DNA from: a virus
Virus record (IMG/VR): IMGVR_UViG_3300032893_000006
Span: 70,338-134,337 of that record
DNA length: 64,000 nucleotides
Strand: one strand, 5' to 3'
Part shown: positions 1 to 64,000 of the stretch, piece by piece
How the letters are laid out: each line of letters starts with the position of its first letter
Numbering within the stretch: position 1 is the first letter of the stretch
The notes under the pieces: model-generated
Databases searched by the model: none
Seen by the model: only the letters and a program-made list of their open reading frames with translations
What the model was told of the DNA's origin: nothing
Position numbers and translations under genes: made by a program

Positions 1-71
1 ACCAGTTCCGCGTTCCCTACTACTCGCTCTACAGCGCCATCTCCCTGACGTTTGCTGGCACGCTTGCATAT

Positions 72-956
72 GTGACGGTCTTGACTCCCGGCTCCGGACA
101 GACACCGGGCATGTATACCTTGAACGGGACTGGAGGATCGGGAACCGGCGCGCAGATCATCGTGACGGTCGACTCGAACGGCGAAGTGACCACTCCTCCT
201 CTTGTGACCAACCAAGGCAGTGGATACGCGCCGGGTGGAGTTGCGAATCCACCGAGCTTCACGCTCGCCGCAGGCGGCACACCAGCAACGTTCTCGGCCA
301 CCTTGAACGCGATCATCACCACCGACAGGCCGTGGATGGAGCCAGCACAGGTCAACGCAGGCTACATGGCTTATCAGGCGTACTTCGCTGCTCCTCCGGG
401 ATTCAAGCGCTGGTACAACATCCGCGACACCACCAACAACAACTACATGGATTGGTGGACCAAGACCCAAGAGGACTTATCCGATGAGGATGCCGAGAGA
501 ACGTTCTTCGATGAGCCCCTTTATGTAGTTCCGTACCAGCAAGACACGAGGCCGGGATCGCCGACGTATGGACAGATGCTGTTCGAGCTTTGGCCGCACC
601 CGATCACACAGCTTCCGTATACGTTCGGATGTGAGTGTAATTGGCCGCAACTCACAAATCCGACCGACATTGTTCCGTACCCTCTGACAGAAGAGGTCGT
701 CAAGCTCAGAGCTTACGAGATGATGTCACTCTGGAAGGAATCGCAGAAGGGTGACGATATGGAGCGAGGCGCTGGTGCCGATTGGAAGTTCTTGGTAGGA
801 GCCTACCGGGCGGAGTACGCCAATCGGCTAAAGCAATGCAGGAATATGGACAGACACCTCGTAGACCTGTACTTCACAAAGATGAAGCGGTTGCCCGCGA
901 CACAGGGCGATCCGTATGCCACCATCTCCGGAACTTTGAATGTGGGGTCAATGTAA
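72..956 (+). CDS. Putative virion structural protein (head-tail adaptor-like); may begin upstream
   Basis: 294-aa ORF at the head of a co-directional structural operon; G/T-rich N-terminal beta segment and helical C-terminus. Confidence 0.45.
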   Translation: MTVLTPGSGQTPGMYTLNGTGGSGTGAQIIVTVDSNGEVTTPPLVTNQGSGYAPGGVANPPSFTLAAGGTPATFSATLNAIITTDRPWMEPAQVNAGYMAYQAYFAAPPGFKRWYNIRDTTNNNYMDWWTKTQEDLSDEDAERTFFDEPLYVVPYQQDTRPGSPTYGQMLFELWPHPITQLPYTFGCECNWPQLTNPTDIVPYPLTEEVVKLRAYEMMSLWKESQKGDDMERGAGADWKFLVGAYRAEYANRLKQCRNMDRHLVDLYFTKMKRLPATQGDPYATISGTLNVGSM

Positions 957-1490
957 GGGATGCTTATGACGCGCAGAAAAAGCAAACTCGCCAAAATATT
1001 TCCGCTCTGCCTTGCGACGAGCAACAGTGGCGAGTTGAATCGTATCGTAAAGGCCGAGATCAATTTCCTTTTGGTTAACAACGATTCTAGCTCTCCATTT
1101 TCTGCTTCGCTTGAACCAACATACGCCGGTAACGCCAGAGGTGTTGTTTGCGGCAGGCTTCTTGTTCGCATGGTTTTGCGCGTGCGTGCATTCTCTAAGA
1201 TTCTTTCTTCTACAATTGAGAGAATTTCCATCCCAATGATCGACCTCGCATTGGGGTTCGCCGCATATTTGGCGATGCAGGTAGACAGTGCGTGGCTCGC
1301 CTTCTCTTCCACGTCGCGCTGCATAGAAGCTTTTTGTGAATCGGCTATATTCAGCGTACCAGTTCCATTGTATTGCCCATTTGTAATCACGAGCGTCAAC
1401 GATAGCGCACTGGCCTCTAGTCAGAGCAATCAAACGCACAGATTTTTCGGACGGTTGAACAACTGTTTGTCGCTGTTTAGGGTTTGCCAC
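948..1490 (-). CDS. HNH-AP2 homing endonuclease
   Basis: VDHWDGNSLNCRRKNLR HNH_3-type motif followed by AP2-like NTSGVTGVCW...KWRARI...DLGLY; inserted antisense in the structural operon. Confidence 0.9.
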   Translation of the reverse strand: MANPKQRQTVVQPSEKSVRLIALTRGQCAIVDARDYKWAIQWNWYAEYSRFTKSFYAARRGREGEPRTVYLHRQICGEPQCEVDHWDGNSLNCRRKNLRECTHAQNHANKKPAANNTSGVTGVCWFKRSRKWRARIVVNQKEIDLGLYDTIQLATVARRKAERKYFGEFAFSARHKHPLH

Positions 1491-1528
1491 ACAGAAATTT
1501 TATCAGTTGATTTTGAGGGAGTATAAAA

Positions 1529-1909
1529 ATGAGCGGTTACGCAGGAGATGGACAAGCCAAACTTCTCAACGTCACCCAACAGGGATACTTTTGGGCGAGC
1601 GAAACAGTGACAGTTGGCGAGCTAAGCATTGGTTTCGAATTGAGCCGCACGACTTCGATGTACTATCCGTGGGGATTCGCTGTTGAGGTTCAGTTCTCGG
1701 GAAACCCCGGAACATTCGAAATCGACATCATGGGCGCGGAAACAGACGCCAAAAATAACTATGTCAAGCTTGGAAGCATCACGGCGACGAACGCGACATT
1801 CGTCGGGCGCTTCGAAGGACTGACATACTATCCACGCTATGTGGCCCTTTACGTCACATCGCTAGGAAACGCCGGGACGGTGAGCGTGAGCGGAAAGGTA
1901 ACAAGGTAA
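1529..1909 (+). CDS. Hypothetical virion protein, paralogue 1
   Basis: 126-aa ORF; shares MxGYAGxGQxKLL, YYPWG and FEIDIMGA with the next ORF. Confidence 0.6.
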   Translation: MSGYAGDGQAKLLNVTQQGYFWASETVTVGELSIGFELSRTTSMYYPWGFAVEVQFSGNPGTFEIDIMGAETDAKNNYVKLGSITATNATFVGRFEGLTYYPRYVALYVTSLGNAGTVSVSGKVTR

Positions 1910-1912
1910 AGT

Positions 1913-2305
1913 ATGCCCGGCTATGCTGGAAACGGACAATCGAAGCTTCTGCAGATGAACGAGCAGAGGAACCTTTGGGCAAATGAAAATGTTGCCGAAG
2001 GTGAACTTAGCGTAGCCTTTCAGATTAGCCGCGTTACCAGCACATACTACCCATGGGGACTGTCATTTGAAGTGATCTTTTCTGGTGATCCGGGTGCATT
2101 CGAGATCGACATTATGGGAGCAAACAGCGACAATAATTTTTCCTATGTGCAGATCGGAAGCATCACGGATGCAAGCGGAAGCATTGTTGCGGGCCAATTT
2201 GTCGGAAGATGGGATATGCCGTCAAATATTTGGCCAAAATTTATTGCGGCCTACATGAAGACAATTACCAACGCCGTAAAAGTAAATCTTGAGGTTACTC
2301 GATGA
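1913..2305 (+). CDS. Hypothetical virion protein, paralogue 2
   Basis: 130-aa ORF; tandem paralogue of 1529..1909. Confidence 0.6.
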   Translation: MPGYAGNGQSKLLQMNEQRNLWANENVAEGELSVAFQISRVTSTYYPWGLSFEVIFSGDPGAFEIDIMGANSDNNFSYVQIGSITDASGSIVAGQFVGRWDMPSNIWPKFIAAYMKTITNAVKVNLEVTR

Positions 2306-3480
2306 AGAGGGCACTACTTTTCGCGATAATCGGCGTTGCGATGCCGGTGTTGGCTCAAAAGTATCCTCCTGTCTTACTACTGGATGGAGCGGGAAATCCC
2401 TACCCATTCGGAAACGGCGCACAACTTCATTCAAACCCTCCAATCATGGAGTGCTATACAAATGCGACGGGGATCGTTCAACCATGCAATTTTAGCGGTG
2501 GAGGTGGAGGAAATCCGGGCGGTTCAAATGGCGATATTCAATACAACAATAACGGAACATTCGGAGGTTCCGCAGCGACAATAACAGCAGGCGGCTCAAT
2601 CACTATTCCCTCAGGGCAGTCGATAAACCTATCCAGTCAAGGCCCGGGAGTTCTCTTTGGAGGTACGCCGACATTCTTTCCCACGTACCCTGTGATCTCT
2701 GATGAAGAATATTCGCCGTCAAGCGTAGGCTCTTCGACTCAGCCTGTGTTTTTTGGCAAAGTTTTTACATTTACACCATCATGGACCAGTAGCAGCACAA
2801 TTGTGGAATTGATAGGAGATTTTGGATTTACAACGTCCCAATCGACAGATAGCACAAGTTATTCAGTCATACAGCATTCTGAAATCGGTGCGGTGGCCGG
2901 GGGATCGGGTTTGATTGATTCGGTGATCGGAGGAGAATTTTCAGCAGTAAATCAAGGAACTGGGTCTGTAACTCAAGGTCAAGGGCTCATCGCCGATTGC
3001 CATAATCTTGGTCTTGGAACTGTTACTGAATGCGCGTCTATCGACGTCAATGAAGGGGGAAACGCTCCCCCGGATACCGGACCGGTCACCACGGCAATTG
3101 GCGTTAAAATCGATGGCATTTTAGAGGGCTCCACAAACTATGACATTTGGGCGACTGATGCTTCGGCGTTGAATCGCTTTGATGGTCTGGTAATGTTTCC
3201 GATCACCGAATCAATCGGAACGCAAACGATATCTGGATGTTCGTTGACTTCTGCGGCTGGAGGTGCATCTACAGGTTCTTTTCATTCCGGAACCAACGGT
3301 ACTTGCACCGTCACTATCACACCCGGCATAACTGCTGCTCATGGATTCTACTGCGCAGCACAGGATACGACAACCGTCGCCGACACCTTGCACCAGACCG
3401 CAACAGGAGCAACATCTTGTATAGTGTCTGGAACTACAGCTTCTGGCGATGTAATCACATGGACTGCAGCGGCGTTTTAA
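2302..3480 (+). CDS. G/S/T-rich fibre-like protein with N-terminal signal peptide
   Basis: MKRALLFAIIGVAMPVLA|Q Sec-type signal; GGSNGDIQYNNNGTFGG fibre-like motif. Confidence 0.6.
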   Translation: MKRALLFAIIGVAMPVLAQKYPPVLLLDGAGNPYPFGNGAQLHSNPPIMECYTNATGIVQPCNFSGGGGGNPGGSNGDIQYNNNGTFGGSAATITAGGSITIPSGQSINLSSQGPGVLFGGTPTFFPTYPVISDEEYSPSSVGSSTQPVFFGKVFTFTPSWTSSSTIVELIGDFGFTTSQSTDSTSYSVIQHSEIGAVAGGSGLIDSVIGGEFSAVNQGTGSVTQGQGLIADCHNLGLGTVTECASIDVNEGGNAPPDTGPVTTAIGVKIDGILEGSTNYDIWATDASALNRFDGLVMFPITESIGTQTISGCSLTSAAGGASTGSFHSGTNGTCTVTITPGITAAHGFYCAAQDTTTVADTLHQTATGATSCIVSGTTASGDVITWTAAAF

Positions 3481-3481
3481 T

Positions 3482-6400
3482 ATGAAGAGAATATTCACAG
3501 CATTGGCATTCTTTTGTTGTGCAATGACGGGGCTCGCGCAAAACGGAGCAGTGCAGCGGTACTGCGACTTCGGAGCCAGTCAGGCAATTGTTTCCGGCCT
3601 GAGAAGCTCGAACTATCAGCAGGGCGACATCCCCCAGTGCACGGTGACAGTCTATTTGACCGGAACAACAACGCTGGCCCCGATCTATACAGCAAGCACT
3701 TCTACTGCGACGGTTGGCTCGATATCGGTCACTGCAGGTGGCACCTATTCTGTATGCCCAACCGGTATCAGCTTGAGCGGCGGAGGCGGAACAGGAGCGG
3801 CTGCGACACCGTCTTGCACGGGGACTGCAGTCACTTCGGTTGCGGTAACGAATCCCGGTTCTGGATATACGAGCGCACCCACAATTTCTTTTACCGGTGG
3901 GACCGGAAGCGGAGCCACTGCGACTGCAAACATGACTGGCAATTTGACCAATCCATTTGTGGCTAATGCAGACGGTTCTTACCTTTTTTACGCTCTTCAA
4001 AACCAAGGTCTTGACGTTCAATTGAGCGGCGGTATTTTTCCGAATACATACCCAACTCCGAACACGCTGGTAGACGTATTTCCAAACCAGAGCTTCTCCC
4101 CTGTCAGTGGTGTCACTCAATTGAGTGCAACTGGACCAATCGAGGTAAATGGCGGTTCTGGCCCGGTCACAGGCTCAGTGCTGATCTCCTGCCCTTCATG
4201 CGGCTCCGGTTCTACAACCAATGCACTGACGATGAATAATTCTGGATCAGGCGCGTCATCCGGCTCGACCTTCAATGGCTCCTCGGCGATCACACTGAGC
4301 TATAACACGCTCGGTGCTGCTCCGACCGCGAGCCCGATATTTACGGGAATCGTTGATGCGAGTGGGGCCACTCAATTTAAACTACCCGTTGCTGCTGGTT
4401 ATACATCCGCAGCGAATGGAGAAATTGGGTACGACTCGACCAACAAGAATTTTCACGCTTGGGTGAACGGAGCGGACACGTTGCTAATTCCGCTCGCATC
4501 TGGCTTTACAAGCGGACACTGTGGTCAGCCGACAAGCTCGGGCGGATCATGGACGATTGTAGACGCAGGTGCCGCGTGCGGGACCGGTTCGGGAGGAGTT
4601 ACGAGCCTAAACTCATTAACCGGAGGTATAAACTTAACATCGACCAGCAGCACGATAACAATTACACCGGGAAGCTCAACAATTGACTTGGAGACCAGTG
4701 GAGGAGGCGGAGGAGGTTTACCCTCAAACGCGCTCTTCATTTGCGCGGGCGATTCGATGTGCGACGATGATAACCATGTCCTTTCGCCTGCAATAGCTAT
4801 TGCCTCATTTACTGTTTCTGGATCGACGGTGACTGTAAACACGAGTGCGGCGCATGGCCTTACATCTGGCAACTGGGTTTCAATGAGAGCGGCAACTGGT
4901 TGGCCTCAAAACGTGAGTCCGATGGGCCTTGGAACAGGACTCACTATATTTCAGGCAACGGTGACGAGTTCTACCCAGTTCACATTGAACGTTGGAAGCC
5001 GTTCTGTTTCGCCCTGTTCGTCTTCCTGCGGGAATGCATACTCGGCAATGCCGTATGTCGAATTTGCTAAATCGGCTAATCCCCTGTTTCCTTCAGGCGC
5101 TTTAACAAACACTGCGACCTGTATGGATACCGGATATCGTCTTCAAACTCTAGCTTCCGATTTTTCCGGTCTTATTAGTGCATGTGTCGGATCGACCACA
5201 GGTAAAGTACCGTACGTCACACTTACCAACGCGAACGATGACGTAGCTCTCTGCGAAACCGCTGCACAGATCGAGGGATATTACCAGACCATCTTTTCCG
5301 CTATCCACGCCATTAATGGGTTTGCCAGCGCTATGACTGCCACAGGAGCGAACTGGGCTACGAACACGTTGGGATGCTCAACGCACGTCTGGGATATACA
5401 AGAGCAAGTAGACCTTTGGCTACGTCAGCAGTCTAAACAGGAAGTTCAGGCTACAAGTCCGGGGTCGACCGCCTATTGGGATGCACTGGAAGATATTGGT
5501 CCGGACTTAACTGACGCAAACAATACGGCGTTGATCGCAACCAACACCGGTTTTGGTCCGGAAGGAGCGGCGCGAGCAGCCCAGATTGGATCGCAGTCTC
5601 TTCTCGTAGGTAATGGAACGTCCGAGCCACGTAATACTTTGTGGTTTAGAGCCATCAACAGTAACGCAGCAGCAGGCATTAACAGCTTGAGCTATGTTCC
5701 ACGCAACGGCACCACGAATTATCTCTATCAGTGGTTTAATTCATCTTCATCTCTCGTGGCGTCGCTGACAGATTCGGGCATATTTTCGCCTACATATCTC
5801 AACGTGGGGTCCAACGGATTGAGCGGATGCCCGGGCGGTAGGCCGTTTTGTATAGGCACCGGCTTCAATATTGATTCCAGCAATGTGCTTTATGTGGTTC
5901 ATGGGATCAACGCTGATTCCGGAGGAAGCTCTAGTAAATATTGGGCTACAGATGGAAGCGTGCAATCGGTCCCATCCGGAGGCTTCCCGATCACCATAGG
6001 TTCCACATCGATTGCATCTGGCAGCACTACGACTACAATTGCAGGTCTCACGCTTTCCAGTCCTGCATTTACAGGAACTGCGGATGCGAGTGGGTCCACT
6101 CAATTTAAACTACCCGTTGCTGCTGGTTATACATCCGCAGCGAATGGAGAAATTGGGTACGACTCGACCAACAAGAATTTTCACGCTTGGGTGAACGGAG
6201 CGGACACGTTGCTAATTCCGCTCGCATCTGGCTTTACAAGCGGTCACTGTGGTCAGCCAACAAGTTCAGGTGGATCGTGGACTATTGTTGACGCTGGCGG
6301 GGCTTGCGGAACCAGTGGCGGCGGAGCAGCGTGGTCAGCGCTTACCAGTGGAACCAATACGAGCATGTCGGCGGTGATGGGTTCTGGTTCTAGCCTTGGC

Positions 6401-7066
6401 TATACCGGAACCGGGGCTATTAACGCTTCAGCAGTTGACGGTGTAACAGTTACCGGAACTCCGAGTGCAGGTCAAGTGCCAACTGCAACCAGTGGTACGG
6501 CGGCAACGTGGCAGACTCCGAGCAGCGGAACAGGAAACTTTGTCAATATAGGAGCATCTGTCGCGTGGTCCGGATGCACGTATTCTGGTGGAGTCTGTAC
6601 AACTTCCGGATCGTCTACTAGCTCAATCACTATATCCAGCATTCCATCGACTTACCTAAGTTTAGTTATTAGAGTAGTTGGAGGCATAGCGACGTCTGGC
6701 TCTAATGCTGATGTCGGAATGCAATTTAATGGTGATACAGGAAACCACTACGACCGCGCCTATAATTATTACGGAAACACTAATGCTCAAGGTGATCCAA
6801 CAAACTCAGCCTTTGTGCCTATTGGCACCCTTGCGGGAGGAGCAGGAACTAAAGGCGGCACTATGACCGCTACCATTGAAAATTATGCAGGAACAACAAC
6901 TTACTATCGCCAATTTCATTCAGAAGGCTACACGTATTACGGCGGACCGGAAGGATTCCAAAATTCGGGTGACTGGCAAAGCACAAGCGCTATAACTTCC
7001 ATTACGCTTGTCTTAAGTTCTGGTGATTATTATGGAACAAACTTTGAGATTTATGGGACCAACTAG
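3482..7066 (+). CDS. Large tail-fibre/adhesin-like protein with signal peptide, SGNH-like domain and internal duplication
   Basis: 1194 aa; MKRIFTALAFFCCAMTGLA|Q; GDSM motif (SGNH block I); duplicated module; fibre-tip-like C-terminus (SSITISSIPSTY...QFNGDTG). Confidence 0.65.
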   Translation: MKRIFTALAFFCCAMTGLAQNGAVQRYCDFGASQAIVSGLRSSNYQQGDIPQCTVTVYLTGTTTLAPIYTASTSTATVGSISVTAGGTYSVCPTGISLSGGGGTGAAATPSCTGTAVTSVAVTNPGSGYTSAPTISFTGGTGSGATATANMTGNLTNPFVANADGSYLFYALQNQGLDVQLSGGIFPNTYPTPNTLVDVFPNQSFSPVSGVTQLSATGPIEVNGGSGPVTGSVLISCPSCGSGSTTNALTMNNSGSGASSGSTFNGSSAITLSYNTLGAAPTASPIFTGIVDASGATQFKLPVAAGYTSAANGEIGYDSTNKNFHAWVNGADTLLIPLASGFTSGHCGQPTSSGGSWTIVDAGAACGTGSGGVTSLNSLTGGINLTSTSSTITITPGSSTIDLETSGGGGGGLPSNALFICAGDSMCDDDNHVLSPAIAIASFTVSGSTVTVNTSAAHGLTSGNWVSMRAATGWPQNVSPMGLGTGLTIFQATVTSSTQFTLNVGSRSVSPCSSSCGNAYSAMPYVEFAKSANPLFPSGALTNTATCMDTGYRLQTLASDFSGLISACVGSTTGKVPYVTLTNANDDVALCETAAQIEGYYQTIFSAIHAINGFASAMTATGANWATNTLGCSTHVWDIQEQVDLWLRQQSKQEVQATSPGSTAYWDALEDIGPDLTDANNTALIATNTGFGPEGAARAAQIGSQSLLVGNGTSEPRNTLWFRAINSNAAAGINSLSYVPRNGTTNYLYQWFNSSSSLVASLTDSGIFSPTYLNVGSNGLSGCPGGRPFCIGTGFNIDSSNVLYVVHGINADSGGSSSKYWATDGSVQSVPSGGFPITIGSTSIASGSTTTTIAGLTLSSPAFTGTADASGSTQFKLPVAAGYTSAANGEIGYDSTNKNFHAWVNGADTLLIPLASGFTSGHCGQPTSSGGSWTIVDAGGACGTSGGGAAWSALTSGTNTSMSAVMGSGSSLGYTGTGAINASAVDGVTVTGTPSAGQVPTATSGTAATWQTPSSGTGNFVNIGASVAWSGCTYSGGVCTTSGSSTSSITISSIPSTYLSLVIRVVGGIATSGSNADVGMQFNGDTGNHYDRAYNYYGNTNAQGDPTNSAFVPIGTLAGGAGTKGGTMTATIENYAGTTTYYRQFHSEGYTYYGGPEGFQNSGDWQSTSAITSITLVLSSGDYYGTNFEIYGTN
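4355..4515 (+). repeat. Direct repeat copy 1 (about 160 bp)
   Basis: Near-identical to 6083..6243 (one mismatch seen). Confidence 0.95.
6083..6243 (+). repeat. Direct repeat copy 2 (about 160 bp)
   Basis: Near-identical to 4355..4515. Confidence 0.95.
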
Positions 7067-7073
7067 GAAACTC

Positions 7074-7445
7074 ATGCGCTACATTCTCGTCGTCCATGTG
7101 TTGATGCTTGTCTCTATTGCAAAAGCGCAAGTAGCTCCGATTGCCTACGAGGATAGCCTTACGTGGCAGGCTCCAGTTGCCTCGACCGATCCTGTGGTCG
7201 GCTACAACGTGTACCGCGCACTTGGAACCAGCGGAACATACGCAGTTTTGAATACTCAACCTGTGACTGCGACAGCGTATATCGACGGCACCGTCGCTTT
7301 GGCAACGAGTTATTCTTATCAGGTAAAGAGCGTAGATGCCCAAGGCAATCAGAGTGTTCCGTCAAACACGATAACCATCAATCCCGTAAGGAGATTACGA
7401 TGCGCCGAGTTTCAATTCCGCTTCTTGTTTTCCTGCTTTCGATGA
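7074..7445 (+). CDS. Secreted fibronectin type III-like protein
   Basis: AGGA RBS then MRYILVVHVLMLVSIAKA|Q; LTWQAP...VVGYNVYR...YSYQVKSVDAQGNQSVPS FN3 pattern. Confidence 0.75.
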   Translation: MRYILVVHVLMLVSIAKAQVAPIAYEDSLTWQAPVASTDPVVGYNVYRALGTSGTYAVLNTQPVTATAYIDGTVALATSYSYQVKSVDAQGNQSVPSNTITINPVRRLRCAEFQFRFLFSCFR

Positions 7446-7930
7446 TGCTGACCTCCGGATGCAGGAGCCAAGTCTCTCCAGCGCCACAACCATCGAATAC
7501 AGTGACGATTGCTCCTGCCTCGTGCCCATCTGGGCAAACGTGCAGCTATTCGTATTTAGTGAGTCGTGCGATCTGTAGCTCGGCGACAAGCTGCCCGACA
7601 CCTGCGACTGGAGTCTACACACCGCTGAATGCAACTGCGCTGGCAACCTCGACCTATACTGACACGACGCCTCCATCAGGACAATATGTTGCATATGTAA
7701 CTCAGGCGACGCTTGATGGAACTCATTTTGGAAATCCCTCTCCCGCCTCAGCGGCTATTCTCACAGCGCTTTATCCGGGGACCCCCGGCACGCCGACTGT
7801 GACGGCTTTAGCGGCCTTAGCGCCTCCAGTAAAAATAGGTGTGCCAGTGCAATTGACTACTCTTGTTCCTGTTCCAGATCGCCCTATGGCTAAGTCGATG
7901 GTCCTAGCTTTGAGGGTAGAAAGTAAGTGA
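7400..7930 (+). CDS. Lipoprotein, FN3/Ig-like
   Basis: AGGAG RBS; MRRVSIPLLVFLLSMMLTSG|C lipobox. Confidence 0.65.
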   Translation: MRRVSIPLLVFLLSMMLTSGCRSQVSPAPQPSNTVTIAPASCPSGQTCSYSYLVSRAICSSATSCPTPATGVYTPLNATALATSTYTDTTPPSGQYVAYVTQATLDGTHFGNPSPASAAILTALYPGTPGTPTVTALAALAPPVKIGVPVQLTTLVPVPDRPMAKSMVLALRVESK

Positions 7931-8151
7931 CATTTGCGGAGAGATATGGCGCTCAGATTCTTGCAAATTTGGACGCGATTAGGAGTGAGTTGAAACGGGT
8001 AGAAACTATCCGGTTTTTTTACGAAAGACGAAAAGTTCCAGTGTTTGTAGAAGTAGGCAATGGGTGGTACCGAAGAGTCTACCCGCAAAAGAGAGATCGG
8101 CAGAGGAAGAACAACTTAGCAGCCTACCAAGTGCTGCAAAAAAATAAGTGA
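7927..8151 (+). CDS. Hypothetical protein
   Basis: 74-aa ORF coupled to both neighbours by GTGA overlaps. Confidence 0.5.
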   Translation: MTFAERYGAQILANLDAIRSELKRVETIRFFYERRKVPVFVEVGNGWYRRVYPQKRDRQRKNNLAAYQVLQKNK

Positions 8152-8402
8152 TTTGGGAGCCTATCGTGGATATCGACACAGCTTGGGAAGAAATAACCAA
8201 ATTGCGGCGCATTGTGGTTGACGGAAATGGACAGAAACCTTTAACCACCCGCATGACAGAAGTGGAGGGGAAGATGGAAGAAATCACCGCTCTTCGAACC
8301 GACGTGAAAAAGCTCATGGGAATCGTGCTAGGGGCACTCCTCGCCATGCTCGGCACAGTTGGCGCGGACTTTTTCATTCGTATTTTGCATTCAACCAAAT
8401 AA
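8148..8402 (+). CDS. Coiled-coil protein with C-terminal TM helix (holin/antiholin-like)
   Basis: Coiled coil followed by LMGIVLGALLAMLGTVGA; directly upstream of the endolysin. Confidence 0.55.
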   Translation: MIWEPIVDIDTAWEEITKLRRIVVDGNGQKPLTTRMTEVEGKMEEITALRTDVKKLMGIVLGALLAMLGTVGADFFIRILHSTK

Positions 8403-8406
8403 AGAC

Positions 8407-8856
8407 ATGGCAAGCTCATTGGATATTGCAATTCCGGCTCTATGCGCATGGCGCGAAAATCGCGGCGGAGGTGCGTTGGGGATGCAGTCTGTTCTCAATG
8501 TTCTACAAAACAGAGCTAATCGCGATAGGACAACCATGTACGCCGAAGCAGTGAAGAAACTTCAATTTTCTTCGCTTACAGCAAAGGGTGATCCGGAATT
8601 GACGCTATGGCCAGTTGAAGGTGATCCGCAATATGTCGAAGCTGAGCAGATGATGCAAGAGGCTCTAGCGGGACAGCTTGCTGATATCACACACGGAGCC
8701 ACGATCTACTACGCTCCAACAGGTATTGGCCCTAGCAGCCAGACATTCGCGGTTCCCGGAGGAGCGACTGTCCCATTTCCTGAAAATTGGCAACAATCAA
8801 AGGTGCAATTCACGACGGGTATTGAGAATCAGCTTTTTTTCAAGGAGATCGCATGA
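8407..8856 (+). CDS. Endolysin, SleB/Hydrolase_2-like cell wall hydrolase
   Basis: WRENRG...GMQSVLNVLQNR...QFSSL...THGATIYY pattern. Confidence 0.8.
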   Translation: MASSLDIAIPALCAWRENRGGGALGMQSVLNVLQNRANRDRTTMYAEAVKKLQFSSLTAKGDPELTLWPVEGDPQYVEAEQMMQEALAGQLADITHGATIYYAPTGIGPSSQTFAVPGGATVPFPENWQQSKVQFTTGIENQLFFKEIA

Positions 8857-9134
8857 GCAACTTTATTCAAGTTCTCGCACAACTCATTGCTAATCTACTG
8901 CAACGTGCATTCGGCACAAAGCCGAACACGCTGCTTACAGTCACCGGCGTCGTCGCTGCTCTTGCTGCGCTGCTTGCTGCTCTTCCACCAAGCATCGTTC
9001 CGGTCAAATATCAACCGTGGTTAACAGGAGCAGCAATGTTCTTTTCGCTGCTTGCTGGTGCTTTGGGATATGGCCAAAAGGCGAATGCGAGCGATCCAAC
9101 ACCTCCACCGAAGTCGCCCAAGGAAACCAAGTAA
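8853..9134 (+). CDS. Putative holin (2 TM)
   Basis: Two hydrophobic helices and charged C-terminus; adjacent to the endolysin. Confidence 0.6.
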   Translation: MSNFIQVLAQLIANLLQRAFGTKPNTLLTVTGVVAALAALLAALPPSIVPVKYQPWLTGAAMFFSLLAGALGYGQKANASDPTPPPKSPKETK

Positions 9135-9166
9135 CACAGGTAAAAAACTCTCTAGGAGAAGACACA

Positions 9167-9715
9167 ATGAAAAGGCGTCAATTTATCACCAGCATTGCGA
9201 AAGCAACTGCCGCTGCAATTATGATCGGTTCAACCACAGTTATGGTCGAGGGCTGCACCTTCGACGTTAAAACCGCTCTCAACACCTTACTCGATTCGCT
9301 CAACGCGATCCTCAAGGTTGCCGAGCCCAACGCGACATGGACAAGTCCACTCTCGAACGCAATAGCGGCCCTTGAACAAGCCGAGAGCGCATGGCAATCC
9401 GGAAGTCCAGCGCAGGTGATCGTCAGTGCGCTGAACACCATCGAGGCTGTGATCGCCGTGATTCCAGTAACCGCATCCTATGCCCCACTCGTCGACATCA
9501 TTATTGCTGGAATCGAGGCCGTAATGTCAGCACTAGGACTGACATTTTCGCTGTCTGGAGAAGATTCACGAAAGCGCGCAACCGTCGTAAACAGCCCTCA
9601 CTTCAAAGCTACGACAATCAAGACGTCGGCACTCCACCCGACGTGGACTGGAGCCTACAAGCATCAGTGGAATAGCGAGTGCAATACGCTGAAGATGCCA
9701 CAGGCAAAAATCTAA
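9167..9715 (+). CDS. Twin-arginine-type lipoprotein
   Basis: AGGAG RBS; MKRRQFI twin-Arg motif and VEG|C lipobox. Confidence 0.6.
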   Translation: MKRRQFITSIAKATAAAIMIGSTTVMVEGCTFDVKTALNTLLDSLNAILKVAEPNATWTSPLSNAIAALEQAESAWQSGSPAQVIVSALNTIEAVIAVIPVTASYAPLVDIIIAGIEAVMSALGLTFSLSGEDSRKRATVVNSPHFKATTIKTSALHPTWTGAYKHQWNSECNTLKMPQAKI

Positions 9716-9810
9716 CCGTCAACCAAGCTTGCGGCGGGACACCGGAATTCCGCATACCTCCAATCCGGTGCAACCTGACATCCCGCCGCAACCTTTTTTA
9801 GGAGCAGATC

Positions 9811-10677
9811 ATGGCATACCTCCCCCTCTCTCCTGCCGGACGCCGGTACGGTCGGTTTCGCGACAACCCCTACCATCCCGCGCGGACCTTACTCGCGATG
9901 AACCCAACAACAGACGTCATTCTTCCAGCCAAGGCTGCAACATCTCAGTGGACCGGGCCAATTCGCGATCAAGGCCAAGAAGGCTCCTGCACTGGTCAGA
10001 TGGGAGGCGCGCTACGTGATGCGCTCTACCGTAAGCTATTTCAGTACGAAAAAGATCGCAGTATTTCCGCCGATCAATTCAAGGTATCGGCCTCTTTCAT
10101 CTACAAGTGCAATCTCATCGCTGACGGCGATCTTGGCACAGATGCTGGTAGCAGCATTCATCAGACCGTCATGACGCTCAACCAGAAAGGAGCGTGCCTC
10201 GAATCCGAGGAGCCGTACAGCGACAGCGACTATTCGACCGAGCCTACACAGACGCAGTACGAACAAGCGCTCACTTACAAATCTGGGGCCTACCATTACA
10301 TTCCTGATCTCCAGACCATGAAGTCTTGTATCGCATCAGGTTATCCGTTCGGTTTCGGAATCTCTGTCTATTCGTCGTTCGAGGGGACATGGTCTGAGCC
10401 GGGAATGATGCCGGTGCCTGATCCAAACACAGAGCAACTCCTCGGAGGTCATGCTCAACCAGTCTTTGACTACGACGACACCCTTGAGTTTCCGGACGGA
10501 AACGTTGGCGGATTCTTGATCCAGAACTCGTGGGGCAGCGACTGGGGAATTTCTGCACCGGGACGAAATGATGGCGGTTTCTATTGGATGCCATACGCCT
10601 TCGTTGAAGGTAGCGATCCAAAGAATGGTCCGTTCGTGAACGATGCGTGGGTTATTCACCTTGGTCCAGCTTGGTAA
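9811..10677 (+). CDS. Papain-like cysteine protease (C1 family)
   Basis: DQGQEGSCTG (Gln, Cys), GGHA (His), NSWG (Asn) catalytic motifs. Confidence 0.92.
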   Translation: MAYLPLSPAGRRYGRFRDNPYHPARTLLAMNPTTDVILPAKAATSQWTGPIRDQGQEGSCTGQMGGALRDALYRKLFQYEKDRSISADQFKVSASFIYKCNLIADGDLGTDAGSSIHQTVMTLNQKGACLESEEPYSDSDYSTEPTQTQYEQALTYKSGAYHYIPDLQTMKSCIASGYPFGFGISVYSSFEGTWSEPGMMPVPDPNTEQLLGGHAQPVFDYDDTLEFPDGNVGGFLIQNSWGSDWGISAPGRNDGGFYWMPYAFVEGSDPKNGPFVNDAWVIHLGPAW

Positions 10678-10692
10678 AACTCAAAGGAGGAT

Positions 10693-10914
10693 ATGGTGCC
10701 AATAGAGAAAAGCACAGGATCGGAAGCAGAGAAAAAACGAAATTTTCACGATCTTCGACACGGAAAGACCTTTCGAAAAACCGAGAAAAAATATGGGAGG
10801 GCGAAAGCTCGAAGTCAAATGATCGCGATTGCATTGGAAGCGCAGCGCGCAGGGAAGAAGAAGTCGAAGAAGCACAAAAAAGCGCAGCACAAGAAAAGGG
10901 TCTCGAAGCGCTGA
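10693..10914 (+). CDS. Small Lys/Arg-rich protein
   Basis: AGGAGG RBS; KKKSKKHKKAQHKKR tail. Confidence 0.7.
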   Translation: MVPIEKSTGSEAEKKRNFHDLRHGKTFRKTEKKYGRAKARSQMIAIALEAQRAGKKKSKKHKKAQHKKRVSKR

Positions 10915-11040
10915 TTTATCGTGACAATCGACCCGTTTTGCGGTATAAATTTTGAGAGAACGTGCTCCCCGGGCAGGGACAAAGCGGCGACTCAAGCTTA
11001 AGGCTTGAGCCGCTTTTTGTTTGGCCCAAGGAGTCATGAG

Positions 11041-11313
11041 ATGGCAAAGCTGAGCTATAAACGTCGGCAAGAACTGCCAGCTTCTGAGTTCGCGATTCCC
11101 TCCGAGCGAAAATATCCGCTTGATACGAAGAACCGGGCGCGCGATGCGCTATCACGTGCTTCACAAAACGCATCTCCTTCACAAAAAGCGCAGATCAAGA
11201 AAAAAGTCCATCAGAAGTACCCGAGCATTAAGGTGAGCGGGCTTCATGGAGCCGAGAAAAAAGCCACTCGGCGCAAGCACTCGGTTCGAAAAATTTCACT
11301 TCGAAAGGATTAA
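11041..11313 (+). CDS. Small basic phage protein
   Basis: GGAG RBS; ELPASEFAIPSERKYPLDTKNRARDAL, a motif type recurrent in small basic phage proteins. Confidence 0.7.
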   Translation: MAKLSYKRRQELPASEFAIPSERKYPLDTKNRARDALSRASQNASPSQKAQIKKKVHQKYPSIKVSGLHGAEKKATRRKHSVRKISLRKD

Positions 11314-11315
11314 CC

Positions 11316-11480
11316 ATGAAGGGCAAAGCGAAAAACCTCTCTGTTTTGAAAGCACCAAAAAACCCGAAAAAGATTCGGACCTCGCGCAATCACATCGGCG
11401 GATGGCCGAAGTTGACATCTCCCCGCGTCAAGAAGACGGTCGGTAAAAGTGGCCGCAAGCGCGTTTCTCGTAAGGCGTAA
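11316..11480 (+). CDS. 54-aa Lys/Arg-rich protein (not in ORF track)
   Basis: Translated by hand: MKGKAKNLSVLKAPKNPKKIRTSRNHIGGWPKLTSPRVKKTVGKSGRKRVSRKA; AAGGA RBS. Confidence 0.65.
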   Translation: MKGKAKNLSVLKAPKNPKKIRTSRNHIGGWPKLTSPRVKKTVGKSGRKRVSRKA

Positions 11481-11522
11481 CCTTCAGCAGGCGCAAACAA
11501 GCTCAGGCGTGAGAGGTATCCC

Positions 11523-11699
11523 ATGAACGAGATCGACTCAGGCAACCTTCCTAATGTGCGTCGCGCTCCTAAAAAGTCGCGGCGCACCATTACGTCCGGC
11601 ATGGATAAATCCACGTCTGGGTGCACGACCGGCAGCAAGTATAAAGCGAAGAGTATCCTCAAGGAACTGTCCGCAACGAAGCGTCCACCGTACAAATAA
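11523..11699 (+). CDS. 58-aa basic protein (not in ORF track)
   Basis: GAGG RBS; MNEIDSGNLPNVRRAPKKSRR...KRPPYK. Confidence 0.55.
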   Translation: MNEIDSGNLPNVRRAPKKSRRTITSGMDKSTSGCTTGSKYKAKSILKELSATKRPPYK

Positions 11700-11711
11700 T
11701 CAGAGGTATCA

Positions 11712-11972
11712 ATGGCATCAGAATACGGAGCGGCGCAGCCCATTGTCGATCTTGCCAAGTCGGCAAGCAACAGCTTTTACGACTGGGGAAATCTCGGTCC
11801 GGTGAAACGCGCGATCAAATCGGCGAGCGATGCCATCCAGAGCGCGGTAACGCCGAAGTCGACCAAAAAGCCAATCGCGGTTTCATGGGCTTATTACGGA
11901 AAACCGCAACCTCGCCCGGGAGATGACAAGCCCACAACGCGGAAAGCGATTCCAAAGGTGTCGAGGCGATAG
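11712..11972 (+). CDS. Small basic hypothetical protein
   Basis: GAGG RBS; 86-aa ORF. Confidence 0.55.
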   Translation: MASEYGAAQPIVDLAKSASNSFYDWGNLGPVKRAIKSASDAIQSAVTPKSTKKPIAVSWAYYGKPQPRPGDDKPTTRKAIPKVSRR

Positions 11973-12003
11973 ATGAAAGCGAGAAGAAAGCGAGCAAAAT
12001 TCG

Positions 12004-13503
12004 ATGCCTTCGAATTACCAATGGATACAGCTAACGACAGCGATCTCGCAGCTTGCGCAACGTCTCAGCGATCCAAGTAACGCTTTTTGGACACAAGCAG
12101 AACTTGTTATCTACATTCAGCAAGCCCTGCGTCTATTTAACACCCTAACCTTCACTTGGAAAACAGACTTCACCTACAACTCGTCGACTATCTGGAACTC
12201 GCTTGGCTCATTGAACGGTTCCCCTCGTCTTCGTACGCAAACCGACGTTAATTGCTATACGCAGATTGAGTACATGCTGCTGGAACCGCCTACAGGCGGA
12301 ACGTGGACCGGCACCAATCAGTTTTCCATTGCCAATCTGTCGCAGGCGCTGCAGACTCGGCGCGACGAGATGATTCAAGTTGGCAATCTCAATTCCGTTT
12401 TGCTGCCGAATATTCCTGTGACGCCTAATGTGCGTCGCACCTATCTTCCAGATTCCACAATTGACGTGGCGCGAGTTCGCTATCTTGCGTTGCAAACCTC
12501 CACGACCGGATCGGCTTCTTCTGGGGCGACAAGCATTACTGTTGGATCGACACGGGGAATCACTCAAGGGCAAATTGTGAGCGGCAATGGAATTGCTTAC
12601 GGCTCGGCAGTAGTTGCTGTCGAACCCAACTCCATCACAATTGCTCCAGCGTCAATTGGGGTTGTAACAGGAACGTTAAACTTCTACAGCGCGTCGATTA
12701 TTTTTCGCGACGACACAGTAGCTTCGGAATTCTATGAGGCACCTCTCTATCAGCAGCCTTCAGGAACTCCGCAAATATTTTCGCTATCTTCCGAACCACC
12801 TCTTTCATGGAATGTTGACATTGCACCGAACACGGTCGGAAGTTACGAAGCAATTGTTTCTCAGACTGGCACAGCATTTTCGCCCCCGTCTGCAACACTG
12901 CTCAATATTCCCGATGATTTCACTTGGGCGTTAATCTTTGGAGCTATGGCTGACCTGCTTGGTCGCGAAGCTGAGGCATCTGATCCGCAGCGGGCTGAGT
13001 ATTGCTTAAAGCGCTACATGGACGGCCTGATGCTACTTCAAAAAATTCCATGGATTATGCTCGGGCGCGTTAATGGAAAAGCAGTCAATTGCGATTCAAT
13101 CTTCGCTTTGGATCACTTCGACAGCAACTGGGACTCAAACCCAACTAATTTTGGCCCGGTAATTGTGACAGGTGGCGTCGACTTCGTTGCGGCTCCATCT
13201 GGATCGGGAATTGGGCTGACGGTTCTCGGTAACGCGCCGATTCCGGTTTCCGGAAGTGATTATGTGCAGGTGAGCAGAAGTGACTATGACATCATCCTCG
13301 ATCTAGCTCAAAGCTTTGCGTGTTTTAAGATGGGCGGCGCTGACTGGCAGCAATCGCTTGAACTTGAGGCGCGAGCCATTCAAGCCTGTTCTGCTGAAAA
13401 TACTCGCCTCCGTAGCTTCGGTGCCTTCAGCGACATTCTAGTGCAGAGAGGGCAGCAAGAGCAGAGAGATCAGAATCCATACAACGCGAACAAGGCAAAG
13501 TAG
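12004..13503 (+). CDS. Virion structural protein (tail tube/adaptor-like)
   Basis: 499 aa; AISQLAQRLSDP...FWTQAEL..YI start resembles adaptor proteins; upstream of the nozzle-like gene. Confidence 0.55.
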   Translation: MPSNYQWIQLTTAISQLAQRLSDPSNAFWTQAELVIYIQQALRLFNTLTFTWKTDFTYNSSTIWNSLGSLNGSPRLRTQTDVNCYTQIEYMLLEPPTGGTWTGTNQFSIANLSQALQTRRDEMIQVGNLNSVLLPNIPVTPNVRRTYLPDSTIDVARVRYLALQTSTTGSASSGATSITVGSTRGITQGQIVSGNGIAYGSAVVAVEPNSITIAPASIGVVTGTLNFYSASIIFRDDTVASEFYEAPLYQQPSGTPQIFSLSSEPPLSWNVDIAPNTVGSYEAIVSQTGTAFSPPSATLLNIPDDFTWALIFGAMADLLGREAEASDPQRAEYCLKRYMDGLMLLQKIPWIMLGRVNGKAVNCDSIFALDHFDSNWDSNPTNFGPVIVTGGVDFVAAPSGSGIGLTVLGNAPIPVSGSDYVQVSRSDYDIILDLAQSFACFKMGGADWQQSLELEARAIQACSAENTRLRSFGAFSDILVQRGQQEQRDQNPYNANKAK

Positions 13504-13512
13504 GGGTGAGCT

Positions 13513-13836
13513 TTGAAAACGACAGCCAAAAAGACAAAAAGCGGAGATCAAATCTATTTTGAAGACCAAGCTGAAAAAGAGGAGCTTGAAGCTCTCGGAT
13601 TCGATTTTACCGAGTGGAACAACCTTTCTGAAGATGATTGTATCTATGTTTTTCTAAAACAGGAGAGCCTTGGGTGTCATGCTACCACACAGGAAGAACT
13701 GGAAACTTACTCCTCTCGAATGCTTCAGGCGCTACACAGCAAGGGTATTCAGGTGAAGGTTATCGATAAGTTTAGAGACGTCGGAGACGGATTTTGGACC
13801 CGCTTTATATTCTCGACTAACAGAACGATTCAGTAA
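13513..13836 (+). CDS. Acidic hypothetical protein
   Basis: 107-aa ORF inside the structural operon. Confidence 0.5.
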   Translation: MKTTAKKTKSGDQIYFEDQAEKEELEALGFDFTEWNNLSEDDCIYVFLKQESLGCHATTQEELETYSSRMLQALHSKGIQVKVIDKFRDVGDGFWTRFIFSTNRTIQ

Positions 13837-13845
13837 CGAGGAGCA

Positions 13846-16800
13846 ATGGACTTTAGAGGATTAGACCTTACGTCTCCGATCAACCGGCTGAAGTCCGGTT
13901 TTGCCGCGATGTGTGTCAACGTCCGCGCCTACTTCAAGGGAGGTTTTCAGATTCGCAATCTCCTGACCAATGCAATCATAACCGTAGCCGATGCGATTGA
14001 AACGATAGCGAGGCTGAACGACACCACTCCTGCCGGACCGGGAAGCGGATACACTTATGTAATTGCAGCGGGTACTAAGATTTATGCGGCGTCAACAGGT
14101 AGTCCTTCCGCTATTGCGACAGGAATGAGCGGTAACCCAGTCTCCATGGTGCCGTTTCGACCGAATGCCTCTGTGCAGCCGTGGATGTATATCGGCGACT
14201 CTGCCCCGACACCAGCAGGATCGATCACCTATGTAACCATCAGCACAAAATACGCTATAAATGGCGATGCTACTACCTTCGATTGCTCGTCCATGTTAAA
14301 GGTGCGTTCCGATAGCCTGATTTATAAAATGGGAATTGAAGAACCGCAGACAGCACCCGTTGTTTCAACGACCGGAACAACAACAACCGGAACAGATGCT
14401 CTGCCAGCAACTACGGTGCCGTGGACAAACGTTGGCGGAGTCAATCCTTCATATAACTATGGCCAGACAAGTGGTAGCGACGGAACTTCGCCCGTAATTA
14501 TTTCAACACCGGCTGGCGCACAAACATTAACTCTGGCAATCACTGGAACTGCCACAGTCAACGGAGCAACTCACGGTCCCGGCGATACAGGTCCGACTGG
14601 ATCGAGTTATCCCGCAAACTTTACAGGCGCGGGGCCAACAATTGTCCTTGGGGCCTTTACTGACGGCTCAGGAAATGTCCTGACGGGGACTTCTCCTGTG
14701 CCTCTTCTCGCGAATGTTGGTTCTGGAATCACGCTTCAGATTCCGGCTGGAGCATCCCAATTTCAAATCGGCATCGATTCTCACGCTAACACATTCTCAG
14801 CCAATTCTGGATCGTTTACTGTCAATTGGACTTTGGTAACGAGCGCCATAGCGACGGTCATCTCAACCCTTGGAAATGTCACAGTTTATTATTGGGGCGA
14901 TTCGCCCCATACGGGTCCAGTTGCAGACTACATCTGGAAAAATCCGAATGACACCGGCACGGGTATTGCGCGCTCAACCGGAACTGCTGCGGGAACGGTA
15001 ACAAACAATTCGTGGATGTTTGACTCATCGCCAGAGGACGGCACTGTGCCCTTGCTATGGGACACTCTCAACTCCTCCGCTACAATCACCGGATCGATCC
15101 CAGTGTTTTCTCCAGCACTTGAGTCGGCTGGATATCAAGACTTCAATATGTGCGTTGTTGGAACCATTTTTGTTCCAGCCGCAGGAACCTACGAGTTCAC
15201 CTTCGTCAACAAAGATCAGATCATGGTTGGTATTGGCGGCGGGGCTACGGTTCCGGGAGGCTACGTCACTGGGCAGGTGGGACAGACAGAAACAGTCGTC
15301 AATGCTCTACCTTTGATTTATGTCTCAACTCCGAACGGAGCAGGCGGTAAAGTTTTTCAGACGATCAGCATCACTTTTCCGGGGTCAGGGTCGTATGAAG
15401 TCGAAATTGATTACGACTACTGGTACCACACTGGCCGGTGCCTATACATGCTACTTGGTACAGTGGCTTCGCTCCCACCGTCTACTTCGAACATTATTCC
15501 ACCGCTTCCGCAGGGTGTGCGCACTGGAGTCTCCTACGCCTGCAAATATAGGAATTCGCAAACCGGAGCAGTGTCCAATCCCGGTCCGACTTCGACTCCG
15601 CAGGTAACACCGGTACTAGATAATACGGTGGTCTGCCCATACTCACCCGATCCTCAGGTGGACAAGGTTGACTACTATCGTCAGGATTCTGGGCTCGCGA
15701 ACTATACGTACGTAGCGACCGGACCAAACACCAATCCACCTACTCCGATCACGGATACGTTGACCGATCTCGAAGCTGCCGACAACCAAGTGATGGATAC
15801 AGACGACTACGAGCCATTTCCATCAATTGACTTGCCGCAATCTGGCGTTGTTAATGTGTCAGGCGGCGTGATCTCATGGGTAAGCGGAAACAAGTTCAAT
15901 ATTCGGTGGCTTGCAGGAACAATCATTGAGATTGGCTACCCAACACAGTTGGCATACAGCTTGATCGCGCGGCCAACATCCGACACAACTATTGTCATTC
16001 CGGAGGTTCCTGACGGAACAAGCCTGACCTACAACATTCCTGAGCCGATTCTCGCTGCACAGCCGCTGCCTTATCTATTCGGACCCACCGATAACATCAA
16101 TTTCGAATACGGCGTCGGCGACCCATTACGCCCGGGGACGCTTTACTGGTCCAAAGGCAGCAATCTTGACTCTGCTCCTGATACAAACCAGCTTGACGTG
16201 ACCGATCCTTCCGAGCCGCTCGTGAACGGAGCAATCAGCGGTGGATTAGGAGTTTTATTCTCAATTCGCAGGGCGTGGATCATCGAGCCGAACTACTACA
16301 ATGCTACGGCTACAGCGCAGGGCGTGTCCGGAACAACATGGAGTCTGCAAGTCTCGCAGATCAATCGCGGGCTATTTATGCCACGTTGCGTAGCTGTCGA
16401 AGGCTCCGGAAACATATTCTTTCGTGTGGATGATGGCATTCATGTTTCAGTTGCTGGCTTGTCATCACAGTCAATTACCGATGAGATGCTCTACCCATTA
16501 TTCCCTCATGAAGGTTCTGCGCCCCAAGCAATTGTCCGTAATGGCGTAACAATCTATCCCCCGGACGATACGAATCCAGAAGCGCAAAAGTTCGCCATTC
16601 AAAACGGTTATCTGTATTACGACTACGGCTATAGCTACGAAGCGCCAGTCGTAACCGATGTCTCGTTTATCCCGGAAAGTGCTACATCTGCTGGCGATGG
16701 AATTGCATGGGCTAATCCTAGTTCTGCGACAGCAGGATCACTGCCTGCGGTAGCAAACGTTACCGGCTTCAGCATTTCTTCAAATGTAGTGACGTTCATC

Positions 16801-18453
16801 GCCAACAACGCTTTTGAGTCTGGTCAGTACGTGGTTTTGGCAACAACCGATGCGCTTTTCTTGAATGGACTCACGGTTCAAATCATCTCTACCGGACTCA
16901 GCAATACTCAGTTTGAGTTCAATTTCCCATGGTCCGATACTTCTCTTAGCGCTGAATCTGGTACGGCGACTCCCGTTGCAAATAACTTTGCATCCGTGAC
17001 CGAACCGGCTATTCCTTTTTCACTTAATGCGGGCGAATCTATTGCATGGTCGCTTCCAACCACTTTCAGCACTCCTGAGGTTGATGGAACAAACTTTGCG
17101 GCGGCGGAGGCTGGTGCGGCGGCATCTGCGTGGCAGCAGGGTGGAGCATTTGGAACTTCAAGTGGAAGCCCGTTCCTTGCGACGGTTGGATGTAGCTGGT
17201 CTGGATTTCAAGCGCCTTCTCTTCCTGCCGGTGCGACAATTTCTCGCATTTACCCTGTTTTTTATGCGACCGGGCAGGTGTTATCGAACAGCGTTGCTGT
17301 GAATTACAGCGCGAGCATCACTAGCGGTCAGGTTTGGAGCGGCAGCATCCTACTTGGTTCGTTTTCTCAGCAATATACTGCTCCGGATGCATCGAAATCT
17401 CTTGGAAATACGCTCGCTATCGTATCGCAGGCGGAATTGGATATTACTGTTAAATCAACGGACTATGCGCCGGGAACGATCACCAGTGCCGCAGCAATAA
17501 GTCAGGTTGCTTTGGCTGTATATTACACGCTATCCGGGACTCCACCACCAGCAGGACAAACGCAAACGTTAGAGCTAACTGGTACTGGGTTAAGCTTGCC
17601 AAGCGGCGCTGTTGTGACTGGCATCGCCGTCAATTTCGATAGCGGGATGGCTTTTGGAACTGTCACTTCTGCAAATGTTCAACTGACAGTATCCGGATCG
17701 CCGGTTGGTAACGCCAAAACTTATACTCCGTCGACATGGCCGACCGCATCTTCACTTGGTAGCAGTAGTGATTTGTGGGGACAAGGCAGTATGTCCGGCG
17801 CAGACGCAAACAACATGGGAGTAAATGTGTCCGCGCTTCTCACCTCGGATTCACAATTGAATCTGAATGGAATGTCGGTCACTGTTTATTACGAGACCAC
17901 AGAACCGGCTGAGGGCAACGCGACTTTAGTTTTTGATATTGCAGCTAAAGGTTGGGAGCTTGATCTCTATACTGGAACGCAGCCAGTGAGTCATGCGCCA
18001 AATGAAGGACAAAGCCAGCAAGGCATCCTTGTCGGTTGTGCTGATGGTACCGTGCGCATGATGCAGAGCAGCGGCACTGAAACTGTAACCGGAAAGGTTC
18101 TTTCGCCTGCCATTGGTGGAGCGGGATGGCAACACATCAAGGAATATACATTGGAATACAGTTCCAATTCGTCAATCACCGTTACACCAATCGTAGCCGA
18201 CGCAAATAATGGAAGCTATGCGCCAAGCCCGATTACGTTGCCTTCAACAGGAGGAACGCCAACAAAACTTCATGGCTTGTGGGGAGCGAATAAGTTCAAG
18301 CTTATGCAATTCGAGATCGATATCACAAACGATCTTTCCGCTCAGGTGTATCTCGACGGCGTTTCAATTCAGATAAAATCTTGGGGAGCGAATTCTGTCT
18401 ATCAGCCTGTAAATCCATTCGGTGAGCAAGGTGGTTACGGAGGACAGCCATGA
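13846..18453 (+). CDS. Large tail protein (nozzle/stabilisation-like) with inserted beta-rich domains
   Basis: 1535 aa; DFRGLDLTSP start and LYWSK and FFRVDDGI propeller-like segments; precedes ejection-type genes. Confidence 0.6.
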   Translation: MDFRGLDLTSPINRLKSGFAAMCVNVRAYFKGGFQIRNLLTNAIITVADAIETIARLNDTTPAGPGSGYTYVIAAGTKIYAASTGSPSAIATGMSGNPVSMVPFRPNASVQPWMYIGDSAPTPAGSITYVTISTKYAINGDATTFDCSSMLKVRSDSLIYKMGIEEPQTAPVVSTTGTTTTGTDALPATTVPWTNVGGVNPSYNYGQTSGSDGTSPVIISTPAGAQTLTLAITGTATVNGATHGPGDTGPTGSSYPANFTGAGPTIVLGAFTDGSGNVLTGTSPVPLLANVGSGITLQIPAGASQFQIGIDSHANTFSANSGSFTVNWTLVTSAIATVISTLGNVTVYYWGDSPHTGPVADYIWKNPNDTGTGIARSTGTAAGTVTNNSWMFDSSPEDGTVPLLWDTLNSSATITGSIPVFSPALESAGYQDFNMCVVGTIFVPAAGTYEFTFVNKDQIMVGIGGGATVPGGYVTGQVGQTETVVNALPLIYVSTPNGAGGKVFQTISITFPGSGSYEVEIDYDYWYHTGRCLYMLLGTVASLPPSTSNIIPPLPQGVRTGVSYACKYRNSQTGAVSNPGPTSTPQVTPVLDNTVVCPYSPDPQVDKVDYYRQDSGLANYTYVATGPNTNPPTPITDTLTDLEAADNQVMDTDDYEPFPSIDLPQSGVVNVSGGVISWVSGNKFNIRWLAGTIIEIGYPTQLAYSLIARPTSDTTIVIPEVPDGTSLTYNIPEPILAAQPLPYLFGPTDNINFEYGVGDPLRPGTLYWSKGSNLDSAPDTNQLDVTDPSEPLVNGAISGGLGVLFSIRRAWIIEPNYYNATATAQGVSGTTWSLQVSQINRGLFMPRCVAVEGSGNIFFRVDDGIHVSVAGLSSQSITDEMLYPLFPHEGSAPQAIVRNGVTIYPPDDTNPEAQKFAIQNGYLYYDYGYSYEAPVVTDVSFIPESATSAGDGIAWANPSSATAGSLPAVANVTGFSISSNVVTFIANNAFESGQYVVLATTDALFLNGLTVQIISTGLSNTQFEFNFPWSDTSLSAESGTATPVANNFASVTEPAIPFSLNAGESIAWSLPTTFSTPEVDGTNFAAAEAGAAASAWQQGGAFGTSSGSPFLATVGCSWSGFQAPSLPAGATISRIYPVFYATGQVLSNSVAVNYSASITSGQVWSGSILLGSFSQQYTAPDASKSLGNTLAIVSQAELDITVKSTDYAPGTITSAAAISQVALAVYYTLSGTPPPAGQTQTLELTGTGLSLPSGAVVTGIAVNFDSGMAFGTVTSANVQLTVSGSPVGNAKTYTPSTWPTASSLGSSSDLWGQGSMSGADANNMGVNVSALLTSDSQLNLNGMSVTVYYETTEPAEGNATLVFDIAAKGWELDLYTGTQPVSHAPNEGQSQQGILVGCADGTVRMMQSSGTETVTGKVLSPAIGGAGWQHIKEYTLEYSSNSSITVTPIVADANNGSYAPSPITLPSTGGTPTKLHGLWGANKFKLMQFEIDITNDLSAQVYLDGVSIQIKSWGANSVYQPVNPFGEQGGYGGQP

Positions 18454-18611
18454 AGTATGGAAGCATAACTTCTCGTCGTTGCGCACGTTGCCTGACCATA
18501 GGTACCGGGCAACTCGCGAATGGAATCTGTGTGAAGTGTTACGAGTGGCAAAAGAAGAATCCAGAGAAGAAGATCAAATTGCCGGTCGTTGTTAAGCCGA
18601 GGGTCTCGTGA
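18450..18611 (+). CDS. 53-aa CxxC...CxxC zinc-finger protein (not in ORF track)
   Basis: ATGA and GTGA overlaps with neighbours; CARC...CVKC. Confidence 0.55.
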   Translation: MKYGSITSRRCARCLTIGTGQLANGICVKCYEWQKKNPEKKIKLPVVVKPRVS

Positions 18612-19780
18612 GTTCTAATCCTCTAGTTTCGTCATTTCGTTTCGTCAACTCTATTCCGGAGGGCGCGGCGCATCCAACTGTCGTGAAGGCGCTGCGTGAT
18701 CTTACCAATAGCACCACCGATCTTCAAACCTCAATTCCTCTTCTCCAGAAGCAATTAGATGACTTGAAAACGAGCACGACCACAGCCGCATCCACACAGA
18801 CCATCGTAGAAAATATCACGCAGAATCCATTTGCCGGACTGGGTAGCGTGAATAACGAATCATCGGAAACCTCCTATACCACTCAAACTTCCGACAACGG
18901 AATCCTGCTGATTTTCTCAGATGCCTCGGCGGTCGCGGTTACGTTAAATTTTGCCGTGTCGGCACCATGGTTTTGCTTTGCGGTGAATTGGGGCGCTGGC
19001 GTTGTCACCTTTACTCCACAGTCTGGAAACATTTCCTATATTGGGAACCTCGCCGCGTCGTCGATGCCCTTAACTAAGGGCTACCTGACGATGATCGTCT
19101 TTGACGGAACAAACTTTTGGGCCGCTACGCTCCCGACTGTTCCCCAGACGTTCAACGCCATCACTCACGAGTTCCTGATCTCTTACGATGCGACGACAGG
19201 GCTCTTTACAGCGGCGCAGCCTGCTTTTACCGACATCAGCGGTACGGCAACTTCATCTCAAGGAGGCACTGGCATAAACTCTTCGGCGTCGACCGGGGTA
19301 GCTCAGGTCAGTGCCGGTACGTGGTCCATCTCGGCAGCGTTAGCCAATGGAACAACCGGCACAACGCAAACAGCAAATGATAACTCCACCAAGGTCGCGA
19401 CGACGGCTTATGTGGATGGCACTTTGCCACGCGTTAAGGCTTCAACTACACTTACCGGACAGACTGGAGCAATCGGCACAACCGCCATTTATACACCATC
19501 CGCTGCAGGCTCTTACCGCGTCACGTTTGTCTTGTGGATAACAACTGTGGGAACAGGAGGCACGATCAGTGCAACGGCCTCATCAAATAACGGCGCTGGT
19601 GGATCATCGAACTTTTATGGAACAAGCGGTGCGAGCACGACGGTACTGGGGGCGCAGGTGCAAGCTGCTTTGATGTTTCACGTTGCTGCAGGTCAGGCGA
19701 TCAACTACTCGACTTCCTTTAGTTCAGTCACCGGAAGTCCTGTTTACAGCTTAGATATCATTGTGGAGCAACTGAAGTAG
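18608..19780 (+). CDS. Tail fibre-like protein
   Basis: T/S/G-rich; TQTANDNSTKVATTAYV motif typical of phage fibres. Confidence 0.7.
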   Translation: MSSNPLVSSFRFVNSIPEGAAHPTVVKALRDLTNSTTDLQTSIPLLQKQLDDLKTSTTTAASTQTIVENITQNPFAGLGSVNNESSETSYTTQTSDNGILLIFSDASAVAVTLNFAVSAPWFCFAVNWGAGVVTFTPQSGNISYIGNLAASSMPLTKGYLTMIVFDGTNFWAATLPTVPQTFNAITHEFLISYDATTGLFTAAQPAFTDISGTATSSQGGTGINSSASTGVAQVSAGTWSISAALANGTTGTTQTANDNSTKVATTAYVDGTLPRVKASTTLTGQTGAIGTTAIYTPSAAGSYRVTFVLWITTVGTGGTISATASSNNGAGGSSNFYGTSGASTTVLGAQVQAALMFHVAAGQAINYSTSFSSVTGSPVYSLDIIVEQLK

Positions 19781-19884
19781 TGGGAATGTTCCACGTGAAA
19801 CGCTGCGCTTTTCTTTTAAGTTCTCAGAGGTTCGAAATGGTTGTAAAATTTCTACAGTTTCCAGCATGAACGCCCGGGAGCGTC

Positions 19885-20430
19885 ATGGGAAAGGGCGCTC
19901 CCGTGTCTTGGCTTAGCTCTATTTTTGGCGGTCAAAATCCGACCCTGAATCAAAATATCAATCAGACCGGCCAGATTGCTGGCTTTGCAACCGGTCTCGG
20001 TCAAGGTGCGCTCACAAGCGGTACCAACTGGATGCAAAACATTGTCTCCGGAGACCCCTCGAAGATCGCGCAATCTCTCGCTCCAGAGATTTCGGCGCAG
20101 CAGGGTGGGATCAGCCAACAAAAGAAGCAACTGGCTGAGTTTGGATCGCGCTCTGGTGGTACAGCATCTGCAGCCTCGAACTTGGATTCTCAGGGCCGTG
20201 GCAACATCATCAATCTTGTGGGTGGTTTGCAATCCCAAACCGCAGGAAATCTAGCAAATGTAGGATCGAGCCTTTTGAACACCGGGCTCAATGCCACCAC
20301 AACACAAGCCGATCTGTCACAAGAACGGATGCAGAACTGGGCGAACTCGATTTTTGGTGGTGCGCTGACGGGCGGCGCGGGTATCGGTCTAGGAAAACTG
20401 GCGAAAATCGCCGGTCTTTCCCTTGGGTAA
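19885..20430 (+). CDS. Putative DNA ejection/pilot protein
   Basis: G/Q/A/S-rich 181 aa, first of four co-linear internal-protein-like genes. Confidence 0.55.
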   Translation: MGKGAPVSWLSSIFGGQNPTLNQNINQTGQIAGFATGLGQGALTSGTNWMQNIVSGDPSKIAQSLAPEISAQQGGISQQKKQLAEFGSRSGGTASAASNLDSQGRGNIINLVGGLQSQTAGNLANVGSSLLNTGLNATTTQADLSQERMQNWANSIFGGALTGGAGIGLGKLAKIAGLSLG

Positions 20431-20445
20431 ACATTAGGAGTGTAG

Positions 20446-22536
20446 ATGGCGACACCGGGACAATTTGTTGAGCAGGCGATGCTGTCTGGATGGGAGCAGG
20501 GCGCTGGTGAAAAGGATGCGCATAAAGAGCAGGAGCGTCAGCAGAAAATCACCGATTTGCTAGACCAGCGCGATGCACTGAAGTCAAAGTACGCCGCAAC
20601 ACTCGATGAAAAGGGTCAGCCGACTGACGCGACGTCGGCGATCAACCAGAGCATCCTTGCAAATCAGGCTGCAATTCGCGAATTTTACCATCCTGATAAG
20701 AATCCCGGCGCGATTGCGAAGTATGGCCGTCTGCTTATGGAGCGGATGCACATGGTCAAGCCACAACCGACCATAAATATTCCTTCGCAGTCAAGCGTTC
20801 CGCTGCCGCAAGATAGCTCAGTCTCGCTCGATGCGCTTCCGGCATACTCTCAGGCAACGGCTTCAAAAGATGCGTCCGGACAGACGCACCCTTCGAATGT
20901 GGCGCAACCGGGCGTTGCGGCATCGACAGTTTCAATGTCCTCTCCACCGGCTGCAACCGAGACGATGGTGATTGCAAATCCCAAAGGGCTTGTAGCACCG
21001 GGAAATCTGCCGATTTGGAATCGCCCCCTGATTCAGAATGCGGACGGAACTCACAGCAGCGACTATTCGGTCTCGTTCTCGAACGACAAGGGACAGGAGG
21101 TTCTTGTTCCGACGATTGTCGACGGAAAATTCCTCACTCCTGATGGCAAAAAGCCACCTGAGGGCAGCAAAGAAGAAAAGATGATGTTCGCCCGGGCGTG
21201 GCAGCATTACCTAAAGACCGGCCAGAACTTTGGCACCTTCGACAGCCCGGAAAACGCGGACCAGTACGCACAGCAGCTTCATGGACGCGGCCAGCGTCCG
21301 GGCACACTACCCACGGGACCACAAACGACCGTTTCTGGCCAACCGCTCACCGAAAGCCAGCGTGCGCACATGTTGAAGAATCAAGCTGCTGACAAGGCTG
21401 GTGCGGCTGGCGTTGAGGCAGGCGCACCAATGTCTCCCGCGCAGACAGCAGCGATTCAACGCGGCATCAATGCGGCTGACATGCAGGCCGATCTCGATCA
21501 GAAGATGGCGGCGTTCGACAAGCTCTATCCACACGCTACCGAAGAGCGGAGATCGCAGTACCGGGACATGGTTGCTGAAACCATGTTGGGTATCAAGCCA
21601 AGTCAGGAAGTCGGCAAGTGGATTCAGATGCCCGGAAAAGTTAACGGCCAGCCGGTTACTTTGCTCTACAACGAAAAGGACGGCACCTACAAGACACAAA
21701 CCGGCGAAGAAGTACCGGCAGAAGTTCTGCAGAATTTCATCGCCGATCCGAAGCAGACAAAGATGTCGGCGAACGACCGTTTGTGGGATGCTTATGCGGC
21801 TTCGCTAGGCAAGACGATGGATCAGTTAACCATGGCCGACAAACCCGGCTTCGAAACATGGCTGAACAAGATGAAAGCTCGTTCGACGACGAGACAAGTC
21901 GCGGTTCCTGATCGTGATGGCAACGTTCATATCATCGACCTCACGAGCATGTCGAGTCCTGTCGAAATTCTTTCTCCTCAGGTTCCAGCGCCTGCGGCAC
22001 CTACAGCGCCGAGCGCGCCACAGGGCGCAGGCGGAGCACCAACACCGCCGCGTCTACCGCACACCCCTTCTGGAAATATCGGCAACAAGCCGCGCGCACA
22101 AGTGAAGAACGATGTGATCCTTAATTTCAAAAAAGCAACGCCGGATTACACGAAAGCGAAGAACACATACGAGGATGCCAATCGAATCGCAGCTTTGGGG
22201 GATAAGTGGATTCAAGCGCCAAGCTCGGAAGCTGACGGCCAGTTTGTTCTCTCTCTGATTCGTTCGGAGGCTGGCCGCGTCAATGCACAGGAGATTGCAC
22301 AAGTCTTCCAAGCTGGTGGTATCTCAGAGGCCCCCGAACGTTGGGCGAGCAAGGTGGGTCATGGCGAACTATCTCCGGAACTACGGAAACAACTGCTTGA
22401 CTTTGTTCACATGCAACGCGATGCCGCCAAACAAGCTCTCGACTCGCTGGACAATTCGCAGGGGTCAGGAGCAGGGCAGAGCGGTGATTTTTGGTCGCAA
22501 CTCCCCGACCATAATCCAACTACCGGGGTGCGTTAA
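20446..22536 (+). CDS. Putative ejection (internal virion) protein
   Basis: 696 aa, helical and low-complexity; position after tail genes. Confidence 0.5.
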   Translation: MATPGQFVEQAMLSGWEQGAGEKDAHKEQERQQKITDLLDQRDALKSKYAATLDEKGQPTDATSAINQSILANQAAIREFYHPDKNPGAIAKYGRLLMERMHMVKPQPTINIPSQSSVPLPQDSSVSLDALPAYSQATASKDASGQTHPSNVAQPGVAASTVSMSSPPAATETMVIANPKGLVAPGNLPIWNRPLIQNADGTHSSDYSVSFSNDKGQEVLVPTIVDGKFLTPDGKKPPEGSKEEKMMFARAWQHYLKTGQNFGTFDSPENADQYAQQLHGRGQRPGTLPTGPQTTVSGQPLTESQRAHMLKNQAADKAGAAGVEAGAPMSPAQTAAIQRGINAADMQADLDQKMAAFDKLYPHATEERRSQYRDMVAETMLGIKPSQEVGKWIQMPGKVNGQPVTLLYNEKDGTYKTQTGEEVPAEVLQNFIADPKQTKMSANDRLWDAYAASLGKTMDQLTMADKPGFETWLNKMKARSTTRQVAVPDRDGNVHIIDLTSMSSPVEILSPQVPAPAAPTAPSAPQGAGGAPTPPRLPHTPSGNIGNKPRAQVKNDVILNFKKATPDYTKAKNTYEDANRIAALGDKWIQAPSSEADGQFVLSLIRSEAGRVNAQEIAQVFQAGGISEAPERWASKVGHGELSPELRKQLLDFVHMQRDAAKQALDSLDNSQGSGAGQSGDFWSQLPDHNPTTGVR

Positions 22537-25500
22537 TGCCTGACGGTACAATGTTGTTTTTTTCTCCTGACGGAAAAGTGAAAGAGGTCCCGTCTTCACT
22601 GGCCGACAAGGCACTTGCGAATGGTGGTGAGCGTGCAATTGTCTTCAATGCTCCTAATGGAAAGCAGAAGTTGGTTCCGCAGAGCAAGGTGAAAGACGCG
22701 CTCGACAATGGTGGCTACGTCGCAAACGCTTCAGACCTTACCGTCCACACCGGAGAAGGTGTCTACAAGATGGTTGGACAGGGTGGCAAAGCCATTTCTG
22801 TCCCGTATAGCCTGATCGGCAGTGCGTCGAAGATCGGCTATGTGATGGACCCATCCGAGCGCAAAAGATATACGCAAGATGCTGCCGCTGACCCACGGCT
22901 AAACAGCAACCAACATCTTCTACCGGGAGTAAAAGCGGTTGGACGCAATACTGCTGGCCAGACAGTGTACGCCGGAGAGTCCGGAACAGATCAAAAGACC
23001 AGCGCGTCGTCTCGATTCCTGTCAAGCGCAGGAGGAGCCGTTTCCGGGGCAGCAAAGGGGCTTTACCACGGCATTGTTGAGGGTCCACAAAACCCACACG
23101 AAGCTGCCATGATGGGTGAAGGCCCGGGCGAGAGTCCGGAGTGGCGCGATCCGATCCTTGGACGATTAACCATGGTGCTCGATAGGCTTCTCGTTCAACC
23201 ATCGGTTGTGCAGGCACAACAAGCCGTCGATGAGATGAAGAAAGCGAACGCGGCGACGCCGTGGTATTCATTTGCGCCGAACGGCGAAGCAAAAGAGCAT
23301 CGCCAGCTTGCTGCCGGTCATGCGCTTGCGGCGGCAGTGCCCGGTGTTGGGCCATGGGCCGCGCAGGTTGGTGAGCAGATCGGCCAGCAGATTGGCACTG
23401 GCGACGTCGCCGGTGCAGCCGGAACGCTCGCAGGCAATGTGGCAATCTACGAAGCGCCGCACGCTATCGGCAAGACGGCGAAATTTACCTTCGGTGTGCC
23501 AAAGTCGACCATGGATGCAGTGACTGAAACGACGCCTCGCGACATTCGCGAAATGGCAGAGAAGGTTGCCGAAGAGAACGAGGCGGCGCGCAAGAAAGCT
23601 GCTGACGACTACGCGAAGGCTCAGGAAACATATAAGCAAAAGAAAGCTGAAGCAGAACATGAGACTCGCGGTCGTGAGATCGGACACAAGTACGACGTCA
23701 AGCAGAAGGCGAAGCAGGGCGTTGAGAATTACCGCAAAGAAGCTGCCGACGTTGCCGAGCACAACGCCCGCGTCTGGAAGAAGACCTCCGAGGCTTATAA
23801 GTCGGAATTGGACAAGGTCCGCGACGACAACAAGCGGGTCACAGACAAATACGACGCCGAGCGCAGCCGCATTGAAGACGAGAACAAGGCCGCAGAGCAT
23901 CTGCTGGAGATGCGTCGTGCCGAAGAAGATGCTCTCGAAAAAGAGACAGAAGAATACTACGCCAAAGAAGATGCGGAAAAGGCTAAAGCGAAGGATGCGG
24001 AGAATGCTGCGTGGGAACCGTGGCATAAAAAGATGGATGAGGTTCCGGTTGATATCGGACCTGTTCAGGCAAAACTGAAGCCGATTCTGGACGTATCTCC
24101 TGAAGCTCGTCGTGCGATGTCTCAACTTACTCCTGACCCGGCTGATGTTGAGCCGGATTCCTTGTTTGCACAGGATCGCAAAGTTGTCATGGCGCAACAA
24201 GGCTACACTGGCGATTACTGGGATTTGCCACCAGATAGAAGAGCTATCATCGATCAGATCACCTCTTCAAACGGCTTCCAGCCAGAGCCAATTGATCTCA
24301 ATCCGCAGGGTGGTGGAACGATACCGCTGAAAATTATTCAGCGCGCTCAATCGATCATTGGAAGAAATATCGCCAAAGGCCGCTACGAAGGCCCGCTGCT
24401 TGGCGAGATGAAGCAGATACAGGCTGCTCTTCGTGGCGTCGTCACAACTGAGTCGGCGGCACATGGCGCTGCGTCGCTTCTCGATTCGGCGCGCAAAGCT
24501 ACGATTGACTATCAGGAAGCATTTGGGCGCGAGCGCCCGTCGCCGAAGACGCTCGATAAGATTCGCCAGAAGGGAGCCAACCCTGAGGAGTTCAAGGAGC
24601 GTGAGGAGGAAGAGCGCTTGGCTGGCGCGGCGAAATTATCTCCGGAGCTTGTCGAGGCGTACAAGAAAGTCAAGGCGCGCCGCGAAGCATTGAAGGCAAT
24701 GAAGACAGAAGACCAGCTTCGCAAATCGATTCAGCAGGTACCACCGCCTCCGACCGTAGGCGATCTGCGCCCCGGCTACAATCTCAAACCGAATCCGGTG
24801 TACCAGCTTCCGACCGTAGGCGATCTGCGTTCTGGATATGCTTTGAAACCTGAGCCGCAGATGCCTGCGGCTGGTGCCGCTATTGAAGAAGTGAAGCAGC
24901 CGGAACGTGTGCCCGTGCCCGAGGAACCATCGAACGAACCACCTCCACAAAAAACTATTTCCGGCGAAGATATCACCAAAGAAAAAGAGAAAAGAATCCG
25001 GGCGCAAGCAAGAGAACTCAGGAAGACTGGTTTACGCCGCGCGATGTATGCGACACTCACCGGCTTGCCTTTTGCAGTGATCGAGCTATTCACTCGCGCT
25101 GGCGCGACAGGTGCCGGTGAAGCGGCAATTGGTGGCCTTGCTGCCGGTGGAGTTGTACTCGCTGGATCGCAGATTATTGCAAACCTTGTTGAGAAGCCTG
25201 CGGTGAAGGCGTGGCTCTCACAGATCACTCCAAAAGATGCTGAGATGTGGTCGAAACTCCCTCCAGAGCAGAAAGCGCTTTTCACAGAAGACATGAAGGC
25301 GATTCTTGATGCGGCAGATAAAAGGAAGATTCCAGTATCGCCCATTTTTCGTGCGTTCGTTTCCGGTACTGCCGGTGCACAGCAGACGACGCCTGAGGAA
25401 CTTAAACAAAAGGCGGCGCAATACTGGCGGCAAATTCAATCGCAGCAGGCGACACCGACCGGAGGCAGTTCGAGTCCACAACCGGCGCTTTATAATCCAG

Positions 25501-25610
25501 AACCGGAGCCAGATGCTGGAGCATATACGGTCGGGCCGCAATCGATTAACCTTCCGCCAAGTGTTACGCATGTCTTCGATGAGAAGACGGGTACAATCGT
25601 TGCAGTGTAA
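22536..25610 (+). CDS. Putative ejection (internal virion) protein
   Basis: 1024 aa; long coiled coil, Gly/Ala hydrophobic segments, 20-aa tandem duplication. Confidence 0.5.
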   Translation: MPDGTMLFFSPDGKVKEVPSSLADKALANGGERAIVFNAPNGKQKLVPQSKVKDALDNGGYVANASDLTVHTGEGVYKMVGQGGKAISVPYSLIGSASKIGYVMDPSERKRYTQDAAADPRLNSNQHLLPGVKAVGRNTAGQTVYAGESGTDQKTSASSRFLSSAGGAVSGAAKGLYHGIVEGPQNPHEAAMMGEGPGESPEWRDPILGRLTMVLDRLLVQPSVVQAQQAVDEMKKANAATPWYSFAPNGEAKEHRQLAAGHALAAAVPGVGPWAAQVGEQIGQQIGTGDVAGAAGTLAGNVAIYEAPHAIGKTAKFTFGVPKSTMDAVTETTPRDIREMAEKVAEENEAARKKAADDYAKAQETYKQKKAEAEHETRGREIGHKYDVKQKAKQGVENYRKEAADVAEHNARVWKKTSEAYKSELDKVRDDNKRVTDKYDAERSRIEDENKAAEHLLEMRRAEEDALEKETEEYYAKEDAEKAKAKDAENAAWEPWHKKMDEVPVDIGPVQAKLKPILDVSPEARRAMSQLTPDPADVEPDSLFAQDRKVVMAQQGYTGDYWDLPPDRRAIIDQITSSNGFQPEPIDLNPQGGGTIPLKIIQRAQSIIGRNIAKGRYEGPLLGEMKQIQAALRGVVTTESAAHGAASLLDSARKATIDYQEAFGRERPSPKTLDKIRQKGANPEEFKEREEEERLAGAAKLSPELVEAYKKVKARREALKAMKTEDQLRKSIQQVPPPPTVGDLRPGYNLKPNPVYQLPTVGDLRSGYALKPEPQMPAAGAAIEEVKQPERVPVPEEPSNEPPPQKTISGEDITKEKEKRIRAQARELRKTGLRRAMYATLTGLPFAVIELFTRAGATGAGEAAIGGLAAGGVVLAGSQIIANLVEKPAVKAWLSQITPKDAEMWSKLPPEQKALFTEDMKAILDAADKRKIPVSPIFRAFVSGTAGAQQTTPEELKQKAAQYWRQIQSQQATPTGGSSSPQPALYNPEPEPDAGAYTVGPQSINLPPSVTHVFDEKTGTIVAV
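24749..24849 (+). repeat. Two-copy 60-nt in-frame repeat
   Basis: TCCGACCGTAGGCGATCTGCG at 24749 and 24809; PTVGDLRxGYxLKP twice. Confidence 0.85.
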
Positions 25611-28510
25611 TGCCAAATCAGAACAAACTCGTCAAGGTCAACGATCTTGGCATTGTTGCCTTCCCTGCGACGATGCCGGACGAGCAGGTAGCGTCTGTCA
25701 TCAAGGAGTTTCGCTCCAAACCAAACGATAGTCGTATTCACAAGGCTTCGCCTCACTTCATTGCGGATGTTTCGAAAACCCCGGACGCTGAAGTAGAAAA
25801 GACTGTCGAAATATCAAAGACTCAGCCGACCGAAATTGAAAAGAAACTCAAGGAATACAAGGGCACTTGGCCGCAGCTACCTGCGCCAGAGTTTCAGAAC
25901 AATCAGAACGAAGGAACGTACGCGATGTTTGGCGGAGATGCCAAGAATCCGCAAGCCGTCCAAGTTCCATTCAGCAGTATTCCTCAAGCTTTCCAAAAGG
26001 GCTACATTTGGTTCAATGGCGATGAAAAAAATCGCTACACAAATGATCTGAAGGCTGCGAAGCCGATTGGCTTGTCGCGGGCCACTGACTACGTGCAGCG
26101 GTCGCTTGCGTCGAAGCCCGGTGGCGATCCTATCGCAAACACGATGAAGGCGGTCGAGCGCGCAATCTATGTCGGTGCTCCCAGTTTCGTCGTCGATCTT
26201 GCCAAGAGCGCTTACACTGATGCAACCGGCCAGACTCAAGGCGCGCTAGTTGGCGCTCTCGATCCGGGCCAAATTCCCGCTGGCCTGTATCAGCAGTATC
26301 AAGAAGACGCCAAGGTCGATCAGCGTATGGCGCAAGACAACCTACTCGGTTCCCTGATTGGGTTGTATGCGACAGGAAAGATCGGTGAGAGCGCGCCAAA
26401 ACTTTCATCGAATCTAATTGGGGAAGCTAGCGTTCCAGAACGCTTCAACAGCCGCATCGTTCACTCAAATCCAGTGGGCGAAGTACGCATGGGTAAAGAT
26501 GGAGTGCCGACAATCTGGCTCCAGCCGAAGGCGTGGCATAACTACATGCGTGCGGCTCACCCGGAAGTATTAAATCCACACACAGTCCTCGGAGAGAACG
26601 TTCGCATCGATCCGGAGTTTATGAAGCTCTCGACGATGGAGCACCCGCAGAAGTATGCGGACTGGGCTCACGTGCGGGAACTTCTTAAAAAAGCCAACGA
26701 TGCGTCGACGCAGCAGACTGCCGTTCTTGCTCGCCGCAGCGGCGGAATCGGTCAAGCCGTAAATGTACTTCGCGAGGAAAAGATTCACTCGTGGCAACGA
26801 AGCTTATCGCAAAACCGCGATGTGATGAATCATCTTACACCGCAAGCATTCTCTCAGTTGGCAAGCGCAGTGCCAAAGCCGATGAGGGATCACCTGAATA
26901 GCGTATACGGACCTTCCTCGAATCCAGTGTTTGTAAGCGAGGCTGCAGCGCGGTATATCGCAAACGATCTGCAAGGAACGACTCCGGCAGATGCAGTCCA
27001 GTTCCTGTCGCAATATTTTGACGCGGTTGTTCAGCAGCATGGCCCGAATGCTCTTTCAACACTTGAGCGCACAAGGGGCCTTGCAAAACATCTACAGGAG
27101 GTCATTGATGAAGAACATCGTGGTACCGACAGAACAGCAACTCAAGGAAACGTTCGAGGCGTACCAGAAGGGCGGCAAGCAGGCACTCCTCCAATTACTG
27201 GAGCAACGCCAGAGCCAGCCTTCAATCGCCAACAAACTAAGTCTTCAGAGTTTAGAAACTGGTTTGGCGAATCCAAAGTAGTCGATGAGTACAACCAGCC
27301 AAAGATTGTTTATCACGGTACATACGGTAAAGATTTTTCAGAGTTTGAAACTGGCCATCACCCGGGGAAATCTACTCCCATTTCTAATTTTGGATTTTTT
27401 TTCACGGATAATCCGGAATTAGCAGGAGGTTTTGCCAAAAAAAGACGTGGGGCAAGACTGATTCCGGCGTATTTATCCATCAGAAACCCACTCATAGAAA
27501 AGGCTGCGCCAAGAAGCGGATTTAGTAAATCGGAAATCCTCGAAAACTTCGCGAACGATGACGAAAGGCAAGACTATATTGATAGAGCCAAGGCAGCGGG
27601 ACATGATGGGTTGATATTTGAGTCTACAGATGGAACTGAATATGTGGCTTTTAGACCGGATCAGATTAAAAGCGCAATCGGAAATCGTGGAACGTTTGAT
27701 TCAACAACCGGCAACATCTTATTTCGACGCGAACCATCAGGAAATACCGCCGAAAAAACGGTACCATACCTGCCGATCACGCCAGAGATGCGTCAGTCCC
27801 TTCAGCGTGAAGGTGTGCCGATGTTCCGGCGCGATGCATCAGCTATCGAAGCGGAAACGCAGGAAGGGAAGTCTCCTCTGGACCAGATCAGATCGCTGAA
27901 GCAGGAGGCAGAGCAGAGGAACCCATCCCTCGATCCCGTCATCGGCAACGACCGTCGCCGCAATAGCGGTCTGCGAAAGAGAATCTCAGAGATGACGCCG
28001 GAGGAGATGAGGAGAGTCCTTCTCACCAGCGAGACTGTCGATCTTCCCAATCGCCGCTCCTTCGATGAGGACCAGATGGACTACCCGGCTGCTGCAATTG
28101 GCCGGTCGGATGCCGACGCGTTGAAGGCGTTTAATGATAGATTTGGATACGAAAAAGGCAATGCTCTGCTGCGCGCCAAAGCTGATGCGCTCAAGCAAGT
28201 CGGCCTGCAGGCTTACCACGAGAAGGGCGACGAATTCCTCTATCGCGGCGACTCGCAGGATGAAATGAAAGAGAAGCTTGAGAAAGCCCGGGAGATTCTG
28301 AGAAATACGGTGTTCGACGTGACGCTCGACGACGGGAGAAGGCTACAACTCAAGGGGGTTGACTTCAGCTATGGCACAGGATCAGACCTCGAAGAAGCAG
28401 AGTCCAACCAGCACACCCACAAGTCCGAGCGGGAAGCTCGCGGCGAACGCAAGAGAGGTGAGCTTAGAGGAATTACTGAAATTGAAACCGTGGAAAGTGA
28501 GAAGCATTAA
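25610..28510 (+). CDS. Polyvalent ejection-type protein with ART-PolyVal-like and GGDEF-like domains
   Basis: FRNWFGESKVVD...VYHGT...FFFTDN...AYLSIRNP...GHDGLIF...QIKSAIGNRGTFD; C-terminal NRRSF...DADALKAFNDRFGYEKGNALL...KGDEF. Confidence 0.75.
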   Translation: MPNQNKLVKVNDLGIVAFPATMPDEQVASVIKEFRSKPNDSRIHKASPHFIADVSKTPDAEVEKTVEISKTQPTEIEKKLKEYKGTWPQLPAPEFQNNQNEGTYAMFGGDAKNPQAVQVPFSSIPQAFQKGYIWFNGDEKNRYTNDLKAAKPIGLSRATDYVQRSLASKPGGDPIANTMKAVERAIYVGAPSFVVDLAKSAYTDATGQTQGALVGALDPGQIPAGLYQQYQEDAKVDQRMAQDNLLGSLIGLYATGKIGESAPKLSSNLIGEASVPERFNSRIVHSNPVGEVRMGKDGVPTIWLQPKAWHNYMRAAHPEVLNPHTVLGENVRIDPEFMKLSTMEHPQKYADWAHVRELLKKANDASTQQTAVLARRSGGIGQAVNVLREEKIHSWQRSLSQNRDVMNHLTPQAFSQLASAVPKPMRDHLNSVYGPSSNPVFVSEAAARYIANDLQGTTPADAVQFLSQYFDAVVQQHGPNALSTLERTRGLAKHLQEVIDEEHRGTDRTATQGNVRGVPEGRQAGTPPITGATPEPAFNRQQTKSSEFRNWFGESKVVDEYNQPKIVYHGTYGKDFSEFETGHHPGKSTPISNFGFFFTDNPELAGGFAKKRRGARLIPAYLSIRNPLIEKAAPRSGFSKSEILENFANDDERQDYIDRAKAAGHDGLIFESTDGTEYVAFRPDQIKSAIGNRGTFDSTTGNILFRREPSGNTAEKTVPYLPITPEMRQSLQREGVPMFRRDASAIEAETQEGKSPLDQIRSLKQEAEQRNPSLDPVIGNDRRRNSGLRKRISEMTPEEMRRVLLTSETVDLPNRRSFDEDQMDYPAAAIGRSDADALKAFNDRFGYEKGNALLRAKADALKQVGLQAYHEKGDEFLYRGDSQDEMKEKLEKAREILRNTVFDVTLDDGRRLQLKGVDFSYGTGSDLEEAESNQHTHKSEREARGERKRGELRGITEIETVESEKH

Positions 28511-28530
28511 AATCCACACAGCGTAATCCG

Positions 28531-29454
28531 ATGGAAAGCTCGCCGCAAATTCTCACCACACTCGAACGCTGTCCCTGCGCCGCCCATTTCGCAAGAGATT
28601 GGCGGCGCGCTAAGTTTGACGAGATCGGCATACTCCATGAAGGTCTCCGCGCCGGTCTGACAACCCCTCGTCCAGATCATGGACAGTGCGCAGGTGAGCA
28701 GGTTTACAGCTTTGGCGCGGAACCCGGTCTCCTGACCGACCACTACGACGTCTACGCTCAGGTCGTCCATCTTGCTGCCCTTGCCGACATCATGGCCACA
28801 GCCGTCAGAAAAAAAGGCGACGTGCCTTGGAAGGTTCCCGGTCGTGTCGAACTTTCATCGACAGCGACGTGGAAGTCTGAGGCTTTCTTGTCGCCGGATG
28901 GATCGCATCTGCGCCGCGTCGTTCTTGCTAGCAACTGGTCCGACGACCGGCATTATTCAGAGGTACGCGGGTGGCGTACTCTTGGCGAAGTTTGTATCCA
29001 CGGCCTACCGATGCAGCAGGTGGTGTGCGTGATCGGCCAGAGCAGAAGCGGCAAGCGCCATAGTTGGTGGACGCATGGCCTCCGCCACCCGGTCAACAAG
29101 AAGCTCAGGTTTCGAAAGAAAAATCAGATCGAGCAGCCATTCAAATCCACATGGAAAGAAGTCTGGCGCGAGGACTTCGACGACATCACTACTGACGAAT
29201 GGCTACAGGCCATGCTAGAGGACGATATCTTGAAGGATTGCTGCTTCAAGGTGGACGTTCCCGTGCCAGAGAAGGTCGCTCGCCAAAAGATCATTGATCT
29301 CGCGATCCGCAAACTCGAAATAATCGACGGAATGGAAGATAAGCCAGATCAGAATTTGACAACCTGTGACTGGCCTTCTCCCTGTTTTTTCAGAGTTCCC
29401 TGCCACAAAAACGAGGAGCCTAACTCCCGCCAAGGATTTGTGAGGATCGAGTAG
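28531..29454 (+). CDS. Hypothetical protein, possibly a degenerate Cas4/RecB-like nuclease
   Basis: 307 aa; N-terminal Cys and C-terminal CDWPSPCFFRVPC; catalytic motif not clear. Confidence 0.4.
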   Translation: MESSPQILTTLERCPCAAHFARDWRRAKFDEIGILHEGLRAGLTTPRPDHGQCAGEQVYSFGAEPGLLTDHYDVYAQVVHLAALADIMATAVRKKGDVPWKVPGRVELSSTATWKSEAFLSPDGSHLRRVVLASNWSDDRHYSEVRGWRTLGEVCIHGLPMQQVVCVIGQSRSGKRHSWWTHGLRHPVNKKLRFRKKNQIEQPFKSTWKEVWREDFDDITTDEWLQAMLEDDILKDCCFKVDVPVPEKVARQKIIDLAIRKLEIIDGMEDKPDQNLTTCDWPSPCFFRVPCHKNEEPNSRQGFVRIE

Positions 29455-29457
29455 AGC

Positions 29458-30030
29458 TTACACCCACTGCCCCGAGTTCATTTCGCTGGCTTTCAGGTGC
29501 TCATCTTCGTCGGCCTCTGGAGCAGCCAAGGCTGTGTCCATGGCTGCTCCACCGCCACGACCGGGAGTAAACGGAAGCTCGGGGATAGGCACGTTGTATG
29601 GACTCGGAGCCAGAGCAGCAGACGGCACGAGTGGTTGTAGCGGCGGGGGTTGCGGTGCGATGTAATGGTCGGACATGACCTGCTCCATCGTCACCTGTCG
29701 AGGGCTCGGGTATTGCAGAGCAGGGGATGCCCCCGGGGGATAGCCCATCGGCTGTTGCTGCCCACGCAAAACAGCGAGGGTGTTGACCAAGGACTTCACC
29801 TCGGCATCCCGGGCGTTGTAGACTCCGCCGATCTGGGTCAGCTTTGCGCTCACGACGGACCAGTCCCGGGCGGCTCCATCTCTTTCCTTCAATGCCGCCG
29901 TCAGCCGCTTCTCTACCGCCCTGACGGCGACGGCGAGAGACTGATTATTCCGGGCCGTCCGGCGCTTGGAACGCGCTCCACGGGCCTGCTGTGGCTTCTG
30001 GCGGGGTGTTTCTGAGAGAGAATCTGTCAT
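29458..30030 (-). CDS. Coiled-coil, Pro-rich hypothetical protein
   Basis: Long ORF in the minus-strand operon. Confidence 0.5.
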   Translation of the reverse strand: MTDSLSETPRQKPQQARGARSKRRTARNNQSLAVAVRAVEKRLTAALKERDGAARDWSVVSAKLTQIGGVYNARDAEVKSLVNTLAVLRGQQQPMGYPPGASPALQYPSPRQVTMEQVMSDHYIAPQPPPLQPLVPSAALAPSPYNVPIPELPFTPGRGGGAAMDTALAAPEADEDEHLKASEMNSGQWV

Positions 30031-30075
30031 GTGAGCGAGAATAACCACTCGCCGCTGGCGTTGCAAGGGTAGAAT

Positions 30076-30582
30076 TCAGTTCATCTGTTGGAAACTCTGC
30101 GCTGTCAGACCCGGGATGGGCTCACACATGACGGCGGTTTCGATAATCCGCCAGTCAGCCTCATTGGCCTCGACATTGCCGTAGCGCCGACCCGAGAAAA
30201 TCTCCCGGTAGTATGGCAACCGGTGTTCCGGGCTCTGAAGCTCGCGCCAGCAGTCTTCGCAGAGCGGGAACATCCCGCTGGCCGGGGAGATCATGGTTGT
30301 GTGTGGCTTGACGATGGCCCATGGAAGCTGGCACCGGCCACAGCAGTTAAAATTCGGGAACAGCGCCTGCAGAAGAGTGGCGATCTGCTGTCTGCGGTAG
30401 CACTGGCCGGTCGGCACGTCATCGAGCGGACCCTTGGCTGTTTTCTCATGGGATGGCGATCCGGAGACACCGATTTCGCTGTCGGGGATGTAGAAGCCCT
30501 CGCGGCGCGCCGCCTCAGCCGAGTTGCGAACGAAGCGAGTTCCCGCTTCTGGAATCGGTTTCTTTTTCTTGAACCCAAACAT
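30076..30582 (-). CDS. Cys-rich hypothetical protein
   Basis: CCGRCQLPW and LCEDCW motifs. Confidence 0.55.
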   Translation of the reverse strand: MFGFKKKKPIPEAGTRFVRNSAEAARREGFYIPDSEIGVSGSPSHEKTAKGPLDDVPTGQCYRRQQIATLLQALFPNFNCCGRCQLPWAIVKPHTTMISPASGMFPLCEDCWRELQSPEHRLPYYREIFSGRRYGNVEANEADWRIIETAVMCEPIPGLTAQSFQQMN

Positions 30583-30588
30583 AGTCCC

Positions 30589-32013
30589 TCACAGAGAACT
30601 TCGTAGGATTTGTGGACTCATTCCCATGGAGTGGTCGTAGAGCTTTGCAGCCACAGATGGCGGCATCGAAATTCCTAGCTCTTTTTTTGCATTAAGTTCA
30701 ATCCAGTCGCGTTGCTCCACCAATTCACTGGGGGTCAAGTAATCGGACCAGACATGACTAACATAACTACCCATGACCCCCTTGTAATAATCTGCAGTTT
30801 GAGTGAAATCGACTTCTTCCATATAAAGCCGGTCGCCAGTTTTTTGGGAAGTGTAGCACCACTTATTGTCGCTCAAGTGAATCGCTTCATCCCAGTAGGG
30901 ACTTCCGGGATACGGCGTGATGACGGTGACGTCGAGATCGTCCGGCTTGGTTTTTAGAAGCCACTCGTAAGTATGCATAGACGTCTCGCGCGATTCTCCA
31001 GCATGTCCTAGGCTCATTAGTGCTTTAACCTTCAAGCCATGAGCGTGTGCAATCTCCATGCATCGAGAGTTTTGTGCCTGTGTAGCGTTCTTTTGTATAT
31101 TCGTAAGGATTCGGTCAGAACCACTTTCAAATCCAACAAGTATCCATCGAAAGCCTGCTTCATACATTGCTTGAGCCTGCTCCTCAGTGAACAATTCGGA
31201 TTTGATAAACCCACGCAGTCGCCATTCGATTCCGATGGACTTTGCCTTATCTCTCATTCCACGCATGAGCGTTAACATTTCACGATTGATATTGAGTTCA
31301 TCGTCAAAGTAGTTGATACCCTTAAAGCCGTAAGTGGTATACAAGTGCATTGCTTCGGCAATAATATTTTCCGGGGTACGCAAACGAATCTGCCTAAGCA
31401 TTGGCGAGTTACGGCCCGAGCAAAAGGTGCATTTCATTGGGCATCCAAGTTGCCCAACTACGTGCGCTGCGCGCTCCCCATCAATCGTGTAATGGTAGCT
31501 GTCCATGTCGATTAGATGCCTCGCTGGCCACGGGCTCTCTGTAAAATCCTTTGAAGTTTGCCAGAGTACAGATTTCGGATCGTCGGCATCGACAAGGCCG
31601 CGCGTGTGAATTGCTTCGAAGATGGCTTTCTCGCCGTCTCCTGCAACAACAACGTCGAACTCGTTTAGGAGTTCTTCCAAAGCTTTTCGAGCACGTCCGT
31701 TTCCTCGCTTTGCCGCCGCATGAACGAGCGTAGCGTGCGGTCCACCAAGAATCGTCTTACTGTCAGTCGGAAGCACTCGACGCACCTTGACTGCAGCGGG
31801 GATTTGCGGGGTCGTCGCCGTAATGGCAAATGTTTTGGAGCCTTGATAATCTTTCGCAACATCCTCATAGTTCGCTACTCCTGTTAGATCGAGGTGGTCT
31901 ACTGTGATTCCAGCCTGCTCAAGAGCCGCGCCAACTTTCAAAATTCCAAGAGACACAAAAACTCGTTGATCTAAGAGAAACGGGCTCGGCGGCGTGACGA
32001 GGCAAATCTTCAT
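30589..32013 (-). CDS. B12-binding radical SAM protein
   Basis: N-terminal B12-binding domain (LGGPHAT, GDGE); CPMKCTFC; GFESGS. Confidence 0.93.
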   Translation of the reverse strand: MKICLVTPPSPFLLDQRVFVSLGILKVGAALEQAGITVDHLDLTGVANYEDVAKDYQGSKTFAITATTPQIPAAVKVRRVLPTDSKTILGGPHATLVHAAAKRGNGRARKALEELLNEFDVVVAGDGEKAIFEAIHTRGLVDADDPKSVLWQTSKDFTESPWPARHLIDMDSYHYTIDGERAAHVVGQLGCPMKCTFCSGRNSPMLRQIRLRTPENIIAEAMHLYTTYGFKGINYFDDELNINREMLTLMRGMRDKAKSIGIEWRLRGFIKSELFTEEQAQAMYEAGFRWILVGFESGSDRILTNIQKNATQAQNSRCMEIAHAHGLKVKALMSLGHAGESRETSMHTYEWLLKTKPDDLDVTVITPYPGSPYWDEAIHLSDNKWCYTSQKTGDRLYMEEVDFTQTADYYKGVMGSYVSHVWSDYLTPSELVEQRDWIELNAKKELGISMPPSVAAKLYDHSMGMSPQILRSSL

Positions 32014-32065
32014 GAGGAGGGGGACCTCATGGCTATGATTGCATTTCCAGAAAACCCGGTAAAGG

Positions 32066-32746
32066 CTAAAGTGCTCCGAGTTCGCCTTTTAACAAAGCTC
32101 GGAACCGATCATCGGGGCATTTTCCAGAAAAATGGAGGAAATTCGGGTAGGTATCATAACGGCTATTCCACGGCAGGCCGTTTTTGAACTGCAACGCGCC
32201 ATCCTCCTGCGTCGCTGAGACAACATAAAACAGATTCGTGACTTCATCGAACGCGACGCAGTCAGAGTTTTCTGCGGCACGTCGATTGAACCAAGCCTGA
32301 TCGAGTATCTCAAGGTCCGGCATCTGTTCGGCCCATTCAAGCCAATGCAGAATGTATTCCGGGTAACCGGCAATCATCCCATTGTTGGCAAAGCGCCATG
32401 GGCTGGTGCTCATGAAGCGCGGCATCAGGTTAGGCTCTGGATAGCAATTGCGCTCTGCAGAAACAAGCATCGTGTCCGGAATCTTGGCCATGGCGGCATC
32501 TCTGTCGCCATAGAAGAGCACATCCCACGCATCCGTCATGACAAGATTTTTGTAGTCCTTGAAACGCGTCGCGATGCTGCGGATGTACTCGATTCGACGC
32601 CTCATTGTGATGCTGTTTGCACCCGCAGGGAGATTGTGCAGCGGTTCGAGATGAAACTCGATCCCCGCAGCTTTCAGTTGCTGCTCGTACTCGTCAATGA
32701 AGCCTTCGCGATGCGTGGCACCGGCTACAACGATCAAATCATTCAT
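32066..32746 (-). CDS. PLOD/LH3-type glycosyltransferase domain protein
   Basis: MTDAWDV, VSAERNCYP, FANNGMIAG, DQAWF, FLHFSG. Confidence 0.75.
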   Translation of the reverse strand: MNDLIVVAGATHREGFIDEYEQQLKAAGIEFHLEPLHNLPAGANSITMRRRIEYIRSIATRFKDYKNLVMTDAWDVLFYGDRDAAMAKIPDTMLVSAERNCYPEPNLMPRFMSTSPWRFANNGMIAGYPEYILHWLEWAEQMPDLEILDQAWFNRRAAENSDCVAFDEVTNLFYVVSATQEDGALQFKNGLPWNSRYDTYPNFLHFSGKCPDDRFRALLKGELGAL

Positions 32747-33476
32747 GTGCTTGTCCTTGGTCTGTTCCGAATAATTCCTGCGCGAACTGGGCCTTGTAGG
32801 TTGGCCCTTGGTCGAAACATCCCCACTTCTCCCTGAGAATTTCACGGTCGGCGTCGGCGCGCATTTCGATCAATCGCCGTTCTCTGGGGTCGGCCTGCTT
32901 CAAAGTAGAGCTTCTCTCGTGATAGAACGGCAACTGCGCATTCATCAGATGAATCCCGGCGCGCCAAGCGCGAATGTGATAGTCGAGGTCTTGGCAGTAC
33001 ATGACCATGTGCTCATCAAATCTGCCAATACGATCCCACGCCGCTTTTCGAATCAGGTAGGCGCTAAAGTCAGGAGCTTCGATAGGGTTCAATTCCGTGG
33101 GCTCGGTCGCAATCTCCTCGTGTGAGCCCACGCTGACTCCAGTGACAAAAGGAAGGTTGAGTTCGAGTAGCCTGCGGTAAAACCACGGCGGCAGCGTCGT
33201 GTCGTTGTTGATGACAAGCACATGCTCGTAGCGTGGCCCGTTGAATAGGTAATTCAACCCGCTATTCCAACAGACGGACACACCTTTGTTTTCGTGAAGG
33301 AGAATCGCGTTGGCATAGTGGCTGTTCATCTCGTCGGCGAGCCACTCTTCGGTGCTATCTGTGGACCCGTTGTCGTAAATCATGATTTCTGTCTGGATGT
33401 CTTGGTTGCGGATGCTTTCGACGCATCGCTTGGTCAACTCAAGGCAGTTATGCGTGAGGATCAGTACCGGGTTCAT
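32739..33476 (-). CDS. Glycosyltransferase family 2
   Basis: ILTHN...DNGSTD...INNDT...QDLDY. Confidence 0.9.
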   Translation of the reverse strand: MNPVLILTHNCLELTKRCVESIRNQDIQTEIMIYDNGSTDSTEEWLADEMNSHYANAILLHENKGVSVCWNSGLNYLFNGPRYEHVLVINNDTTLPPWFYRRLLELNLPFVTGVSVGSHEEIATEPTELNPIEAPDFSAYLIRKAAWDRIGRFDEHMVMYCQDLDYHIRAWRAGIHLMNAQLPFYHERSSTLKQADPRERRLIEMRADADREILREKWGCFDQGPTYKAQFAQELFGTDQGQAHE

Positions 33477-33729
33477 TCGACTCTCCATTCACAATTTCTT
33501 CTCTTGTTTTGCAAAGCTCTGGATTTTTGCAACCGCAGTAGTAGTCGGAAAATTTAGCTCCTTCTGGCAGGACCACAACACGAAATTTCCCTGCCATCCG
33601 CGTGGGAGTGCCTTCACGATAAGCAATGCAACCATACTCGCCGTGAGCGTAACCGCTGTGTCCACACAGCTTGCACCGCTGGTCGCCATGTTCGCGAAGT
33701 TTCTTTATCCATGAGGGGTTGAAAGGCAT
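33448..33729 (-). CDS. Cys-rich small hypothetical protein
   Basis: CKLCGH and CGCKN motifs. Confidence 0.5.
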   Translation of the reverse strand: MPFNPSWIKKLREHGDQRCKLCGHSGYAHGEYGCIAYREGTPTRMAGKFRVVVLPEGAKFSDYYCGCKNPELCKTREEIVNGESNEPGTDPHA

Positions 33730-34313
33730 TATTTTCCGCCACTGATGACCGGCATTACGATGATTGGGTTGAAAGATTCAAAAGACGCGTAAGGATGTGC
33801 GTGCACGAGATGTTCGATGAAGATGCCGTCTGAAGTATAGTCGGGGATATCCGGCCACTGCCCTACTTCTTTGGCGACGATGAGATTCGCCGTGTCGACG
33901 TGACAGAGTCGCGGCGCGCCGTCAGGAAAGAAAATACTGCCAAGGCGAAGGATGGGAAAGAAGGCGACGAGCGGGAACCCCTTCCAGAGCAGCGCATTGT
34001 GAATTGCCTCAAGGACCTCTTCATCAGCAAGATAGTTATCATCGTCCAGATATTGGACGTATTCCCCTTTTGCCAGCGTCCATCCATTGTGACGACACGT
34101 GTTCCCGCCGTTCTTGTGCGGAACTGGACATTGAGCAATGACTCGTTGGGGGTGTTTGATCTTCTCGATCAGATCGAGATCAAGCGTCTCGCAATCGACA
34201 ACCACAATGTGCTGCCAGTCTTTGTAGGTTTGCTGATTGACAGACTCGCAGGTGAGCAACAAGCTCTCTCTTTGAAGCGTTGGTGTGATGATCGAGAAAA
34301 ACGGCCTACTCAT
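33729..34313 (-). CDS. Glycosyltransferase family 2
   Basis: FSIITPT...YLDDDN...SDGIF. Confidence 0.88.
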   Translation of the reverse strand: MSRPFFSIITPTLQRESLLLTCESVNQQTYKDWQHIVVVDCETLDLDLIEKIKHPQRVIAQCPVPHKNGGNTCRHNGWTLAKGEYVQYLDDDNYLADEEVLEAIHNALLWKGFPLVAFFPILRLGSIFFPDGAPRLCHVDTANLIVAKEVGQWPDIPDYTSDGIFIEHLVHAHPYASFESFNPIIVMPVISGGK

Positions 34314-35136
34314 TGATGTTATCCCTCGCTGGCATCTTGAATAACTTCGAAAGTTCTTCGAGGTGACGATCTGTGAAATGCCGAATGCCATTTTGCCTGA
34401 ATGCTGTTTCGACTGACTTCAGCGGCTCATTGGACCACTTCGCTTTTCGAGAAACAATATCGCGAACAGCATAAATGATCTTGTCAATGCGATCCACGGA
34501 AGTACGTTCTGTGGCCTCCGCGCGGTACTCCTTGGCAGATATCCGGCTCTGCAGGTGTCTTGTTCGATGATCGCAGCGAACTGCTAGGTTATACACCACG
34601 AAAAAATGCTCTTTATCGGTAGCCTGTCGCGGAGTTGGGGTTCGCACCTGCGCTACCAGATCACCTCGGAGTTCGAGGATTCCCCACCCTTCAGGCCACT
34701 CGTCTTGTTTGACAATACCGGGAGGCATGGCAACGTAGGCCAGATCGGTAGGTGGCGTCATCTTCCATTTTCTGTCACCCATAAAGTCTGCTCGCGATGT
34801 CTTTACTTCGACCAGACAGGTCATACGTCGATCAAGAGGCTTATAGAGAGCTTTCCACGCGGCGTACTTCACTTGGTAATCGTCATCGTTTCTGCCGTAT
34901 GGGTATCTGGGTGGACGCGGTAAGAATTTCATCTCGATCAGTTCTGTCTGCGTCGGAACGATCACTCCCGCAATATCGGCGATCCAGCCTTTTTCGTTGA
35001 CGTCGGTCCATGGCATTCCGACTTCTTCCTCGACGGGTTTGAAGCCGTGGTTCTCAAGCCACTGGTGTGCGGCCAGAGTCACTCGATGTGTCAGTTCGGA
35101 TTTGTTGCGATCTGCAGGTTCCGGTATTGAGGCCAT
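34306..35136 (-). CDS. MmcB-like PD-(D/E)XK nuclease
   Basis: IADIAG...VEVKTSRADFMGDRKW...WGIL. Confidence 0.65.
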   Translation of the reverse strand: MASIPEPADRNKSELTHRVTLAAHQWLENHGFKPVEEEVGMPWTDVNEKGWIADIAGVIVPTQTELIEMKFLPRPPRYPYGRNDDDYQVKYAAWKALYKPLDRRMTCLVEVKTSRADFMGDRKWKMTPPTDLAYVAMPPGIVKQDEWPEGWGILELRGDLVAQVRTPTPRQATDKEHFFVVYNLAVRCDHRTRHLQSRISAKEYRAEATERTSVDRIDKIIYAVRDIVSRKAKWSNEPLKSVETAFRQNGIRHFTDRHLEELSKLFKMPARDNINE

Positions 35137-35140
35137 AACG

Positions 35141-35638
35141 CTAGAGCTCTTTCAGACTGATTTTGCCACCATTTTTGTTGATGAGACCGGCTTGATTTAA
35201 CTTGTAGACAATGTCTGTAACGCTTCGTGTTGCGCAACCGACCTGAATCCTTAATTGGGTCCGATTCATTTCCCCGTGTAGCAGGAGTACATCTATCGCC
35301 TTTGCCGGTAGGCCACCAAGTTTTTGCTTCCACGCTTCCCACGCAGCGCTTTTTTGTAATCCATGGGCCACAACATTTTCGGATATACCAATCGTTTCAA
35401 TTTCGCCGAAGATTCTTTGAAGAGCCACATATAAAGGCGAGAGGATCGCCTGTAACTGTTGTAGCCCTTTATAGGCGCTCGTATTTTTGGCGCGCTCTAC
35501 TCGAAGTTCCTCTTCTAAGCTCCGAACTCGCGCTCGTAATCCTTCATTGATTAGTCCGAGGTCTTCTTCACTTCTCTGCCTTTCTACCTTTCCTTCAAGC
35601 TGAAGGTGATTCATTAGAACCTCCTGTAGTTGCGACAA
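35141..35638 (-). CDS. Coiled-coil plus winged-helix protein
   Basis: AIDVLLLHGEMNRTQL...KLNQAGLI wHTH pattern. Confidence 0.6.
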   Translation of the reverse strand: MSQLQEVLMNHLQLEGKVERQRSEEDLGLINEGLRARVRSLEEELRVERAKNTSAYKGLQQLQAILSPLYVALQRIFGEIETIGISENVVAHGLQKSAAWEAWKQKLGGLPAKAIDVLLLHGEMNRTQLRIQVGCATRSVTDIVYKLNQAGLINKNGGKISLKEL

Positions 35639-36239
35639 GTTTCGCTCGAAACGCTCCGAGTGTTTGTGTCAAAATCGACGGCGCGCCCACACGTTCAAGT
35701 CCGCGAATGTAAGAAAATGCCAACCGAAGGGCGTTGAGATTCAATCGTGCCTCTGTGTACTGGTCGATTGCCATCACAAACTCGTGTGCATGGGCATGGG
35801 TTCCACTGATCCACGCCTTTGCCGCATCACGAGCCTTGTTTAGCCGCATGAACGCTTCCGGGTCACCGCCGTCACTTCGGTCAGGGTGAACACCTTTCGC
35901 CTTATCGCGAAATGCGGAATCGATCTGCGCAAATGTTGGAGCCGGATTCTCTAAACCGAGAACCTGCTGCCAAGAAAAATCCTCTTTTCTCATCGTCCAC
36001 CATACCGCCACGCCGGGATCGGTGCGTTCGTCAGGAGACCTGCAGATCAAGACAGACGTGGCCCCTTCGCCCATGCGTGAGAGTTCCAATCCGACTTTTT
36101 CGACTCCGCCTTTCCATGTTGCCTTTTTCCACGCATTCTGCGGCTTACGGAGCTTGATGTAAGTTCTGTTGATGCCATCGGGCCAGCGGAGTTCATTCTT
36201 TTCCTGTACTTCAATTTTTTTCACCACATTACACCTCAA
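35595..36239 (-). CDS. DnaJ-domain phage protein
   Basis: WQQVLGL...FRDKAKGVHPDRSDGG HPD motif. Confidence 0.8.
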   Translation of the reverse strand: MRCNVVKKIEVQEKNELRWPDGINRTYIKLRKPQNAWKKATWKGGVEKVGLELSRMGEGATSVLICRSPDERTDPGVAVWWTMRKEDFSWQQVLGLENPAPTFAQIDSAFRDKAKGVHPDRSDGGDPEAFMRLNKARDAAKAWISGTHAHAHEFVMAIDQYTEARLNLNALRLAFSYIRGLERVGAPSILTQTLGAFRAKLVATTGGSNESPSA

Positions 36240-36876
36240 CTCTCTTGAACGTCAGGCACCATACCCATGGATTACTCGCCCACGGGTAAGTCTTGCCGTT
36301 GATGGAATCCCACAGTTCCTCATATTCTTCCTGTGGTAGTTTCCCGTCATCAGTATGTGGACCGCTGACATATGGGCTCTGCGAAACCCAACCATAGCCG
36401 TGACAATTTTCTGCGATGGCGTCTTCGTGGCTGATCTCTTGCACCCGCTGCACTCTCACGTCAGTGATATCAAGCCAGATACGTGCGGCCCATTTCGGCA
36501 TGAATAGAGCACTCTTCCACTGTCCGCGCCAAGATTCAAGAGCATTTTCCTTGCTATACGCCTGCGGCCAGCGTGGCGTCCCGGCATCGGCAAGATACTT
36601 GCAGGCGCTCGGGTCGTTGCCCTTAAAAAAATGCGCATACCGCTCACGAACCCACAAACGGTCGCCAATCTCATATGGACAGACGCGATCCTCAGAATGG
36701 TCAGACAGAGGGCTCCAGACGCGAGGCATGTCAACAGCGTCGAAATGAAACGGCTCGCGCTTGACCATATGCCATTTTGTGGGCTGCGGCTTAATCAGCC
36801 GCCTCGTCTGTGTCTTTTTGTCATCGAGGATCGCGCGGATATTGTCCGGAGTGAAGAGTATTGGATGCTCTTTCAT
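36229..36876 (-). CDS. ASCH/PUA-like phage protein
   Basis: PILFTPDNIRAILDDKKTQTRR...SALFMPKWAARIWL...NPWVWCLTF. Confidence 0.8.
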   Translation of the reverse strand: MKEHPILFTPDNIRAILDDKKTQTRRLIKPQPTKWHMVKREPFHFDAVDMPRVWSPLSDHSEDRVCPYEIGDRLWVRERYAHFFKGNDPSACKYLADAGTPRWPQAYSKENALESWRGQWKSALFMPKWAARIWLDITDVRVQRVQEISHEDAIAENCHGYGWVSQSPYVSGPHTDDGKLPQEEYEELWDSINGKTYPWASNPWVWCLTFKRVEV

Positions 36877-36883
36877 ATGCGCC

Positions 36884-37240
36884 CTATTTCTTGTCTGCGG
36901 ACTTCGGCGTTACCGGCTTCAAGACACACGCTGGATCACCCTGTGCGTCGAACTGAGCCACGTATTTCTCACCGCAAGTCTTCGTAATATCTTGGACGGC
37001 TTGTTGAAATTTGACGTTTGCTTCCTGCATGTACTTTTGCGCCTGCTCTAATGAATTTTGCGCATCCTGCTTACGGGCGAGTGCCTTAAAGTATGCCAAT
37101 TTCATGGCATCGGTAACGGCTGGAGCTTTATCCGCTTCTTTAGCTGCTGCAGGTGGTGTCGGTTTGACATCTTTATCCTCGCATACAGCGATAGGCATCG
37201 CCATCACAAAAAAAAGAACTGCTAGTGTTATTGATCTCAC
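36884..37240 (-). CDS. Secreted coiled-coil protein
   Basis: MRSITLAVLFFVMAMPIA signal peptide. Confidence 0.6.
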   Translation of the reverse strand: MRSITLAVLFFVMAMPIAVCEDKDVKPTPPAAAKEADKAPAVTDAMKLAYFKALARKQDAQNSLEQAQKYMQEANVKFQQAVQDITKTCGEKYVAQFDAQGDPACVLKPVTPKSADKK

Positions 37241-38037
37241 GGTTCGGTCTCCTTGTTTAGTTCGGTTTGTGGGAATTCGCGGATAAGGAGATGGGCAGGG
37301 ATAAGCTTCGCCCCTTCCTCCGGAGTTCTCGCACTCAACTGTTTCATGAAAAACTTTACACCAGCGTGGGTGGCTTCTTCATGAAGTTTTTCGGCCCACG
37401 TCTGCTCCATAAGCCTCCGTCCATTGCCGCTTTCGCCGCCACAGATGAGCCAGTCCGGAAAATCAGCCGCGTCATCATTGGGAGCATTCTCGGCCCACTT
37501 ATCCATGGATAAGGGACCGAGCGCTGGTTCGTAACTGACAAAGCTGACGAGTTCGTAATCGAGCGCCACGAGTCGCAGAGCAGGCCAGCGAACGTCGTAA
37601 AATTCCTGATTTTCCGCCGACATTCCAAGCCATACATTGTTGTGGGCGAAAGATTGTGGCAAGTATCTGTTGTAGCGCTGAGGGCGTTTTGTCAGTAACT
37701 GCCAGATGAGATACGGGGTTCGGTCGATCAACTCCCATAGCCGCTCACGCTGACCTTCCGGAGCTTCGTCATCCATCACGTCAGCCATCGATGCACAGAA
37801 TACCTTTCGCTGCACTCCGGCAGCTTGTGCGTCGCGGTTCCACTTGAAAGGCTCGTTCCAGTGCTTATCCCCAAAGACGCGGCGCGGAACTTTCTTCCCC
37901 CAGTGAGGTTCACCCCATCGCGCATCGAGAGCCTCGGCGTAACAGTTGTCGCAGCCGGGAGATACTTTTGTGCAACCCCACCACGGATTAAACGTGCTGT
38001 CGGTCCACGCAATTTTGGTTGTATCTCCCATCACCAT
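37237..38037 (-). CDS. Gp37Gp68 / DUF5131 family protein
   Basis: IAWTDSTFNPWWGCTKVSPGCDNCYA...QLLTKRP...GGESG...FFMKQ. Confidence 0.93.
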   Translation of the reverse strand: MVMGDTTKIAWTDSTFNPWWGCTKVSPGCDNCYAEALDARWGEPHWGKKVPRRVFGDKHWNEPFKWNRDAQAAGVQRKVFCASMADVMDDEAPEGQRERLWELIDRTPYLIWQLLTKRPQRYNRYLPQSFAHNNVWLGMSAENQEFYDVRWPALRLVALDYELVSFVSYEPALGPLSMDKWAENAPNDDAADFPDWLICGGESGNGRRLMEQTWAEKLHEEATHAGVKFFMKQLSARTPEEGAKLIPAHLLIREFPQTELNKETEP

Positions 38038-38342
38038 CCCCCCATATACTGTTCAAACGTCTTCTTCTTCGACCGCACCGGATAGGGCTTGAAGTGAATC
38101 ACTCGCTGACCGCCATTCCGCTCTGCGCTGCGATAGAGAGCGAGTCTGAGTTTCGGATTTAATTCCCACCACCGAGCCAAGTGCACCTTGTACCTAATCG
38201 TTGTTGAATTAGCTTGGTTCCTTTTCACTCTTTGTGCTTTAAGCACCAGCCACGTGCGCTCTCGCTTATTACCGACATTCGTGTGAACGAGATCGCCACG
38301 CTTCGGAGCAGGATCGAAAGCCGGAATGTCGATGTTGAGCAT
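38031..38342 (-). CDS. Hypothetical protein
   Basis: 103-aa ORF in operon. Confidence 0.5.
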   Translation of the reverse strand: MLNIDIPAFDPAPKRGDLVHTNVGNKRERTWLVLKAQRVKRNQANSTTIRYKVHLARWWELNPKLRLALYRSAERNGGQRVIHFKPYPVRSKKKTFEQYMGGW

Positions 38343-38353
38343 TACTTTTCTTA

Positions 38354-38878
38354 TTAGCCAAAGTTTGATCTCAGTTGAGCGATAAACGCATCGACGTGCT
38401 TTTGGACAATGGTATAAACACGAAGAATCTGGGTATTATGCAATTTTCGCAGTGATGGATTCAGCCCATCAATATCCTCGGCGCGCCATATGTACTGCTC
38501 CAATTCTTCCGGAACTTTTAATTCAGACTTCTCGGCAGGCACTTCCGTATCCTTAAGGGGCACGCGGGTTATACCACCGTACTCTGCAACGTGGTTCTCC
38601 AGCTCCATCATCCACGCTGGAACCCCTTCAAACTTAGGCGCAAGGAACATCCAGCTCTGCCACACCTGTGCAGCCTTGGAAACCGAAGATTCCTCAGCAA
38701 TTGTGGATAATTCCTGTGCCTGTTGGAGGTTCGGAACCATCGGGTTCTCGGCCAGCCAGCGCACGGCGGCTTCAAGAACCTTCAGTACCGATCCTCCGCC
38801 GTCTTCATCGTCCTTATGGTATTGATCTGAAGCCGCTTTCAGCATCCCCTCGGGCACAACATACTTTTTCTCACTCAT
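38354..38878 (-). CDS. Hypothetical protein
   Basis: ORF with GGAGG RBS before MSEKKYVVP. Confidence 0.55.
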   Translation of the reverse strand: MSEKKYVVPEGMLKAASDQYHKDDEDGGGSVLKVLEAAVRWLAENPMVPNLQQAQELSTIAEESSVSKAAQVWQSWMFLAPKFEGVPAWMMELENHVAEYGGITRVPLKDTEVPAEKSELKVPEELEQYIWRAEDIDGLNPSLRKLHNTQILRVYTIVQKHVDAFIAQLRSNFG

Positions 38879-40119
38879 TTCGCCTCCAAGTCCTTCGCCG
38901 CACCGCGAAACCATGCCTCCCATCGCGGCCATAGGTTTCTCCAATCGAGATGCTCCGGCCTGTCTGCACGACTGCCGACAACACGTGCCACGGCGTCAGC
39001 GAAATCCTGCGCTCGATAGACTGGACGTTTCTGTGAGTACGCGCCTTCGTAGCGGAAAGCATAGGGCTCAACGAGCATGGAAGGTTGCATGTGTTCTGGC
39101 GCGCCGCCATAGTTGCCATGTACACACGGCGTGCCACAAAACAACGATTCAAAGATCGGAAAACCGAATCCCTCGGGACCGATGCCGAGCGTGACGTCGC
39201 AAGCAGAGTACGCCTCCGCCATGGCGTCATCTGGGAGATATCCGGTGGTCACCATTGTGTGCTCACCCCGCAGGGCGTAATCGACGAGGAGTGTATCGAT
39301 ATCCCAGTTTCGATTGATGGTGTCGGTGTGAATCCAGAGCCGGACTTTCATTGCTTTAGAAAGGATCGCAACCGTCTCGATGCCGAGAGCCCAGTCCTTT
39401 CGCGATTGGTTTGTTGCGACGATTCCTATTAAGACTTCATCTGGCTTGATCGAGCGATACTTATATTCATCCGACTTCACCTTGACTAAAGTGGGAAACA
39501 CAGAGCGAATCAGTGCTCGGTTGGGAGACCGCGAAAACACTCCCCCGTCGATCCCATGAGGAAGCTGGTCGAGATTCCGAAGTTCGGACTCTGGCTGACT
39601 TATCGTGCGTTCGATGATGTTGCGGCCCCACTCGCTGTAGGCGAGTATGCGATCAAATCCCCGCAACGTCTTCATGATCGGAAAAGTCAGGAGGTCATTC
39701 GGGCCTGATGCATCGAGTGGGCAGTAAATCCATTTCTCGAAAGGAGCGTTTTCGAGCCATTGCCTCAGGGGAAAGTATTTCTCCTCCTTCAACTGAGGGG
39801 AGCCATCAGGAACGGCGATCCATGACAGACGGCTTGGGTCCCAGATGCAGAGTACGATTCCTCGTTCGTCTCCAGCGAAGTTATGCCACGCTTCCGGAAG
39901 AGTCGGACAAACAAAATCATCGACGCCCTCTGCCGTGATTTGTGGAAAGCCTAGCCTGCAATCCATTGGTGCGCCATAACCGAAGGTCGCTATCCTGAAA
40001 ACATCGTTGAGTCTTCGATGAATACCGAAGGCTAAGTCTCTGGCGATTCTCCCGAGACCGGTCGGACCGGATACAGCATCTGAAATTATGAGCAGGGGGA
40101 TTCTCTTATTTGCGGCCAT
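38875..40119 (-). CDS. GT-B (GT4-like) glycosyltransferase
   Basis: SGPTGLGR, NQSRK, EGFGFPIFESLFCGTP. Confidence 0.88.
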   Translation of the reverse strand: MAANKRIPLLIISDAVSGPTGLGRIARDLAFGIHRRLNDVFRIATFGYGAPMDCRLGFPQITAEGVDDFVCPTLPEAWHNFAGDERGIVLCIWDPSRLSWIAVPDGSPQLKEEKYFPLRQWLENAPFEKWIYCPLDASGPNDLLTFPIMKTLRGFDRILAYSEWGRNIIERTISQPESELRNLDQLPHGIDGGVFSRSPNRALIRSVFPTLVKVKSDEYKYRSIKPDEVLIGIVATNQSRKDWALGIETVAILSKAMKVRLWIHTDTINRNWDIDTLLVDYALRGEHTMVTTGYLPDDAMAEAYSACDVTLGIGPEGFGFPIFESLFCGTPCVHGNYGGAPEHMQPSMLVEPYAFRYEGAYSQKRPVYRAQDFADAVARVVGSRADRPEHLDWRNLWPRWEAWFRGAAKDLEAK

Positions 40120-40162
40120 GCGATCAACGATAGCGCAGAGGATCAGACTATGCAAAGAAAAA

Positions 40163-40531
40163 TTACAACTCTTCGATTCGAATCCCGTGGATAAGGTACA
40201 TCATCTTTTTTTTGATTTTGTACACCGCGTTTTTCTTGTACCCTTTGGCATCGCACACACGGAGCCTGCCGTCTTCAAAAAATGTGAAGTCTGCCACATA
40301 GGAAATTGCGCGTACATCATCACGCCCGGGCACCAATTCGAAGGGCACCTGTTCCCTGAGGTTTGTGATTTTCCCCGCCTCGGCGAGCGCCCATAGGTTG
40401 GCCGCTACCTTTGCTTCGTGGCCGGAAGCGTATCTACCCGTACGCTCGTTGCCGTATTTCGACGGCTTTTTCACGTCGAGCCCAAAGTATTTCGACCATG
40501 CAGCGCGTTCCTGCTTCGTCTCTTTTCGCAT
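40163..40531 (-). CDS. DUF1064 family endonuclease
   Basis: SKYGN...EQVPFEL...YVADFTF...DAKG. Confidence 0.85.
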   Translation of the reverse strand: MRKETKQERAAWSKYFGLDVKKPSKYGNERTGRYASGHEAKVAANLWALAEAGKITNLREQVPFELVPGRDDVRAISYVADFTFFEDGRLRVCDAKGYKKNAVYKIKKKMMYLIHGIRIEEL

Positions 40532-40550
40532 CCTGTCCTATACTATCGCC

Positions 40551-40790
40551 ATGATCGAGATGATGAAGGACGACTTTATTGCGCCGGAGCACATTGCTCG
40601 CGTGAAAAAGATCGACGACGACACCTGCAACGTGTGGCTTGTCGGTCAGAGCGCTCTTGAACCGCACGTCGTGAACTGCAGCGCCAGAGATTTCGCCAAT
40701 GCAGTAAATGACGAGCTTAAATTGCCCCGGTGCGAAGAAGGGGATCAATCGGTCTCCGGCGACGAAAACTCAGATGAAGAAAGTTCTTGA
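40551..40790 (+). CDS. Small acidic hypothetical protein
   Basis: 79-aa ORF; its stop codon overlaps the -35 of the tRNA cluster 1 promoter. Confidence 0.45.
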   Translation: MIEMMKDDFIAPEHIARVKKIDDDTCNVWLVGQSALEPHVVNCSARDFANAVNDELKLPRCEEGDQSVSGDENSDEESS

Positions 40791-40815
40791 CAGGTATTTG
40801 CGACCGTGAGAGCAT
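40787..40815 (+). promoter_or_regulatory. Sigma70-type promoter of tRNA cluster 1
   Basis: TTGACA-N17-GAGCAT (weak -10). Confidence 0.55.
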
Positions 40816-40825
40816 GAAAAACGTT

Positions 40826-40906
40826 ATGAAGCTTTGCTTGTCCAGTTCGCGACTCTATTCCTCATTACTGAGGATGGGCTCGCCTTTTCTGGATCGCGGG
40901 ATATAA
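40826..40906 (+). CDS. Attenuator leader peptide 1 (MKLCLSSSRLYSSLLRMGSPFLDRGI; alternative start 40814)
   Basis: Codons CTT TGC TTG TCC AGT TCG CGA CTC TAT TCC TCA TTA CTG match the downstream Leu/Cys/Ser/Tyr tRNAs. Confidence 0.85.
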   Translation: MKLCLSSSRLYSSLLRMGSPFLDRGI

Positions 40907-40929
40907 GCTTCAGCGAATTTCAGAAAGAT

Positions 40930-40967
40930 GAGCCCTCAGACGCCAAGCGACTGGGGGCTTTTAGTTT
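40930..40967 (+). terminator. Attenuator terminator 1
   Basis: AGCCCTCAG/CTGGGGGCT stem plus T-rich tail; 5' arm also complementary to CTGAG-gat-GGGCTC at 40868..40881. Confidence 0.8.
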
Positions 40968-41050
40968 GCGGGATTGGCGGAATTGGAAGACGCAGTGGAC
41001 TTAAAATCCATCGGGCAACCGTAGGGGTTCAAGTCCCCTATCCCGCACCA
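40968..41050 (+). tRNA. trnL: tRNA-Leu(TAA)
   Basis: Cloverleaf; loop CTTAAAA; variable arm; encoded CCA. Confidence 0.95.
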
Positions 41051-41051
41051 T

Positions 41052-41127
41052 GTACCGGTACCCAAGTGGCTAAGGGAGCGGTCCGCAAAACCGTTATTCG
41101 CGAGTTCGATTCTCGCCCGGTACTCCA
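41052..41127 (+). tRNA. trnC: tRNA-Cys(GCA), C33
   Basis: Loop CCGCAAA; U73; CCA. Confidence 0.92.
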
Positions 41128-41138
41128 AGATTAGTTTT

Positions 41139-41221
41139 GCCCGGATGGTGGAATTGGCAGACACACTATCTTGAGGGGGTAGCGCGCAAGCGTGCCGGTT
41201 CAAGTCCGGCTCCGGGCACCA
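41139..41221 (+). tRNA. trnL: tRNA-Leu(GAG)
   Basis: Loop TTGAGGG; CCA. Confidence 0.95.
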
Positions 41222-41226
41222 AAGTT

Positions 41227-41326
41227 GTACGGAAGTGGCGAAACTGGCAGACGCGCACGCGTGTGCTCTGCGGTGTGCTAGGCACACTTAAAGAGCGTGA
41301 AGGTTCGAGTCCTTCCTTCTGTACAG
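41227..41326 (+). ncRNA. Leu-type tRNA-like RNA with aberrant anticodon region
   Basis: Acceptor ACGGAAG/CTTCTGT, Leu-like D arm, intact T arm; no 7-nt anticodon loop; no CCA. Confidence 0.7.
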
Positions 41327-41332
41327 CAATGT

Positions 41333-41415
<83 letters not shown>

Positions 41416-41432
41416 AGTTGAAGTTGAGTAGT

Positions 41433-41517
41433 GGCTCCGTGGCGGAATTGGAAGACGCGTTGGCCTTAGGCACCAATGCCCACGGGCGTAAGGGTTCGAG
41501 TCCCTTCGGGGCCACCA
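41433..41517 (+). tRNA. trnL: tRNA-Leu(TAG)
   Basis: Loop CTTAGGC; CCA. Confidence 0.92.
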
Positions 41518-41558
41518 AAGTTTGAATAAAAATTATGCGTAATCAGCATGATTTTTAT

Positions 41559-41641
41559 GCCGTCGTGGTGGAATTGGAATACACAGCGCACTCAAAACGC
41601 GCCGCGAAAGCATAGGGGTTCGAGCCCCCTCGACGGCACCA
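41559..41641 (+). tRNA. trnL: tRNA-Leu(CAA)
   Basis: Loop CTCAAAA; CCA. Confidence 0.93.
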
Positions 41642-41644
41642 AGT

Positions 41645-41734
41645 TCTGGTACTTGCCATGTGGCGAAAGCGACGAGAGTCAGAACAATGGCAAACGTGTT
41701 TCACGGAGCAACATCGACCTTGCGGGTTCAAGTC
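41645..41734 (+). ncRNA. tRNA-like RNA with about 16-bp terminal stem
   Basis: TCTGGTACTTGCCATG/CATGGTGAGTACCAGA; T arm GCGGG-TTCAAGT-CCCGT; no assignable anticodon. Confidence 0.6.
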
Positions 41735-41761
41735 CCGTCATGGTGAGTACCAGAGAGTTTT

Positions 41762-41849
41762 GGAGACGTAGGAAAATGGTTAATCCAGCAGGTTGCTAAC
41801 CTGCCAAAGCCTTCGGGCTGTGCGCGTTCGAGTCGCGCCGTCTCCTCCA
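41762..41849 (+). tRNA. trnS: tRNA-Ser(GCT), U73
   Basis: Loop TTGCTAA; long variable arm; CCA. Confidence 0.93.
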
Positions 41850-41887
41850 GTTTGGGCATAAGAATGGCAATCTTATGCCATAAGTTT

Positions 41888-41975
41888 GGAAGGGTGAGCG
41901 GAATGGTATCGCCCCGCATTGGAAATGCGGCTCACGTGAAAGCGTGTGCGGGTTCGAATCCTGCCCCTTCCGCCA
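41888..41975 (+). tRNA. trnS: tRNA-Ser(GGA)
   Basis: Loop TTGGAAA; CCA. Confidence 0.93.
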
Positions 41976-41993
41976 GTTTGATAGAGTCAAGTA

Positions 41994-42197
41994 ATGGCTG
42001 AAGACATAATCACTTTCTCTTCGGAGCAAGACAGCGATGGCAAGTGGTCGCTGGTTTATCGCGACAAGTACAAGACGTTCAAATACGCGACGCGATACGC
42101 AACTGAGAAAGAAGCTGAGGAAGCAATGCCAGAAGTTTGGGCAACGGTGCTGTCACTGATTGAAGAGGTCGGCGGCAGAATCGTTCAGGACTCGTAG
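41994..42197 (+). CDS. Small acidic hypothetical protein
   Basis: 67-aa ORF fitting exactly between two tRNAs. Confidence 0.55.
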   Translation: MAEDIITFSSEQDSDGKWSLVYRDKYKTFKYATRYATEKEAEEAMPEVWATVLSLIEEVGGRIVQDS

Positions 42198-42209
42198 AGT
42201 CCAGAGTTT

Positions 42210-42299
42210 GGATAGGTGGCAGAGTCTGCTTTATTGCACACGCCTCGAAAGCGTACGTGCCTTCGGGCACCGTGGGTTGAAATCCCACCCTATCCGCCA
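42210..42299 (+). tRNA. trnS: tRNA-Ser(CGA)
   Basis: Loop CTCGAAA; T loop TTGAAAT variant; CCA. Confidence 0.88.
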
Positions 42300-42303
42300 G
42301 TTC

Positions 42304-42391
42304 GGAGAGATGGCCGAGTGGTTTAAGGCACCGGTCTTGAAAACCGACGAACCGAAAGGTTCCGTGAGTTCGAATCTCACTCTCTCCGCCA
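42304..42391 (+). tRNA. trnS: tRNA-Ser(TGA)
   Basis: Loop CTTGAAA; CCA. Confidence 0.96.
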
Positions 42392-42397
42392 AATTGT

Positions 42398-42486
42398 GCA
42401 GGCGAGTCAGATACGGTTGGCTGTGCCGGTCCGTAAAACCGGATCACTTAGTGACGTTGGGGGTTCGAATCCCTCCGCCTGCACCA
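42398..42486 (+). tRNA. trnY: tRNA-Tyr(GTA), C33
   Basis: Loop CCGTAAA; variable arm; CCA. Confidence 0.9.
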
Positions 42487-42906
42487 TTAAATTTCTGTGT
42501 TGTACCAGCGGATCAGCTTCTTAAATAGACTTAGCCTGATAATCATCGAGCAGTCTGTGTTCTTGCGCCACGGACGAAGAAGCATCATAGTAGGCATTTT
42601 CTTGTAGAAAGATTTTCCACGTTTTCTCGATCCGACATACCCCACAATTTCAACTGCCCACGATCCAAGCAGACGGCAAAAACAGGTGCTATCCGGAGTC
42701 AGAGTTGATACATCAAATGTGTCAACAAACGCTGCAGCTTTGCGGAAATCCTTGATCGGCATCAGGACATCTGCACGGCACAATCCGTTGGCTAAAAGAA
42801 ACCACATCCTCTCACCGTCAGCAGTCACGCGAGCCTCAAGTTCCGGGGTTTCGAATACCGCATACGCAACGTCCCAGTTGAACCCAGTTAAGTCACGAGG
42901 TTTCAT
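42487..42906 (-). CDS. Hypothetical protein
   Basis: MKPRDLTG start overlapping the end of the AAA gene. Confidence 0.5.
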   Translation of the reverse strand: MKPRDLTGFNWDVAYAVFETPELEARVTADGERMWFLLANGLCRADVLMPIKDFRKAAAFVDTFDVSTLTPDSTCFCRLLGSWAVEIVGYVGSRKRGKSFYKKMPTMMLLRPWRKNTDCSMIIRLSLFKKLIRWYNTEI

Positions 42907-44098
42907 ATTCCACCATTTCTTTTCCGAACAGCAGTTCCTGTGCCTCGGCAATCGTAGTCTGCTCCGGCAGCAGCGCACGGAATTCAGGATAATCCGGAAT
43001 AGTAAACATCTTCTGCGCCCGGGCGTGGAACTTTACAAGCTGCTCATCGTCTGCCCACGACAAGTGAAATTCGCGGTCAATGCGTCCCTTCCGTAGAAGC
43101 GCTGAATCAAGGCGACCCCGGTGATTGGTCGTCATGATAAGTACGCGGCCTTCCGTGGCGACGACACCATCGATCACGTTCAGAAGGTCAGAAGTAATGA
43201 TCCCTTTCGGGGCATCTTTGTCTTCCTGACGCTGGCGTGCAGCCGGAACGCAGTCGACGTCCTCGATCAGCAGAATTGCTCGACTGGTGACGGAATTAAA
43301 AAGACGCTGCAACTCTTCAGGGCGCTCGACCGAAGAGAGATTCAGAAAATAGATTGGTATCTCCAGCACCGTGGCCAGAGCTTGGACGAATGAAGATTTG
43401 CCGGTTCCCGGGGGGCCATGCAGGAGATAGCCGCGCCGCCACGGAATTCCAAGCGAGCGATACTGGTCCCGACTCCTCATAAACTTTTGCGCGTCTGTAA
43501 GCATTGTCTCTGACGTCGATGGCGGTAGATAGATTGTGTCGAGGGGCCGGGGAGAGATGTCGCGGCTGCTCCACCATCCGCCTTCGTTGTAATAGAGGAT
43601 AAGCCGTTTTTCGAGACCACCATAGAACTCATTTTTTGCTTCGTCAAGAAGCTCGGTGATGATCGCGCGATCCAGCGTGCCCCAGATTGATATCCTGATC
43701 GTGCGCCGTGGACGAATAAGCGTGGCAGCGCCGGGGTTGTCTGTACCCTCTTTCAATGAACTGAAGATCAACAAGTAGCGCTTACGGAAACGCAGATAGT
43801 AGGTGCCGTAGTGGGGAACCATCTGGTACACAACCGACTCGCGTTCAATTTGACGTCGCAGCAAGAGGTCGGTGATTTTCTTTGCACGAATGCGCTTTTC
43901 CGCCCATAGGCTCAGCCATGTGTAGGGGTCTTCTGTTTCTGCTTCTTCAATGGTTAAAGCTACATAGAATTTTCGAACCACAAACCCGAACGTGTGGTTG
44001 TAAACGCCATGCCAAAAATTCTTGATCCATCCGAGAGCAGCGCCGCCGACCAATAAAAGCCAAGGCGGAAACGCCTGAGAAAGAAATTGCCAATTCAT
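42893..44098 (-). CDS. BCS1-like AAA+ ATPase
   Basis: N-terminal TM segment; IPWRRGYLLHGPPGTGKSS Walker A; LLIEDVD Walker B; LNVIDGV; DSALLRKGRID. Confidence 0.9.
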   Translation of the reverse strand: MNWQFLSQAFPPWLLLVGGAALGWIKNFWHGVYNHTFGFVVRKFYVALTIEEAETEDPYTWLSLWAEKRIRAKKITDLLLRRQIERESVVYQMVPHYGTYYLRFRKRYLLIFSSLKEGTDNPGAATLIRPRRTIRISIWGTLDRAIITELLDEAKNEFYGGLEKRLILYYNEGGWWSSRDISPRPLDTIYLPPSTSETMLTDAQKFMRSRDQYRSLGIPWRRGYLLHGPPGTGKSSFVQALATVLEIPIYFLNLSSVERPEELQRLFNSVTSRAILLIEDVDCVPAARQRQEDKDAPKGIITSDLLNVIDGVVATEGRVLIMTTNHRGRLDSALLRKGRIDREFHLSWADDEQLVKFHARAQKMFTIPDYPEFRALLPEQTTIAEAQELLFGKEMVEYETS

Positions 44099-44279
44099 AA
44101 CGGTGAGTGTATCTAAAAAGCCGATAGTCAGCTAGAAATATTCACACCGCTGCTGCCGCAGGCTGTGCTAGAGTGCCTGCATGTGGCACCACCACTATCG
44201 CCGCCTAAGTTTTATCAAGATCGGCTTCGTGCGCCGCGTCCACCCCATCCATCACCACCACATTGAAGGAGAAGAAATC

Positions 44280-44600
44280 ATGGCATTCGCCCAAGGTCCA
44301 ATCACCCTACAGGTCGGACAGTCTGCTGAAGCGGAACTGCTCGGCTTCGATCAAAATGGAAATCCGATGCCCTTGCCTGCAGGCGCTACGGTGTCCTACA
44401 GCATCGACGCGCCATCCGTCGCAACGTCGACACCAAACTCAGACGGCCAGACCGATGAGGTTGCTGCCGTTAGTGCTGGCACGGCAAACCTGACCGCGAG
44501 CGTGACCGGACCGAACGGTGTTCTTTCCGATACCGAGACGGTTACTGTGACGGTTCCTCAGGTTCTTACGAGCGTGAAGCTAGCGTTCCAAGCGAACTAA
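44280..44600 (+). CDS. Single Ig-like (Big_2-type) domain protein
   Basis: GAAGGAG RBS; LQVGQS...YSIDAPSVAT...AVSAGTANLTASV. Confidence 0.75.
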   Translation: MAFAQGPITLQVGQSAEAELLGFDQNGNPMPLPAGATVSYSIDAPSVATSTPNSDGQTDEVAAVSAGTANLTASVTGPNGVLSDTETVTVTVPQVLTSVKLAFQAN

Positions 44601-44627
44601 CCAAGCACTTCAGTAAGCAGATTGAGT

Positions 44628-44658
44628 AAAGGGCCGACTTCTAAGAGTCGGCCCTTTT
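44628..44658 (+). terminator. Rho-independent terminator
   Basis: AAAGGGCCGACT/AGTCGGCCCTTTT. Confidence 0.85.
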
Positions 44659-44697
44659 GCGTGGCGAGAAAATAAGAACAGTGCTAAAATTGCGAGC

Positions 44698-44919
44698 ATG
44701 AAAATGAGCCTAAAGGTCACGATTCCAGACGATCTCGCCAAAGAGTTTTTACAGATGATTCGCGACTTCGATACCAAGCACGATCCGAATCATGAGGACA
44801 AGGTCACCTTGCAGGTGTTTGCTGAAGGTGGCCTGACGGTCGAGGAGATGAGCGAGATTCTGGACTCCATGACGCCCAAGATGGAACACAAGTGTGTTGT
44901 AAGAGCGGACGCCGAATAA
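44698..44919 (+). CDS. Small hypothetical protein
   Basis: 73-aa ORF. Confidence 0.5.
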   Translation: MKMSLKVTIPDDLAKEFLQMIRDFDTKHDPNHEDKVTLQVFAEGGLTVEEMSEILDSMTPKMEHKCVVRADAE

Positions 44920-44920
44920 T

Positions 44921-44949
44921 TTGCACGCGCGTAGTTTCCGTGGTACATT
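44921..44949 (+). promoter_or_regulatory. Sigma70-type promoter directly upstream of tRNA-fMet
   Basis: TTGCAC-N17-TACATT; no leader ORF or terminator before the tRNA. Confidence 0.7.
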
Positions 44950-44955
44950 ATGGAA

Positions 44956-45034
44956 CGCGGGGTAGAGCAGTCTGGTTGTGCTCGCTTGGCTCATAACCAA
45001 GAGGTCGATGGTTCAAATCCATCTCCCGCAACCA
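44956..45034 (+). tRNA. trnfM: Initiator-type tRNA-Met(CAT)
   Basis: C1:A72 mismatch; loop CTCATAA; only two of the three G-C anticodon-stem pairs. Confidence 0.88.
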
Positions 45035-45041
45035 TTTTCAC

Positions 45042-45117
45042 GCAACCGTAGCATAGCGGCCAGTGCACTTGATTGTCGATCAAGCTTACGCCGGTTCGAA
45101 TCCGGTCGGTTGCGCCA
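45042..45117 (+). tRNA. trnD: tRNA-Asp(GTC)
   Basis: Loop TTGTCGA; G73; CCA. Confidence 0.92.
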
Positions 45118-45138
45118 TAGTTTTCCGGGGAATGATGA

Positions 45139-45333
45139 ATGGGTTGGGCGAATGGCGATAGAGAGATAGTCGTAGAAGGTCGCATTTGTCTCAGTAAGAC
45201 AAAGAGTGTCTTCTACGATCTCGATAAGGTCTTCAACCGCATAGTCCACACGGAAAAAAGAATTGCGTTGCTGAAATACACGCATGAGATCGGCAAGCTG
45301 CTCGACAGGATCGAGCAGGACTTGTACCGCTAA
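45139..45333 (+). CDS. Small hypothetical protein
   Basis: 64-aa ORF. Confidence 0.4.
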   Translation: MGWANGDREIVVEGRICLSKTKSVFYDLDKVFNRIVHTEKRIALLKYTHEIGKLLDRIEQDLYR

Positions 45334-45381
45334 ACTTCAACCGAATCGAGGTTACCCATGAAAACTCTCTAGGAAAGTGAG

Positions 45382-45579
45382 GTGAGAATCTTCATGGGTA
45401 ACGCTCATGCGTGGCGGCACCGGAGCGGACGTGGTAATCCTTGTCCGACCGGATGTCTCTATTGCAAGATGCGCCCTAAGAGTGGCGAGCCGGGGTCTCG
45501 GCAGAAGCACTACAGCAACAAGACCAGCCGTGGCCGTCATTGTCCGAGGGGCAGGAACGCAAACAAGAAAAAGAAGTGA
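45382..45579 (+). CDS. Small Arg/Lys-rich protein
   Basis: GAGGTG RBS; CPTGCLYC. Confidence 0.4.
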   Translation: MRIFMGNAHAWRHRSGRGNPCPTGCLYCKMRPKSGEPGSRQKHYSNKTSRGRHCPRGRNANKKKK

Positions 45580-45945
45580 TTGAGTTACGCACGTCAACAC
45601 TGAGGTGAAGGGATTTCGGACGCGGGTTCGAATCCCGCCGAGTCCACCAAGAAGCACACAAGAGGTACGGAGCCAGATACTCTAAAGCCCGTGGGCAATG
45701 TCCTAACCGGACCGGAGTCGCAACGCTGGCCGAGGAGTGCTACCGTGTGTGTTTCTTTGTGGGCTCGTCAAGGTTTCGACGGGATCAATGATCCTCAGCT
45801 TCGTGCCGGAGTAGTATGCCCACCGTAACGGGAATGCAACCAATAAGTGCTGAGGACAATGCACTGCCGATGGCTGCTTAATCACCAGCTATCCAAGGTT
45901 TGGCCACGTTCCTTGTTAAGCAATACGTGGCGATTGATCCGGGGG
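45580..45945 (+). ncRNA. ssrA: Circularly permuted (two-piece) tmRNA; tag AEDNALPMAA; outer ends approximate
   Basis: T arm plus CGAGTCC-A-CCA (ends 45649) precedes the 5' strand GGGCTCG (45761) with G3:U70; tag ORF 45849..45881 after AATAAGT. Confidence 0.92.
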
Positions 45946-45946
45946 A

Positions 45947-46315
45947 ATGATGCCACTACGTTCAAACGATCTCATCAAGGCGTTCACTGAGAACGACAAG
46001 TTTGTCGTCGACTCGAACGGCGTGAAGTCCCTTGAGCTTGACGGCAAGAAGTATCCCTGCACCGGCTACATCGGTCAGGTGAAGTCAGGCTACATGTGTC
46101 AGAATGACTTTCAGCACGAGGTCGGCGATGCTCCAGCGACCGGCCCGGTCTGCGACTCTGTTGAGAGCTTGGTTGCAAGCCATCCATGTGTGAAAGAATG
46201 TGGGTGGGTTCGAGTCTTGCTGATTGCAGTGGAGCATGGCGATGCCAGAGAATCGGAAGAGGAAACAAAACAAGAAGAAAATCAAACGTCGGCGGGAAAT
46301 TCAATCACAAGTTGA
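45947..46315 (+). CDS. Hypothetical protein
   Basis: 122-aa ORF with GGGGG RBS. Confidence 0.5.
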   Translation: MMPLRSNDLIKAFTENDKFVVDSNGVKSLELDGKKYPCTGYIGQVKSGYMCQNDFQHEVGDAPATGPVCDSVESLVASHPCVKECGWVRVLLIAVEHGDARESEEETKQEENQTSAGNSITS

Positions 46316-46487
46316 TCGCTGCCGCAAAATTTTGTTGGAATCTGCGTTTCCGCGTCGCACGGTCCAGAAGACATGGGTTCCGACGACACCTCCTGCTTGG
46401 GCTACGGTTGATCCCCTTACTGGCAAGGTGATCTCCCTATCGACCTTTAATGCAGGTTCTGGGTATACTAATAAAGCTGGATTCGTG

Positions 46488-46562
46488 GCGTCGCCGTCTA
46501 GTGGTATGGACCCCTGATTCTCAATCAGGTGACCGTGGGTTCGATCCCCACCGGGAGTACCA
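46488..46562 (+). pseudogene. tRNA-Glu(CTC) with unpaired acceptor stem
   Basis: D, anticodon (TTCTCAA) and T arms and CCA intact; 5' strand does not pair with CGGGAGT. Confidence 0.7.
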
Positions 46563-46568
46563 GAATTT

Positions 46569-46835
46569 ATGAAACTCGAATTCATTCCGTGGTCAGAAAA
46601 CGTCGAAATTCAACTGTGCGATGACGACGGTTCCGTCATCGACAAGTTGTATACAGCGAATACAGAGATCGTTGTATCCAATCCCGGAGCAGATGCGGAG
46701 CACCTTTTTCATTACATGGATTGTGTACTTACGAAGCCAAGGATTGGTGGTGCTTTTGCCGATTATCACCCCTACTGGAAAGAACGCGAGGGAAAGCGAG
46801 CGGCCAGAGCGGCGAAGCTCGGACTGACGCAATAA
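46569..46835 (+). CDS. Hypothetical protein
   Basis: 88-aa ORF followed by a terminator. Confidence 0.55.
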   Translation: MKLEFIPWSENVEIQLCDDDGSVIDKLYTANTEIVVSNPGADAEHLFHYMDCVLTKPRIGGAFADYHPYWKEREGKRAARAAKLGLTQ

Positions 46836-46862
46836 AGCCGCCCAAACATCGGGCGGCTTTAT
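46834..46862. terminator. Bidirectional terminator
   Basis: AAAGCCGCCC/GGGCGGCTTT between convergent genes. Confidence 0.8.
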
Positions 46863-46897
46863 TGGGGATAGAGCACCTCTCGTAAGGTGATTTGATT

Positions 46898-48121
46898 TTA
46901 CGCTGCGCGCTTCAGCAGTGACAAGTGGATGAGTTTGCCGCCCAGTTCCACCGCTTCGCCGATGTGGCTGGCGCTGGTGAGGCCGGTGATGACCACCCGG
47001 TCGTTGCCATCTGCCTTGTGCTCGAAGATCACGTTCGCATCGAAGCTCTGAGCCAAGACCCGTGTGACCTGTTCGATGGCCTTCTCGGGCTTGTACTCGA
47101 ACACATCTTCCTGCTCTTCCTTGATGAGTTCGGTGCCCATGCGCTTCACGCTGTCCTTGTGGAGCGCTGCCCATGACTGATGAACTTCGAACAGTTCGAT
47201 GGTCTCGACGCCGCGATCCGTGATGAGCGAGATTCCCACCTGATCGTCATGAAGCTTGACCTTGCTGAGAATGTCATCGAGGTTCGCGGTGAAGATCGTG
47301 TCGTTGGCGACATAGCTGTCACGCGGCGGAGCAGCAGTGGCGGTGCGAATTAGTGGCGGAGCGAAAGGCGGCGATCCAGCAGATGCTCTCGCACTGCCAC
47401 GAATACCACCGGCACGCATCGGCCCGGAAGAACTGGTAGTGAAGCGCGGACGTGGTTGAGCGGATTCGAGCCGTGCTCTCAAGCTATCGAGGCCACCACC
47501 GCGAATCGGCTCGGCGGGTTCGAGACCTGCTTTTTCCATAGTAAAAGCGCCCAAGCCAGCGTCGGCGACGAAGCAGGTTGACTTCATCATATTGCTTGTG
47601 CTGACCATGTTCCAGTACGTGGTCTGGTCGAGCGGTGTATATCCAGCACCATACACGCCACGCTCGACATCGAGAGAGATCGTGCCGTGATAGCCGAAGT
47701 TGGCACCGCCACGAATTCCGTGCGAGGCGTGAACGCAGCGCGCATCGAGAGCAACTTCCTTGCCGGGGAACAGGATCGCGCTGCGCGTAATCGTGCGGCT
47801 CTGCGTTCCCTTTCCGGCGAACACAGTGCCGGAGCGAACGAAGACTTTTTGGTCGGTGTTGTTTTTGAGATTGACCTTGTTGATCATTCCCGAGTCAATT
47901 GCGGTGACTCCATCGGTCTCGGGATAGGTCAGGTAGTCGCGGCCAATTTCGCCATCGCGCAGGATCGGAAGAATCACAGCGAGCGCCTTGTCTTCCACGC
48001 GCTTGGGCTTGCCGAAGTGAAATCCCATGGCCTGCCCGATGAGGGTATCCATGATGTTGTCGAGGTTGACGGCTTGGTACTTGGTGAGGGCGGACGTAGA
48101 GGTACGGCGGATTGGTGCCAT
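46898..48121 (-). CDS. ARPP-1 / DUF6569-like protein
   Basis: VNLKNNTDQKVFVRSGTVFAGKGTQSR...ARCVHA pattern recognised from memory. Confidence 0.6.
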   Translation of the reverse strand: MAPIRRTSTSALTKYQAVNLDNIMDTLIGQAMGFHFGKPKRVEDKALAVILPILRDGEIGRDYLTYPETDGVTAIDSGMINKVNLKNNTDQKVFVRSGTVFAGKGTQSRTITRSAILFPGKEVALDARCVHASHGIRGGANFGYHGTISLDVERGVYGAGYTPLDQTTYWNMVSTSNMMKSTCFVADAGLGAFTMEKAGLEPAEPIRGGGLDSLRARLESAQPRPRFTTSSSGPMRAGGIRGSARASAGSPPFAPPLIRTATAAPPRDSYVANDTIFTANLDDILSKVKLHDDQVGISLITDRGVETIELFEVHQSWAALHKDSVKRMGTELIKEEQEDVFEYKPEKAIEQVTRVLAQSFDANVIFEHKADGNDRVVITGLTSASHIGEAVELGGKLIHLSLLKRAA

Positions 48122-48179
48122 GGAAGGTACTCCTTTTGTGGTCGAGTGGCCGTGGTTCTCCACGGTTCGACTTTGACTG

Positions 48180-48249
48180 ATAGTAGGCTAAATCTTGGAT
48201 TTGTCAAGAAAAATAGCCATTGACAAACTGCGGCCATCCGGGGTACTGT
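48180..48249. promoter_or_regulatory. Back-to-back divergent sigma70-type promoters
   Basis: Minus: TTGACA(48207)-N16-TACTAT; plus: TTGACA(48220)-N18-TACTGT. Confidence 0.7.
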
Positions 48250-48258
48250 GGAAAAGTC

Positions 48259-48333
48259 ATGAGATTGAACCGAGCCAATTCGAATCATCCAGCGCAAACG
48301 GTGGCAACACCGTTTCAGGGTGGTCGTATGTAG
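48259..48333 (+). CDS. Attenuator leader peptide 2 (MRLNRANSNHPAQTVATPFQGGRM)
   Basis: Codons AAC AAT CAT CCA GCG CAA ACG GCA ACA CCG TTT CAG GGT CGT match cluster 2 anticodons. Confidence 0.88.
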   Translation: MRLNRANSNHPAQTVATPFQGGRM

Positions 48334-48376
48334 GCTCGGCCTATTCATCGCAGCTTCGAGAAGCACGATGGGGAAG

Positions 48377-48411
48377 AAGGTCCGAGCCGAATGGTTCGGA
48401 CCTTTTGTTTT
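48377..48411 (+). terminator. Attenuator terminator 2
   Basis: AAGGTCCGAGCC/GGTTCGGACCTT plus TTGTTTT; 5' arm complementary to GGCTCGGCCT at 48333..48342. Confidence 0.85.
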
Positions 48412-48421
48412 GCGAGTTTAT

Positions 48422-48496
48422 TCCGGGGTAGCTCAAAGGCAGAGCGTCTGGCTGTTAACCAGATCGTTGGGGGTTCGAGTCCCTCCTCCGGAGCCA
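48422..48496 (+). tRNA. trnN: tRNA-Asn(GTT)
   Basis: Loop CTGTTAA; CCA. Confidence 0.96.
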
Positions 48497-48501
48497 GTTT
48501 A

Positions 48502-48620
48502 GATGTGTGACGTGCGGGGCCGCTTGTGTTAGTCCCCGTTTGATGGGCAGTGACGGCGACAAGAGCTTCGGGCCGTCTGAGTAAGTCCTTGATATGGAGA
48601 AGCGCTCCAGCGTCAGCATC
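48502..48620 (+). ncRNA. Unassigned structured RNA
   Basis: Closing stem plus three hairpins; possible loop-loop pairing CTTGT/ACAAG. Confidence 0.45.
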
Positions 48621-48634
48621 GCTGTTTGAGTAGT

Positions 48635-48708
48635 TGGCTCGTCGTTCAATGGCAGGACAGCGGTCTCTGGAACCGCATATCGGGGTTCAAGTCCCTGCGA
48701 GCCAGCCA
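48635..48708 (+). tRNA. trnQ: tRNA-Gln(CTG)
   Basis: Loop CTCTGGA; CCA. Confidence 0.95.
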
Positions 48709-48779
48709 AGATTTATGTGAGGATCGTTACAGCCGATTCGAAGAGTGTGTAACTCACAGCCTTCACATAGAAAGTTTGT

Positions 48780-48857
48780 TGGGGGATGGCAGAGCGGTCA
48801 ATTGCACTCGCCTTTGGAGCGAGAAGGCCGTGGGTTCGAATCCCACTCCCCCTGCCA
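48780..48857 (+). tRNA. trnQ: tRNA-Gln(TTG), U1:U72 mismatch
   Basis: Loop CTTTGGA; CCA. Confidence 0.9.
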
Positions 48858-49024
48858 AGTTTGGAGATGTTATGGAACAGGATGCCAAAGACGATCCATG
48901 GGAAACGCGTTGCTACATGGGGGGTGGTAGTGTTGGTGATGAATGTGAGGATCAACCTGAACCAACGCCACCAAAGACCTATCAGGAATATCTGAATTAT
49001 TTCGAAGTTGTGATTGAAATTTAA

Positions 49025-49100
49025 GCGGGTGTAATTCAGCGGCTAGAATGTCGCGTTGCCAACGCGAATATCGTGGGTTCGAGTCCCATCACCCGCTCCA
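49025..49100 (+). tRNA. trnG: tRNA-Gly(GCC)
   Basis: Loop TTGCCAA; U73; CCA. Confidence 0.96.
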
Positions 49101-49119
49101 AGTTTTTGAGGGTTGCGTC

Positions 49120-49314
49120 ATGATTTTGCAGCAAGTTGAACTCGCCAGCGGCAACGAAAGGATGGTGTGCTGGCTCGCTCGTGATCCACGAGTTAGAGTC
49201 GGCACCGTGATTTCGCTCGCAAAGAGCGACAAGCGTTGGCGAGTTCAACAGCAGTACGGAGTGATCGACCACGAGGGAATCAAGCGGAAGTGGCCGGTCG
49301 GAGGAATGAGTTAG
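49120..49314 (+). CDS. Small hypothetical protein
   Basis: GAGGG RBS; 64-aa ORF between tRNAs. Confidence 0.5.
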   Translation: MILQQVELASGNERMVCWLARDPRVRVGTVISLAKSDKRWRVQQQYGVIDHEGIKRKWPVGGMS

Positions 49315-49315
49315 T

Positions 49316-49391
49316 GCTGGTGTAGCTCAAGTGGTAGAGCACTCGCCTCGTAAGCGAGAGGTTGGGTCTTCGAGTGACCTCACCAGCCCCA
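49316..49391 (+). tRNA. trnT: tRNA-Thr(CGT)
   Basis: Loop CTCGTAA; CCA. Confidence 0.93.
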
Positions 49392-49403
49392 GTTTGGAGG
49401 TGA

Positions 49404-49952
49404 ATGATGGCGTTACCGAAAAGAGGTGTCTTGTTGCTGACCAACTGCAACGAGCCCATCAGCATCATCACCGGACGTCGCGCCCTAACGATGGTAACTA
49501 AGGGCGTCTGCACAGTCGTAGTGCCAACCAGCATTCGGGTGTGCCCCGGGGTGTACCTGCCGTCCGTAATTCGGTTGATGGAATACAAAAGGATTCCGTA
49601 CCGGACGCAGCAGGTGACTCGGAAGAACATTTTGGTTCGAGACGGGTACCGCTGTATGTACTGCGGCACGAGGAAGGATGGCTCTGAGCTTGAGTTAGAG
49701 CACGTCATTCCGAAGAGCAGAGGCGGAAAGAATACGTGGGAGAACTTAGTTGCAGCATGTGCACCATGTAACCGGCGCAAGAACGACAGGACGCCGGAGG
49801 AAGCGGGAATGAAGTTGATTCACAAGCCGCTACCTGTGACGGTTCACACGGCGAAGCTTTTGCTGAGACAGATCGGTTCCGAAGTGAACGAGTGGAAGCC
49901 ATTCTTGTGGAACGACAGTCAGGGTGACACAAGATTCCAGTTCGTGCACTAG
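49404..49952 (+). CDS. HNH endonuclease (HNH_5/McrA-like)
   Basis: RDGYRCMYCG...LEHVIPKSRGGKNTWENLVAACAPCNRRK. Confidence 0.92.
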   Translation: MMALPKRGVLLLTNCNEPISIITGRRALTMVTKGVCTVVVPTSIRVCPGVYLPSVIRLMEYKRIPYRTQQVTRKNILVRDGYRCMYCGTRKDGSELELEHVIPKSRGGKNTWENLVAACAPCNRRKNDRTPEEAGMKLIHKPLPVTVHTAKLLLRQIGSEVNEWKPFLWNDSQGDTRFQFVH

Positions 49953-49973
49953 GAAGGCGATCCAATATTTTGA

Positions 49974-50050
49974 GCCGGGTTAGCTCATCGTGGCAGAGCG
50001 GCGGTTTTGTAAACCGCAGGCGAACAGTTCAAGCCTGTTACCCGGCCCCA
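49974..50050 (+). tRNA. trnT: tRNA-Thr(TGT)
   Basis: Loop TTTGTAA; CCA. Confidence 0.92.
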
Positions 50051-50056
50051 TTTTGT

Positions 50057-50131
50057 GGGGACTATCGTTCAGTGGTAGGACGCGTGATTGTGGCTCACGA
50101 CACCGGAGTTCAATTCTCCGTAGTCCCCCCA
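50057..50131 (+). tRNA. trnH: tRNA-His(GTG) with encoded G-1
   Basis: Loop TTGTGGC; G-1:C73; CCA. Confidence 0.95.
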
Positions 50132-50140
50132 ATAAGTTTC

Positions 50141-50216
50141 GGGGCAGTAGCTCAGATGGGAGAGCGCGCGCATCGCAAGCGCGAGGCCGAGAGTTCGATT
50201 CTCTCCTGCTCCACCA
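50141..50216 (+). tRNA. trnA: tRNA-Ala(CGC)
   Basis: G3:U70; loop ATCGCAA; CCA. Confidence 0.95.
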
Positions 50217-50218
50217 AG

Positions 50219-50302
50219 TTTCCGGTCGTTTTATTGTGGCAAGACGCCGTCCTTTTCGCGAAGGATGGAGATTGAGGGATGGCCCACCTCACCGGAAAGC
50301 CA
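50219..50302 (+). ncRNA. Non-canonical tRNA-like RNA (8-bp acceptor, 4-bp T-like stem, GCCA end)
   Basis: TTTCCGGT/ACCGGAAA-G-CCA; 8-bp anticodon-position stem with 6-nt loop; no TTC T loop. Confidence 0.6.
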
Positions 50303-50313
50303 ATTGAAGTTTT

Positions 50314-50391
50314 GGGCCTCTAGCTCATCTTTGGGAGAGCACTCGCCTTGCAAGCGAGAGGTGATCGGTTCGAGACCGATGAGGTCCACCA
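50314..50391 (+). tRNA. trnA: tRNA-Ala(TGC)
   Basis: G3:U70; loop CTTGCAA; CCA. Confidence 0.95.
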
Positions 50392-50466
50392 AGTTTGTGA
50401 CGGCCCTGTGGTAGCAGGGTGCCTACCAGCCGACCAGAGAACTCTCAGGATAGCGTCACAGTTTTT

Positions 50467-50541
50467 GGACTCGTAGCTCCAAGGTAGAGCGGGACCCTGA
50501 AGAGGTTCGCGTTGCTGGTTCAAGTCCAGTCGAGTCCACCA
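50467..50541 (+). tRNA. trnF: tRNA-Phe(GAA)
   Basis: Loop CTGAAGA; CCA. Confidence 0.93.
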
Positions 50542-50542
50542 T

Positions 50543-50618
50543 CGGGAAGTGGCCAAGCGGTAAGGCTCACGTCTGGGGGGCGTGTAATGCGTGAGTTCGA
50601 ATCTCACCTTCCCGACCA
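50543..50618 (+). tRNA. trnP: tRNA-Pro(GGG)
   Basis: C1:G72, A73; CT followed by G-run loop; CCA. Confidence 0.92.
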
Positions 50619-50631
50619 AGTTTGTAAGTAT

Positions 50632-50709
50632 CAGGGTATAGCTCAGTTTGCGTAGAGCGCGCGGTTCGGGTCCGCGAGGCCGGGGGTTCAAATCCCTCTA
50701 CCCTGACCA
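50632..50709 (+). tRNA. trnP: tRNA-Pro(CGG)
   Basis: Loop TTCGGGT; CCA. Confidence 0.94.
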
Positions 50710-50721
50710 GTTTTTAAGTTT

Positions 50722-50798
50722 CGGGACTGGGCGCGGCTTGGTAGCGCTCCTGTTTTGGGAACAGGCGGTCGTGGGTTCGAATCCCACAGTCCCGACCA
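50722..50798 (+). tRNA. trnP: tRNA-Pro(TGG)
   Basis: Loop TTTGGGA; CCA. Confidence 0.94.
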
Positions 50799-50820
50799 GT
50801 TTTTATAGCCTAGACATGGT

Positions 50821-51411
50821 ATGATTTTACTATTGGCTAGGCTATGTAGAAAATGTGAAGCGATTATCCCTCTTTGGGTAAACATAGGCGGGAGACTCAG
50901 GAATCTGCAGCGACGCAAATTTTGTCTTAAATGTTCAGAATTTGGGGCTCATAATACATCTTCACAATTGGGTGTTGAAGTTAAGAAGAAACGCCCACCA
51001 AAATGTGCTTGCGGAGAAGCCGACCCAAAGAAGTTTTACGGTAGAAAAGCGACGGTCTGTGGGCGATGTCATAATCGATACACGACGCGAAGAGGATCGC
51101 TAGTAAAGCGCAAGGCGCGAGAACATCTCGGTGGCAAGTGTAAGTATTGTGGCTATTCGCAGTTTGATGTATCGCTTGATATACATCACACCGACCCATC
51201 AAAAAAAGACCCGGCCTTTCAAAGTATGAGGGGGTGGTCTTGGAAGCGCATTGTAAAGGAACTTGAATTGTGTGAATTGGTTTGTAAGAACTGTCACACC
51301 GCATTGCATTGTGGTTTGATAAGCCGGGGTTGTAGCTCAGTTGGATTCAGAGCGGCGGTCTACGAAACCGCAGGTCACAGGTTCGAGTCCTGTCAGCCCC
51401 ACCATTTGTAA
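50821..51411 (+). CDS. Zn-finger HNH endonuclease reading through tRNA-Arg(ACG)
   Basis: CKYCGY...LDIHHTDP...CELVCKNCHTALH; first in-frame stop lies after the tRNA. Confidence 0.8.
   Translation: MILLLARLCRKCEAIIPLWVNIGGRLRNLQRRKFCLKCSEFGAHNTSSQLGVEVKKKRPPKCACGEADPKKFYGRKATVCGRCHNRYTTRRGSLVKRKAREHLGGKCKYCGYSQFDVSLDIHHTDPSKKDPAFQSMRGWSWKRIVKELELCELVCKNCHTALHCGLISRGCSSVGFRAAVYETAGHRFESCQPHHL
51326..51404 (+). tRNA. trnR: tRNA-Arg(ACG)
   Basis: Loop CTACGAA; CCA. Confidence 0.94.
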
Positions 51412-51442
51412 GAATCCACCAAGGAGGTGTATGGGATAAAAA

Positions 51443-51751
51443 TTGAAAAACTTGTCGATGTCTCAGCGTTGGGCTGATGCAGTAACAGAGTTCAGTGGCT
51501 CTTGGCCATTCATCATCTGGTTTACCGTGTTGGGCGTAATTTGGGTGCTTCTCAACGTGAGCCGCCTACTGGTTTTCGACCCATACCCATTCCTGTTTTT
51601 GAACTGGGTGTTGACGGTTATCAGCACCGTTCAGAGTCCGCTTATCATGCTGTCGCAGAACAGGCAGAATGAGCGGGATCGAGAGAATGTGCAGGAGATT
51701 CTTGCCAAGCTCGATGAGGCTCTGAAGAAGATGGAAATAGCGCGAAATTAA
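51443..51751 (+). CDS. DUF1003 family membrane protein
   Basis: WADAVTEFSGSWPF...FDPYPFLFLN...QSPLIMLSQNRQ. Confidence 0.88.
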   Translation: MKNLSMSQRWADAVTEFSGSWPFIIWFTVLGVIWVLLNVSRLLVFDPYPFLFLNWVLTVISTVQSPLIMLSQNRQNERDRENVQEILAKLDEALKKMEIARN

Positions 51752-51752
51752 A

Positions 51753-51781
51753 TTGCGCTCATGTTGGAGTTGTGATAGGGT
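51753..51781 (+). promoter_or_regulatory. Possible promoter of the Y-RNA/TROVE operon
   Basis: TTGCGC-N17-TAGGGT. Confidence 0.4.
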
Positions 51782-51796
51782 AAAAAGGTTGAGTTT

Positions 51797-51902
51797 CCGC
51801 TGACAGTGTTGCTTACATGGGTGGGTAACCACCATTTCACTGCTAATGAAAATCCGGCGCGAGCCGGGTGTACCCGAAAGGGTTGCAGCGCGACTACAGC
51901 GG
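51797..51902 (+). ncRNA. Y-RNA-like element 1
   Basis: CCGCTG/CAGCGG ends; TGAC..TACATG and CGACTACA motifs; arm TTTCA-CTGCTAA-TGAAA. Confidence 0.75.
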
Positions 51903-51917
51903 AGAGATTTTGAGTAT

Positions 51918-51992
51918 GGCTTGACTGTTTCGCATACATGTTGCTCTTGACAAGCGAACACGCCGAAAGGCAATGCGGAACGACTACAAGCC
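51918..51992 (+). ncRNA. Y-RNA-like element 2
   Basis: GGCTTG/CAAGCC ends; shared motifs; arm TTGCT-CTTGACA-AGCGA. Confidence 0.75.
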
Positions 51993-52001
51993 AGTAAGTT
52001 T

Positions 52002-52136
52002 GGGCTGACTGAGTTGCTTACATGTCCTTTGGAGACCGAGGTCGGAGGTTCGAATCCTTCATCGTCCACCAACAATGAGTAGACGGGCGATTAGCTCAGC
52101 GGTAGAGCGCGTAAACAAGCAGATCGACTACAGCCC
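52002..52136 (+). ncRNA. YrlA-type Y RNA (element 3; permuted tRNA domain)
   Basis: GGGCTG/CAGCCC ends; T arm precedes D arm; acceptor ATCGTCC/GGGCGAT closed by a linker. Confidence 0.85.
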
Positions 52137-52150
52137 AAAGATTTTGAGTT

Positions 52151-52270
<120 letters not shown>

Positions 52271-52277
52271 ATAAGAT

Positions 52278-52410
52278 GGGCCGGGTTCGTCTAAAAGCGA
52301 AACTTCCAGATTCGACTACAGCAGCAATGCTGACTGAAATTGGATACATGGATAAGACAATAGTTCTCGGAACTATGTTTGGAGGTTCGAATCCTTCACC
52401 CGGCTCCTAC
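52278..52410 (+). ncRNA. Y-RNA-like element 5, circularly permuted relative to the others
   Basis: GGGCCGGGT/ACCCGGCTC ends; CGACTACAGCA-gcaa-TGCTGAC internal hairpin; T arm. Confidence 0.78.
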
Positions 52411-52416
52411 AAGTTT

Positions 52417-52547
52417 GGATTGACTGCACGAGGATACATGATCTTGTTCCGGGGAAACCCGGCCCCCTCCACCACCATACCGGCTTCATTTACCAATGGG
52501 GGGCGCGCCGCAAGGCTGCAAATCTAAACCGCGAGCGACTACAATCC
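52417..52547 (+). ncRNA. Y-RNA-like element 6
   Basis: GGATTG/CAATCC ends; shared motifs; T and D positions carry GAAA/GCAA hairpins; acceptor-like stem with CCA. Confidence 0.75.
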
Positions 52548-52569
52548 AAAAGTTTTGTCCGGGGGAAAC

Positions 52570-53121
52570 ATGGCAAGTGGCGACAGGTTTTATCAGCTAC
52601 AGTTGCGCCATCGCGACGCTCTAGTCGGCGACATTGGCTCAATCCTCAAAATTGAAGGAATCGTGATCGGCGGCGAAGGCGCACGTGGAACGCTTATGCT
52701 TCCAGATGCGCCACACGACGTTTTCACGCGTGATTCGCTGTGGCTAACTATCGAAGAGTGGTCAGACTGGCTCCAGAGATCGGACAATCCCGACATACTC
52801 GTGCAGGGATCACTGGAGAAGGTCTTCCACCGTAAGCTCAGGTACGACATCTCCGGCGCAGTCCAGCAGAAGGTGTGGGTTGCTGACGGATGCAAGTGTA
52901 TGTACTGCTTCCGTCCGATGGGGGAAGTGCAGCTTACAATCGATCACTTCGTTCCGCTTGAAAGTGGTGGCAAGAACGATCAATCGAATTACCTGTCGGC
53001 GTGCCGAAAGTGCAACAAGGACAAGGGCGGCATGAGTCCGCGGCAATGGTGTGGTCTGGACAAAGTCAAATGGGATTACGATTCTTACGTCCAGTATCTG
53101 ATCGAACGCAAACTTCCATAA
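52570..53121 (+). CDS. HNH endonuclease with uncharacterised N-terminal domain
   Basis: CKCMYC...LTIDHFVPLESGGKNDQSNYLSACRKCNKDK. Confidence 0.88.
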   Translation: MASGDRFYQLQLRHRDALVGDIGSILKIEGIVIGGEGARGTLMLPDAPHDVFTRDSLWLTIEEWSDWLQRSDNPDILVQGSLEKVFHRKLRYDISGAVQQKVWVADGCKCMYCFRPMGEVQLTIDHFVPLESGGKNDQSNYLSACRKCNKDKGGMSPRQWCGLDKVKWDYDSYVQYLIERKLP

Positions 53122-53146
53122 CTACCCACTAAAGGAGGGTGACTAT

Positions 53147-54652
53147 ATGGGTGAGCAGGGAATCACGAAGCAGCGTATCTTCGCGGAGCTTTCAAAGTCT
53201 TCGCATGGCAAGCTCTCTGAGTATGTTGAGATCGCCAAGCAGGCCATCGCAACTGAGGGCGACTTCTTTCAGCACTTGATCGCGTGGAATCACATTCACG
53301 GACAGGTTCGTGACAGCAAGGTTGCGTTGCCGGTGCTCGGTCTGGCTTTCGAGAGCAATCTCGATCTGCTCGATAACAGCGTCGCGCATCTTGCCAAGCT
53401 CGGTCCTCGTGAGTTGAAGAGGGCTTTCGAGTTCGTTCGCGAGATTCGTCCGCAGGGCAAGATGTCGCGGATGGATCGCGTGATCTGCGCATACCTCCGT
53501 CAGAAGGAGGAGTCGCGCAACTGGGATCACATCGCGATCCAGCACCGTGCCGTACTAAAGGCGCTCTACGCGCTCTCTCGTACCGGCCCGGGCAACCGTC
53601 GTGTAGCTGCCGTGATCTCCGGCCAGTGGAAGGAGAAGATCGGTGACACGGTGGTCGTGACCAAGCTTGCTCTTCCGAAGGGCTCTGTGTTCGAGGCTGT
53701 AGCTAAGCTCAAGGACATGGCTCCTGTTGAGGCTGCTGGCACGATCATGCGCTACAAGATTCCGTTCCTGATCGCCATGGGTGCCCTTGGCTTCAAGGTG
53801 AAGGAGACCGATCTTGTGATGGCGCTGATCGAGCAGATGTCGCCGACTGAGCTTGTGACCAACACGAAGATGCTGGAGAAGCTCGGCATGAAGACCAACC
53901 CGGTGCTCCGTGCTGCATTTGAGAAGGGCATGGAGAAGGCTGCAACGTCCAAGCAGAACACGCTGAAGACGACGGCGGCTGTCGAGGCCGTAGAGGACGA
54001 GGGGCTGAAGGATAAGCTACGCGGCCTGCAGAAGAAGCAGATCGCGGCGGCTGGTGGTCCCGATGGCAACTGGCTTGTGCTGGCCGACAAGAGCGGCAGC
54101 ATGGCGGCGGCAATCGAGATCGCAAGGCACGTGTCCGCGTCTCTGGCTCAGTTCGTCAAGGGCAAGGTGTATCTCGTGTTCTTCGACACCTCGCCGATGA
54201 CGGTCGATGTAACTGGCTTATCGCTCGATCAGATTAAGATGGCGACGCGCCACATCACAGCAGGCGGCGGCACTTCAATCGGCGTGGGCCTGAGCAGGAT
54301 GTTGAAGGAGAAGGTGGAGATCGACGGTATCGCAATCGTCTCTGACGGCGGCGAGAACACCGCACCGCTCTTTGCTGATGTCTACAAGAAGTATTCGGCA
54401 TTCGCAGGCAAGGATGTGCCGGTCTACTTCTATGACACCTACGGCGACACCCACCTCACCCAGTCATTGAATGCGGCTGGCATTGAGATGCAGAAGTTCG
54501 ACGTTCGCAGCGGCAAGGTCGACTACTACAGCATTCCGAACCTCGTGCAGACGATGCGCTCGAACCCCTATAGCCTCGTCGACGAGATCATGGCTACCCC
54601 GCTCGTATCACTGAGCGAGGTGTTGAAGGATGCAGAACTGGTAGGTGCCTGA
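53147..54652 (+). CDS. rsr: Ro60/Rsr-like TROVE plus vWA protein (divergent)
   Basis: Helical N-terminal region with MSPTELVTNTKMLEKLG (TROVE-like); vWA MIDAS DKSGS, GGTSIG, VSDGGEN; adjacent Y-RNA-like array. Confidence 0.75.
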   Translation: MGEQGITKQRIFAELSKSSHGKLSEYVEIAKQAIATEGDFFQHLIAWNHIHGQVRDSKVALPVLGLAFESNLDLLDNSVAHLAKLGPRELKRAFEFVREIRPQGKMSRMDRVICAYLRQKEESRNWDHIAIQHRAVLKALYALSRTGPGNRRVAAVISGQWKEKIGDTVVVTKLALPKGSVFEAVAKLKDMAPVEAAGTIMRYKIPFLIAMGALGFKVKETDLVMALIEQMSPTELVTNTKMLEKLGMKTNPVLRAAFEKGMEKAATSKQNTLKTTAAVEAVEDEGLKDKLRGLQKKQIAAAGGPDGNWLVLADKSGSMAAAIEIARHVSASLAQFVKGKVYLVFFDTSPMTVDVTGLSLDQIKMATRHITAGGGTSIGVGLSRMLKEKVEIDGIAIVSDGGENTAPLFADVYKKYSAFAGKDVPVYFYDTYGDTHLTQSLNAAGIEMQKFDVRSGKVDYYSIPNLVQTMRSNPYSLVDEIMATPLVSLSEVLKDAELVGA

Positions 54653-55050
54653 TGGCGAAGCGAAAGGTTGGAACCAAGACGATGTCATATCCGAAGAGGA
54701 ATATCTTTGTCGATCTGTCAAAGCAGAAGATCGCGGAAAGGAGGAAGACCATGCTTCAGAACTTCAAGAGTTTTAACATCGACACGGCTGATCTTGACGA
54801 GCTTGTCGAGCTTGCAACGTTCGGTCGCCAGTTCCGTGCCGAGCACGAGGCTCTCAATGTTCCCGTACCTGAGTACGTTGATGACAACCTGCGTGCGATC
54901 CGCAAGGAGATCGACAGCAAGCTCTCTGACCGTCGTGCACAGCGTGTTCGTGAGTTGAAGGCACAGCGCGACAGCCTCAAGACCGCACAGGAGCGCCGCG
55001 ATGCAATCGACAAGGAGCTTGCCGCACTTGGCGAGCCGGTCGGCGCGTAA
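54652..55050 (+). CDS. Coiled-coil hypothetical protein coupled to TROVE
   Basis: 132 aa; TGATG overlap. Confidence 0.6.
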   Translation: MAKRKVGTKTMSYPKRNIFVDLSKQKIAERRKTMLQNFKSFNIDTADLDELVELATFGRQFRAEHEALNVPVPEYVDDNLRAIRKEIDSKLSDRRAQRVRELKAQRDSLKTAQERRDAIDKELAALGEPVGA

Positions 55051-55073
55051 GCTTCGTTGCTCCACTTTTGCCA

Positions 55074-55108
55074 CGGCTACCGGGGGAACCCGGTAGCCTT
55101 CTTTTTTG
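55074..55108 (+). terminator. Rho-independent terminator
   Basis: GGCTACCGGG/CCCGGTAGCC plus TTCTTTTTT. Confidence 0.85.
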
Positions 55109-55145
55109 CCTGCTTACGCCGCAAAGTGCGGCTACAATGCTTCTC

Positions 55146-55631
55146 ATGGCGGAATTTCGGATTCGATTTATCAACTCCGGCAACTCGTTCGTGGGCCGGT
55201 CAATCGACTGGGTGACAAACTCCCTGATGGACCATGTGGAGATCGTCACCGATGCGGGTTGGTATCTTGGTGCGCGCAGTAGTGGCGGAGTGAAGTCAAG
55301 ACCACCGGATTACTGCAAGCCGACATGGGAACGCCGCTATGCGATCCCGTGCACCGATGAGCAGCACAAGAAGATCATGGACTACGCTTACTCGAAGGTG
55401 GGAACAAAATACAACTTCGGCGACATTGCCGGGTTGCTGTTTCGCAACAGGCGGTTCAATTCGCCAAGCAAGTTGATTTGCTCTGAGTTTGTGATTAACG
55501 CAGGACAGCTTGCCGGTGGGATCATGCTCTTGAACGTGAAGGTGCCTTACTACTCATATCTGGTGACGCCGGAGATGCTTCACTTGAGCCCGGTCCTCAG
55601 TGGACACTGCTACTACAAATACGCGGCATAA
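55146..55631 (+). CDS. Permuted papain-like NlpC/P60 (YiiX-like) amidase
   Basis: DHVEI (His) before KVGTKYNF...LICSEFV (Cys). Confidence 0.8.
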   Translation: MAEFRIRFINSGNSFVGRSIDWVTNSLMDHVEIVTDAGWYLGARSSGGVKSRPPDYCKPTWERRYAIPCTDEQHKKIMDYAYSKVGTKYNFGDIAGLLFRNRRFNSPSKLICSEFVINAGQLAGGIMLLNVKVPYYSYLVTPEMLHLSPVLSGHCYYKYAA

Positions 55632-55638
55632 AATCTTC

Positions 55639-55667
55639 TTGCAAAGAGTCGGAAAGTGGTGTAACGT
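55639..55667 (+). promoter_or_regulatory. Sigma70-type promoter of tRNA cluster 3
   Basis: TTGCAA-N17-TAACGT. Confidence 0.7.
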
Positions 55668-55677
55668 GGTTCCTGTT

Positions 55678-55746
55678 ATGACGCAGACCTTCAAACACGG
55701 GATAACCAGAATGACCAAGCGGGTCATTTGGGGAATCGTGTGCTAG
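55678..55746 (+). CDS. Attenuator leader peptide 3 (MTQTFKHGITRMTKRVIWGIVC)
   Basis: Codons ACC AAA GGG ATA AGA ATG AAG CGG ATT TGG GGA ATC GTG match cluster 3 anticodons. Confidence 0.88.
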   Translation: MTQTFKHGITRMTKRVIWGIVC

Positions 55747-55777
55747 GGGTCTGAAAGTCCATTTTCTGGATTTCCAT

Positions 55778-55806
55778 GACCCCGGCTCAGGCCGGGGTTT
55801 TCATTT
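55778..55806 (+). terminator. Attenuator terminator 3
   Basis: GACCCCGGC/GCCGGGGTT plus TTCATTT; GACCCC also complementary to GGGGTC at 55746..55751. Confidence 0.82.
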
Positions 55807-55820
55807 GCTGTTTGACATAC

Positions 55821-55896
55821 AGGGGCGTAAGCTCAGCGGCTAAACTGTCGGTCTCCAAAACCGAACTCGTCGGTTCGAATCCGACCGCCCCTGCCA
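55821..55896 (+). tRNA. trnW: tRNA-Trp(CCA)
   Basis: Loop CTCCAAA; CCA. Confidence 0.96.
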
Positions 55897-55976
55897 AGAT
55901 TGATGTTCCCTTGCATCACCGGGAAGACCACGGACACTGAACAACCGTGCCATCTTCCCGGCGCAAGGTTAGTTTC

Positions 55977-56053
55977 GCCAGTGTAGCTCAGTCGGCCAGA
56001 GCGCGGCATTCATAACGCCGAGGTCCCGAGTTCGATGCTCGGCACTGGCACCA
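55977..56053 (+). tRNA. trnM: tRNA-Met(CAT), elongator type (Ile2 not excluded)
   Basis: Loop TTCATAA; G1:C72; CCA. Confidence 0.88.
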
Positions 56054-56059
56054 AGTAAT

Positions 56060-56152
56060 GCCGGAATCCTCGGGTGAGGCGCGGGTCCTTATAGCTCCCG
56101 TTGACGGTAGATGACCGTTGCGAGGTGGGTTCAAGTCCCCCTTCCGGTCCCA
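56060..56152 (+). tRNA. Atypical tRNA with TAT anticodon (Ile-like)
   Basis: Loop CTTATAG; tiny D arm, long variable arm, weak anticodon stem; CCA. Confidence 0.6.
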
Positions 56153-56157
56153 AGTTT

Positions 56158-56234
56158 GCGCAGCTAACTCAACTGGTTAGAGTATTCGCCTCTTAAGCGA
56201 AAGGTTCCGAGTTCGATCCTCGGGCTGCGCACCA
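56158..56234 (+). tRNA. trnK: tRNA-Lys(CTT)
   Basis: Loop CTCTTAA; CCA. Confidence 0.95.
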
Positions 56235-56294
56235 AGTTTTGTAGTACAGGAGAAGTGAGATGCGAAAACGTGTAGACGGTTCCGACAAACACAT

Positions 56295-56382
56295 GGGATC
56301 GTACTCGAATTGGCTGCAGAGACCTGACTTTTAATCAGCGGGAGAAATCCCAATGTGGGTTCAAGTCCCACCGGTCCCACCA
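56295..56382 (+). tRNA. trnK: tRNA-Lys(TTT) with long variable arm
   Basis: Loop CTTTTAA; extra GGGA-gaaa-TCCC arm; CCA. Confidence 0.85.
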
Positions 56383-56396
56383 AATATAATCGAGAG

Positions 56397-56816
56397 ATGG
56401 CTAACCACCACACAAAAGACAAAGGCGATCTTGCAGTTCTGAAAGTGCAGGCTGATTTATGCGAACAAGGCTTGATTGTATGCACGCCACAGACTGAACA
56501 TGCACTATTTGATATTGTCGCCTACTGCGGTTCTCGGTTCTGGAAAGTGCAAGTGAAATTTTGCTCGGCTCCAGATGGGGTATTGATCGGAACGTGCCAG
56601 CGCACATGGGCAGATAAGCACGGTAATCATATTCAGAAATACGCTGATGGCGATTTTGATGTTCTTGCACTGTATTGCCCGGAAACCGATGAGTGTTATT
56701 ACATTCCTTGGGAAAAATGCAATAAGCGTTGTATTTCTTTGAGGGTTACACCCCCTCTCAATGGAGCAAAGAAGTATTTACGCGCAGGAGATTTTAGAAA
56801 GTTTATGCCCCTGTAG
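56397..56816 (+). CDS. PD-(D/E)XK homing-type endonuclease (I-Ssp6803I-like)
   Basis: KDKGDLA...FDIV...KVQVK...DFDVLALYCP; stop lies inside the next tRNA. Confidence 0.82.
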   Translation: MANHHTKDKGDLAVLKVQADLCEQGLIVCTPQTEHALFDIVAYCGSRFWKVQVKFCSAPDGVLIGTCQRTWADKHGNHIQKYADGDFDVLALYCPETDECYYIPWEKCNKRCISLRVTPPLNGAKKYLRAGDFRKFMPL

Positions 56817-56883
56817 CTCAGGTGGACAGAGCATCCGCCTTCTAAGTGGAGGGTCGCAAGTTCGAATCTTGCCGGGGGCACCA
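56807..56883 (+). tRNA. trnR: tRNA-Arg(TCT)
   Basis: Loop CTTCTAA; CCA. Confidence 0.96.
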
Positions 56884-56888
56884 GATTT

Positions 56889-56966
56889 GCCGCTGTATCT
56901 CTCCCGTCTCCTAAGCGGGCAAGAGTAAACTGGATGATGCCGGTTCGACTCCGGTCAGCGGCTCCA
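56889..56966 (+). tRNA. D-armless tRNA with CCT anticodon (Arg-like)
   Basis: Acceptor, anticodon (CTCCTAA) and T arms and CCA intact; 7-nt linker replaces the D arm; 19-nt variable region. Confidence 0.65.
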
Positions 56967-56969
56967 GTT

Positions 56970-57365
56970 ATGAACACACACGAACGAGGCACGGCCAGTG
57001 AAAGCGCTGTAATCACGTATCTTCTGAATAAAGGGCACGCTGTTTCGATACCGCTCGGCTCTAGAAGATACGACCTCATCGTTGACGATGAGCTAGGGCT
57101 TCACAGGGTTCAAGTAAAGACGGGTAGGATCGTTGATGGTTGCGTGAGATTTAACGCATGTTCGGTGGATGGTACAGCTAAACCAGCCAAGAAACGCTAC
57201 TACACGAGGGATGAAGTCGATATGTTTGTGGTTTTCTGTCCGCAGAATGGAAAGTTTTACCGCGTTTTTTTGGAGGATGGTAGGACAGATTACTCGCTGA
57301 GAATTTCCCCGGCGAAGAATGGAATGAAGAAGGGCATTCGGAATGCTGTAGACTATGAATTTTAA
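56970..57365 (+). CDS. PD-(D/E)XK homing-type endonuclease (I-Ssp6803I-like)
   Basis: RGTASE...YDLIVD...RVQVKT...YTRDEVDMFVVFCP. Confidence 0.85.
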   Translation: MNTHERGTASESAVITYLLNKGHAVSIPLGSRRYDLIVDDELGLHRVQVKTGRIVDGCVRFNACSVDGTAKPAKKRYYTRDEVDMFVVFCPQNGKFYRVFLEDGRTDYSLRISPAKNGMKKGIRNAVDYEF

Positions 57366-57370
57366 GTTTT

Positions 57371-57447
57371 GCGCGAATAGCTCAGGCGGATAGAGCGGAA
57401 GTTTCCGAAGCTTCAGGCCGCAGGTTCGAATCCTGCTTCGCGCACCA
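57371..57447 (+). tRNA. trnR: tRNA-Arg(CCG)
   Basis: Loop TTCCGAA; CCA. Confidence 0.95.
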
Positions 57448-57461
57448 GATAGGAGGCGACG

Positions 57462-57686
57462 TTGAAGCGGTGGACGTCCGAAGTTGTTGATCGCGGCACG
57501 CACAGAGTGATGGGAAAGAGATTTCACCTTATGAGCCGCGTGGCTGTTCGGGAAGATGGAGCCAAGACACTTTTCGTTGCAAAGGGTCGCAATCCTCAGG
57601 AGTGTCTTGCTGTGCTTAACACGTTTGTCTGGCCCGAGTGTGAATGTTGGCAAGGCCAACCGCCATGCAGAATGCATCAAGCATAG
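57462..57686 (+). CDS. Small hypothetical protein
   Basis: AGGAGG RBS; TTG start; fits between tRNAs. Confidence 0.55.
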   Translation: MKRWTSEVVDRGTHRVMGKRFHLMSRVAVREDGAKTLFVAKGRNPQECLAVLNTFVWPECECWQGQPPCRMHQA

Positions 57687-57692
57687 AGTTTT

Positions 57693-57768
57693 GCGGAGTT
57701 AGATCAGCGGCTAGATCGTCTGCCTTACAAGCAGGTCGTCGGGGGTTCGAGTCCCTCCCTCCGCACCA
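57693..57768 (+). tRNA. trnV: tRNA-Val(TAC)
   Basis: Loop CTTACAA; CCA. Confidence 0.95.
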
Positions 57769-57774
57769 AGTTTT

Positions 57775-57848
57775 GTCGATGTAGCTCAGTGGCAGAGCCG
57801 TCGCATGGTAAGCGACAGACTCGGGTTCGATTCCCGACATCGGCTCCA
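57775..57848 (+). tRNA. trnT: tRNA-Thr(GGT)
   Basis: Loop ATGGTAA; CCA. Confidence 0.94.
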
Positions 57849-57849
57849 T

Positions 57850-57923
57850 GTACCTGTCGTCCAACGGTAGGACGCACGCCCGATTAGCGTGTCATCGCGG
57901 TTCAAATCCGTGCAGGTACACCA
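57850..57923 (+). tRNA. trnI: tRNA-Ile(GAT), C33, atypical body
   Basis: Loop CCGATTA; A73; CCA. Confidence 0.82.
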
Positions 57924-57973
57924 TATTCTAAGTAATCATGCTATGCTCTATCGACAGGTTACATGGAGCATAA

Positions 57974-58546
57974 ATGCCGAATTGCAAATTATGCGCTGAG
58001 TATTTTCCAGTTCAAGAAACAGTGGATGGGAAAAAATTCCGGTACCACTCTCGCAAGTATTGCTTTACATGTTCTCCTCGGGGCCAACGCAACACGCATA
58101 AACTTGAACGCGATTTAGTAACGGGTAAAATTGTAAAGCTTCGTCCGAACTACTTCAGTGGACCCCGAACACGGCTAGTGGCGATTGGTGCTGCAGTCGA
58201 GTGTCGCGAGTGTGGAAGAAGCTATTACTATAATCCTAACGCGGGGCACCAAACGGAGATTTGCAATTCGTGTAATGCAAACCGTAAACGCGTAACGGTC
58301 AAGAAGAAGTGCGTTGAATACAAGGGGGGTGAGTGCGAACGCTGCGGTTACTCCAAGTGCTTACGAGCCCTTGAGTTTCATCACAGAGAACCAAAAAAGA
58401 AAGAGTTTTCCATTGGCACAAAAATGTCTTGGTCGTGGTCGCGACTACGGAAAGAACTCGATAAATGTCGCCTGTTGTGCAGCAATTGTCATTGTGAGGT
58501 GCACGAAGAAGAAGATAGAGCGCGTAAATTTGGAAGGAATTCCTGA
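57974..58546 (+). CDS. Zn-finger HNH endonuclease (paralogue of 50821..51411)
   Basis: CERCGY...LEFHHREP...CRLLCSNCHCEVH. Confidence 0.88.
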   Translation: MPNCKLCAEYFPVQETVDGKKFRYHSRKYCFTCSPRGQRNTHKLERDLVTGKIVKLRPNYFSGPRTRLVAIGAAVECRECGRSYYYNPNAGHQTEICNSCNANRKRVTVKKKCVEYKGGECERCGYSKCLRALEFHHREPKKKEFSIGTKMSWSWSRLRKELDKCRLLCSNCHCEVHEEEDRARKFGRNS

Positions 58547-58587
58547 TAAGGGTGAGGTCGACAGTTCAATCCTGTCCACGCCAACCA
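58543..58587 (+). pseudogene. 3' half of a tRNA-Ile(GAT)
   Basis: CTGATAA-GGGTG-AGGTC-GACAG-TTCAATC-CTGTC-CACGCCA-A-CCA; no 5' half found. Confidence 0.8.
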
Positions 58588-58650
58588 AAGTTTAGTAACC
58601 GTTACGAACGATTTCGTGACTACGCCAAAAAGTTCTGGCAGAATTTCCGG

Positions 58651-59115
58651 ATGAAAAAGAATCTGTTGTACATGAAGTATCTTGCTCGACACAAGTGGTT
58701 CGTCTTGGTTGCCGGGTTGAAGTTCAAGGTTCCGCTGCTGAGGTTGATCTTTCACGACTGGTCGAAGCTGATGCCGGTCGAGTGGGTGGCTTACAGAGAG
58801 TTCTTCTACGGCGAGCGAACAGATGAAGTGAAGGAAGCATTCAAGCGCGCTTGGGCTCATCACATTCACCTGAATCCTCACCACTGGAACCACTGGATGT
58901 ACACCGACGAGGATGGCACCAAGACGCTGCAGATGCCAGAGACCTACGTCAGAGAGATGCTGGCAGACTGGTACGGAGCCGGTCGAGCAATCCGAGGAAC
59001 GTGGAGCGCCGATTGGTGGTACGAAAAGAACAAGGAAACGATTCTCCTGCACCCGACGACCCGGCTCTGGGTCGAGGCCGATCTTCAAAGGGCGCAACGG
59101 GAATTTAAGTGGTAA
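58651..59115 (+). CDS. DUF5662-like His-rich (HD-related) protein
   Basis: RHK...HDWSKL...HHIHLNPHHW...EMLADW. Confidence 0.78.
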   Translation: MKKNLLYMKYLARHKWFVLVAGLKFKVPLLRLIFHDWSKLMPVEWVAYREFFYGERTDEVKEAFKRAWAHHIHLNPHHWNHWMYTDEDGTKTLQMPETYVREMLADWYGAGRAIRGTWSADWWYEKNKETILLHPTTRLWVEADLQRAQREFKW

Positions 59116-59118
59116 TGA

Positions 59119-59196
59119 GCGACCGTAGCCAAGTCCGGTAAGGCACGAGGCTTCCACCCTCGCATTGCGTGAGTTCAAATCTCACCGGTCGCTCCA
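59119..59196 (+). tRNA. trnG: tRNA-Gly(TCC)
   Basis: Loop CTTCCAC; U73; CCA. Confidence 0.94.
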
Positions 59197-59219
59197 TCCC
59201 TCCGATATAATTCCCCACA

Positions 59220-59582
59220 ATGAAAAAAGTGACGTATGCCAAGTTTTGGACGATGTTTGAACCTTTCGGTTGGGAGATCGACATTGTCTTTGTGACCGAT
59301 GTTGCTGGCTATGCGCGCCGATTCAAATACGCACACAAGGCCGATTGGGAAGCTTTCGCATGTACGGACTACGAAAAAAGAAAAACAACCATCGTACTGC
59401 CGTGGGATGTGAGTGCTGGTGTGGTAGCCCACGAGGCGTACCACTGCGTGGTGGCCTGTTTGCAAGCTTGCGCCGTGGTGGATGAGGAAGCCGCAGCATA
59501 CCATTTGCAATATCTGGTCGAGGAGATCGGAGATTTCTGGCGCGAAAGAAAGAAAAAGCGACGTTTCTTCATCTCTAAATAG
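59220..59582 (+). CDS. Small HExxH metallopeptidase-like protein
   Basis: VVAHEAYH...DEEAAAY. Confidence 0.65.
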   Translation: MKKVTYAKFWTMFEPFGWEIDIVFVTDVAGYARRFKYAHKADWEAFACTDYEKRKTTIVLPWDVSAGVVAHEAYHCVVACLQACAVVDEEAAAYHLQYLVEEIGDFWRERKKKRRFFISK

Positions 59583-59649
59583 CCAGCGAAATTGTTAACG
59601 TGCTACACTTCCGGCACGGAAACTGCGCGCGTCAAGTATACTGCCATCC

Positions 59650-60273
59650 ATGGACGCGGAAACAAAAATTCAGATAGCGCGAATAGGTAGCACTCCTGCT
59701 GTTTCTCCCGTTAGACAAATGCTTTGGGAGAGAGAAGGCAAGAAATGCCACTGGTGTCACCAACCGACTCGCTTACATCCATTTAAAGCAGATGGAAGCT
59801 ACGATGCGAACGCATGGGACAAGGCGACTGTCGATCATGTCATACCGCGCTCTAAAGAGGGTACAAACGATCTCTCAAATTTGGTTTCTGCGTGCAACCT
59901 TTGTAACAACCGGCGCGGCCACGAAGATCAGTGCGGTCTCCCCGATGGCTCGATGCTTGGCAAGTACGATCCCAGTAAGGGGATGACATACAAGGGGCCA
60001 AAAAGGCGTGTCGCCCTTAGTGGGGATGACAAGAAGGCCATCATGGCCGGGAAATTGCCGCCAACCGTCAAGCATAGCGCGGAAGATATTTTGCGCATTC
60101 AACGCGATCAGGCCCTCCGGCAAGTGATGCTTTTGCGAAAAGATAAGGAAATTCTAAGGCAGACAATCACCGCGCAAGAAACCACAATAAAGCAACTCCA
60201 ATTCCAGATTTCTGAGTTCAGCGTCTGGCGTCTTTTACGCATCCGGATTGCTGAATGGATCAGGCCAAAATAA
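59650..60273 (+). CDS. HNH endonuclease with coiled-coil tail
   Basis: CHWCH...ATVDHVIPRSKEGTNDLSNLVSACNLCNNRR. Confidence 0.88.
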   Translation: MDAETKIQIARIGSTPAVSPVRQMLWEREGKKCHWCHQPTRLHPFKADGSYDANAWDKATVDHVIPRSKEGTNDLSNLVSACNLCNNRRGHEDQCGLPDGSMLGKYDPSKGMTYKGPKRRVALSGDDKKAIMAGKLPPTVKHSAEDILRIQRDQALRQVMLLRKDKEILRQTITAQETTIKQLQFQISEFSVWRLLRIRIAEWIRPK

Positions 60274-60282
60274 ACTGCGTGC

Positions 60283-60570
60283 ATGAGCGCAGACTATGAT
60301 ATTCTGGCGCTCATCGGAGCAGCATTGGAAAAAAAGAAACATAATGCGGTTGTTTCTGTGTGCGCGAGCTTCTGCATGGCCCTGACTCTGCTCTTCATTA
60401 GCTGCAAAGTAGGAGAGATTATTGATTGGAGTTGGTGGTGGGTGTTTTCGCCGATATGGATCGCCGGATTTTTGATTATGATCTTCGTTTATCTGGCAGA
60501 CTTCGTTGACGGAGGAGTTGCCTTACTAAGGTTTCTCAAGGCGTGCTACTGCAAATCAAAGGGGGAATGA
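60283..60570 (+). CDS. Small membrane protein
   Basis: IIDWSWWWVFSPIWI two-TM phage motif. Confidence 0.7.
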   Translation: MSADYDILALIGAALEKKKHNAVVSVCASFCMALTLLFISCKVGEIIDWSWWWVFSPIWIAGFLIMIFVYLADFVDGGVALLRFLKACYCKSKGE

Positions 60571-60574
60571 ACGC

Positions 60575-61057
60575 ATGGATGGTTCAGCAATGAACGTAAT
60601 CCACGTCACGGATTTGAAGTACGCGGAACTTGGCGAAGGTCCATGGCGTATCTATATTTTCGACAAAGACGGATTTCACTCGGGCGGCAAGTGGTTTCGC
60701 GATGGAGCCGTAAAGTATCCAGACGAAGAAGTCGGGAAAGAGGAAGCGTACCAGACTTGCATGGCCGCTGTGCTTCTGAAGCGCGAGGTTCGCATCTGCG
60801 ACGGCGGCGACAAGTTGGTCTTTCACTCGAAGGACGGATCAGTCATTCACGGAGAGCGCTTTTGGGGGCCACTCGGATTCGATCTCAAGCAAATGGCCAT
60901 CAATGCGGCACGTGTTGAGATAGCCAAGGATGCGCTGTCGCGAGATGGCATGTGTATCAGTTGTCGTGAGCCAGCACTCCCCAAGTGCTACTCCGAAGCG
61001 GGTCGGCGCGAGTACGGCATTTCTGGCTTGTGCGAGAAATGCTTCGATGCTATCTGA
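60575..61057 (+). CDS. Hypothetical protein with C-terminal Zn finger
   Basis: CISC...REYGISGLCEKCFD. Confidence 0.6.
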   Translation: MDGSAMNVIHVTDLKYAELGEGPWRIYIFDKDGFHSGGKWFRDGAVKYPDEEVGKEEAYQTCMAAVLLKREVRICDGGDKLVFHSKDGSVIHGERFWGPLGFDLKQMAINAARVEIAKDALSRDGMCISCREPALPKCYSEAGRREYGISGLCEKCFDAI

Positions 61058-61116
61058 GGATCGGAATGAATATTCTGCTTGATCCATCTCTGCAATCTGG
61101 ACTGTAATAGAAAACC

Positions 61117-61524
61117 ATGCGCGCTCTTGTAATTGACGACGATACCATCACGAAGGTCAAGCAGGTCATCGCTTACGCGCGGAGCCATGTCTATTATCCC
61201 GGGATCAGTGAATCTATCCCGGGCGATGTTGCAGGTCACATTGTTTACATCAACTCGTATCGCTGTGTTTTCTCGTTTACGAAAGAGAATGGCGAAGCTG
61301 GCAGACTCTATCGACACCTGTCGATTTCGATTCCGTCGAAAGACTATCCCCACCCCATCGCTATCAGCGCCATCGCAGGCGTGTTCGAGTTCACCGAGTC
61401 AGAGAGAGGTGTTCAACAGCGCGTGAGGGACGGCGCTTGGAGTGTCGGAATCAATAAAAATGAGCACTGTGTCGTCGTGGTTGAGGAGTTGAAGAATGGG
61501 CAGTCAGATAGTGCAGCACATTGA
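61117..61524 (+). CDS. Hypothetical protein
   Basis: 135-aa ORF; YRHLSIS motif. Confidence 0.55.
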   Translation: MRALVIDDDTITKVKQVIAYARSHVYYPGISESIPGDVAGHIVYINSYRCVFSFTKENGEAGRLYRHLSISIPSKDYPHPIAISAIAGVFEFTESERGVQQRVRDGAWSVGINKNEHCVVVVEELKNGQSDSAAH

Positions 61525-61888
61525 GCGCCGCGCCGCACATCGCGCGGCAAACCACGCGATCCCGGAGATGACCGATCCCATGGGAAGATATTGGGATCAA
61601 CCTGATCGCTCTCTGATCGAGGTAGATGATACTCATGCGCTGATGTCTCTCCGTACGTTTAGGGAGCTTAAAGAATACTCGGCATCGAACCCCTCTGGCG
61701 TCTACCCCGGGAAGATGTGGAAGCAGCGCCAAGATGGAATTTACGACCGAGAGTTTCTGGCTCTGGGTGGTAAACAAAAATGGCTGCTTTGCTGGTATGG
61801 ATTGAGCGAGAAAGGCCCCGGGTGGTGCTCAATTTGCCATCGCACCGTCAGGTTACTGGATGCTGATATTGAGAGCGTGGACGAGTGA
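61496..61888 (+). CDS. Hypothetical protein
   Basis: 130-aa ORF; YSASNPSGVYPGKMWK. Confidence 0.55.
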   Translation: MGSQIVQHIERRAAHRAANHAIPEMTDPMGRYWDQPDRSLIEVDDTHALMSLRTFRELKEYSASNPSGVYPGKMWKQRQDGIYDREFLALGGKQKWLLCWYGLSEKGPGWCSICHRTVRLLDADIESVDE

Positions 61889-62334
61889 ATGGACTGGAGG
61901 TAAATATGGAAAAAGAGGAAATCATTCGCGGATTGAAGGCTGGCAGGGTGTTGAACTGCGACCGGAGAGATGAGCCGTTGCTGCCTTGGCTTTTGGAGCA
62001 TCCGAATGTTGAAAACAGCGGTGTCATCCAACTCGACGAGCAAAGCAGCGTGATTAAGTTCTGGTGGAAAAAGGAGGCTGTGAAGCCTGAGTGCCCGGTG
62101 TGTAAGTCCACCACCTTTACAGTCCATCCCGGGGTGGTAACGACTCTTGTCGGGTATTCCCCCGTTATTATCGATGGGGTTGAGCATGACCACGACGACA
62201 ATTGCCGGAAATCTGCGGCATGTTGCGAGAACGGACACGACTTCGTCGTGAGACGCAGGAATCGGTGTTCAAAATGTGAGTGGGTTGGCAAAGAGAAGTG
62301 TTTCTGCGATACCCCATTGACCGTTGTAATCTAG
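61885..62334 (+). CDS. Cys-rich hypothetical protein
   Basis: CPVC, HDHDDNC and CSKC motifs. Confidence 0.55.
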   Translation: MNGLEVNMEKEEIIRGLKAGRVLNCDRRDEPLLPWLLEHPNVENSGVIQLDEQSSVIKFWWKKEAVKPECPVCKSTTFTVHPGVVTTLVGYSPVIIDGVEHDHDDNCRKSAACCENGHDFVVRRRNRCSKCEWVGKEKCFCDTPLTVVI

Positions 62335-62528
62335 TCTTTCTTCTTTTTCGGTCTGCCGCCGTTGTAGGACTTCCTTGGGTGACTTTGCTTGGCCAGATTT
62401 GAAAAGTATGTTTTGCCGTACTTCTTCCTCAGCTTCTTCCCCGCCATCTTGGCAATCGTCGAATAAAAATTGGGATCGGATTTTGAGAGTTTAACGGGCG
62501 CAGATTTTTCTGTGAATTTTGCTGCCAT
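62331..62528 (-). CDS. Small basic KGG-like protein
   Basis: FYSTIAKMAGKK...YFSNLAK. Confidence 0.55.
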   Translation of the reverse strand: MAAKFTEKSAPVKLSKSDPNFYSTIAKMAGKKLRKKYGKTYFSNLAKQSHPRKSYNGGRPKKKKD

Positions 62529-62583
62529 GAGGCATATTCTATGTGCATCTGGTCATTCAGTCCAGCAAAATGGAGTCTCCCCC

Positions 62584-63624
62584 ATGCCTGTCGATCCAAT
62601 TGTTCCTGATCTCAAAAAGATCATTTCCAAAGAAAAGCAGCGTCAGCAAATCCACGTGTCCGCAGTCAACATGGCGAATGACTGCGGCCAGCGCTTCGTC
62701 TATCGCTATCTGCTCGGCATCAAGAGGCCACCGAATGCATTTCTGCTAGTCGGCAAGTCGACCGACGAATCCGTGACTCGCGATCTCGACCACAAGATCG
62801 AGACTGGCGAACTTCTCTCCCGGGAAGACGTTCTCGGAATTTCTGCCGCGAAGTTCGAAGAGGAGCAGAAGACCGAGTCGATTGAACTCGATCCTGAGGA
62901 AAAAGCCGAAGGGGTCTCGCTGGAGCAGGTGCTTGGCGAGGCGAAAGATAAGGCGATTGCTCTCTCCGGCCTGCACCACGACGAGGCAGCGCCGAAGATC
63001 GAGCCCTTCAAGACCAGACGGAAGTTCTCGATTAACATGGACAAGTTCCTGAGGACACGTGCCAAGGAGTTGCACCAAGCTGCCGACGAATCTCCTGACA
63101 AGTTCGGCGGCAAGGTTCTCGATGGACAGGCCACCGCTCTCAACTCCGCCGCTCGCGACGGGATCGACTTCGTCGGCGAGCAGGATATCGTCGAGATCGT
63201 CAACAACACGCTCGTGATCCGCGATACGAAGACCTCGGGCAAGTCGCCGACACCATCGATTTTTGACGGCAACAAGAAGGCCGGTACCGCCGATGAGTCA
63301 GAGCAGCTTACGGCGTACGCGACAGCCAGTTACGTGATCGACGGCAAGCTGCCGGACAAGATGATCCTCGACTACCTCGTCAGGACCAAAGCCGTATCCC
63401 CGACGACAAAGTATGTGCCCACGGCGACGACGCGCGACATGGATGATGTGAACGTGTTTCTCAATCGCTTCATCAACCTGATCCACGCAATGAAGTCGGG
63501 TGTGTTCGTTCCGGCGAATCAGAGTTGGTGGGGATGTTCTCAAAAATGGTGCGGATATTTCGATATCTGCGTGTACAGCAAAAAGCCGAAGTTGGTACAA
63601 ATCACTGAATCGGTAAAGGACTAA
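62584..63624 (+). CDS. PD-(D/E)XK (RecB/Cas4-like) exonuclease
   Basis: HVSAVNM..DCGQRF...QDIV...IRDTKTS...QLTAYA...WGCSQKWCGYFDIC. Confidence 0.85.
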   Translation: MPVDPIVPDLKKIISKEKQRQQIHVSAVNMANDCGQRFVYRYLLGIKRPPNAFLLVGKSTDESVTRDLDHKIETGELLSREDVLGISAAKFEEEQKTESIELDPEEKAEGVSLEQVLGEAKDKAIALSGLHHDEAAPKIEPFKTRRKFSINMDKFLRTRAKELHQAADESPDKFGGKVLDGQATALNSAARDGIDFVGEQDIVEIVNNTLVIRDTKTSGKSPTPSIFDGNKKAGTADESEQLTAYATASYVIDGKLPDKMILDYLVRTKAVSPTTKYVPTATTRDMDDVNVFLNRFINLIHAMKSGVFVPANQSWWGCSQKWCGYFDICVYSKKPKLVQITESVKD

Positions 63625-63626
63625 GC

Positions 63627-63980
63627 ATGGCAGGATGGATTGGTGTTGATTTAGACGGCACACTGGCAACTTACGACGGATGGGTGGACGAGCATCATAT
63701 CGGCCTACCCATTCCGGCGATGGTCGCACGTGTAAAGGCGTGGCTCGCGGAAGGCAAAGAAGTTCGCATATTTACGGCTAGAGTTGCCGTTGCGGACGGG
63801 AATCGCGCTACCAGCAGCGTTGACGCGATTCGAGCGAGCATTCAGAATTGGTGCCGCATTCATATCGGTGCATTACTCGACATAACCTGCACGAAAGACT
63901 ACGGCATGATCGAACTTTGGGATGACCGATGCGTTCAGGTCATTCCAAACACTGGACAAAGGGCTGACGGAAAACAGTAA
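63627..63980 (+). CDS. HAD-family phosphatase (PNKP 3'-phosphatase-like)
   Basis: WIGVDLDGTLA, IFTAR and WDDR HAD motifs. Confidence 0.85.
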   Translation: MAGWIGVDLDGTLATYDGWVDEHHIGLPIPAMVARVKAWLAEGKEVRIFTARVAVADGNRATSSVDAIRASIQNWCRIHIGALLDITCTKDYGMIELWDDRCVQVIPNTGQRADGKQ

Positions 63981-64000
63981 AGGAGGAAAGCAATGTCTGA

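Follow-up and report, generated by a model that had tools for sequence, protein, structure and literature searches.

A short open reading frame (ORF) followed by a terminator, located directly before a block of tRNA genes in a virus genome, probably functions as a ribosome-mediated (leader-peptide) transcription attenuator, which would gate the tRNA block by sensing tRNA supply. The in silico basis of this reading consists of the anatomy of the leader, its codon specificity, its conservation and the covariation of its paired strands; what we infer is where transcription starts, that the ORF is translated and that the switch operates. The window, i.e. the whole stretch of 64,000 nucleotides that was analysed, is the right-hand 64 kb of a virus record of 134,337 bp. 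In the following, W designates the genome to which the window belongs, units 1 to 3 are each composed of a leader and the tRNA block behind it, and G001, G002 and G003 are relatives. In W, ARAGORN identified 40 tRNA genes and a permuted tmRNA, all of them on the plus strand between 40968 and 59196. Block 1 (40968-42486, plus strand; ARAGORN and Rfam) contains eleven tRNAs representing 11 isoacceptors (five Leu, one Cys, four Ser and one Tyr) as well as an odd tRNA-like gene of 96 nt. A glycosyltransferase gene, a gene for a DUF1064 protein and a 79-codon gene (40551-40790) lie upstream of leader 1, the last of these ending just before it, and the downstream neighbour on the opposite strand encodes a BCS1-like AAA ATPase.

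The odd gene within block 1 (41229-41324) was called by ARAGORN as a 96-nt 'tRNA-Ala(tgc)'. Its acceptor, D and T arms are Leu-like, its anticodon region is over-long and self-pairing, and its equivalent in G001 is an ordinary tRNA-Leu. It could represent a Leu tRNA that has decayed or acquired an insertion.

The elements of leader 1 follow each other closely on the plus strand. The promoter is sigma70-like, with a -35 hexamer TTGACA (40787-40792) that is identical in G001 and G002 at unchanged spacing, a 17-nt spacer and an extended -10 of the form TG-n-GAGCAT (40807-40815), in which the hexamer starts at 40810 and includes the AUG at 40814. The -10 is weak, hence the promoter is not listed by a simple consensus scan, and the block around it is identical in G001 and differs by one base in G002. 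Going by the spacing in the relatives, transcription is predicted to start at the G at 40823, 8 nt after the -10. The leader ORF (40826-40906) has 26 codons plus a stop, beginning with the ATG at 40826 and ending with TAA at 40904-40906. Its regulatory run (40832-40870) consists of 13 codons, 12 of which specify Leu, Cys, Ser or Tyr, the exception being CGA. The first-pass annotation of this DNA had described these 12 codons as readable by the block 1 tRNAs, and under standard wobble rules this is confirmed.

The RNA features proposed in that annotation could also be traced. Hairpin 1:2, with 6 bp and a 4-nt loop, is found where it had been placed (40859-40874) and has a folding energy of -7.3 kcal/mol (z -3.6). 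Strand 2, the antiterminator strand (40868-40882), is complementary to strand 3, the 5' arm of the terminator (40930-40939, located by folding). The proposed alternative pairing of these two strands is borne out by a duplex energy of -14.6 kcal/mol (RNAduplex); an equal or better pairing with strand 3 occurs in 0.9% of random 51-nt genomic windows (P 0.009). When 40866-40941 was folded with the upstream RNA omitted, 40868-40882 paired with 40929-40939, i.e. the 2:3 helix formed. The terminator, likewise present as claimed, is a hairpin at 40930-40959 (-20.8 kcal/mol, z -3.8). Its strand 4 (40951-40959) and the U-tract behind it (40960-40967) follow from folding and from the consensus structure of the three phage copies, and the U-tract directly abuts tRNA-Leu(UAA), the first base of which is 40968. 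The fold of the leader 1 region as a whole has -60.4 kcal/mol, with a z-score of -4.5 against shuffles. In a cmscan search of 40000-46500 against Rfam with E values of up to 1, which yielded only tRNA, tmRNA and chance hits, the leader region (40787-40967) had no match, and neither the Leu, Thr, His, Trp and Phe leader families nor the T-box were matched.

Two sister sites had been proposed along with leader 1, and inspection of the DNA showed that the remaining two tRNA blocks are preceded by leaders of the same layout. Unit 2 (48220-48421, plus strand) consists of a promoter, a 24-codon ORF (48259-48333) and a terminator before the Asn/Gln/Gly/Thr/His/Ala/Phe/Pro/Arg block, and has homologues in G002 and G003. 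Unit 3 (55639-55820, plus strand), with a promoter, a 22-codon ORF (55678-55746) and a terminator, precedes the Trp/Met/Lys/Arg/Val/Thr/Ile/Gly block; homologues of it exist in G001 and G002, and G003 retains a relic. Both units have a good -35, a weak -10 and, 9-10 nt further on, an ATG; the ORF comprises 22-24 codons, and the terminator is again followed by a U-tract.

Each leader is matched to the tRNAs behind it. When all six frames of the whole 134-kb genome were searched, the run at 40832-40870 was the only 13-codon window with at least 12 Leu, Cys, Ser or Tyr codons. The complete leader 1 ORF contains 14 cognate codons, which touch all 11 isoacceptors of block 1; for units 2 and 3 of W, the isoacceptors touched by their own leader are 13/14 and 10/10. 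Every leader codon was assigned to the block whose tRNAs read that codon, which gives a leader-by-block matrix of 14/5/4, 2/17/3 and 1/4/14 in W. The diagonal of this matrix, i.e. the own-block matches, comprises 45 of 69 codons. If the 69 codons are dealt out at random among the leaders, the mean is 21.2 (sd 3.8), and not one of 200,000 such shuffles reached 45. Considered singly and over the whole ORF, the leaders of units 1, 2 and 3 have empirical P values of 0.003, 0.0003 and 0.0004, obtained from random genomic segments of equal length (152 nt for leader 1) in which ORF and frame could be freely chosen. The amino acids whose tRNAs are split between blocks 2 and 3 (Thr, Gly and Arg) allow a finer distinction: the isoacceptor of the own block is the one called for in 13 of 15 codons (P 0.0037), and both exceptions are codon 2 of a leader. 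Due to the marked differences in base composition among the runs, a composition artefact cannot explain all three of them. The codon match is beyond chance.

Three relatives with comparable loci were found. G001 is a 105-kb IMG/VR contig whose DUF1064 protein and glycosyltransferase are 63% and 66% identical to those of W. The 19-nt core of unit 3 led to the other two, namely G002, an IMG/VR contig of 138.5 kb, and G003, a 246-kb contig of an Acidobacteriota MAG. The order of the tRNA blocks is common to these three and W. Ten leaders were thus available for comparison (units 1-3 of W, five from G001 and G002, and two from G003); no unit 2 was found in G001 on inspection. The sample covers four genomes only, and the P values given for the relatives are not independent, because the members of each of the three unit families are homologous.

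Further searches were carried out with several parts of the locus. INPHARED cultured phages contained no relative (the DNA matched in tRNA-Leu only, and neither the glycosyltransferase protein nor unit 3 had a match), and searches for related loci with the 79-aa neighbour and with the BCS1-like ATPase returned nothing. A further DUF1064 relative, P0002, is 76% identical, and the viral and metagenome contigs with DUF1064 matches, G001 excepted, were without a tRNA cluster or leader. A profile search with the glycosyltransferase added one contig, which was without tRNAs. The promoter-pattern scan gave 19 loci, of which 18 were chance matches, and the same holds for seven of the eight genome-contig matches to the unit 3 core, the eighth being G003. 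A 20-nt unit 1 motif common to G001 and G003 was present in no further viral contig, and a BLAST search with unit 1 of G003 against 201 genomes of its order matched tRNA-Leu only.

Unit 1 is kept in all three relatives, with a promoter, homologous ORFs of 18-22 codons at the same place and a terminator that adjoins the first tRNA. The uninterrupted runs of cognate codons comprise 12, 14 and 13 codons in G001, G002 and G003, respectively. Each of them is the longest in the whole sequence searched, the next best having 8, 10 and 8 codons. In every genome, the best match of each leader is its own block. Several leader codons of G001 and G002 (AGY, UCY and CUC, as well as Arg codons in unit 3 of G002) are without a cognate phage tRNA according to ARAGORN and Rfam, and the match at the level of isoacceptors is therefore complete only in W. 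What is conserved in the leader peptides is their composition and not their sequence, since positions swap among Leu, Ser, Cys and Tyr. This bears on the idea that the product of the short ORF is itself functional, as a small hydrophobic peptide, with which it would agree that the frame is open in four genomes. The length varies from 18 to 26 codons, only the composition is retained, and the leaders of unit 2 cannot even be aligned between genomes, so that we regard such a peptide as extremely improbable.

The chromosomal copy in G003 differs from the phage copies in its tRNA content. The array (G003:C107:50001-90000) has 25 tRNAs with codon-matched leaders; its neighbours are pgi, a lipA-like (lipoyl-synthase-like) gene and infB, and on the other side three ORFs without Pfam hits. 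The island accounts for about 22 of the 49 tRNA hits of this genome, namely the lower-scoring ones, and has the appearance of a supplementary array within a bacterial chromosome. A mobile array and the remnant of a prophage are possible identities, and for the phages described here the island is a clue to a host among the Acidobacteriota. Block 1 of G003 is without tRNA-Cys and continues into tRNA-Asp and tRNA-Glu. The leader before it has zero Cys codons and includes Asp and Glu codons within the run; a single base change separates a Cys codon in G001 from a Tyr codon in leader 1 of G003. The Asp/Glu part of this co-variation is weak, as leaders 1 of W and G001 contain 1 and 2 Asp/Glu codons although their blocks have no such tRNA; those of G001 stand after the run. 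In unit 3 of G003 the leader has lost its promoter and U-tract. Blocks 2 and 3 were for this reason taken as one transcript, and they appear to be fused. In leader 2, which would then serve both, Lys, Ile and Val codons make up 8 of 27, versus 1 of 50 in W and G002 (P 0.0007). Across genomes, the codon content of the leaders thus tracks the tRNA content in part. The relic of the unit 3 leader (L109:18401-18516, minus strand) still has the conserved 18-nt core and a Trp codon in its ORF, and neither tRNA-Trp nor tRNA-Met comes after it.

The paired strands of the leaders are conserved as pairs. In the consensus fold of the three phage copies, two pairs of the unit 1 terminator helix are changed on both sides. 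A pairwise alignment read by eye shows that several pairs of the unit 3 stem have been replaced together in G001, and, by the same kind of reading, that W and G001 differ in both partners of the pairing between strand 2 and the terminator arm of unit 3, with the pairing kept. Hairpin 1:2 persists in G001 and in G002, where one of its pairs is compensated (alignment read by eye). An antiterminator-type strand is present near the end of the ORF in all ten leaders, with energies of -12 to -17.6 kcal/mol. The P values for strand 2 range from 0.001 to 0.11 in the eight phage leaders, which Fisher's method combines to 3e-8 for leaders that are not independent, and they are 0.016 and 0.005 in the two G003 leaders.

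The position of strand 2 relative to the stop codon determines whether a ribosome that terminates there can reach it. In the nine leaders other than leader 1 of W, strand 2 is located between 18 nt before and 13 nt after the stop codon; given the assumed footprint, a terminating ribosome would cover it in most of these, two being at the edge of the footprint. The ORF of leader 1 of W has an insertion of 18 nt compared to G001 and G002, and its strand 2 is found 22-36 nt upstream of the stop codon. Since this is outside the cover of the terminating ribosome, leader 1 of W needs the 1:2 hairpin.

As a proxy for the kinetics, we used a truncated model in which the folded RNA ends with strand 3 and a ribosome footprint of 29 nt is placed at each codon in turn. 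In nine of ten leaders, the 5' arm of the terminator was more paired with the ribosome in the run than with the ribosome at the last codons. The G003 copies were the cleanest, with arm sequestration going from 1.00 to 0.3-0.6, and the one exception was leader 1 of W, which was noisy and without a clean transition. When equilibrium folding was applied to all four strands of leader 1 of W, the terminator formed at any ribosome position (P of at least 0.69), and the same was true of unit 2 of W and unit 3 of G002. As equilibrium mostly favours the terminator, a switch, if there is one, has to be under kinetic control, like that of classical attenuators. The 1:2, 2:3, 3:4 switch of the first-pass annotation thus stands as far as its parts, their conservation and the codon match are concerned, all of which fit an attenuator, but equilibrium folding alone predicts no strong switch for this copy, which in these models has the least ideal geometry of the ten leaders.

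These folding results have to be weighed against two other readings. A stable terminator that is predicted to dominate at equilibrium would also be expected of a structured 5' leader that is constitutive and has a leaky terminator; it would either end the transcript of the 79-codon gene or affect the processing or stability of the pre-tRNA, and the codon match would be due to chance or a relic. The end of the 79-codon gene just upstream agrees with this, as does the G003 unit 3 relic, an ORF that persists without promoter or U-tract. Against it are the conserved promoter that separates the 79-codon gene from the terminator, the codon statistics, which speak against chance, and the covariation of strand 2 with strand 3; we hold it to be very unlikely. 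According to the second reading, the gate senses general translation capacity, i.e. the availability of ribosomes or of initiation, and the cognate codons are a secondary tuning. Its architecture would be identical to that of the attenuator, and as the untranslated truncated RNA already sequesters the terminator arm, any failure of translation would open the gate. A general sensor, however, would not need three disjoint codon sets, each matched to its block, in one genome, and this makes it improbable.

Attenuation presupposes that the ORF is translated, and the start of leader 1 had been left open between AUG 40814 and AUG 40826. The former is situated within the -10 hexamer and is replaced by ATC or ATT in the relatives, so that 40826 is retained as the start and 40814 is dropped. 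All five leaders of G001 and G002 have a GTG exactly 7 nt after the -10, and all three leaders of W (40826, 48259 and 55678) have G-T-Y-ATG, with the ATG 9-10 nt after the -10; the ATG starts of W, compared to the GTG of its relatives, look like a concerted start-codon change at three loci of one genome. Leader 1 of W has no Shine-Dalgarno sequence. The G003 leaders have GGAG or GAGGA 6-7 nt before the start. The geometry of the phage leaders recurs at the glycosyltransferase gene (40119-40155, minus strand), where a -35, a 17-nt spacer and a -10 are followed by an ATG 7 nt on, and it is the same in G002; the TTG listed as the start of this gene, 12 codons upstream, is probably wrong. Because the glycosyltransferase gene of W and G002 shares this geometry of -10 and start codon, the phages appear to use leaderless mRNAs. 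With its predicted start at G 40823, the mRNA of leader 1 would probably be near-leaderless as well, and translation of the ORF would depend on this predicted start about 3 nt before the AUG.

The promoters are also what a third reading builds on, namely factor-dependent processive antitermination of the lambda PR'-tR' type with Q. The terminator would then be a timing gate that is opened by a phage protein or RNA, and the short ORF would be irrelevant. A strong -35, a weak -10 and a terminator about 140 nt further on in three units are in keeping with such a gate, and the conserved block around the -10 could be the site of the factor. This reading leaves many observations unexplained: the block-specific codon match and its persistence despite changes of the peptide, the shift of the G003 leaders with tRNA content, the fixed spacing of the start codon together with the Shine-Dalgarno sequences of G003, and the antiterminator strands at the ends of the ORFs. 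We consider it unlikely as the sole mechanism, and antitermination by a factor could be layered on attenuation.

Attenuation by the leader peptide would proceed as follows. Transcription would start about 8 nt past the weak -10, with AUG 40826 about 3 nt from the 5' end of the mRNA, and a ribosome would occupy the 26-codon ORF while RNA polymerase proceeds to the terminator. With rapid decoding of the Leu, Cys, Ser and Tyr codons, the ribosome would reach the stop codon; strand 2 would then be sequestered in the 1:2 hairpin, or the ribosome would prevent it from contacting strand 3, so that the 3:4 helix forms and transcription stops at the U-tract, 1 nt before tRNA-Leu. A shortage of any one of these tRNAs, through depletion, cleavage or lack of charging, would make the ribosome stall early in the run and cover strand 1. 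Strand 2 could then pair with strand 3, which would block the terminator and let the polymerase enter the eleven tRNA genes. The tRNAs produced would relieve the stall, resulting in negative feedback, and units 2 and 3 would act likewise on the other two blocks.

The individual components of this mechanism are well known. Enterobacterial attenuators can be multivalent, and the group includes thrL (Thr and Ile), ilvL (Ile, Leu and Val), leuL, hisL, trpL and pheL. Leader 1 resembles them in its short ORF near the promoter, which contains a run of regulatory codons, in the mutually exclusive 1:2, 2:3 and 3:4 helices and the intrinsic terminator before the first gene, and in the proposed use of ribosome position as the read-out. 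However, the enterobacterial attenuators regulate biosynthetic enzymes and the phage unit would regulate tRNAs; the regulated genes being tRNAs, the sensed molecule would be the product itself. Leader 1 also differs from them in that four amino acids and 11 isoacceptors are represented in one run, in its probably leaderless mRNA and in matching no Rfam leader family. Closer in function are the pheM-pheST attenuator of E. coli and the His-codon leaders before hisS/hisZ paralogues in bacilli (PMC2965389). As is proposed for the phage unit, they control a component of decoding, here an aminoacyl-tRNA synthetase, and not amino-acid synthesis; unlike the phage unit, they respond to one amino acid only, and their product is a protein. 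T-box riboswitches also sense the state of a tRNA and toggle between terminator and antiterminator, but they bind one uncharged tRNA directly and do not need translation. Leader 1 has no T-box match, and a single RNA of this type could not bind 11 tRNAs. The lambda PR'-tR'/Q system has a similar layout of a promoter and, within about 150-200 nt, an intrinsic terminator gating a long unit, but read-through by Q depends on a protein loaded at the promoter, without a codon-matched ORF. In full-text searches of the literature and in PMC2965389, we found leader peptides before biosynthetic operons and synthetase genes, and none before tRNA genes. Leader-peptide attenuation of tRNA genes would thus be a known device with a new cargo, for which no publication was found.

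Why large phages have tRNAs is a matter of debate; it has been proposed that they match codon usage, stand in for host tRNAs that decay, or allow escape from immunity directed at tRNAs. To our knowledge, essentially nothing has been established about how phage tRNA genes are regulated. If leader 1 operates as proposed, the phage gauges at each codon how fast decoding proceeds and supplies tRNAs only on need, the hypotheses on phage tRNAs become directly testable, and classical attenuation is extended to a case in which the regulated product is the sensed molecule. It would also represent a compact natural 'tRNA-shortage reporter', and the chromosomal copy in G003 suggests that the device is not limited to viruses. 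More tentatively, each tRNA block in the phage lineage and in the Acidobacteriota array might be an autonomous homeostat, the leader being a checklist of every isoacceptor behind it. Any loss, be it due to tRNA-cleaving defence nucleases of the host, to decay of host tRNAs or to a mismatch in codon usage, would open that block alone and replace the missing tRNAs, and the module would move between chromosomes and phages and be re-tuned to its cargo. We think of this wider picture as possible but far from assured.

A few other features of the tRNA clusters deserve mention. After the unit 3 terminator of G001 (L074:1700-2000, minus strand), a 5' half of tRNA-Trp that extends to the anticodon loop precedes an ORF for an HNH-type endonuclease, behind which a complete tRNA-Trp is located; the arrangement suggests that an endonuclease gene has inserted at the tRNA. 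A similar ORF is located between leader 2 and the first tRNA in G002. In the same genome, a gene that resembles tRNA-Asn(GTT) and whose acceptor arms match lies just before tRNA-Gln (L088:9384-9458); it is not called by ARAGORN. Finally, the unit consisting of an initiator-like tRNA-Met, tRNA-Asp and the tmRNA in W has neither a leader ORF nor a terminator, as is also the case in G001. It is preceded by a conserved promoter-like sequence of its own (44900-44956) that ends about 6 nt 5' of the first base of the tRNA, and its transcript may start at or adjoining the mature 5' end.

Follow-up and report, generated by a model that had tools for sequence, protein, structure and literature searches.

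The stretch of DNA analysed here (hereafter the window) comes from a soil phage and covers the final 64 kb of an uncultured virus record of 134 kb that is rated complete. Virion genes occupy the first 30 kb of the window, and 39 tRNA genes and a permuted tmRNA gene, all on the plus strand, lie between 41 and 59 kb (ARAGORN and Rfam). The tRNA genes are grouped in blocks. One of these, cluster 2, starts with tRNA-Asn at 48422, ends with tRNA-Arg at 51326 and is followed by a Y-RNA-like array. It encodes tRNAs for Asn, Gln (two), Gly, Thr (two), His, Ala (two), Phe, Pro (three) and Arg, interspersed with an HNH endonuclease ORF (Pfam) and one other ORF. The intergenic gap between tRNA-Asn and a divergent ARPP-1-domain gene (Pfam; start at 48121, minus strand) contains a promoter-like pair of hexamers, a short open reading frame (leader 2) and an intrinsic terminator (Table 1). 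Only 10 nt separate the U tract of the terminator from tRNA-Asn, which leaves no room for a separate promoter; tRNA-Asn can therefore be made only by read-through.

The gap also contains a repeated motif. A preliminary description of the locus had placed CCGAGCC early in the leader and again in the 5′ arm of the terminator, and both copies are indeed found there, beginning at 48270 and 48382. The complementary GGCTCGG lies between them and begins on the last base of the stop codon, sharing the G of TAG. With 13 occurrences of this 7-mer in 64 kb on both strands, the presence of three copies within 119 nt, in + − + order, is far from chance.

Table 1. Coordinates of leader 2, its regulatory features and the two sister units in the window
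Feature	Start	End	Strand	Remarks
Sister unit 1	40787	40960	+	TTGACA; ORF 40826-40906, rich in Leu/Ser/Cys/Tyr codons; terminator 40930-40960
−35 hexamer TTGACA	48220	48225	+	Read directly from the sequence
−10 hexamer TACTGT	48244	48249	+	18-nt spacer to −35; conserved TAnnGT type
Leader ORF 2	48259	48333	+	ATG 48259, TAG 48331-48333, 24 sense codons; proposed sensor
Region 1, CCGAGCC	48270	48276	+	Codons 4-6; putative anti-antiterminator strand; pairs with 48333-48339 in minimum free energy folds of the full leader and of nascent RNA
Hairpin within ORF, 8 bp	48296	48315	+	Codons 13-19; in all predicted folds
Region 2, switch strand	48333	48342	+	GGCTCGG 48333-48339; alternative predicted partners are region 1 or the terminator 5′ arm
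Spacer hairpin	48344	48372	+	Between regions 2 and 3; predicted in both states
Intrinsic terminator hairpin, 13 bp	48376	48405	+	−22.1 kcal/mol; inner part also called by a terminator scan; 5′ arm 48376-48388 (region 3, with the second CCGAGCC at 48382-48388), loop 48389-48392, 3′ arm 48393-48405 (region 4)
Terminator U tract	48403	48411	+	10 nt upstream of tRNA-Asn (start 48422)
Regulated genes, 14 tRNAs	48422	51404	+	ARAGORN, Rfam
Sister unit 3	55639	55799	+	TTGCAA/TAACGT; ORF 55678-55746; terminator 55778-55799; tRNA-Trp at 55821

The pattern TTGACA-N17/18-TAnnnT has a single match in the window, at 48220. A generic promoter scan called no promoter at this position because the −10 hexamer matches the consensus at only three of its six bases, and the reality of the putative promoter rests on its conservation in relatives. 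The sequence cTTGACA, a spacer of 17–18 nt and a TAnnGT-like or GAnnAT-like hexamer are kept in all six leader-2 sequences of the metagenomic clade described below and in five of six leader-1 homologues; the cultured phage Tunturi_5 was left out of this comparison. The ATG of leader 2 lies 9 nt downstream of the −10 hexamer (6–10 nt in the homologues). From this short distance, the leader 2 mRNA is inferred to be leaderless or nearly so; the transcription start, which is unmapped, and translation of the ORF are likewise inferred. Some leader-3 lineages and Tunturi_5 have a Shine–Dalgarno-like sequence before the same start instead.

The codons of leader 2 correspond closely to the tRNAs encoded behind it. 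By strict wobble rules, 17 of the 23 codons that follow the start are cognate to cluster 2, the figure already given in the preliminary description, and these cover 13 of the 14 distinct anticodons, the sole miss being Pro-ggg. Both Gln, both Thr and both Ala isoacceptors, as well as two of the three for Pro, have codons of their own, as had also been described. The coverage spans all three sub-blocks of the cluster, out to Arg-acg at 51326. In random draws from the codon usage of this phage, the probability of reaching 17 matches is 6.5e-4, and that of reaching 13 anticodons is 2e-3. Only 37 of the 64,997 open 23-codon windows in six frames reach the coverage of leader 2, and four of these 37 are the leader itself. 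Taken alone, leader 2 has a binomial P of 4e-4 among 121 ORFs tested, which is only borderline after correction. The strength of the codon match is its position and its replication, not a single-locus statistic.

Replication is found within the window. Sister unit 1 precedes a Leu/Cys/Ser/Tyr tRNA cluster that begins at 40968, and sister unit 3 precedes a cluster running from Trp to Gly (Table 1); like leader 2, both have a promoter-like pair of hexamers, a short ORF and a terminator. Their leaders have 14 of 25 (leader 1) and 14 of 21 (leader 3) codons cognate to their own cluster, and all three leaders have only 1–5 codons cognate to the other clusters. Own-cluster anticodons are covered to 11/12 by leader 1 and 10/10 by leader 3; among 68,605 open windows in six frames, full coverage of the third cluster occurs at the leader site only. 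In a blind scan of the 121 short ORFs located up to 900 nt upstream of tRNA genes, the three leader loci rank top. A 73-codon ORF rich in Asp, Glu and Met codons (44698-44919) was considered as a fourth leader, for the Met/Asp/tmRNA/Glu group, and rejected: it has neither a terminator nor a conserved counterpart.

Relatives were collected by using the downstream Ro60-like protein as an anchor, which yielded 37 contigs of peat and soil metagenomes as well as 4 viral contigs; many of these have their tRNA blocks in the order seen in the window. Searches of viral contigs with the neighbouring ARPP-1 protein and AAA ATPase found nothing, BLAST with this region as query returned, from 50,697 phage records, matches to tRNA genes only and no relative of the leader, and the DNA pattern of the conserved leader start retrieved only the phage represented by contigs L005 and L007. 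Homologues of leader 2 are present in L007 (identical in L005 and L038), L010, L024 (identical in L022), L028, L036 and Tunturi_5. The last is a cultured 308-kb phage of Tunturiibacter psychrotolerans (Acidobacteriota), whose description reports 43 tRNA genes and is silent on their control (PMC11924767). Hereafter, the seven leader-2 homologues are the window and these six relatives, and the metagenomic clade is the six of them that remain without Tunturi_5. The homologues are not independent samples.

The seven leader-2 peptides are only 13–35% identical and share one invariant column. Nevertheless, each is written in the amino acids of its own cluster, covers between 9/10 and 14/14 of the anticodons, and ranks first or third among the ORFs in a blind scan of its locus. 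Codon coverage is not complete everywhere; the leader of L007 lacks a His codon although its cluster includes tRNA-His. The leader-2 frame is open in 7/7 homologues, and the frameshifts that the preliminary description had named as a refuting sign were therefore not encountered. Across the three leader families and a unit from Ralstonia phage RsoM2USA (see below), the leader frame is open in 28/28 cases, the +1 frame in 1/28 and the +2 frame in 12/28. Since an open frame and codon content are kept and the peptide is not, selection acts on frame and codons, not on peptide sequence. Conserved frame and codon content with a divergent peptide is the signature that would be expected of a sensor.

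These comparisons also bear on whether the arrangement could have arisen by chance, a tRNA gene simply happening to be preceded by an unremarkable promoter, a terminator and a short ORF of random origin. The borderline statistic of leader 2 on its own and the weak consensus of its promoter are compatible with such a coincidence. We nonetheless regard its probability as close to negligible, given that the same codon match recurs in three units of the window, in seven leader-2 homologues and in more than 14 leader-3 homologues, each matched to its own cluster, and that blind scans place the leader among the top three ORFs at every related locus. Coincidence is further opposed by four unrelated tRNA-rich phages without such a leader. 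Blind scans found none in Rhodobacter phage RcXuper, Gordonia phage WilliamBoone or Pseudomonas phage ITTPL, and in Aeromonas phage 65.2 they gave a single low-scoring short ORF (P 6e-4, 3/5 anticodons) that we do not count as a leader. The design is thus not universal. The available stretch of Agrobacterium phage Atu_ph07 has too few tRNA genes for the scan.

In Tunturi_5, the third cluster has gained tRNA-Asp, two tRNA-Glu, tRNA-Arg-acg and tRNA-Val-gac. The corresponding leader, annotated as the 49-residue hypothetical protein gp308, covers 15/15 anticodons, and 18 of its 48 codons are readable only by the extra tRNAs. Such codons number 1–3 of about 22 in 13 of 14 leaders of the window's clade, and 6 of 27 in L017. 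Leader codon content thus changes with the content of the tRNA cluster. L002, the closest relative, lacks leader 2 and has a remodelled middle tRNA block, which stands behind a promoter and a peptidyl-tRNA-hydrolase-like ORF; cluster 2 in its usual form and leader 2 have been lost together.

Annotation of the Tunturi_5 third leader as a protein raises the question of whether the product of the ORF is a small peptide with a function of its own, or the terminated RNA of about 150 nt acts as a small RNA in trans, with the codon match a by-product and read-through constitutive. There is precedent in Sinorhizobium, in which rnTrpL and peTrpL are an attenuator RNA and a leader peptide with functions in trans (PMC6614838, PMC7298713). 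We find this explanation very improbable here. Peptide sequence is what the homologues fail to conserve and codon composition what they keep; the three leaders of the window encode unrelated peptides, each matching only its own cluster; and leader content follows cluster content. A function in trans would in any case add to an attenuator rather than replace it.

A terminator is present in all leader-2 homologues. The canonical form, a hairpin followed by a U tract, is found in five of seven of them, the exceptions being L024 and L028, whose hairpins precede a poor U tract. Almost all homologues of leaders 1 and 3 have the canonical form as well. In the minimum free energy fold of the full window leader, region 1 is paired with region 2 and the terminator is formed. 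Outside the promoter and start, the RNA itself is poorly conserved, with a mean column identity of 52%. This low conservation is difficult to reconcile with an RNA switch that binds a tRNA or metabolite without the help of protein, in the manner of a T-box or riboswitch, and in which the open frame would be incidental. The leader is highly structured, as such a switch would be, and folds far better than shuffled sequences (z −5.7). Against this stand the conservation of frame, start position and codon content, and a permissive Rfam search of 38000–64000 (E up to 1) that gave no match to any family, including the T-box covariance model and the Leu, Trp, His, Thr and Phe leader families. A translation-independent switch is thus, in our assessment, extremely improbable.

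Equilibrium folding of the full RNA with a ribosome mask always gives the terminator. We therefore folded truncated nascent RNAs that end at the terminator loop, moving a 28-nt ribosome mask stepwise through the ORF. Folded in this way, 6/6 clade homologues have the stop-codon strand paired with the 5′ arm of the terminator. In the window, this antiterminator (2:3 pairing) comprises 10 bp with 48378-48388. The modelled helix survives every ribosome position up to roughly five codons short of the stop, and is masked once the stop codon occupies the A site. A ribosome in the latter position melts the helix in five of six clade homologues; in L024 the helix persists and the arm of the terminator is not freed. 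The window duplex has a predicted energy of −20.4 kcal/mol, compared with a null mean of −8.5 (P 0.001). Complementarity between the stop-proximal strand and the terminator arm, measured against random windows of the same locus, has P values from 0.001 to 0.13 in the six clade members and 0.72 in Tunturi_5, in which the antiterminator strand lies 6–10 codons upstream of the stop, outside the footprint of a terminating ribosome. The Fisher combined P over the seven homologues, which are not independent, is 5e-6.

The competing 1:2 pairing was examined in RNAs ending 13 nt after the stop codon. Here the stop strand pairs with the first 12 codons in six of seven homologues (Fisher P 1.5e-3, with the same reservation about independence), and the paired sequences differ between homologues. 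Both pairings of GGCTCGG are thus predicted, in keeping with the earlier proposal that the two CCGAGCC copies compete for it. That proposal had also assigned an outcome to each position of the ribosome. Termination with a ribosome at the stop codon is supported in silico by the modelled footprint on region 2, except in L024 and Tunturi_5, and read-through upon mid-leader stalling agrees with the persistence of the 2:3 helix under a mid-ORF ribosome in the model. Its third outcome, termination in the absence of translation, has mixed support: the 1:2 helix seen in six of seven nascent folds would favour it, and RNA truncated before region 4 prefers the 2:3 antiterminator even without a ribosome. 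The outcome without translation remains uncertain in these models and would depend on folding order.

The complete RNA always prefers the terminator (−68.7 kcal/mol versus −58.6 kcal/mol with the antiterminator enforced). Given this difference of about 10 kcal/mol, the decision of the switch must be kinetic, and read-through would need a kinetic window that is beyond the reach of these folding models. In the models, a ribosome stalled on one of the final three or four codons would mask region 2, so these codons are probably non-sensing. The hairpin formed within the ORF may serve as a pause hairpin, again an inference from folding.

Some of these results leave space for regulation of the tRNA operon by the leader and its hairpins without classical antitermination. 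RNase processing or pre-tRNA stability could be affected, or Rho access, or the sign could be reversed, with efficient translation promoting expression. Equilibrium folding does not settle the direction of the switch, the U tracts of L024 and L028 are weak, and in L024 the modelled ribosome at the stop leaves the terminator arm unfreed. In addition, several relatives have homing-endonuclease ORFs between the leader and the first tRNA gene; read-through transcripts would then be long, and possible targets of Rho. Such schemes seem unlikely to us because canonical terminators are the rule in all three leader families, and because the arm-complementary strand occurs at the stop codon beyond chance (the combined P given above), a geometry specific to antitermination that is relieved by a terminating ribosome.

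We conclude that leader 2 is probably a ribosome-mediated transcription attenuator that gates the phage tRNA operon. The proposal is computational, without experimental or transcript data. Computation gave its anatomy, the codon match and the conservation of the ORF and terminator, together with that of the two alternative pairings; the kinetic order of folding, the direction of regulation, the physiological signal and the read-through response to limiting charged tRNA are inferred. In the proposed mechanism, transcription would start a few bases before the ATG, and a ribosome would load at once. Were all 24 codons decoded fast, the ribosome would be at TAG while the polymerase makes the terminator, covering region 2; the terminator would form and transcription would stop 10 nt before tRNA-Asn. 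Were any of the approximately 13 tRNA species served by the cluster scarce in charged form, the ribosome would stall inside the ORF, keeping region 1 unpaired and region 2 free to pair with the emerging 5′ arm of the terminator, and the polymerase would read through into the 14 tRNA genes. With no ribosome, region 1 would pair first with region 2 and the terminator would form. The leader would then act as an OR gate whose inputs are the isoacceptors of its own cluster, providing a demand-driven negative feedback on tRNA supply. Possible triggers are host tRNAs that are depleted, cleaved by defence nucleases or outrun by the codon demand of the phage.

The closest systems in principle are the enterobacterial leaders thrL, which senses Thr and Ile, and ilvL of ilvGMEDA, which senses Leu, Val and Ile; trpL, hisL, leuL and pheL are built similarly. 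As in the phage unit, a promoter is followed by a short ORF with regulatory codons and by a terminator just before the first gene; the 1:2, 2:3 and 3:4 pairings, which in the phage unit are predicted, are mutually exclusive; and the antiterminator strand lies under a ribosome at the stop codon. Sensing of more than one amino acid is shared with thrL and ilvL. Tested for membership of this class, the phage unit has an intrinsic terminator directly upstream of the first regulated gene, a short ORF between promoter and terminator (its translation being inferred), and enrichment of that ORF in codons that report on the product of the regulated genes (P approximately 1e-3). The presence of an antiterminator that excludes the terminator and has its 5′ strand under a ribosome at the stop is met in silico only, in the six clade members and not in Tunturi_5. 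Regulation of amino-acid biosynthesis or aminoacyl-tRNA synthetase genes is not met, the regulated genes being 14 tRNA genes. The comparison supports the view that the elements of a trp-type attenuator are all present, at least in prediction, and conserved across homologues in architecture, not in sequence; support is weakest for a 1:2 pairing that would give termination without translation.

There are several differences from the enterobacterial leaders. They control biosynthetic enzymes, whereas leader 2 precedes tRNA genes. They contain runs of codons for one to three amino acids, whereas the phage leaders have about one codon for each of 13–15 isoacceptors (nine amino acids in the case of leader 2) and discriminate isoacceptors by means of synonymous codons. 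The phage leader mRNA is also apparently leaderless, unlike theirs.

Control of the translation apparatus by a leader peptide has a precedent in the E. coli pheST attenuator, in which the pheM leader responds to the charged tRNA of one amino acid only and the regulated product is an aminoacyl-tRNA synthetase. By contrast, the phage unit would control tRNA genes themselves, and its output would feed back on the quantity that is sensed. T-boxes control genes for tRNA charging and amino-acid supply by binding uncharged tRNA directly, without translation and one tRNA each. They share with the phage unit a terminator/antiterminator switch that reports the state of specific tRNAs; in the phage unit, the proposed reader is a ribosome, which would sample many tRNAs one after another. 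Stringent and growth-rate control by ppGpp and DksA matches tRNA and rRNA promoters to demand, acting at initiation, globally and without regard to tRNA species. The phage unit would similarly fit tRNA transcription to translational demand, but after initiation and cluster by cluster.

To our knowledge, the control of phage tRNA genes is essentially unknown, and the known bacterial controls of tRNA genes act globally at the promoter. Our full-text literature searches found no description of tRNA-gene attenuation. The mechanism put forward here on computational grounds is classical attenuation; what would be new is its tRNA-gene target and a sensor for many isoacceptors. If correct, this would be the first known case of attenuation at tRNA genes, with a leader more multivalent than any described so far, and the unit would act directly as a homeostat of tRNA supply. 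The proposal has a bearing on the near-complete tRNA sets of large phages, and on the ways in which these phages might respond to host defences that target tRNA or to their own shut-off of the host. The leader would also be a compact natural sensor of the availability of single tRNAs, reusable as a reporter. It is directly testable, as homologous units are present in the cultured pair of Tunturi_5 and Tunturiibacter psychrotolerans and an analogous one in Ralstonia phage RsoM2USA.

A broader reading is that codon-matched leader attenuators are a general, undescribed control of tRNA genes in large phages of unrelated lineages. A leaderless checklist ORF before each tRNA block would form an OR gate with up to 15 isoacceptors as its inputs, which synonymous codons would tell apart, and the loss of any one host tRNA species, including by anticodon-nuclease cleavage, would be answered by transcription of the matching replacement set. 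We hold this generalization to be slightly favoured by the present evidence. The lineages behind it are Acidobacteriota phages, including cultured Tunturi_5, and RsoM2USA, which is unrelated to them. The leader of RsoM2USA has no relative in the phage collection. It was identified by blind scan as a strong candidate, a 37-codon ORF in which 30 of 36 codons are cognate (P 1e-5). A 19-bp antiterminator hairpin spans its last four codons and the stop codon, and the 3′ strand of this hairpin is the 5′ arm of a canonical terminator, which is followed by tRNA-Met.

The arrangement proposed for the window, in which a short leader ORF and a terminator precede a tRNA cluster, is not confined to its own clade. 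Ralstonia phage RsoM2USA, a betaproteobacterial jumbo phage outside that clade, carries an independent instance of the same proposed leader-attenuator design (see table), placed directly 5' of a block of Met, Ile, Asn, Gln, Lys, Arg, Phe, Ala and Val tRNAs. In L002, the closest relative, which lacks leader 2, the middle tRNA block is remodelled (Thr-agt, Pro, Arg and Lys) and has a TTGACA promoter and an ORF upstream (L002 7513-7880). Judged by eye only, this ORF shows a likeness to archaeal-type peptidyl-tRNA hydrolase.

Features of the tRNA regions in the window, related contigs (L numbers) and phage RsoM2USA
Feature	Location	Remarks
Unannotated 37-codon ORF, long antiterminator hairpin over the stop codon and canonical terminator	L052 2839-3020	Ralstonia phage RsoM2USA, MG752970.1
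HNH homing-endonuclease ORFs	L002 13491-13822; L010 4840-5550; L036 1830-2335	Between leader terminator and first tRNA, in some relatives
HNH homing-endonuclease ORF	Window 49404-49952	Inside cluster 2
Permuted (two-piece) tmRNA	Window 45557-45972; L002 6037-6449; L010 3336	Within tRNA region
Ro60/Rsr-like protein with vWA domain	Window 53147-54652	Region 51797-54652

Homing-endonuclease ORFs in both positions would be expressed on read-through only. TAG is the stop codon in each of the six leader-2 ORFs from the metagenomic clade (the window and five related contigs). Suppressor-type tRNAs occur among the relatives: L005 and L007, identical in leader 2, have two with the amber anticodon cta (L005 positions 2861 and 14039), one of which takes the position of the window's Arg-tct, and L022 and L024, likewise identical, have one with the ochre anticodon tta (L022 position 9100).

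Within the Leu/Ser/Tyr cluster (cluster 1), ARAGORN called a 96-nt tRNA-Ala tgc (window 41229-41324) that is absent from the Rfam tRNA matches and is the sole anticodon of the cluster without a codon in leader 1; the call may be wrong. A TTTGACA or TTTGAAA motif separates the leader-3 terminator from tRNA-Trp (window 55811-55817) and is kept at homologous positions in eight relatives (L005, L016, L017, L021, L028, L031, L032 and L036). It lies too near tRNA-Trp to act as the promoter of that gene.

A 73-codon ORF in which Asp, Glu and Met are abundant (window 44698-44919) precedes tRNA-Met and tRNA-Asp by 37 nt, with a TAAAAT hexamer 7 nt 5' of its ATG. No terminator accompanies this ORF and no counterpart of it is conserved among the relatives; it is therefore probably an ordinary small acidic protein.

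The tmRNA tag peptide is the same in the window and L002 and differs in L010. Relatives have two tRNA-Glu 3' of the tmRNA (window region 45972-46600) and the window has none; where these two sit, the window gives a partial tRNA-like Rfam match of 38 bits (46496-46551). Upstream of the Ro60/Rsr-like gene is a weak Rfam match to YrlA (52036-52114), and the call of a tRNA-Thr tgt at 52168 probably reflects the tRNA-like module of a Y-like RNA rather than another Thr tRNA.

Follow-up and report, generated by a model that had tools for sequence, protein, structure and literature searches.

A putative leader-peptide attenuator that samples the codons of the phage tRNA cluster it precedes

Why should a short open reading frame (ORF) and an intrinsic terminator stand directly in front of a row of phage tRNA genes? 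The question arises at positions 55639–55806 of a 64,000-nucleotide stretch of viral DNA (the window), which is the final 64 kb of a 134-kb IMG/VR virus record. In the window there are 39 tRNA genes together with a permuted tmRNA; they form clusters and all lie on the plus strand. Within the segment lie, in this order, a promoter-like site, a short ORF, a small hairpin and an intrinsic terminator, and tRNA-Trp, the first gene of what we call cluster 3, follows at 55821 (Table 1). A first-pass annotation, made from the letters alone, had read the segment as an attenuator. Our analysis leads us to regard the unit as probably a ribosome-mediated (leader-peptide) transcription attenuator that gates cluster 3. 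Judged from its sequence and from folding models, the phage would probably make this tRNA set only when ribosomes slow on the codons that the set decodes. Its host is probably an acidobacterium, as judged only from a distant relative, phage Tunturi_5.

Table 1. Coordinates in the window of the cluster-3 leader unit, the genes behind it and the two paralogous units.
Feature	Position	Strand	Remark
−35-like hexamer, putative leader promoter	55639–55644	+	Same hexamer class at all three window leaders
−10-like hexamer, weak consensus match	55662–55667	+	17-nt spacer; surrounding block conserved in G001 and G002
Leader ORF, 22 codons and TAG (55744–55746)	55678–55746	+	Putative codon sampler for cluster-3 tRNAs
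Region 1, codons 3–5	55684–55691	+	Paired with region 2 in the minimum-energy folds of ribosome-free RNA
Apical hairpin within the ORF	55706–55732	+	Near-invariant sequence; loop length varies in multiples of three
Region 2, antiterminator 5′ strand	55746–55753	+	Overlaps the last base of the stop codon
Small hairpin inside the antiterminator helix	55755–55773	+	Formed in both predicted conformations
Region 3, antiterminator 3′ strand	55775–55783	+	Includes the first bases of the terminator 5′ arm
Intrinsic terminator	55778–55806	+	Stem-loop 55778–55799, T-run to 55806; found by consensus terminator scan
Conserved short motif between terminator and tRNA-Trp	55808–55816	+	In all relatives
tRNA cluster 3	55821–59196	+	12 tRNAs, tRNA-Trp first
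Paralogous unit 1	40787–40967	+	Leader ORF 40826–40906 and terminator, before the Leu/Cys/Ser/Tyr cluster
Paralogous unit 2	48220–48412	+	Leader ORF 48259–48333 and terminator, before the Asn/Gln/Gly/Thr/His/Ala/Phe/Pro/Arg cluster

The anatomy of the segment is that expected of leader-peptide attenuators. It contains a 5′-proximal short ORF with a predicted transcript start, a terminator between this ORF and the first regulated gene, an antiterminator that excludes the terminator and whose 5′ strand can be reached by a ribosome at the stop codon, a protecting 1:2 pairing that overlaps the ORF, and regulatory codons that match what the controlled genes produce. In each of the window's three leaders (hexamers at 40787, 48220 and 55639), the −35-like hexamer precedes the ATG by exactly 39 nt. 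From the promoter-like hexamers the transcript is predicted to start 3–4 nt 5′ of the ATG, so that the message would be nearly leaderless, and the window's own copy carries no Shine–Dalgarno sequence. The predicted fold of the segment beats all of 200 shuffled versions (z −4.6). Its apical hairpin is a candidate for an RNA polymerase pause hairpin or for the apex of the 1:2 pairing, and the relatives carry a hairpin of different sequence at the position equivalent to the small hairpin between regions 2 and 3. The short motif behind the terminator has counterparts at 13423–13431 of contig L004, at about 1625–1635 of L009 and at 10780–10788 of L021; it is not an obvious promoter, because its distance to the tRNA varies. 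A minus-strand ORF at 55554–55727 was considered and rejected, as its start arises from the palindromic hairpin and the rest of it is not conserved in relative G002.

The genes behind the terminator are unusual in several respects. Cluster 3 begins with Trp, Met, an odd tRNA(UAU) (56060–56152), Lys(CUU), Lys(UUU) and Arg(UCU), and continues with a D-armless tRNA(CCU) (56889–56966), Arg(CCG), Val(UAC), Thr(GGU), Ile(GAU) and Gly(UCC). Endonuclease genes are interspersed among these tRNAs; two of them, of the PD-(D/E)XK type (Pfam PF11645; 56355–56816 and 56934–57365), probably encode homing endonucleases. We assume that the cluster is a single transcription unit, although internal promoters may exist where the endonuclease genes interrupt it. 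In relative G002 (L004 13434–13898) the 5′ half of a tRNA-Trp is followed by an HNH endonuclease ORF (13489–13872) and then by a complete tRNA-Trp call, an arrangement suggesting that the leading gene of the cluster has received an endonuclease insertion or has been partially duplicated. The tRNA-like gene at 56060–56152 is 92–93 nt long, ends in CCA and combines a UAU anticodon with a long extra arm. This form is kept with compensatory changes in three lineages (the window, L016 4711–4802 on the minus strand and L014 2600–2692), and other relatives carry a canonical 77–80 nt tRNA-Ile(UAU) in its place. D-armless genes likewise occur elsewhere: G001 has three in a row (UCU, CCU and CCG; L009, about 2063–2300), which Infernal scores as tRNAs and ARAGORN misses. 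Contigs L010 (3077–3150) and L012 (12866–12939) encode tRNAs with a UUA anticodon where others carry Lys(UUU), and L021 has two tRNAs with a CUA anticodon (824–897 and 12002–12077); these tRNAs, whose anticodons match stop codons, may be suppressors.

The codon content of the leader ORF is the first evidence that links it to these genes. With cognate codons assigned under standard wobble rules, 15 of the 21 codons after the start are read by cluster-3 tRNAs, against a background of 0.25 (binomial P = 9 × 10−6); the six that are not are ACG, CAG, TTC, CAC, GTC and TGC. Of the 272 short ATG ORFs counted over the window's six frames, no other attains the leader's own-cluster codon fraction. The leader also covers 11 of the cluster's 12 tRNA species, where random ORFs of equal length cover a mean of 4.7 (P = 3 × 10−4). 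The first-pass annotation had singled out a 14-codon run (55699–55740) as read almost entirely by cluster-3 tRNAs, with GTC in doubt, and the count agrees: 13 of the 14 are cognate and GTC is the sole exception. It had also taken the single ATA codon as a sign that the odd tRNA(UAU) is functional. The codon is indeed there and is kept in all 10 leaders of this type among the close relatives, and a tRNA(UAU), in either the canonical or the 92–93 nt form, is found in the cluster of every relative whose cluster sequence was examined. Its further remark that AGG is absent holds for the window leader and fails in the relatives, where AGG is present in five of nine leaders.

A stronger argument than the codon count of a single leader is the specificity of all three leaders in the window, each of which matches its own cluster (codon counts against the three clusters of 14/5/5, 4/17/3 and 1/4/15; 3 × 3 chi-square p = 1.4 × 10−7). 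A further tRNA unit, that of Met, Asp and the tmRNA (44921–45972), has a promoter-like site that abuts tRNA-Met and carries neither leader ORF nor terminator; contig L012 shows the same leaderless arrangement. The leader thus appears as a control module that has been added to some tRNA units.

Comparison with other phages extends the own-cluster rule well beyond the window, to one phage in GenBank, two in IMG/VR and several metagenome contigs. The sole relative in GenBank, found by tRNA similarity, is the acidobacterial jumbo phage Tunturi_5 of Tunturiibacter, which has three syntenic clusters, each behind a short ORF and a terminator. Its leaders have no nucleotide similarity to those of the window, yet they match their own clusters, and the 3 × 3 matrix is again diagonal (p = 1 × 10−8). 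The Trp-led cluster of Tunturi_5 additionally carries tRNAs for Asp, Glu, Arg(ACG) and Val(GAC), and the 49-codon leader in front of it contains six Asp, two Glu, seven CGC and five GTC or GTT codons; the window leader has no Asp, Glu or CGC codon at all. An own-cluster match is also seen in G001 (p = 5 × 10−8), in metagenome contig L012 (p = 3 × 10−7) and in L021 (Fisher p = 1.5 × 10−5), the last of which was retrieved through a neighbouring protein, with no use of the leader. In the closer relatives the leader unit stands directly before tRNA-Trp throughout, and the other clusters, where they lie on the contig, have leaders of their own.

How the relatives were retrieved bears on how these comparisons are to be read. 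G001 and eight metagenome contigs were found by exact match to part of the ORF, so that the conservation of those 21–24 bases is partly a matter of ascertainment. G002 (L004), L021 and L023 were retrieved by a neighbouring vWA-domain protein, and the comparisons free of retrieval bias are those with G002, L021/L023 and Tunturi_5. A degenerate tRNA-Trp pattern search of IMG/VR returned no matches. The vWA-domain protein of the window (501 residues, 53147–54652) adjoins a weak Rfam match to the Y-RNA-like YrlA at 52036–52114.

A more distant case is Caulobacter phage RB23, in which a 39-residue annotated ORF, gp135 (L018 892–1011), lies just before a cluster of Pro, Thr, Lys, Leu, His, Ala, Ser and Trp tRNAs. 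Of its 38 residues after the start, 33 belong to the eight amino acids of that cluster; at the strict codon level the match is modest (22 of 38, p = 0.017 against a crude background). Repeated complementary blocks occur 3′ of gp135. Codon-matched leaders may exist in phiCbK-like phages as well.

The RNA between the ORF and the tRNAs can fold in alternative ways that would form a switch. In the predicted ribosome-free fold the ORF is one long irregular hairpin in which region 1 is paired with region 2, and the terminator forms. Alternatively, region 2 pairs with region 3, which includes the base of the terminator 5′ arm; together with the 1:2 pairing of codons 3–5 with the stop-codon strand, this would complete, at the level of sequence, the classical 1:2/2:3/3:4 layout. 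The overlap between the stop codon and a strand complementary to the terminator 5′ arm had been noticed at first reading and is real (55746–55751 against 55778–55783). In all nine homologues the antiterminator duplex has a predicted energy of −12 to −24 kcal/mol, about that of the terminator hairpin, and covers four to nine bases of the terminator 5′ arm. The strands also belong together lineage by lineage. Duplexes of strands 2 and 3 from the same leader are more stable than those between leaders (−17.7 versus −14.0 kcal/mol), with none of 20,000 permutations as good, and the same holds for strands 1 and 2 (−18.0 versus −14.0 kcal/mol; permutation p = 8.5 × 10−4). RNAalifold finds seven pairs with compensatory changes, 1:2 pairs among them (columns 16–18 with 79–81), and the independently retrieved L021 shows a matching pair of changes in the antiterminator.

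A terminator is present behind all 11 leaders examined. It is kept in the relatives with compensatory stem changes; its sequence varies by lineage, and the upstream strand varies along with it. The position of the stop codon follows one of two layouts, either abutting the antiterminator strand (this phage, L010, L015 and L017) or lying 12–20 nt after the start of that strand (G001, G002, L013 and L016). With either layout, a ribosome completing the ORF would be expected to cover the antiterminator strand. The initial reading of the segment as an attenuator is therefore borne out in silico by its anatomy (ORF and terminator), its conservation, the co-variation of the antiterminator across nine relatives, and a codon content that tracks the tRNA set; the comparison with related phages, which had been named as a way of checking it, finds the unit conserved, its ORF indels in frame and its pairings co-varying.

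We infer translation of the ORF, coupling of transcription to translation, and the direction and size of the response, and envision the following course of events. Transcription would begin a few bases ahead of the start codon (55678) and yield a nearly leaderless message, on which a ribosome would load. When the sampled aminoacyl-tRNAs are plentiful, this ribosome would reach the stop codon and cover region 2, so that the terminator forms before tRNA-Trp. RNA that carries no ribosome would terminate as well, through the pairing of region 1 with region 2. A ribosome stalled on a hungry codon, in contrast, would mask region 1 or open the long ORF hairpin; the freed region 2 would then pair with region 3 and withhold the base of the terminator 5′ arm, and RNA polymerase would read into the tRNA genes. 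Almost every tRNA of the cluster is represented in the ORF by about one codon, so that running short of any single tRNA would switch on the whole set. The tRNAs that accumulate would in turn restore termination, a negative feedback on decoding capacity.

To see where a stalled ribosome would act, we blocked a 31-nt footprint at each A-site position and refolded the leader in ViennaRNA, a model that contains neither kinetics nor sterics. With the terminator 3′ arm still untranscribed, the 5′ arm is sequestered with a probability of 0.84–0.97 for A-site codons 2–19, which falls to 0.4–0.6 once the A site is at one of the final three codons or the stop codon; most of the 11 leaders behave alike. 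With the whole leader at equilibrium, stalls at codons 4–11 lower the terminator probability to 0.05–0.37, from 1.0 in the ribosome-free RNA, whereas later stalls, those at the most conserved codons (14–22) included, leave termination unrelieved, since the model allows the outer 1:2 helix to close with the ribosome inside it. For the G001 homologue the equilibrium terminator probability never drops below 0.91. The equilibrium model suggests that sensing is most effective over the first half of the ORF, not along the run as a whole. Closure of a helix around a ribosome is a steric matter beyond the model, and the sensing zone may accordingly be either the first half or most of the ORF.

These models bear on a first alternative, that the product of the ORF matters for its amino-acid sequence, either as a functional micro-protein or as a nascent arrest peptide that responds, for example, to a small molecule as TnaC does, with the codon match being secondary. 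An eight-residue stretch of the peptide and its flank are almost invariant in the nine homologues, and a stall at this very stretch is not predicted to relieve termination at equilibrium. RNA structure or peptide function, and not the identity of the codons, could account for the near-invariant core, but its invariance is also in part a product of the way the homologues were retrieved. What is kept more broadly is the codon set: 11 tRNA species are represented by one or more codons apiece in all nine homologous leaders, while the order is not maintained, as ATA, ACC and AGA swap places between lineages and ATA has moved to codon 3 or 4 in G001 and G002. Such permutation of a constant set fits selection, at the sequence level, on the codons rather than on the peptide. 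At synonymous sites compared between the window and G002, identity extends to seven of seven codons, compared with 63% for the neighbouring gene, a weakly significant difference (p = 0.04); in the remaining homologues this test is biased by the exact-match retrieval. Moreover, each genome holds three paralogous leaders that encode unrelated peptides and obey the same own-cluster codon rule, and the Trp-led leader of Tunturi_5, again with an unrelated peptide, tracks the extra Asp, Glu and Arg tRNAs of its cluster. We thus consider a peptide function quite unlikely to be the explanation of the unit.

The second alternative keeps the RNA switch and removes the ribosome: a phage antitermination protein, a small RNA or a directly bound tRNA would operate the pairings, and the ORF would be incidental. 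The alternative pairings do exist whether or not the ORF is translated, and the lack of a Shine–Dalgarno sequence in the window copy agrees with an untranslated leader. The ORF nevertheless bears marks of translation. All indels within it among the nine homologues are multiples of three, whereas those outside it are not, and the lineages preserve a start codon in one of three ways: as an ATG 39 nt downstream of the −35-like site (this phage, L013 and L017), as a GTG 36 nt downstream of it (G001, G002, L011 and L021), or as an ATG behind a purine-rich, Shine–Dalgarno-like run (the L010 group and L015). One further frame is nearly stop-free in the homologues, and an open frame alone is not decisive. 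A switch driven by something other than the ribosome would also leave the codon-to-tRNA specificity unexplained, for this requires decoding. An Rfam cmscan of 40000–60000 at E values up to 1 gave no match, to the T-box or any other family, at 55639–55806 or at the other two leaders, and this holds for the covariance models of the Trp, His, Leu, Thr and Phe leader families. This second reading appears to us just as improbable as a peptide function.

A third alternative divides the locus into two: promoter, short ORF and terminator would produce a separate small RNA or peptide-gene transcript, and the tRNAs would be transcribed from elsewhere. In its favour, the terminator is strong at equilibrium when no ribosome is present (probability 1.0), and there is a precedent in the account of rnTrpL in PMC6614838, according to which terminated attenuator RNAs act in trans in other bacteria. 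Yet the T-run ends only 14 nt before tRNA-Trp, with no promoter-like site in between; the unit stands immediately before the first tRNA of the cluster in every genome and at all three clusters; and the antiterminator overlaps an arm of the terminator. We hold a separate transcript to be very improbable. Finally, a chance ORF beside the terminator of the upstream gene (55137–55631) is hardly credible: short ORFs and terminator-like hairpins are both common, and the consensus scan finds no excess of terminators in the region, but the codon-match statistics and the comparative data contradict it, the unit being kept in phages whose upstream genes differ.

If the attenuator reading is accepted, one may ask what shortage the leaders would be built to detect. 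A tentative and, in our judgement, rather doubtful proposal is that they sense a loss of tRNAs. The cause could be host defence, for instance anticodon nucleases acting on tRNA-Lys, tRNA-Arg and others, or a decay of host tRNAs that the phage induces. Ribosomes stalling at any of the sampled codons would then switch on the replacement set, and the D-armless and long-armed UAU tRNAs might escape the nucleases. The tRNA island would in that case be an inducible counter-defence circuit, which may be general in tRNA-rich phages; gp135 of RB23 is a possible instance.

Full-text literature searches found no description, in phages or elsewhere, of attenuation of tRNA genes, and the paper on the Tunturi phages (PMC11924767) mentions neither leaders nor attenuation. 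Should the attenuator reading be true, classical attenuation would extend to tRNA genes themselves, and at isoacceptor resolution: the phage would measure the speed of decoding codon by codon and make tRNAs on demand, with the leader as a compact natural device that reports how available each tRNA is. The purpose of the large tRNA sets of phages is debated; the usual proposals are that they compensate for codon usage, replace host tRNAs that have been degraded or evade defences that cleave tRNAs. This debate would become testable: the role of the tRNAs could be read from the conditions under which read-through is induced. Experiments are feasible, as a cultivable relative of like design is at hand in Tunturi_5 on Tunturiibacter.

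The leaders trpL, hisL, pheL and leuL consist of a short ORF with regulatory codons, the 1:2/2:3/3:4 pairing and an intrinsic terminator, and in these enterobacterial attenuators a ribosome at the stop codon favours termination while a stalled ribosome favours read-through. The phage unit resembles them in its promoter-proximal ORF of regulatory codons, its pairing topology and its terminator. It differs in that it precedes tRNA genes instead of biosynthetic enzymes, so that the operon supplies the very decoding capacity that is sensed; in that it holds one codon each for about 11 tRNA species rather than a run for one amino acid; and in being phage-borne and nearly leaderless, with no sequence or Rfam relationship to them. 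Closer in logic are the leaders of ilvGMEDA (Ile, Leu and Val) and thr (Thr and Ile), which likewise sample several amino acids, any shortage of which relieves termination. Those leaders sample two or three amino acids through repeated codons, whereas the phage leader samples nine and, unlike them, distinguishes isoacceptors (AAA from AAG, AGA from CGG), which points to the sensing of tRNA rather than of amino acid. T-box riboswitches also sense the status of tRNA and choose between terminator and antiterminator, but they bind the uncharged tRNA through a specifier loop, have no ORF and control synthetase and amino-acid genes. In mycobacteria, leaderless polycysteine short ORFs are summarised as cysteine-responsive attenuators (bioRxiv 10.1101/834739); on this summary description they share with the phage unit the leaderless start, the position at the 5′ end of an operon and the coupling of translation to downstream expression, and differ in sensing a single amino acid and in belonging to a cellular operon of protein-coding genes. 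By analogy, and as far as that summary goes, the nearest counterparts of the phage unit would be the multivalent ilv and thr leaders and, for its leaderless aspect, the mycobacterial polycysteine ORFs.
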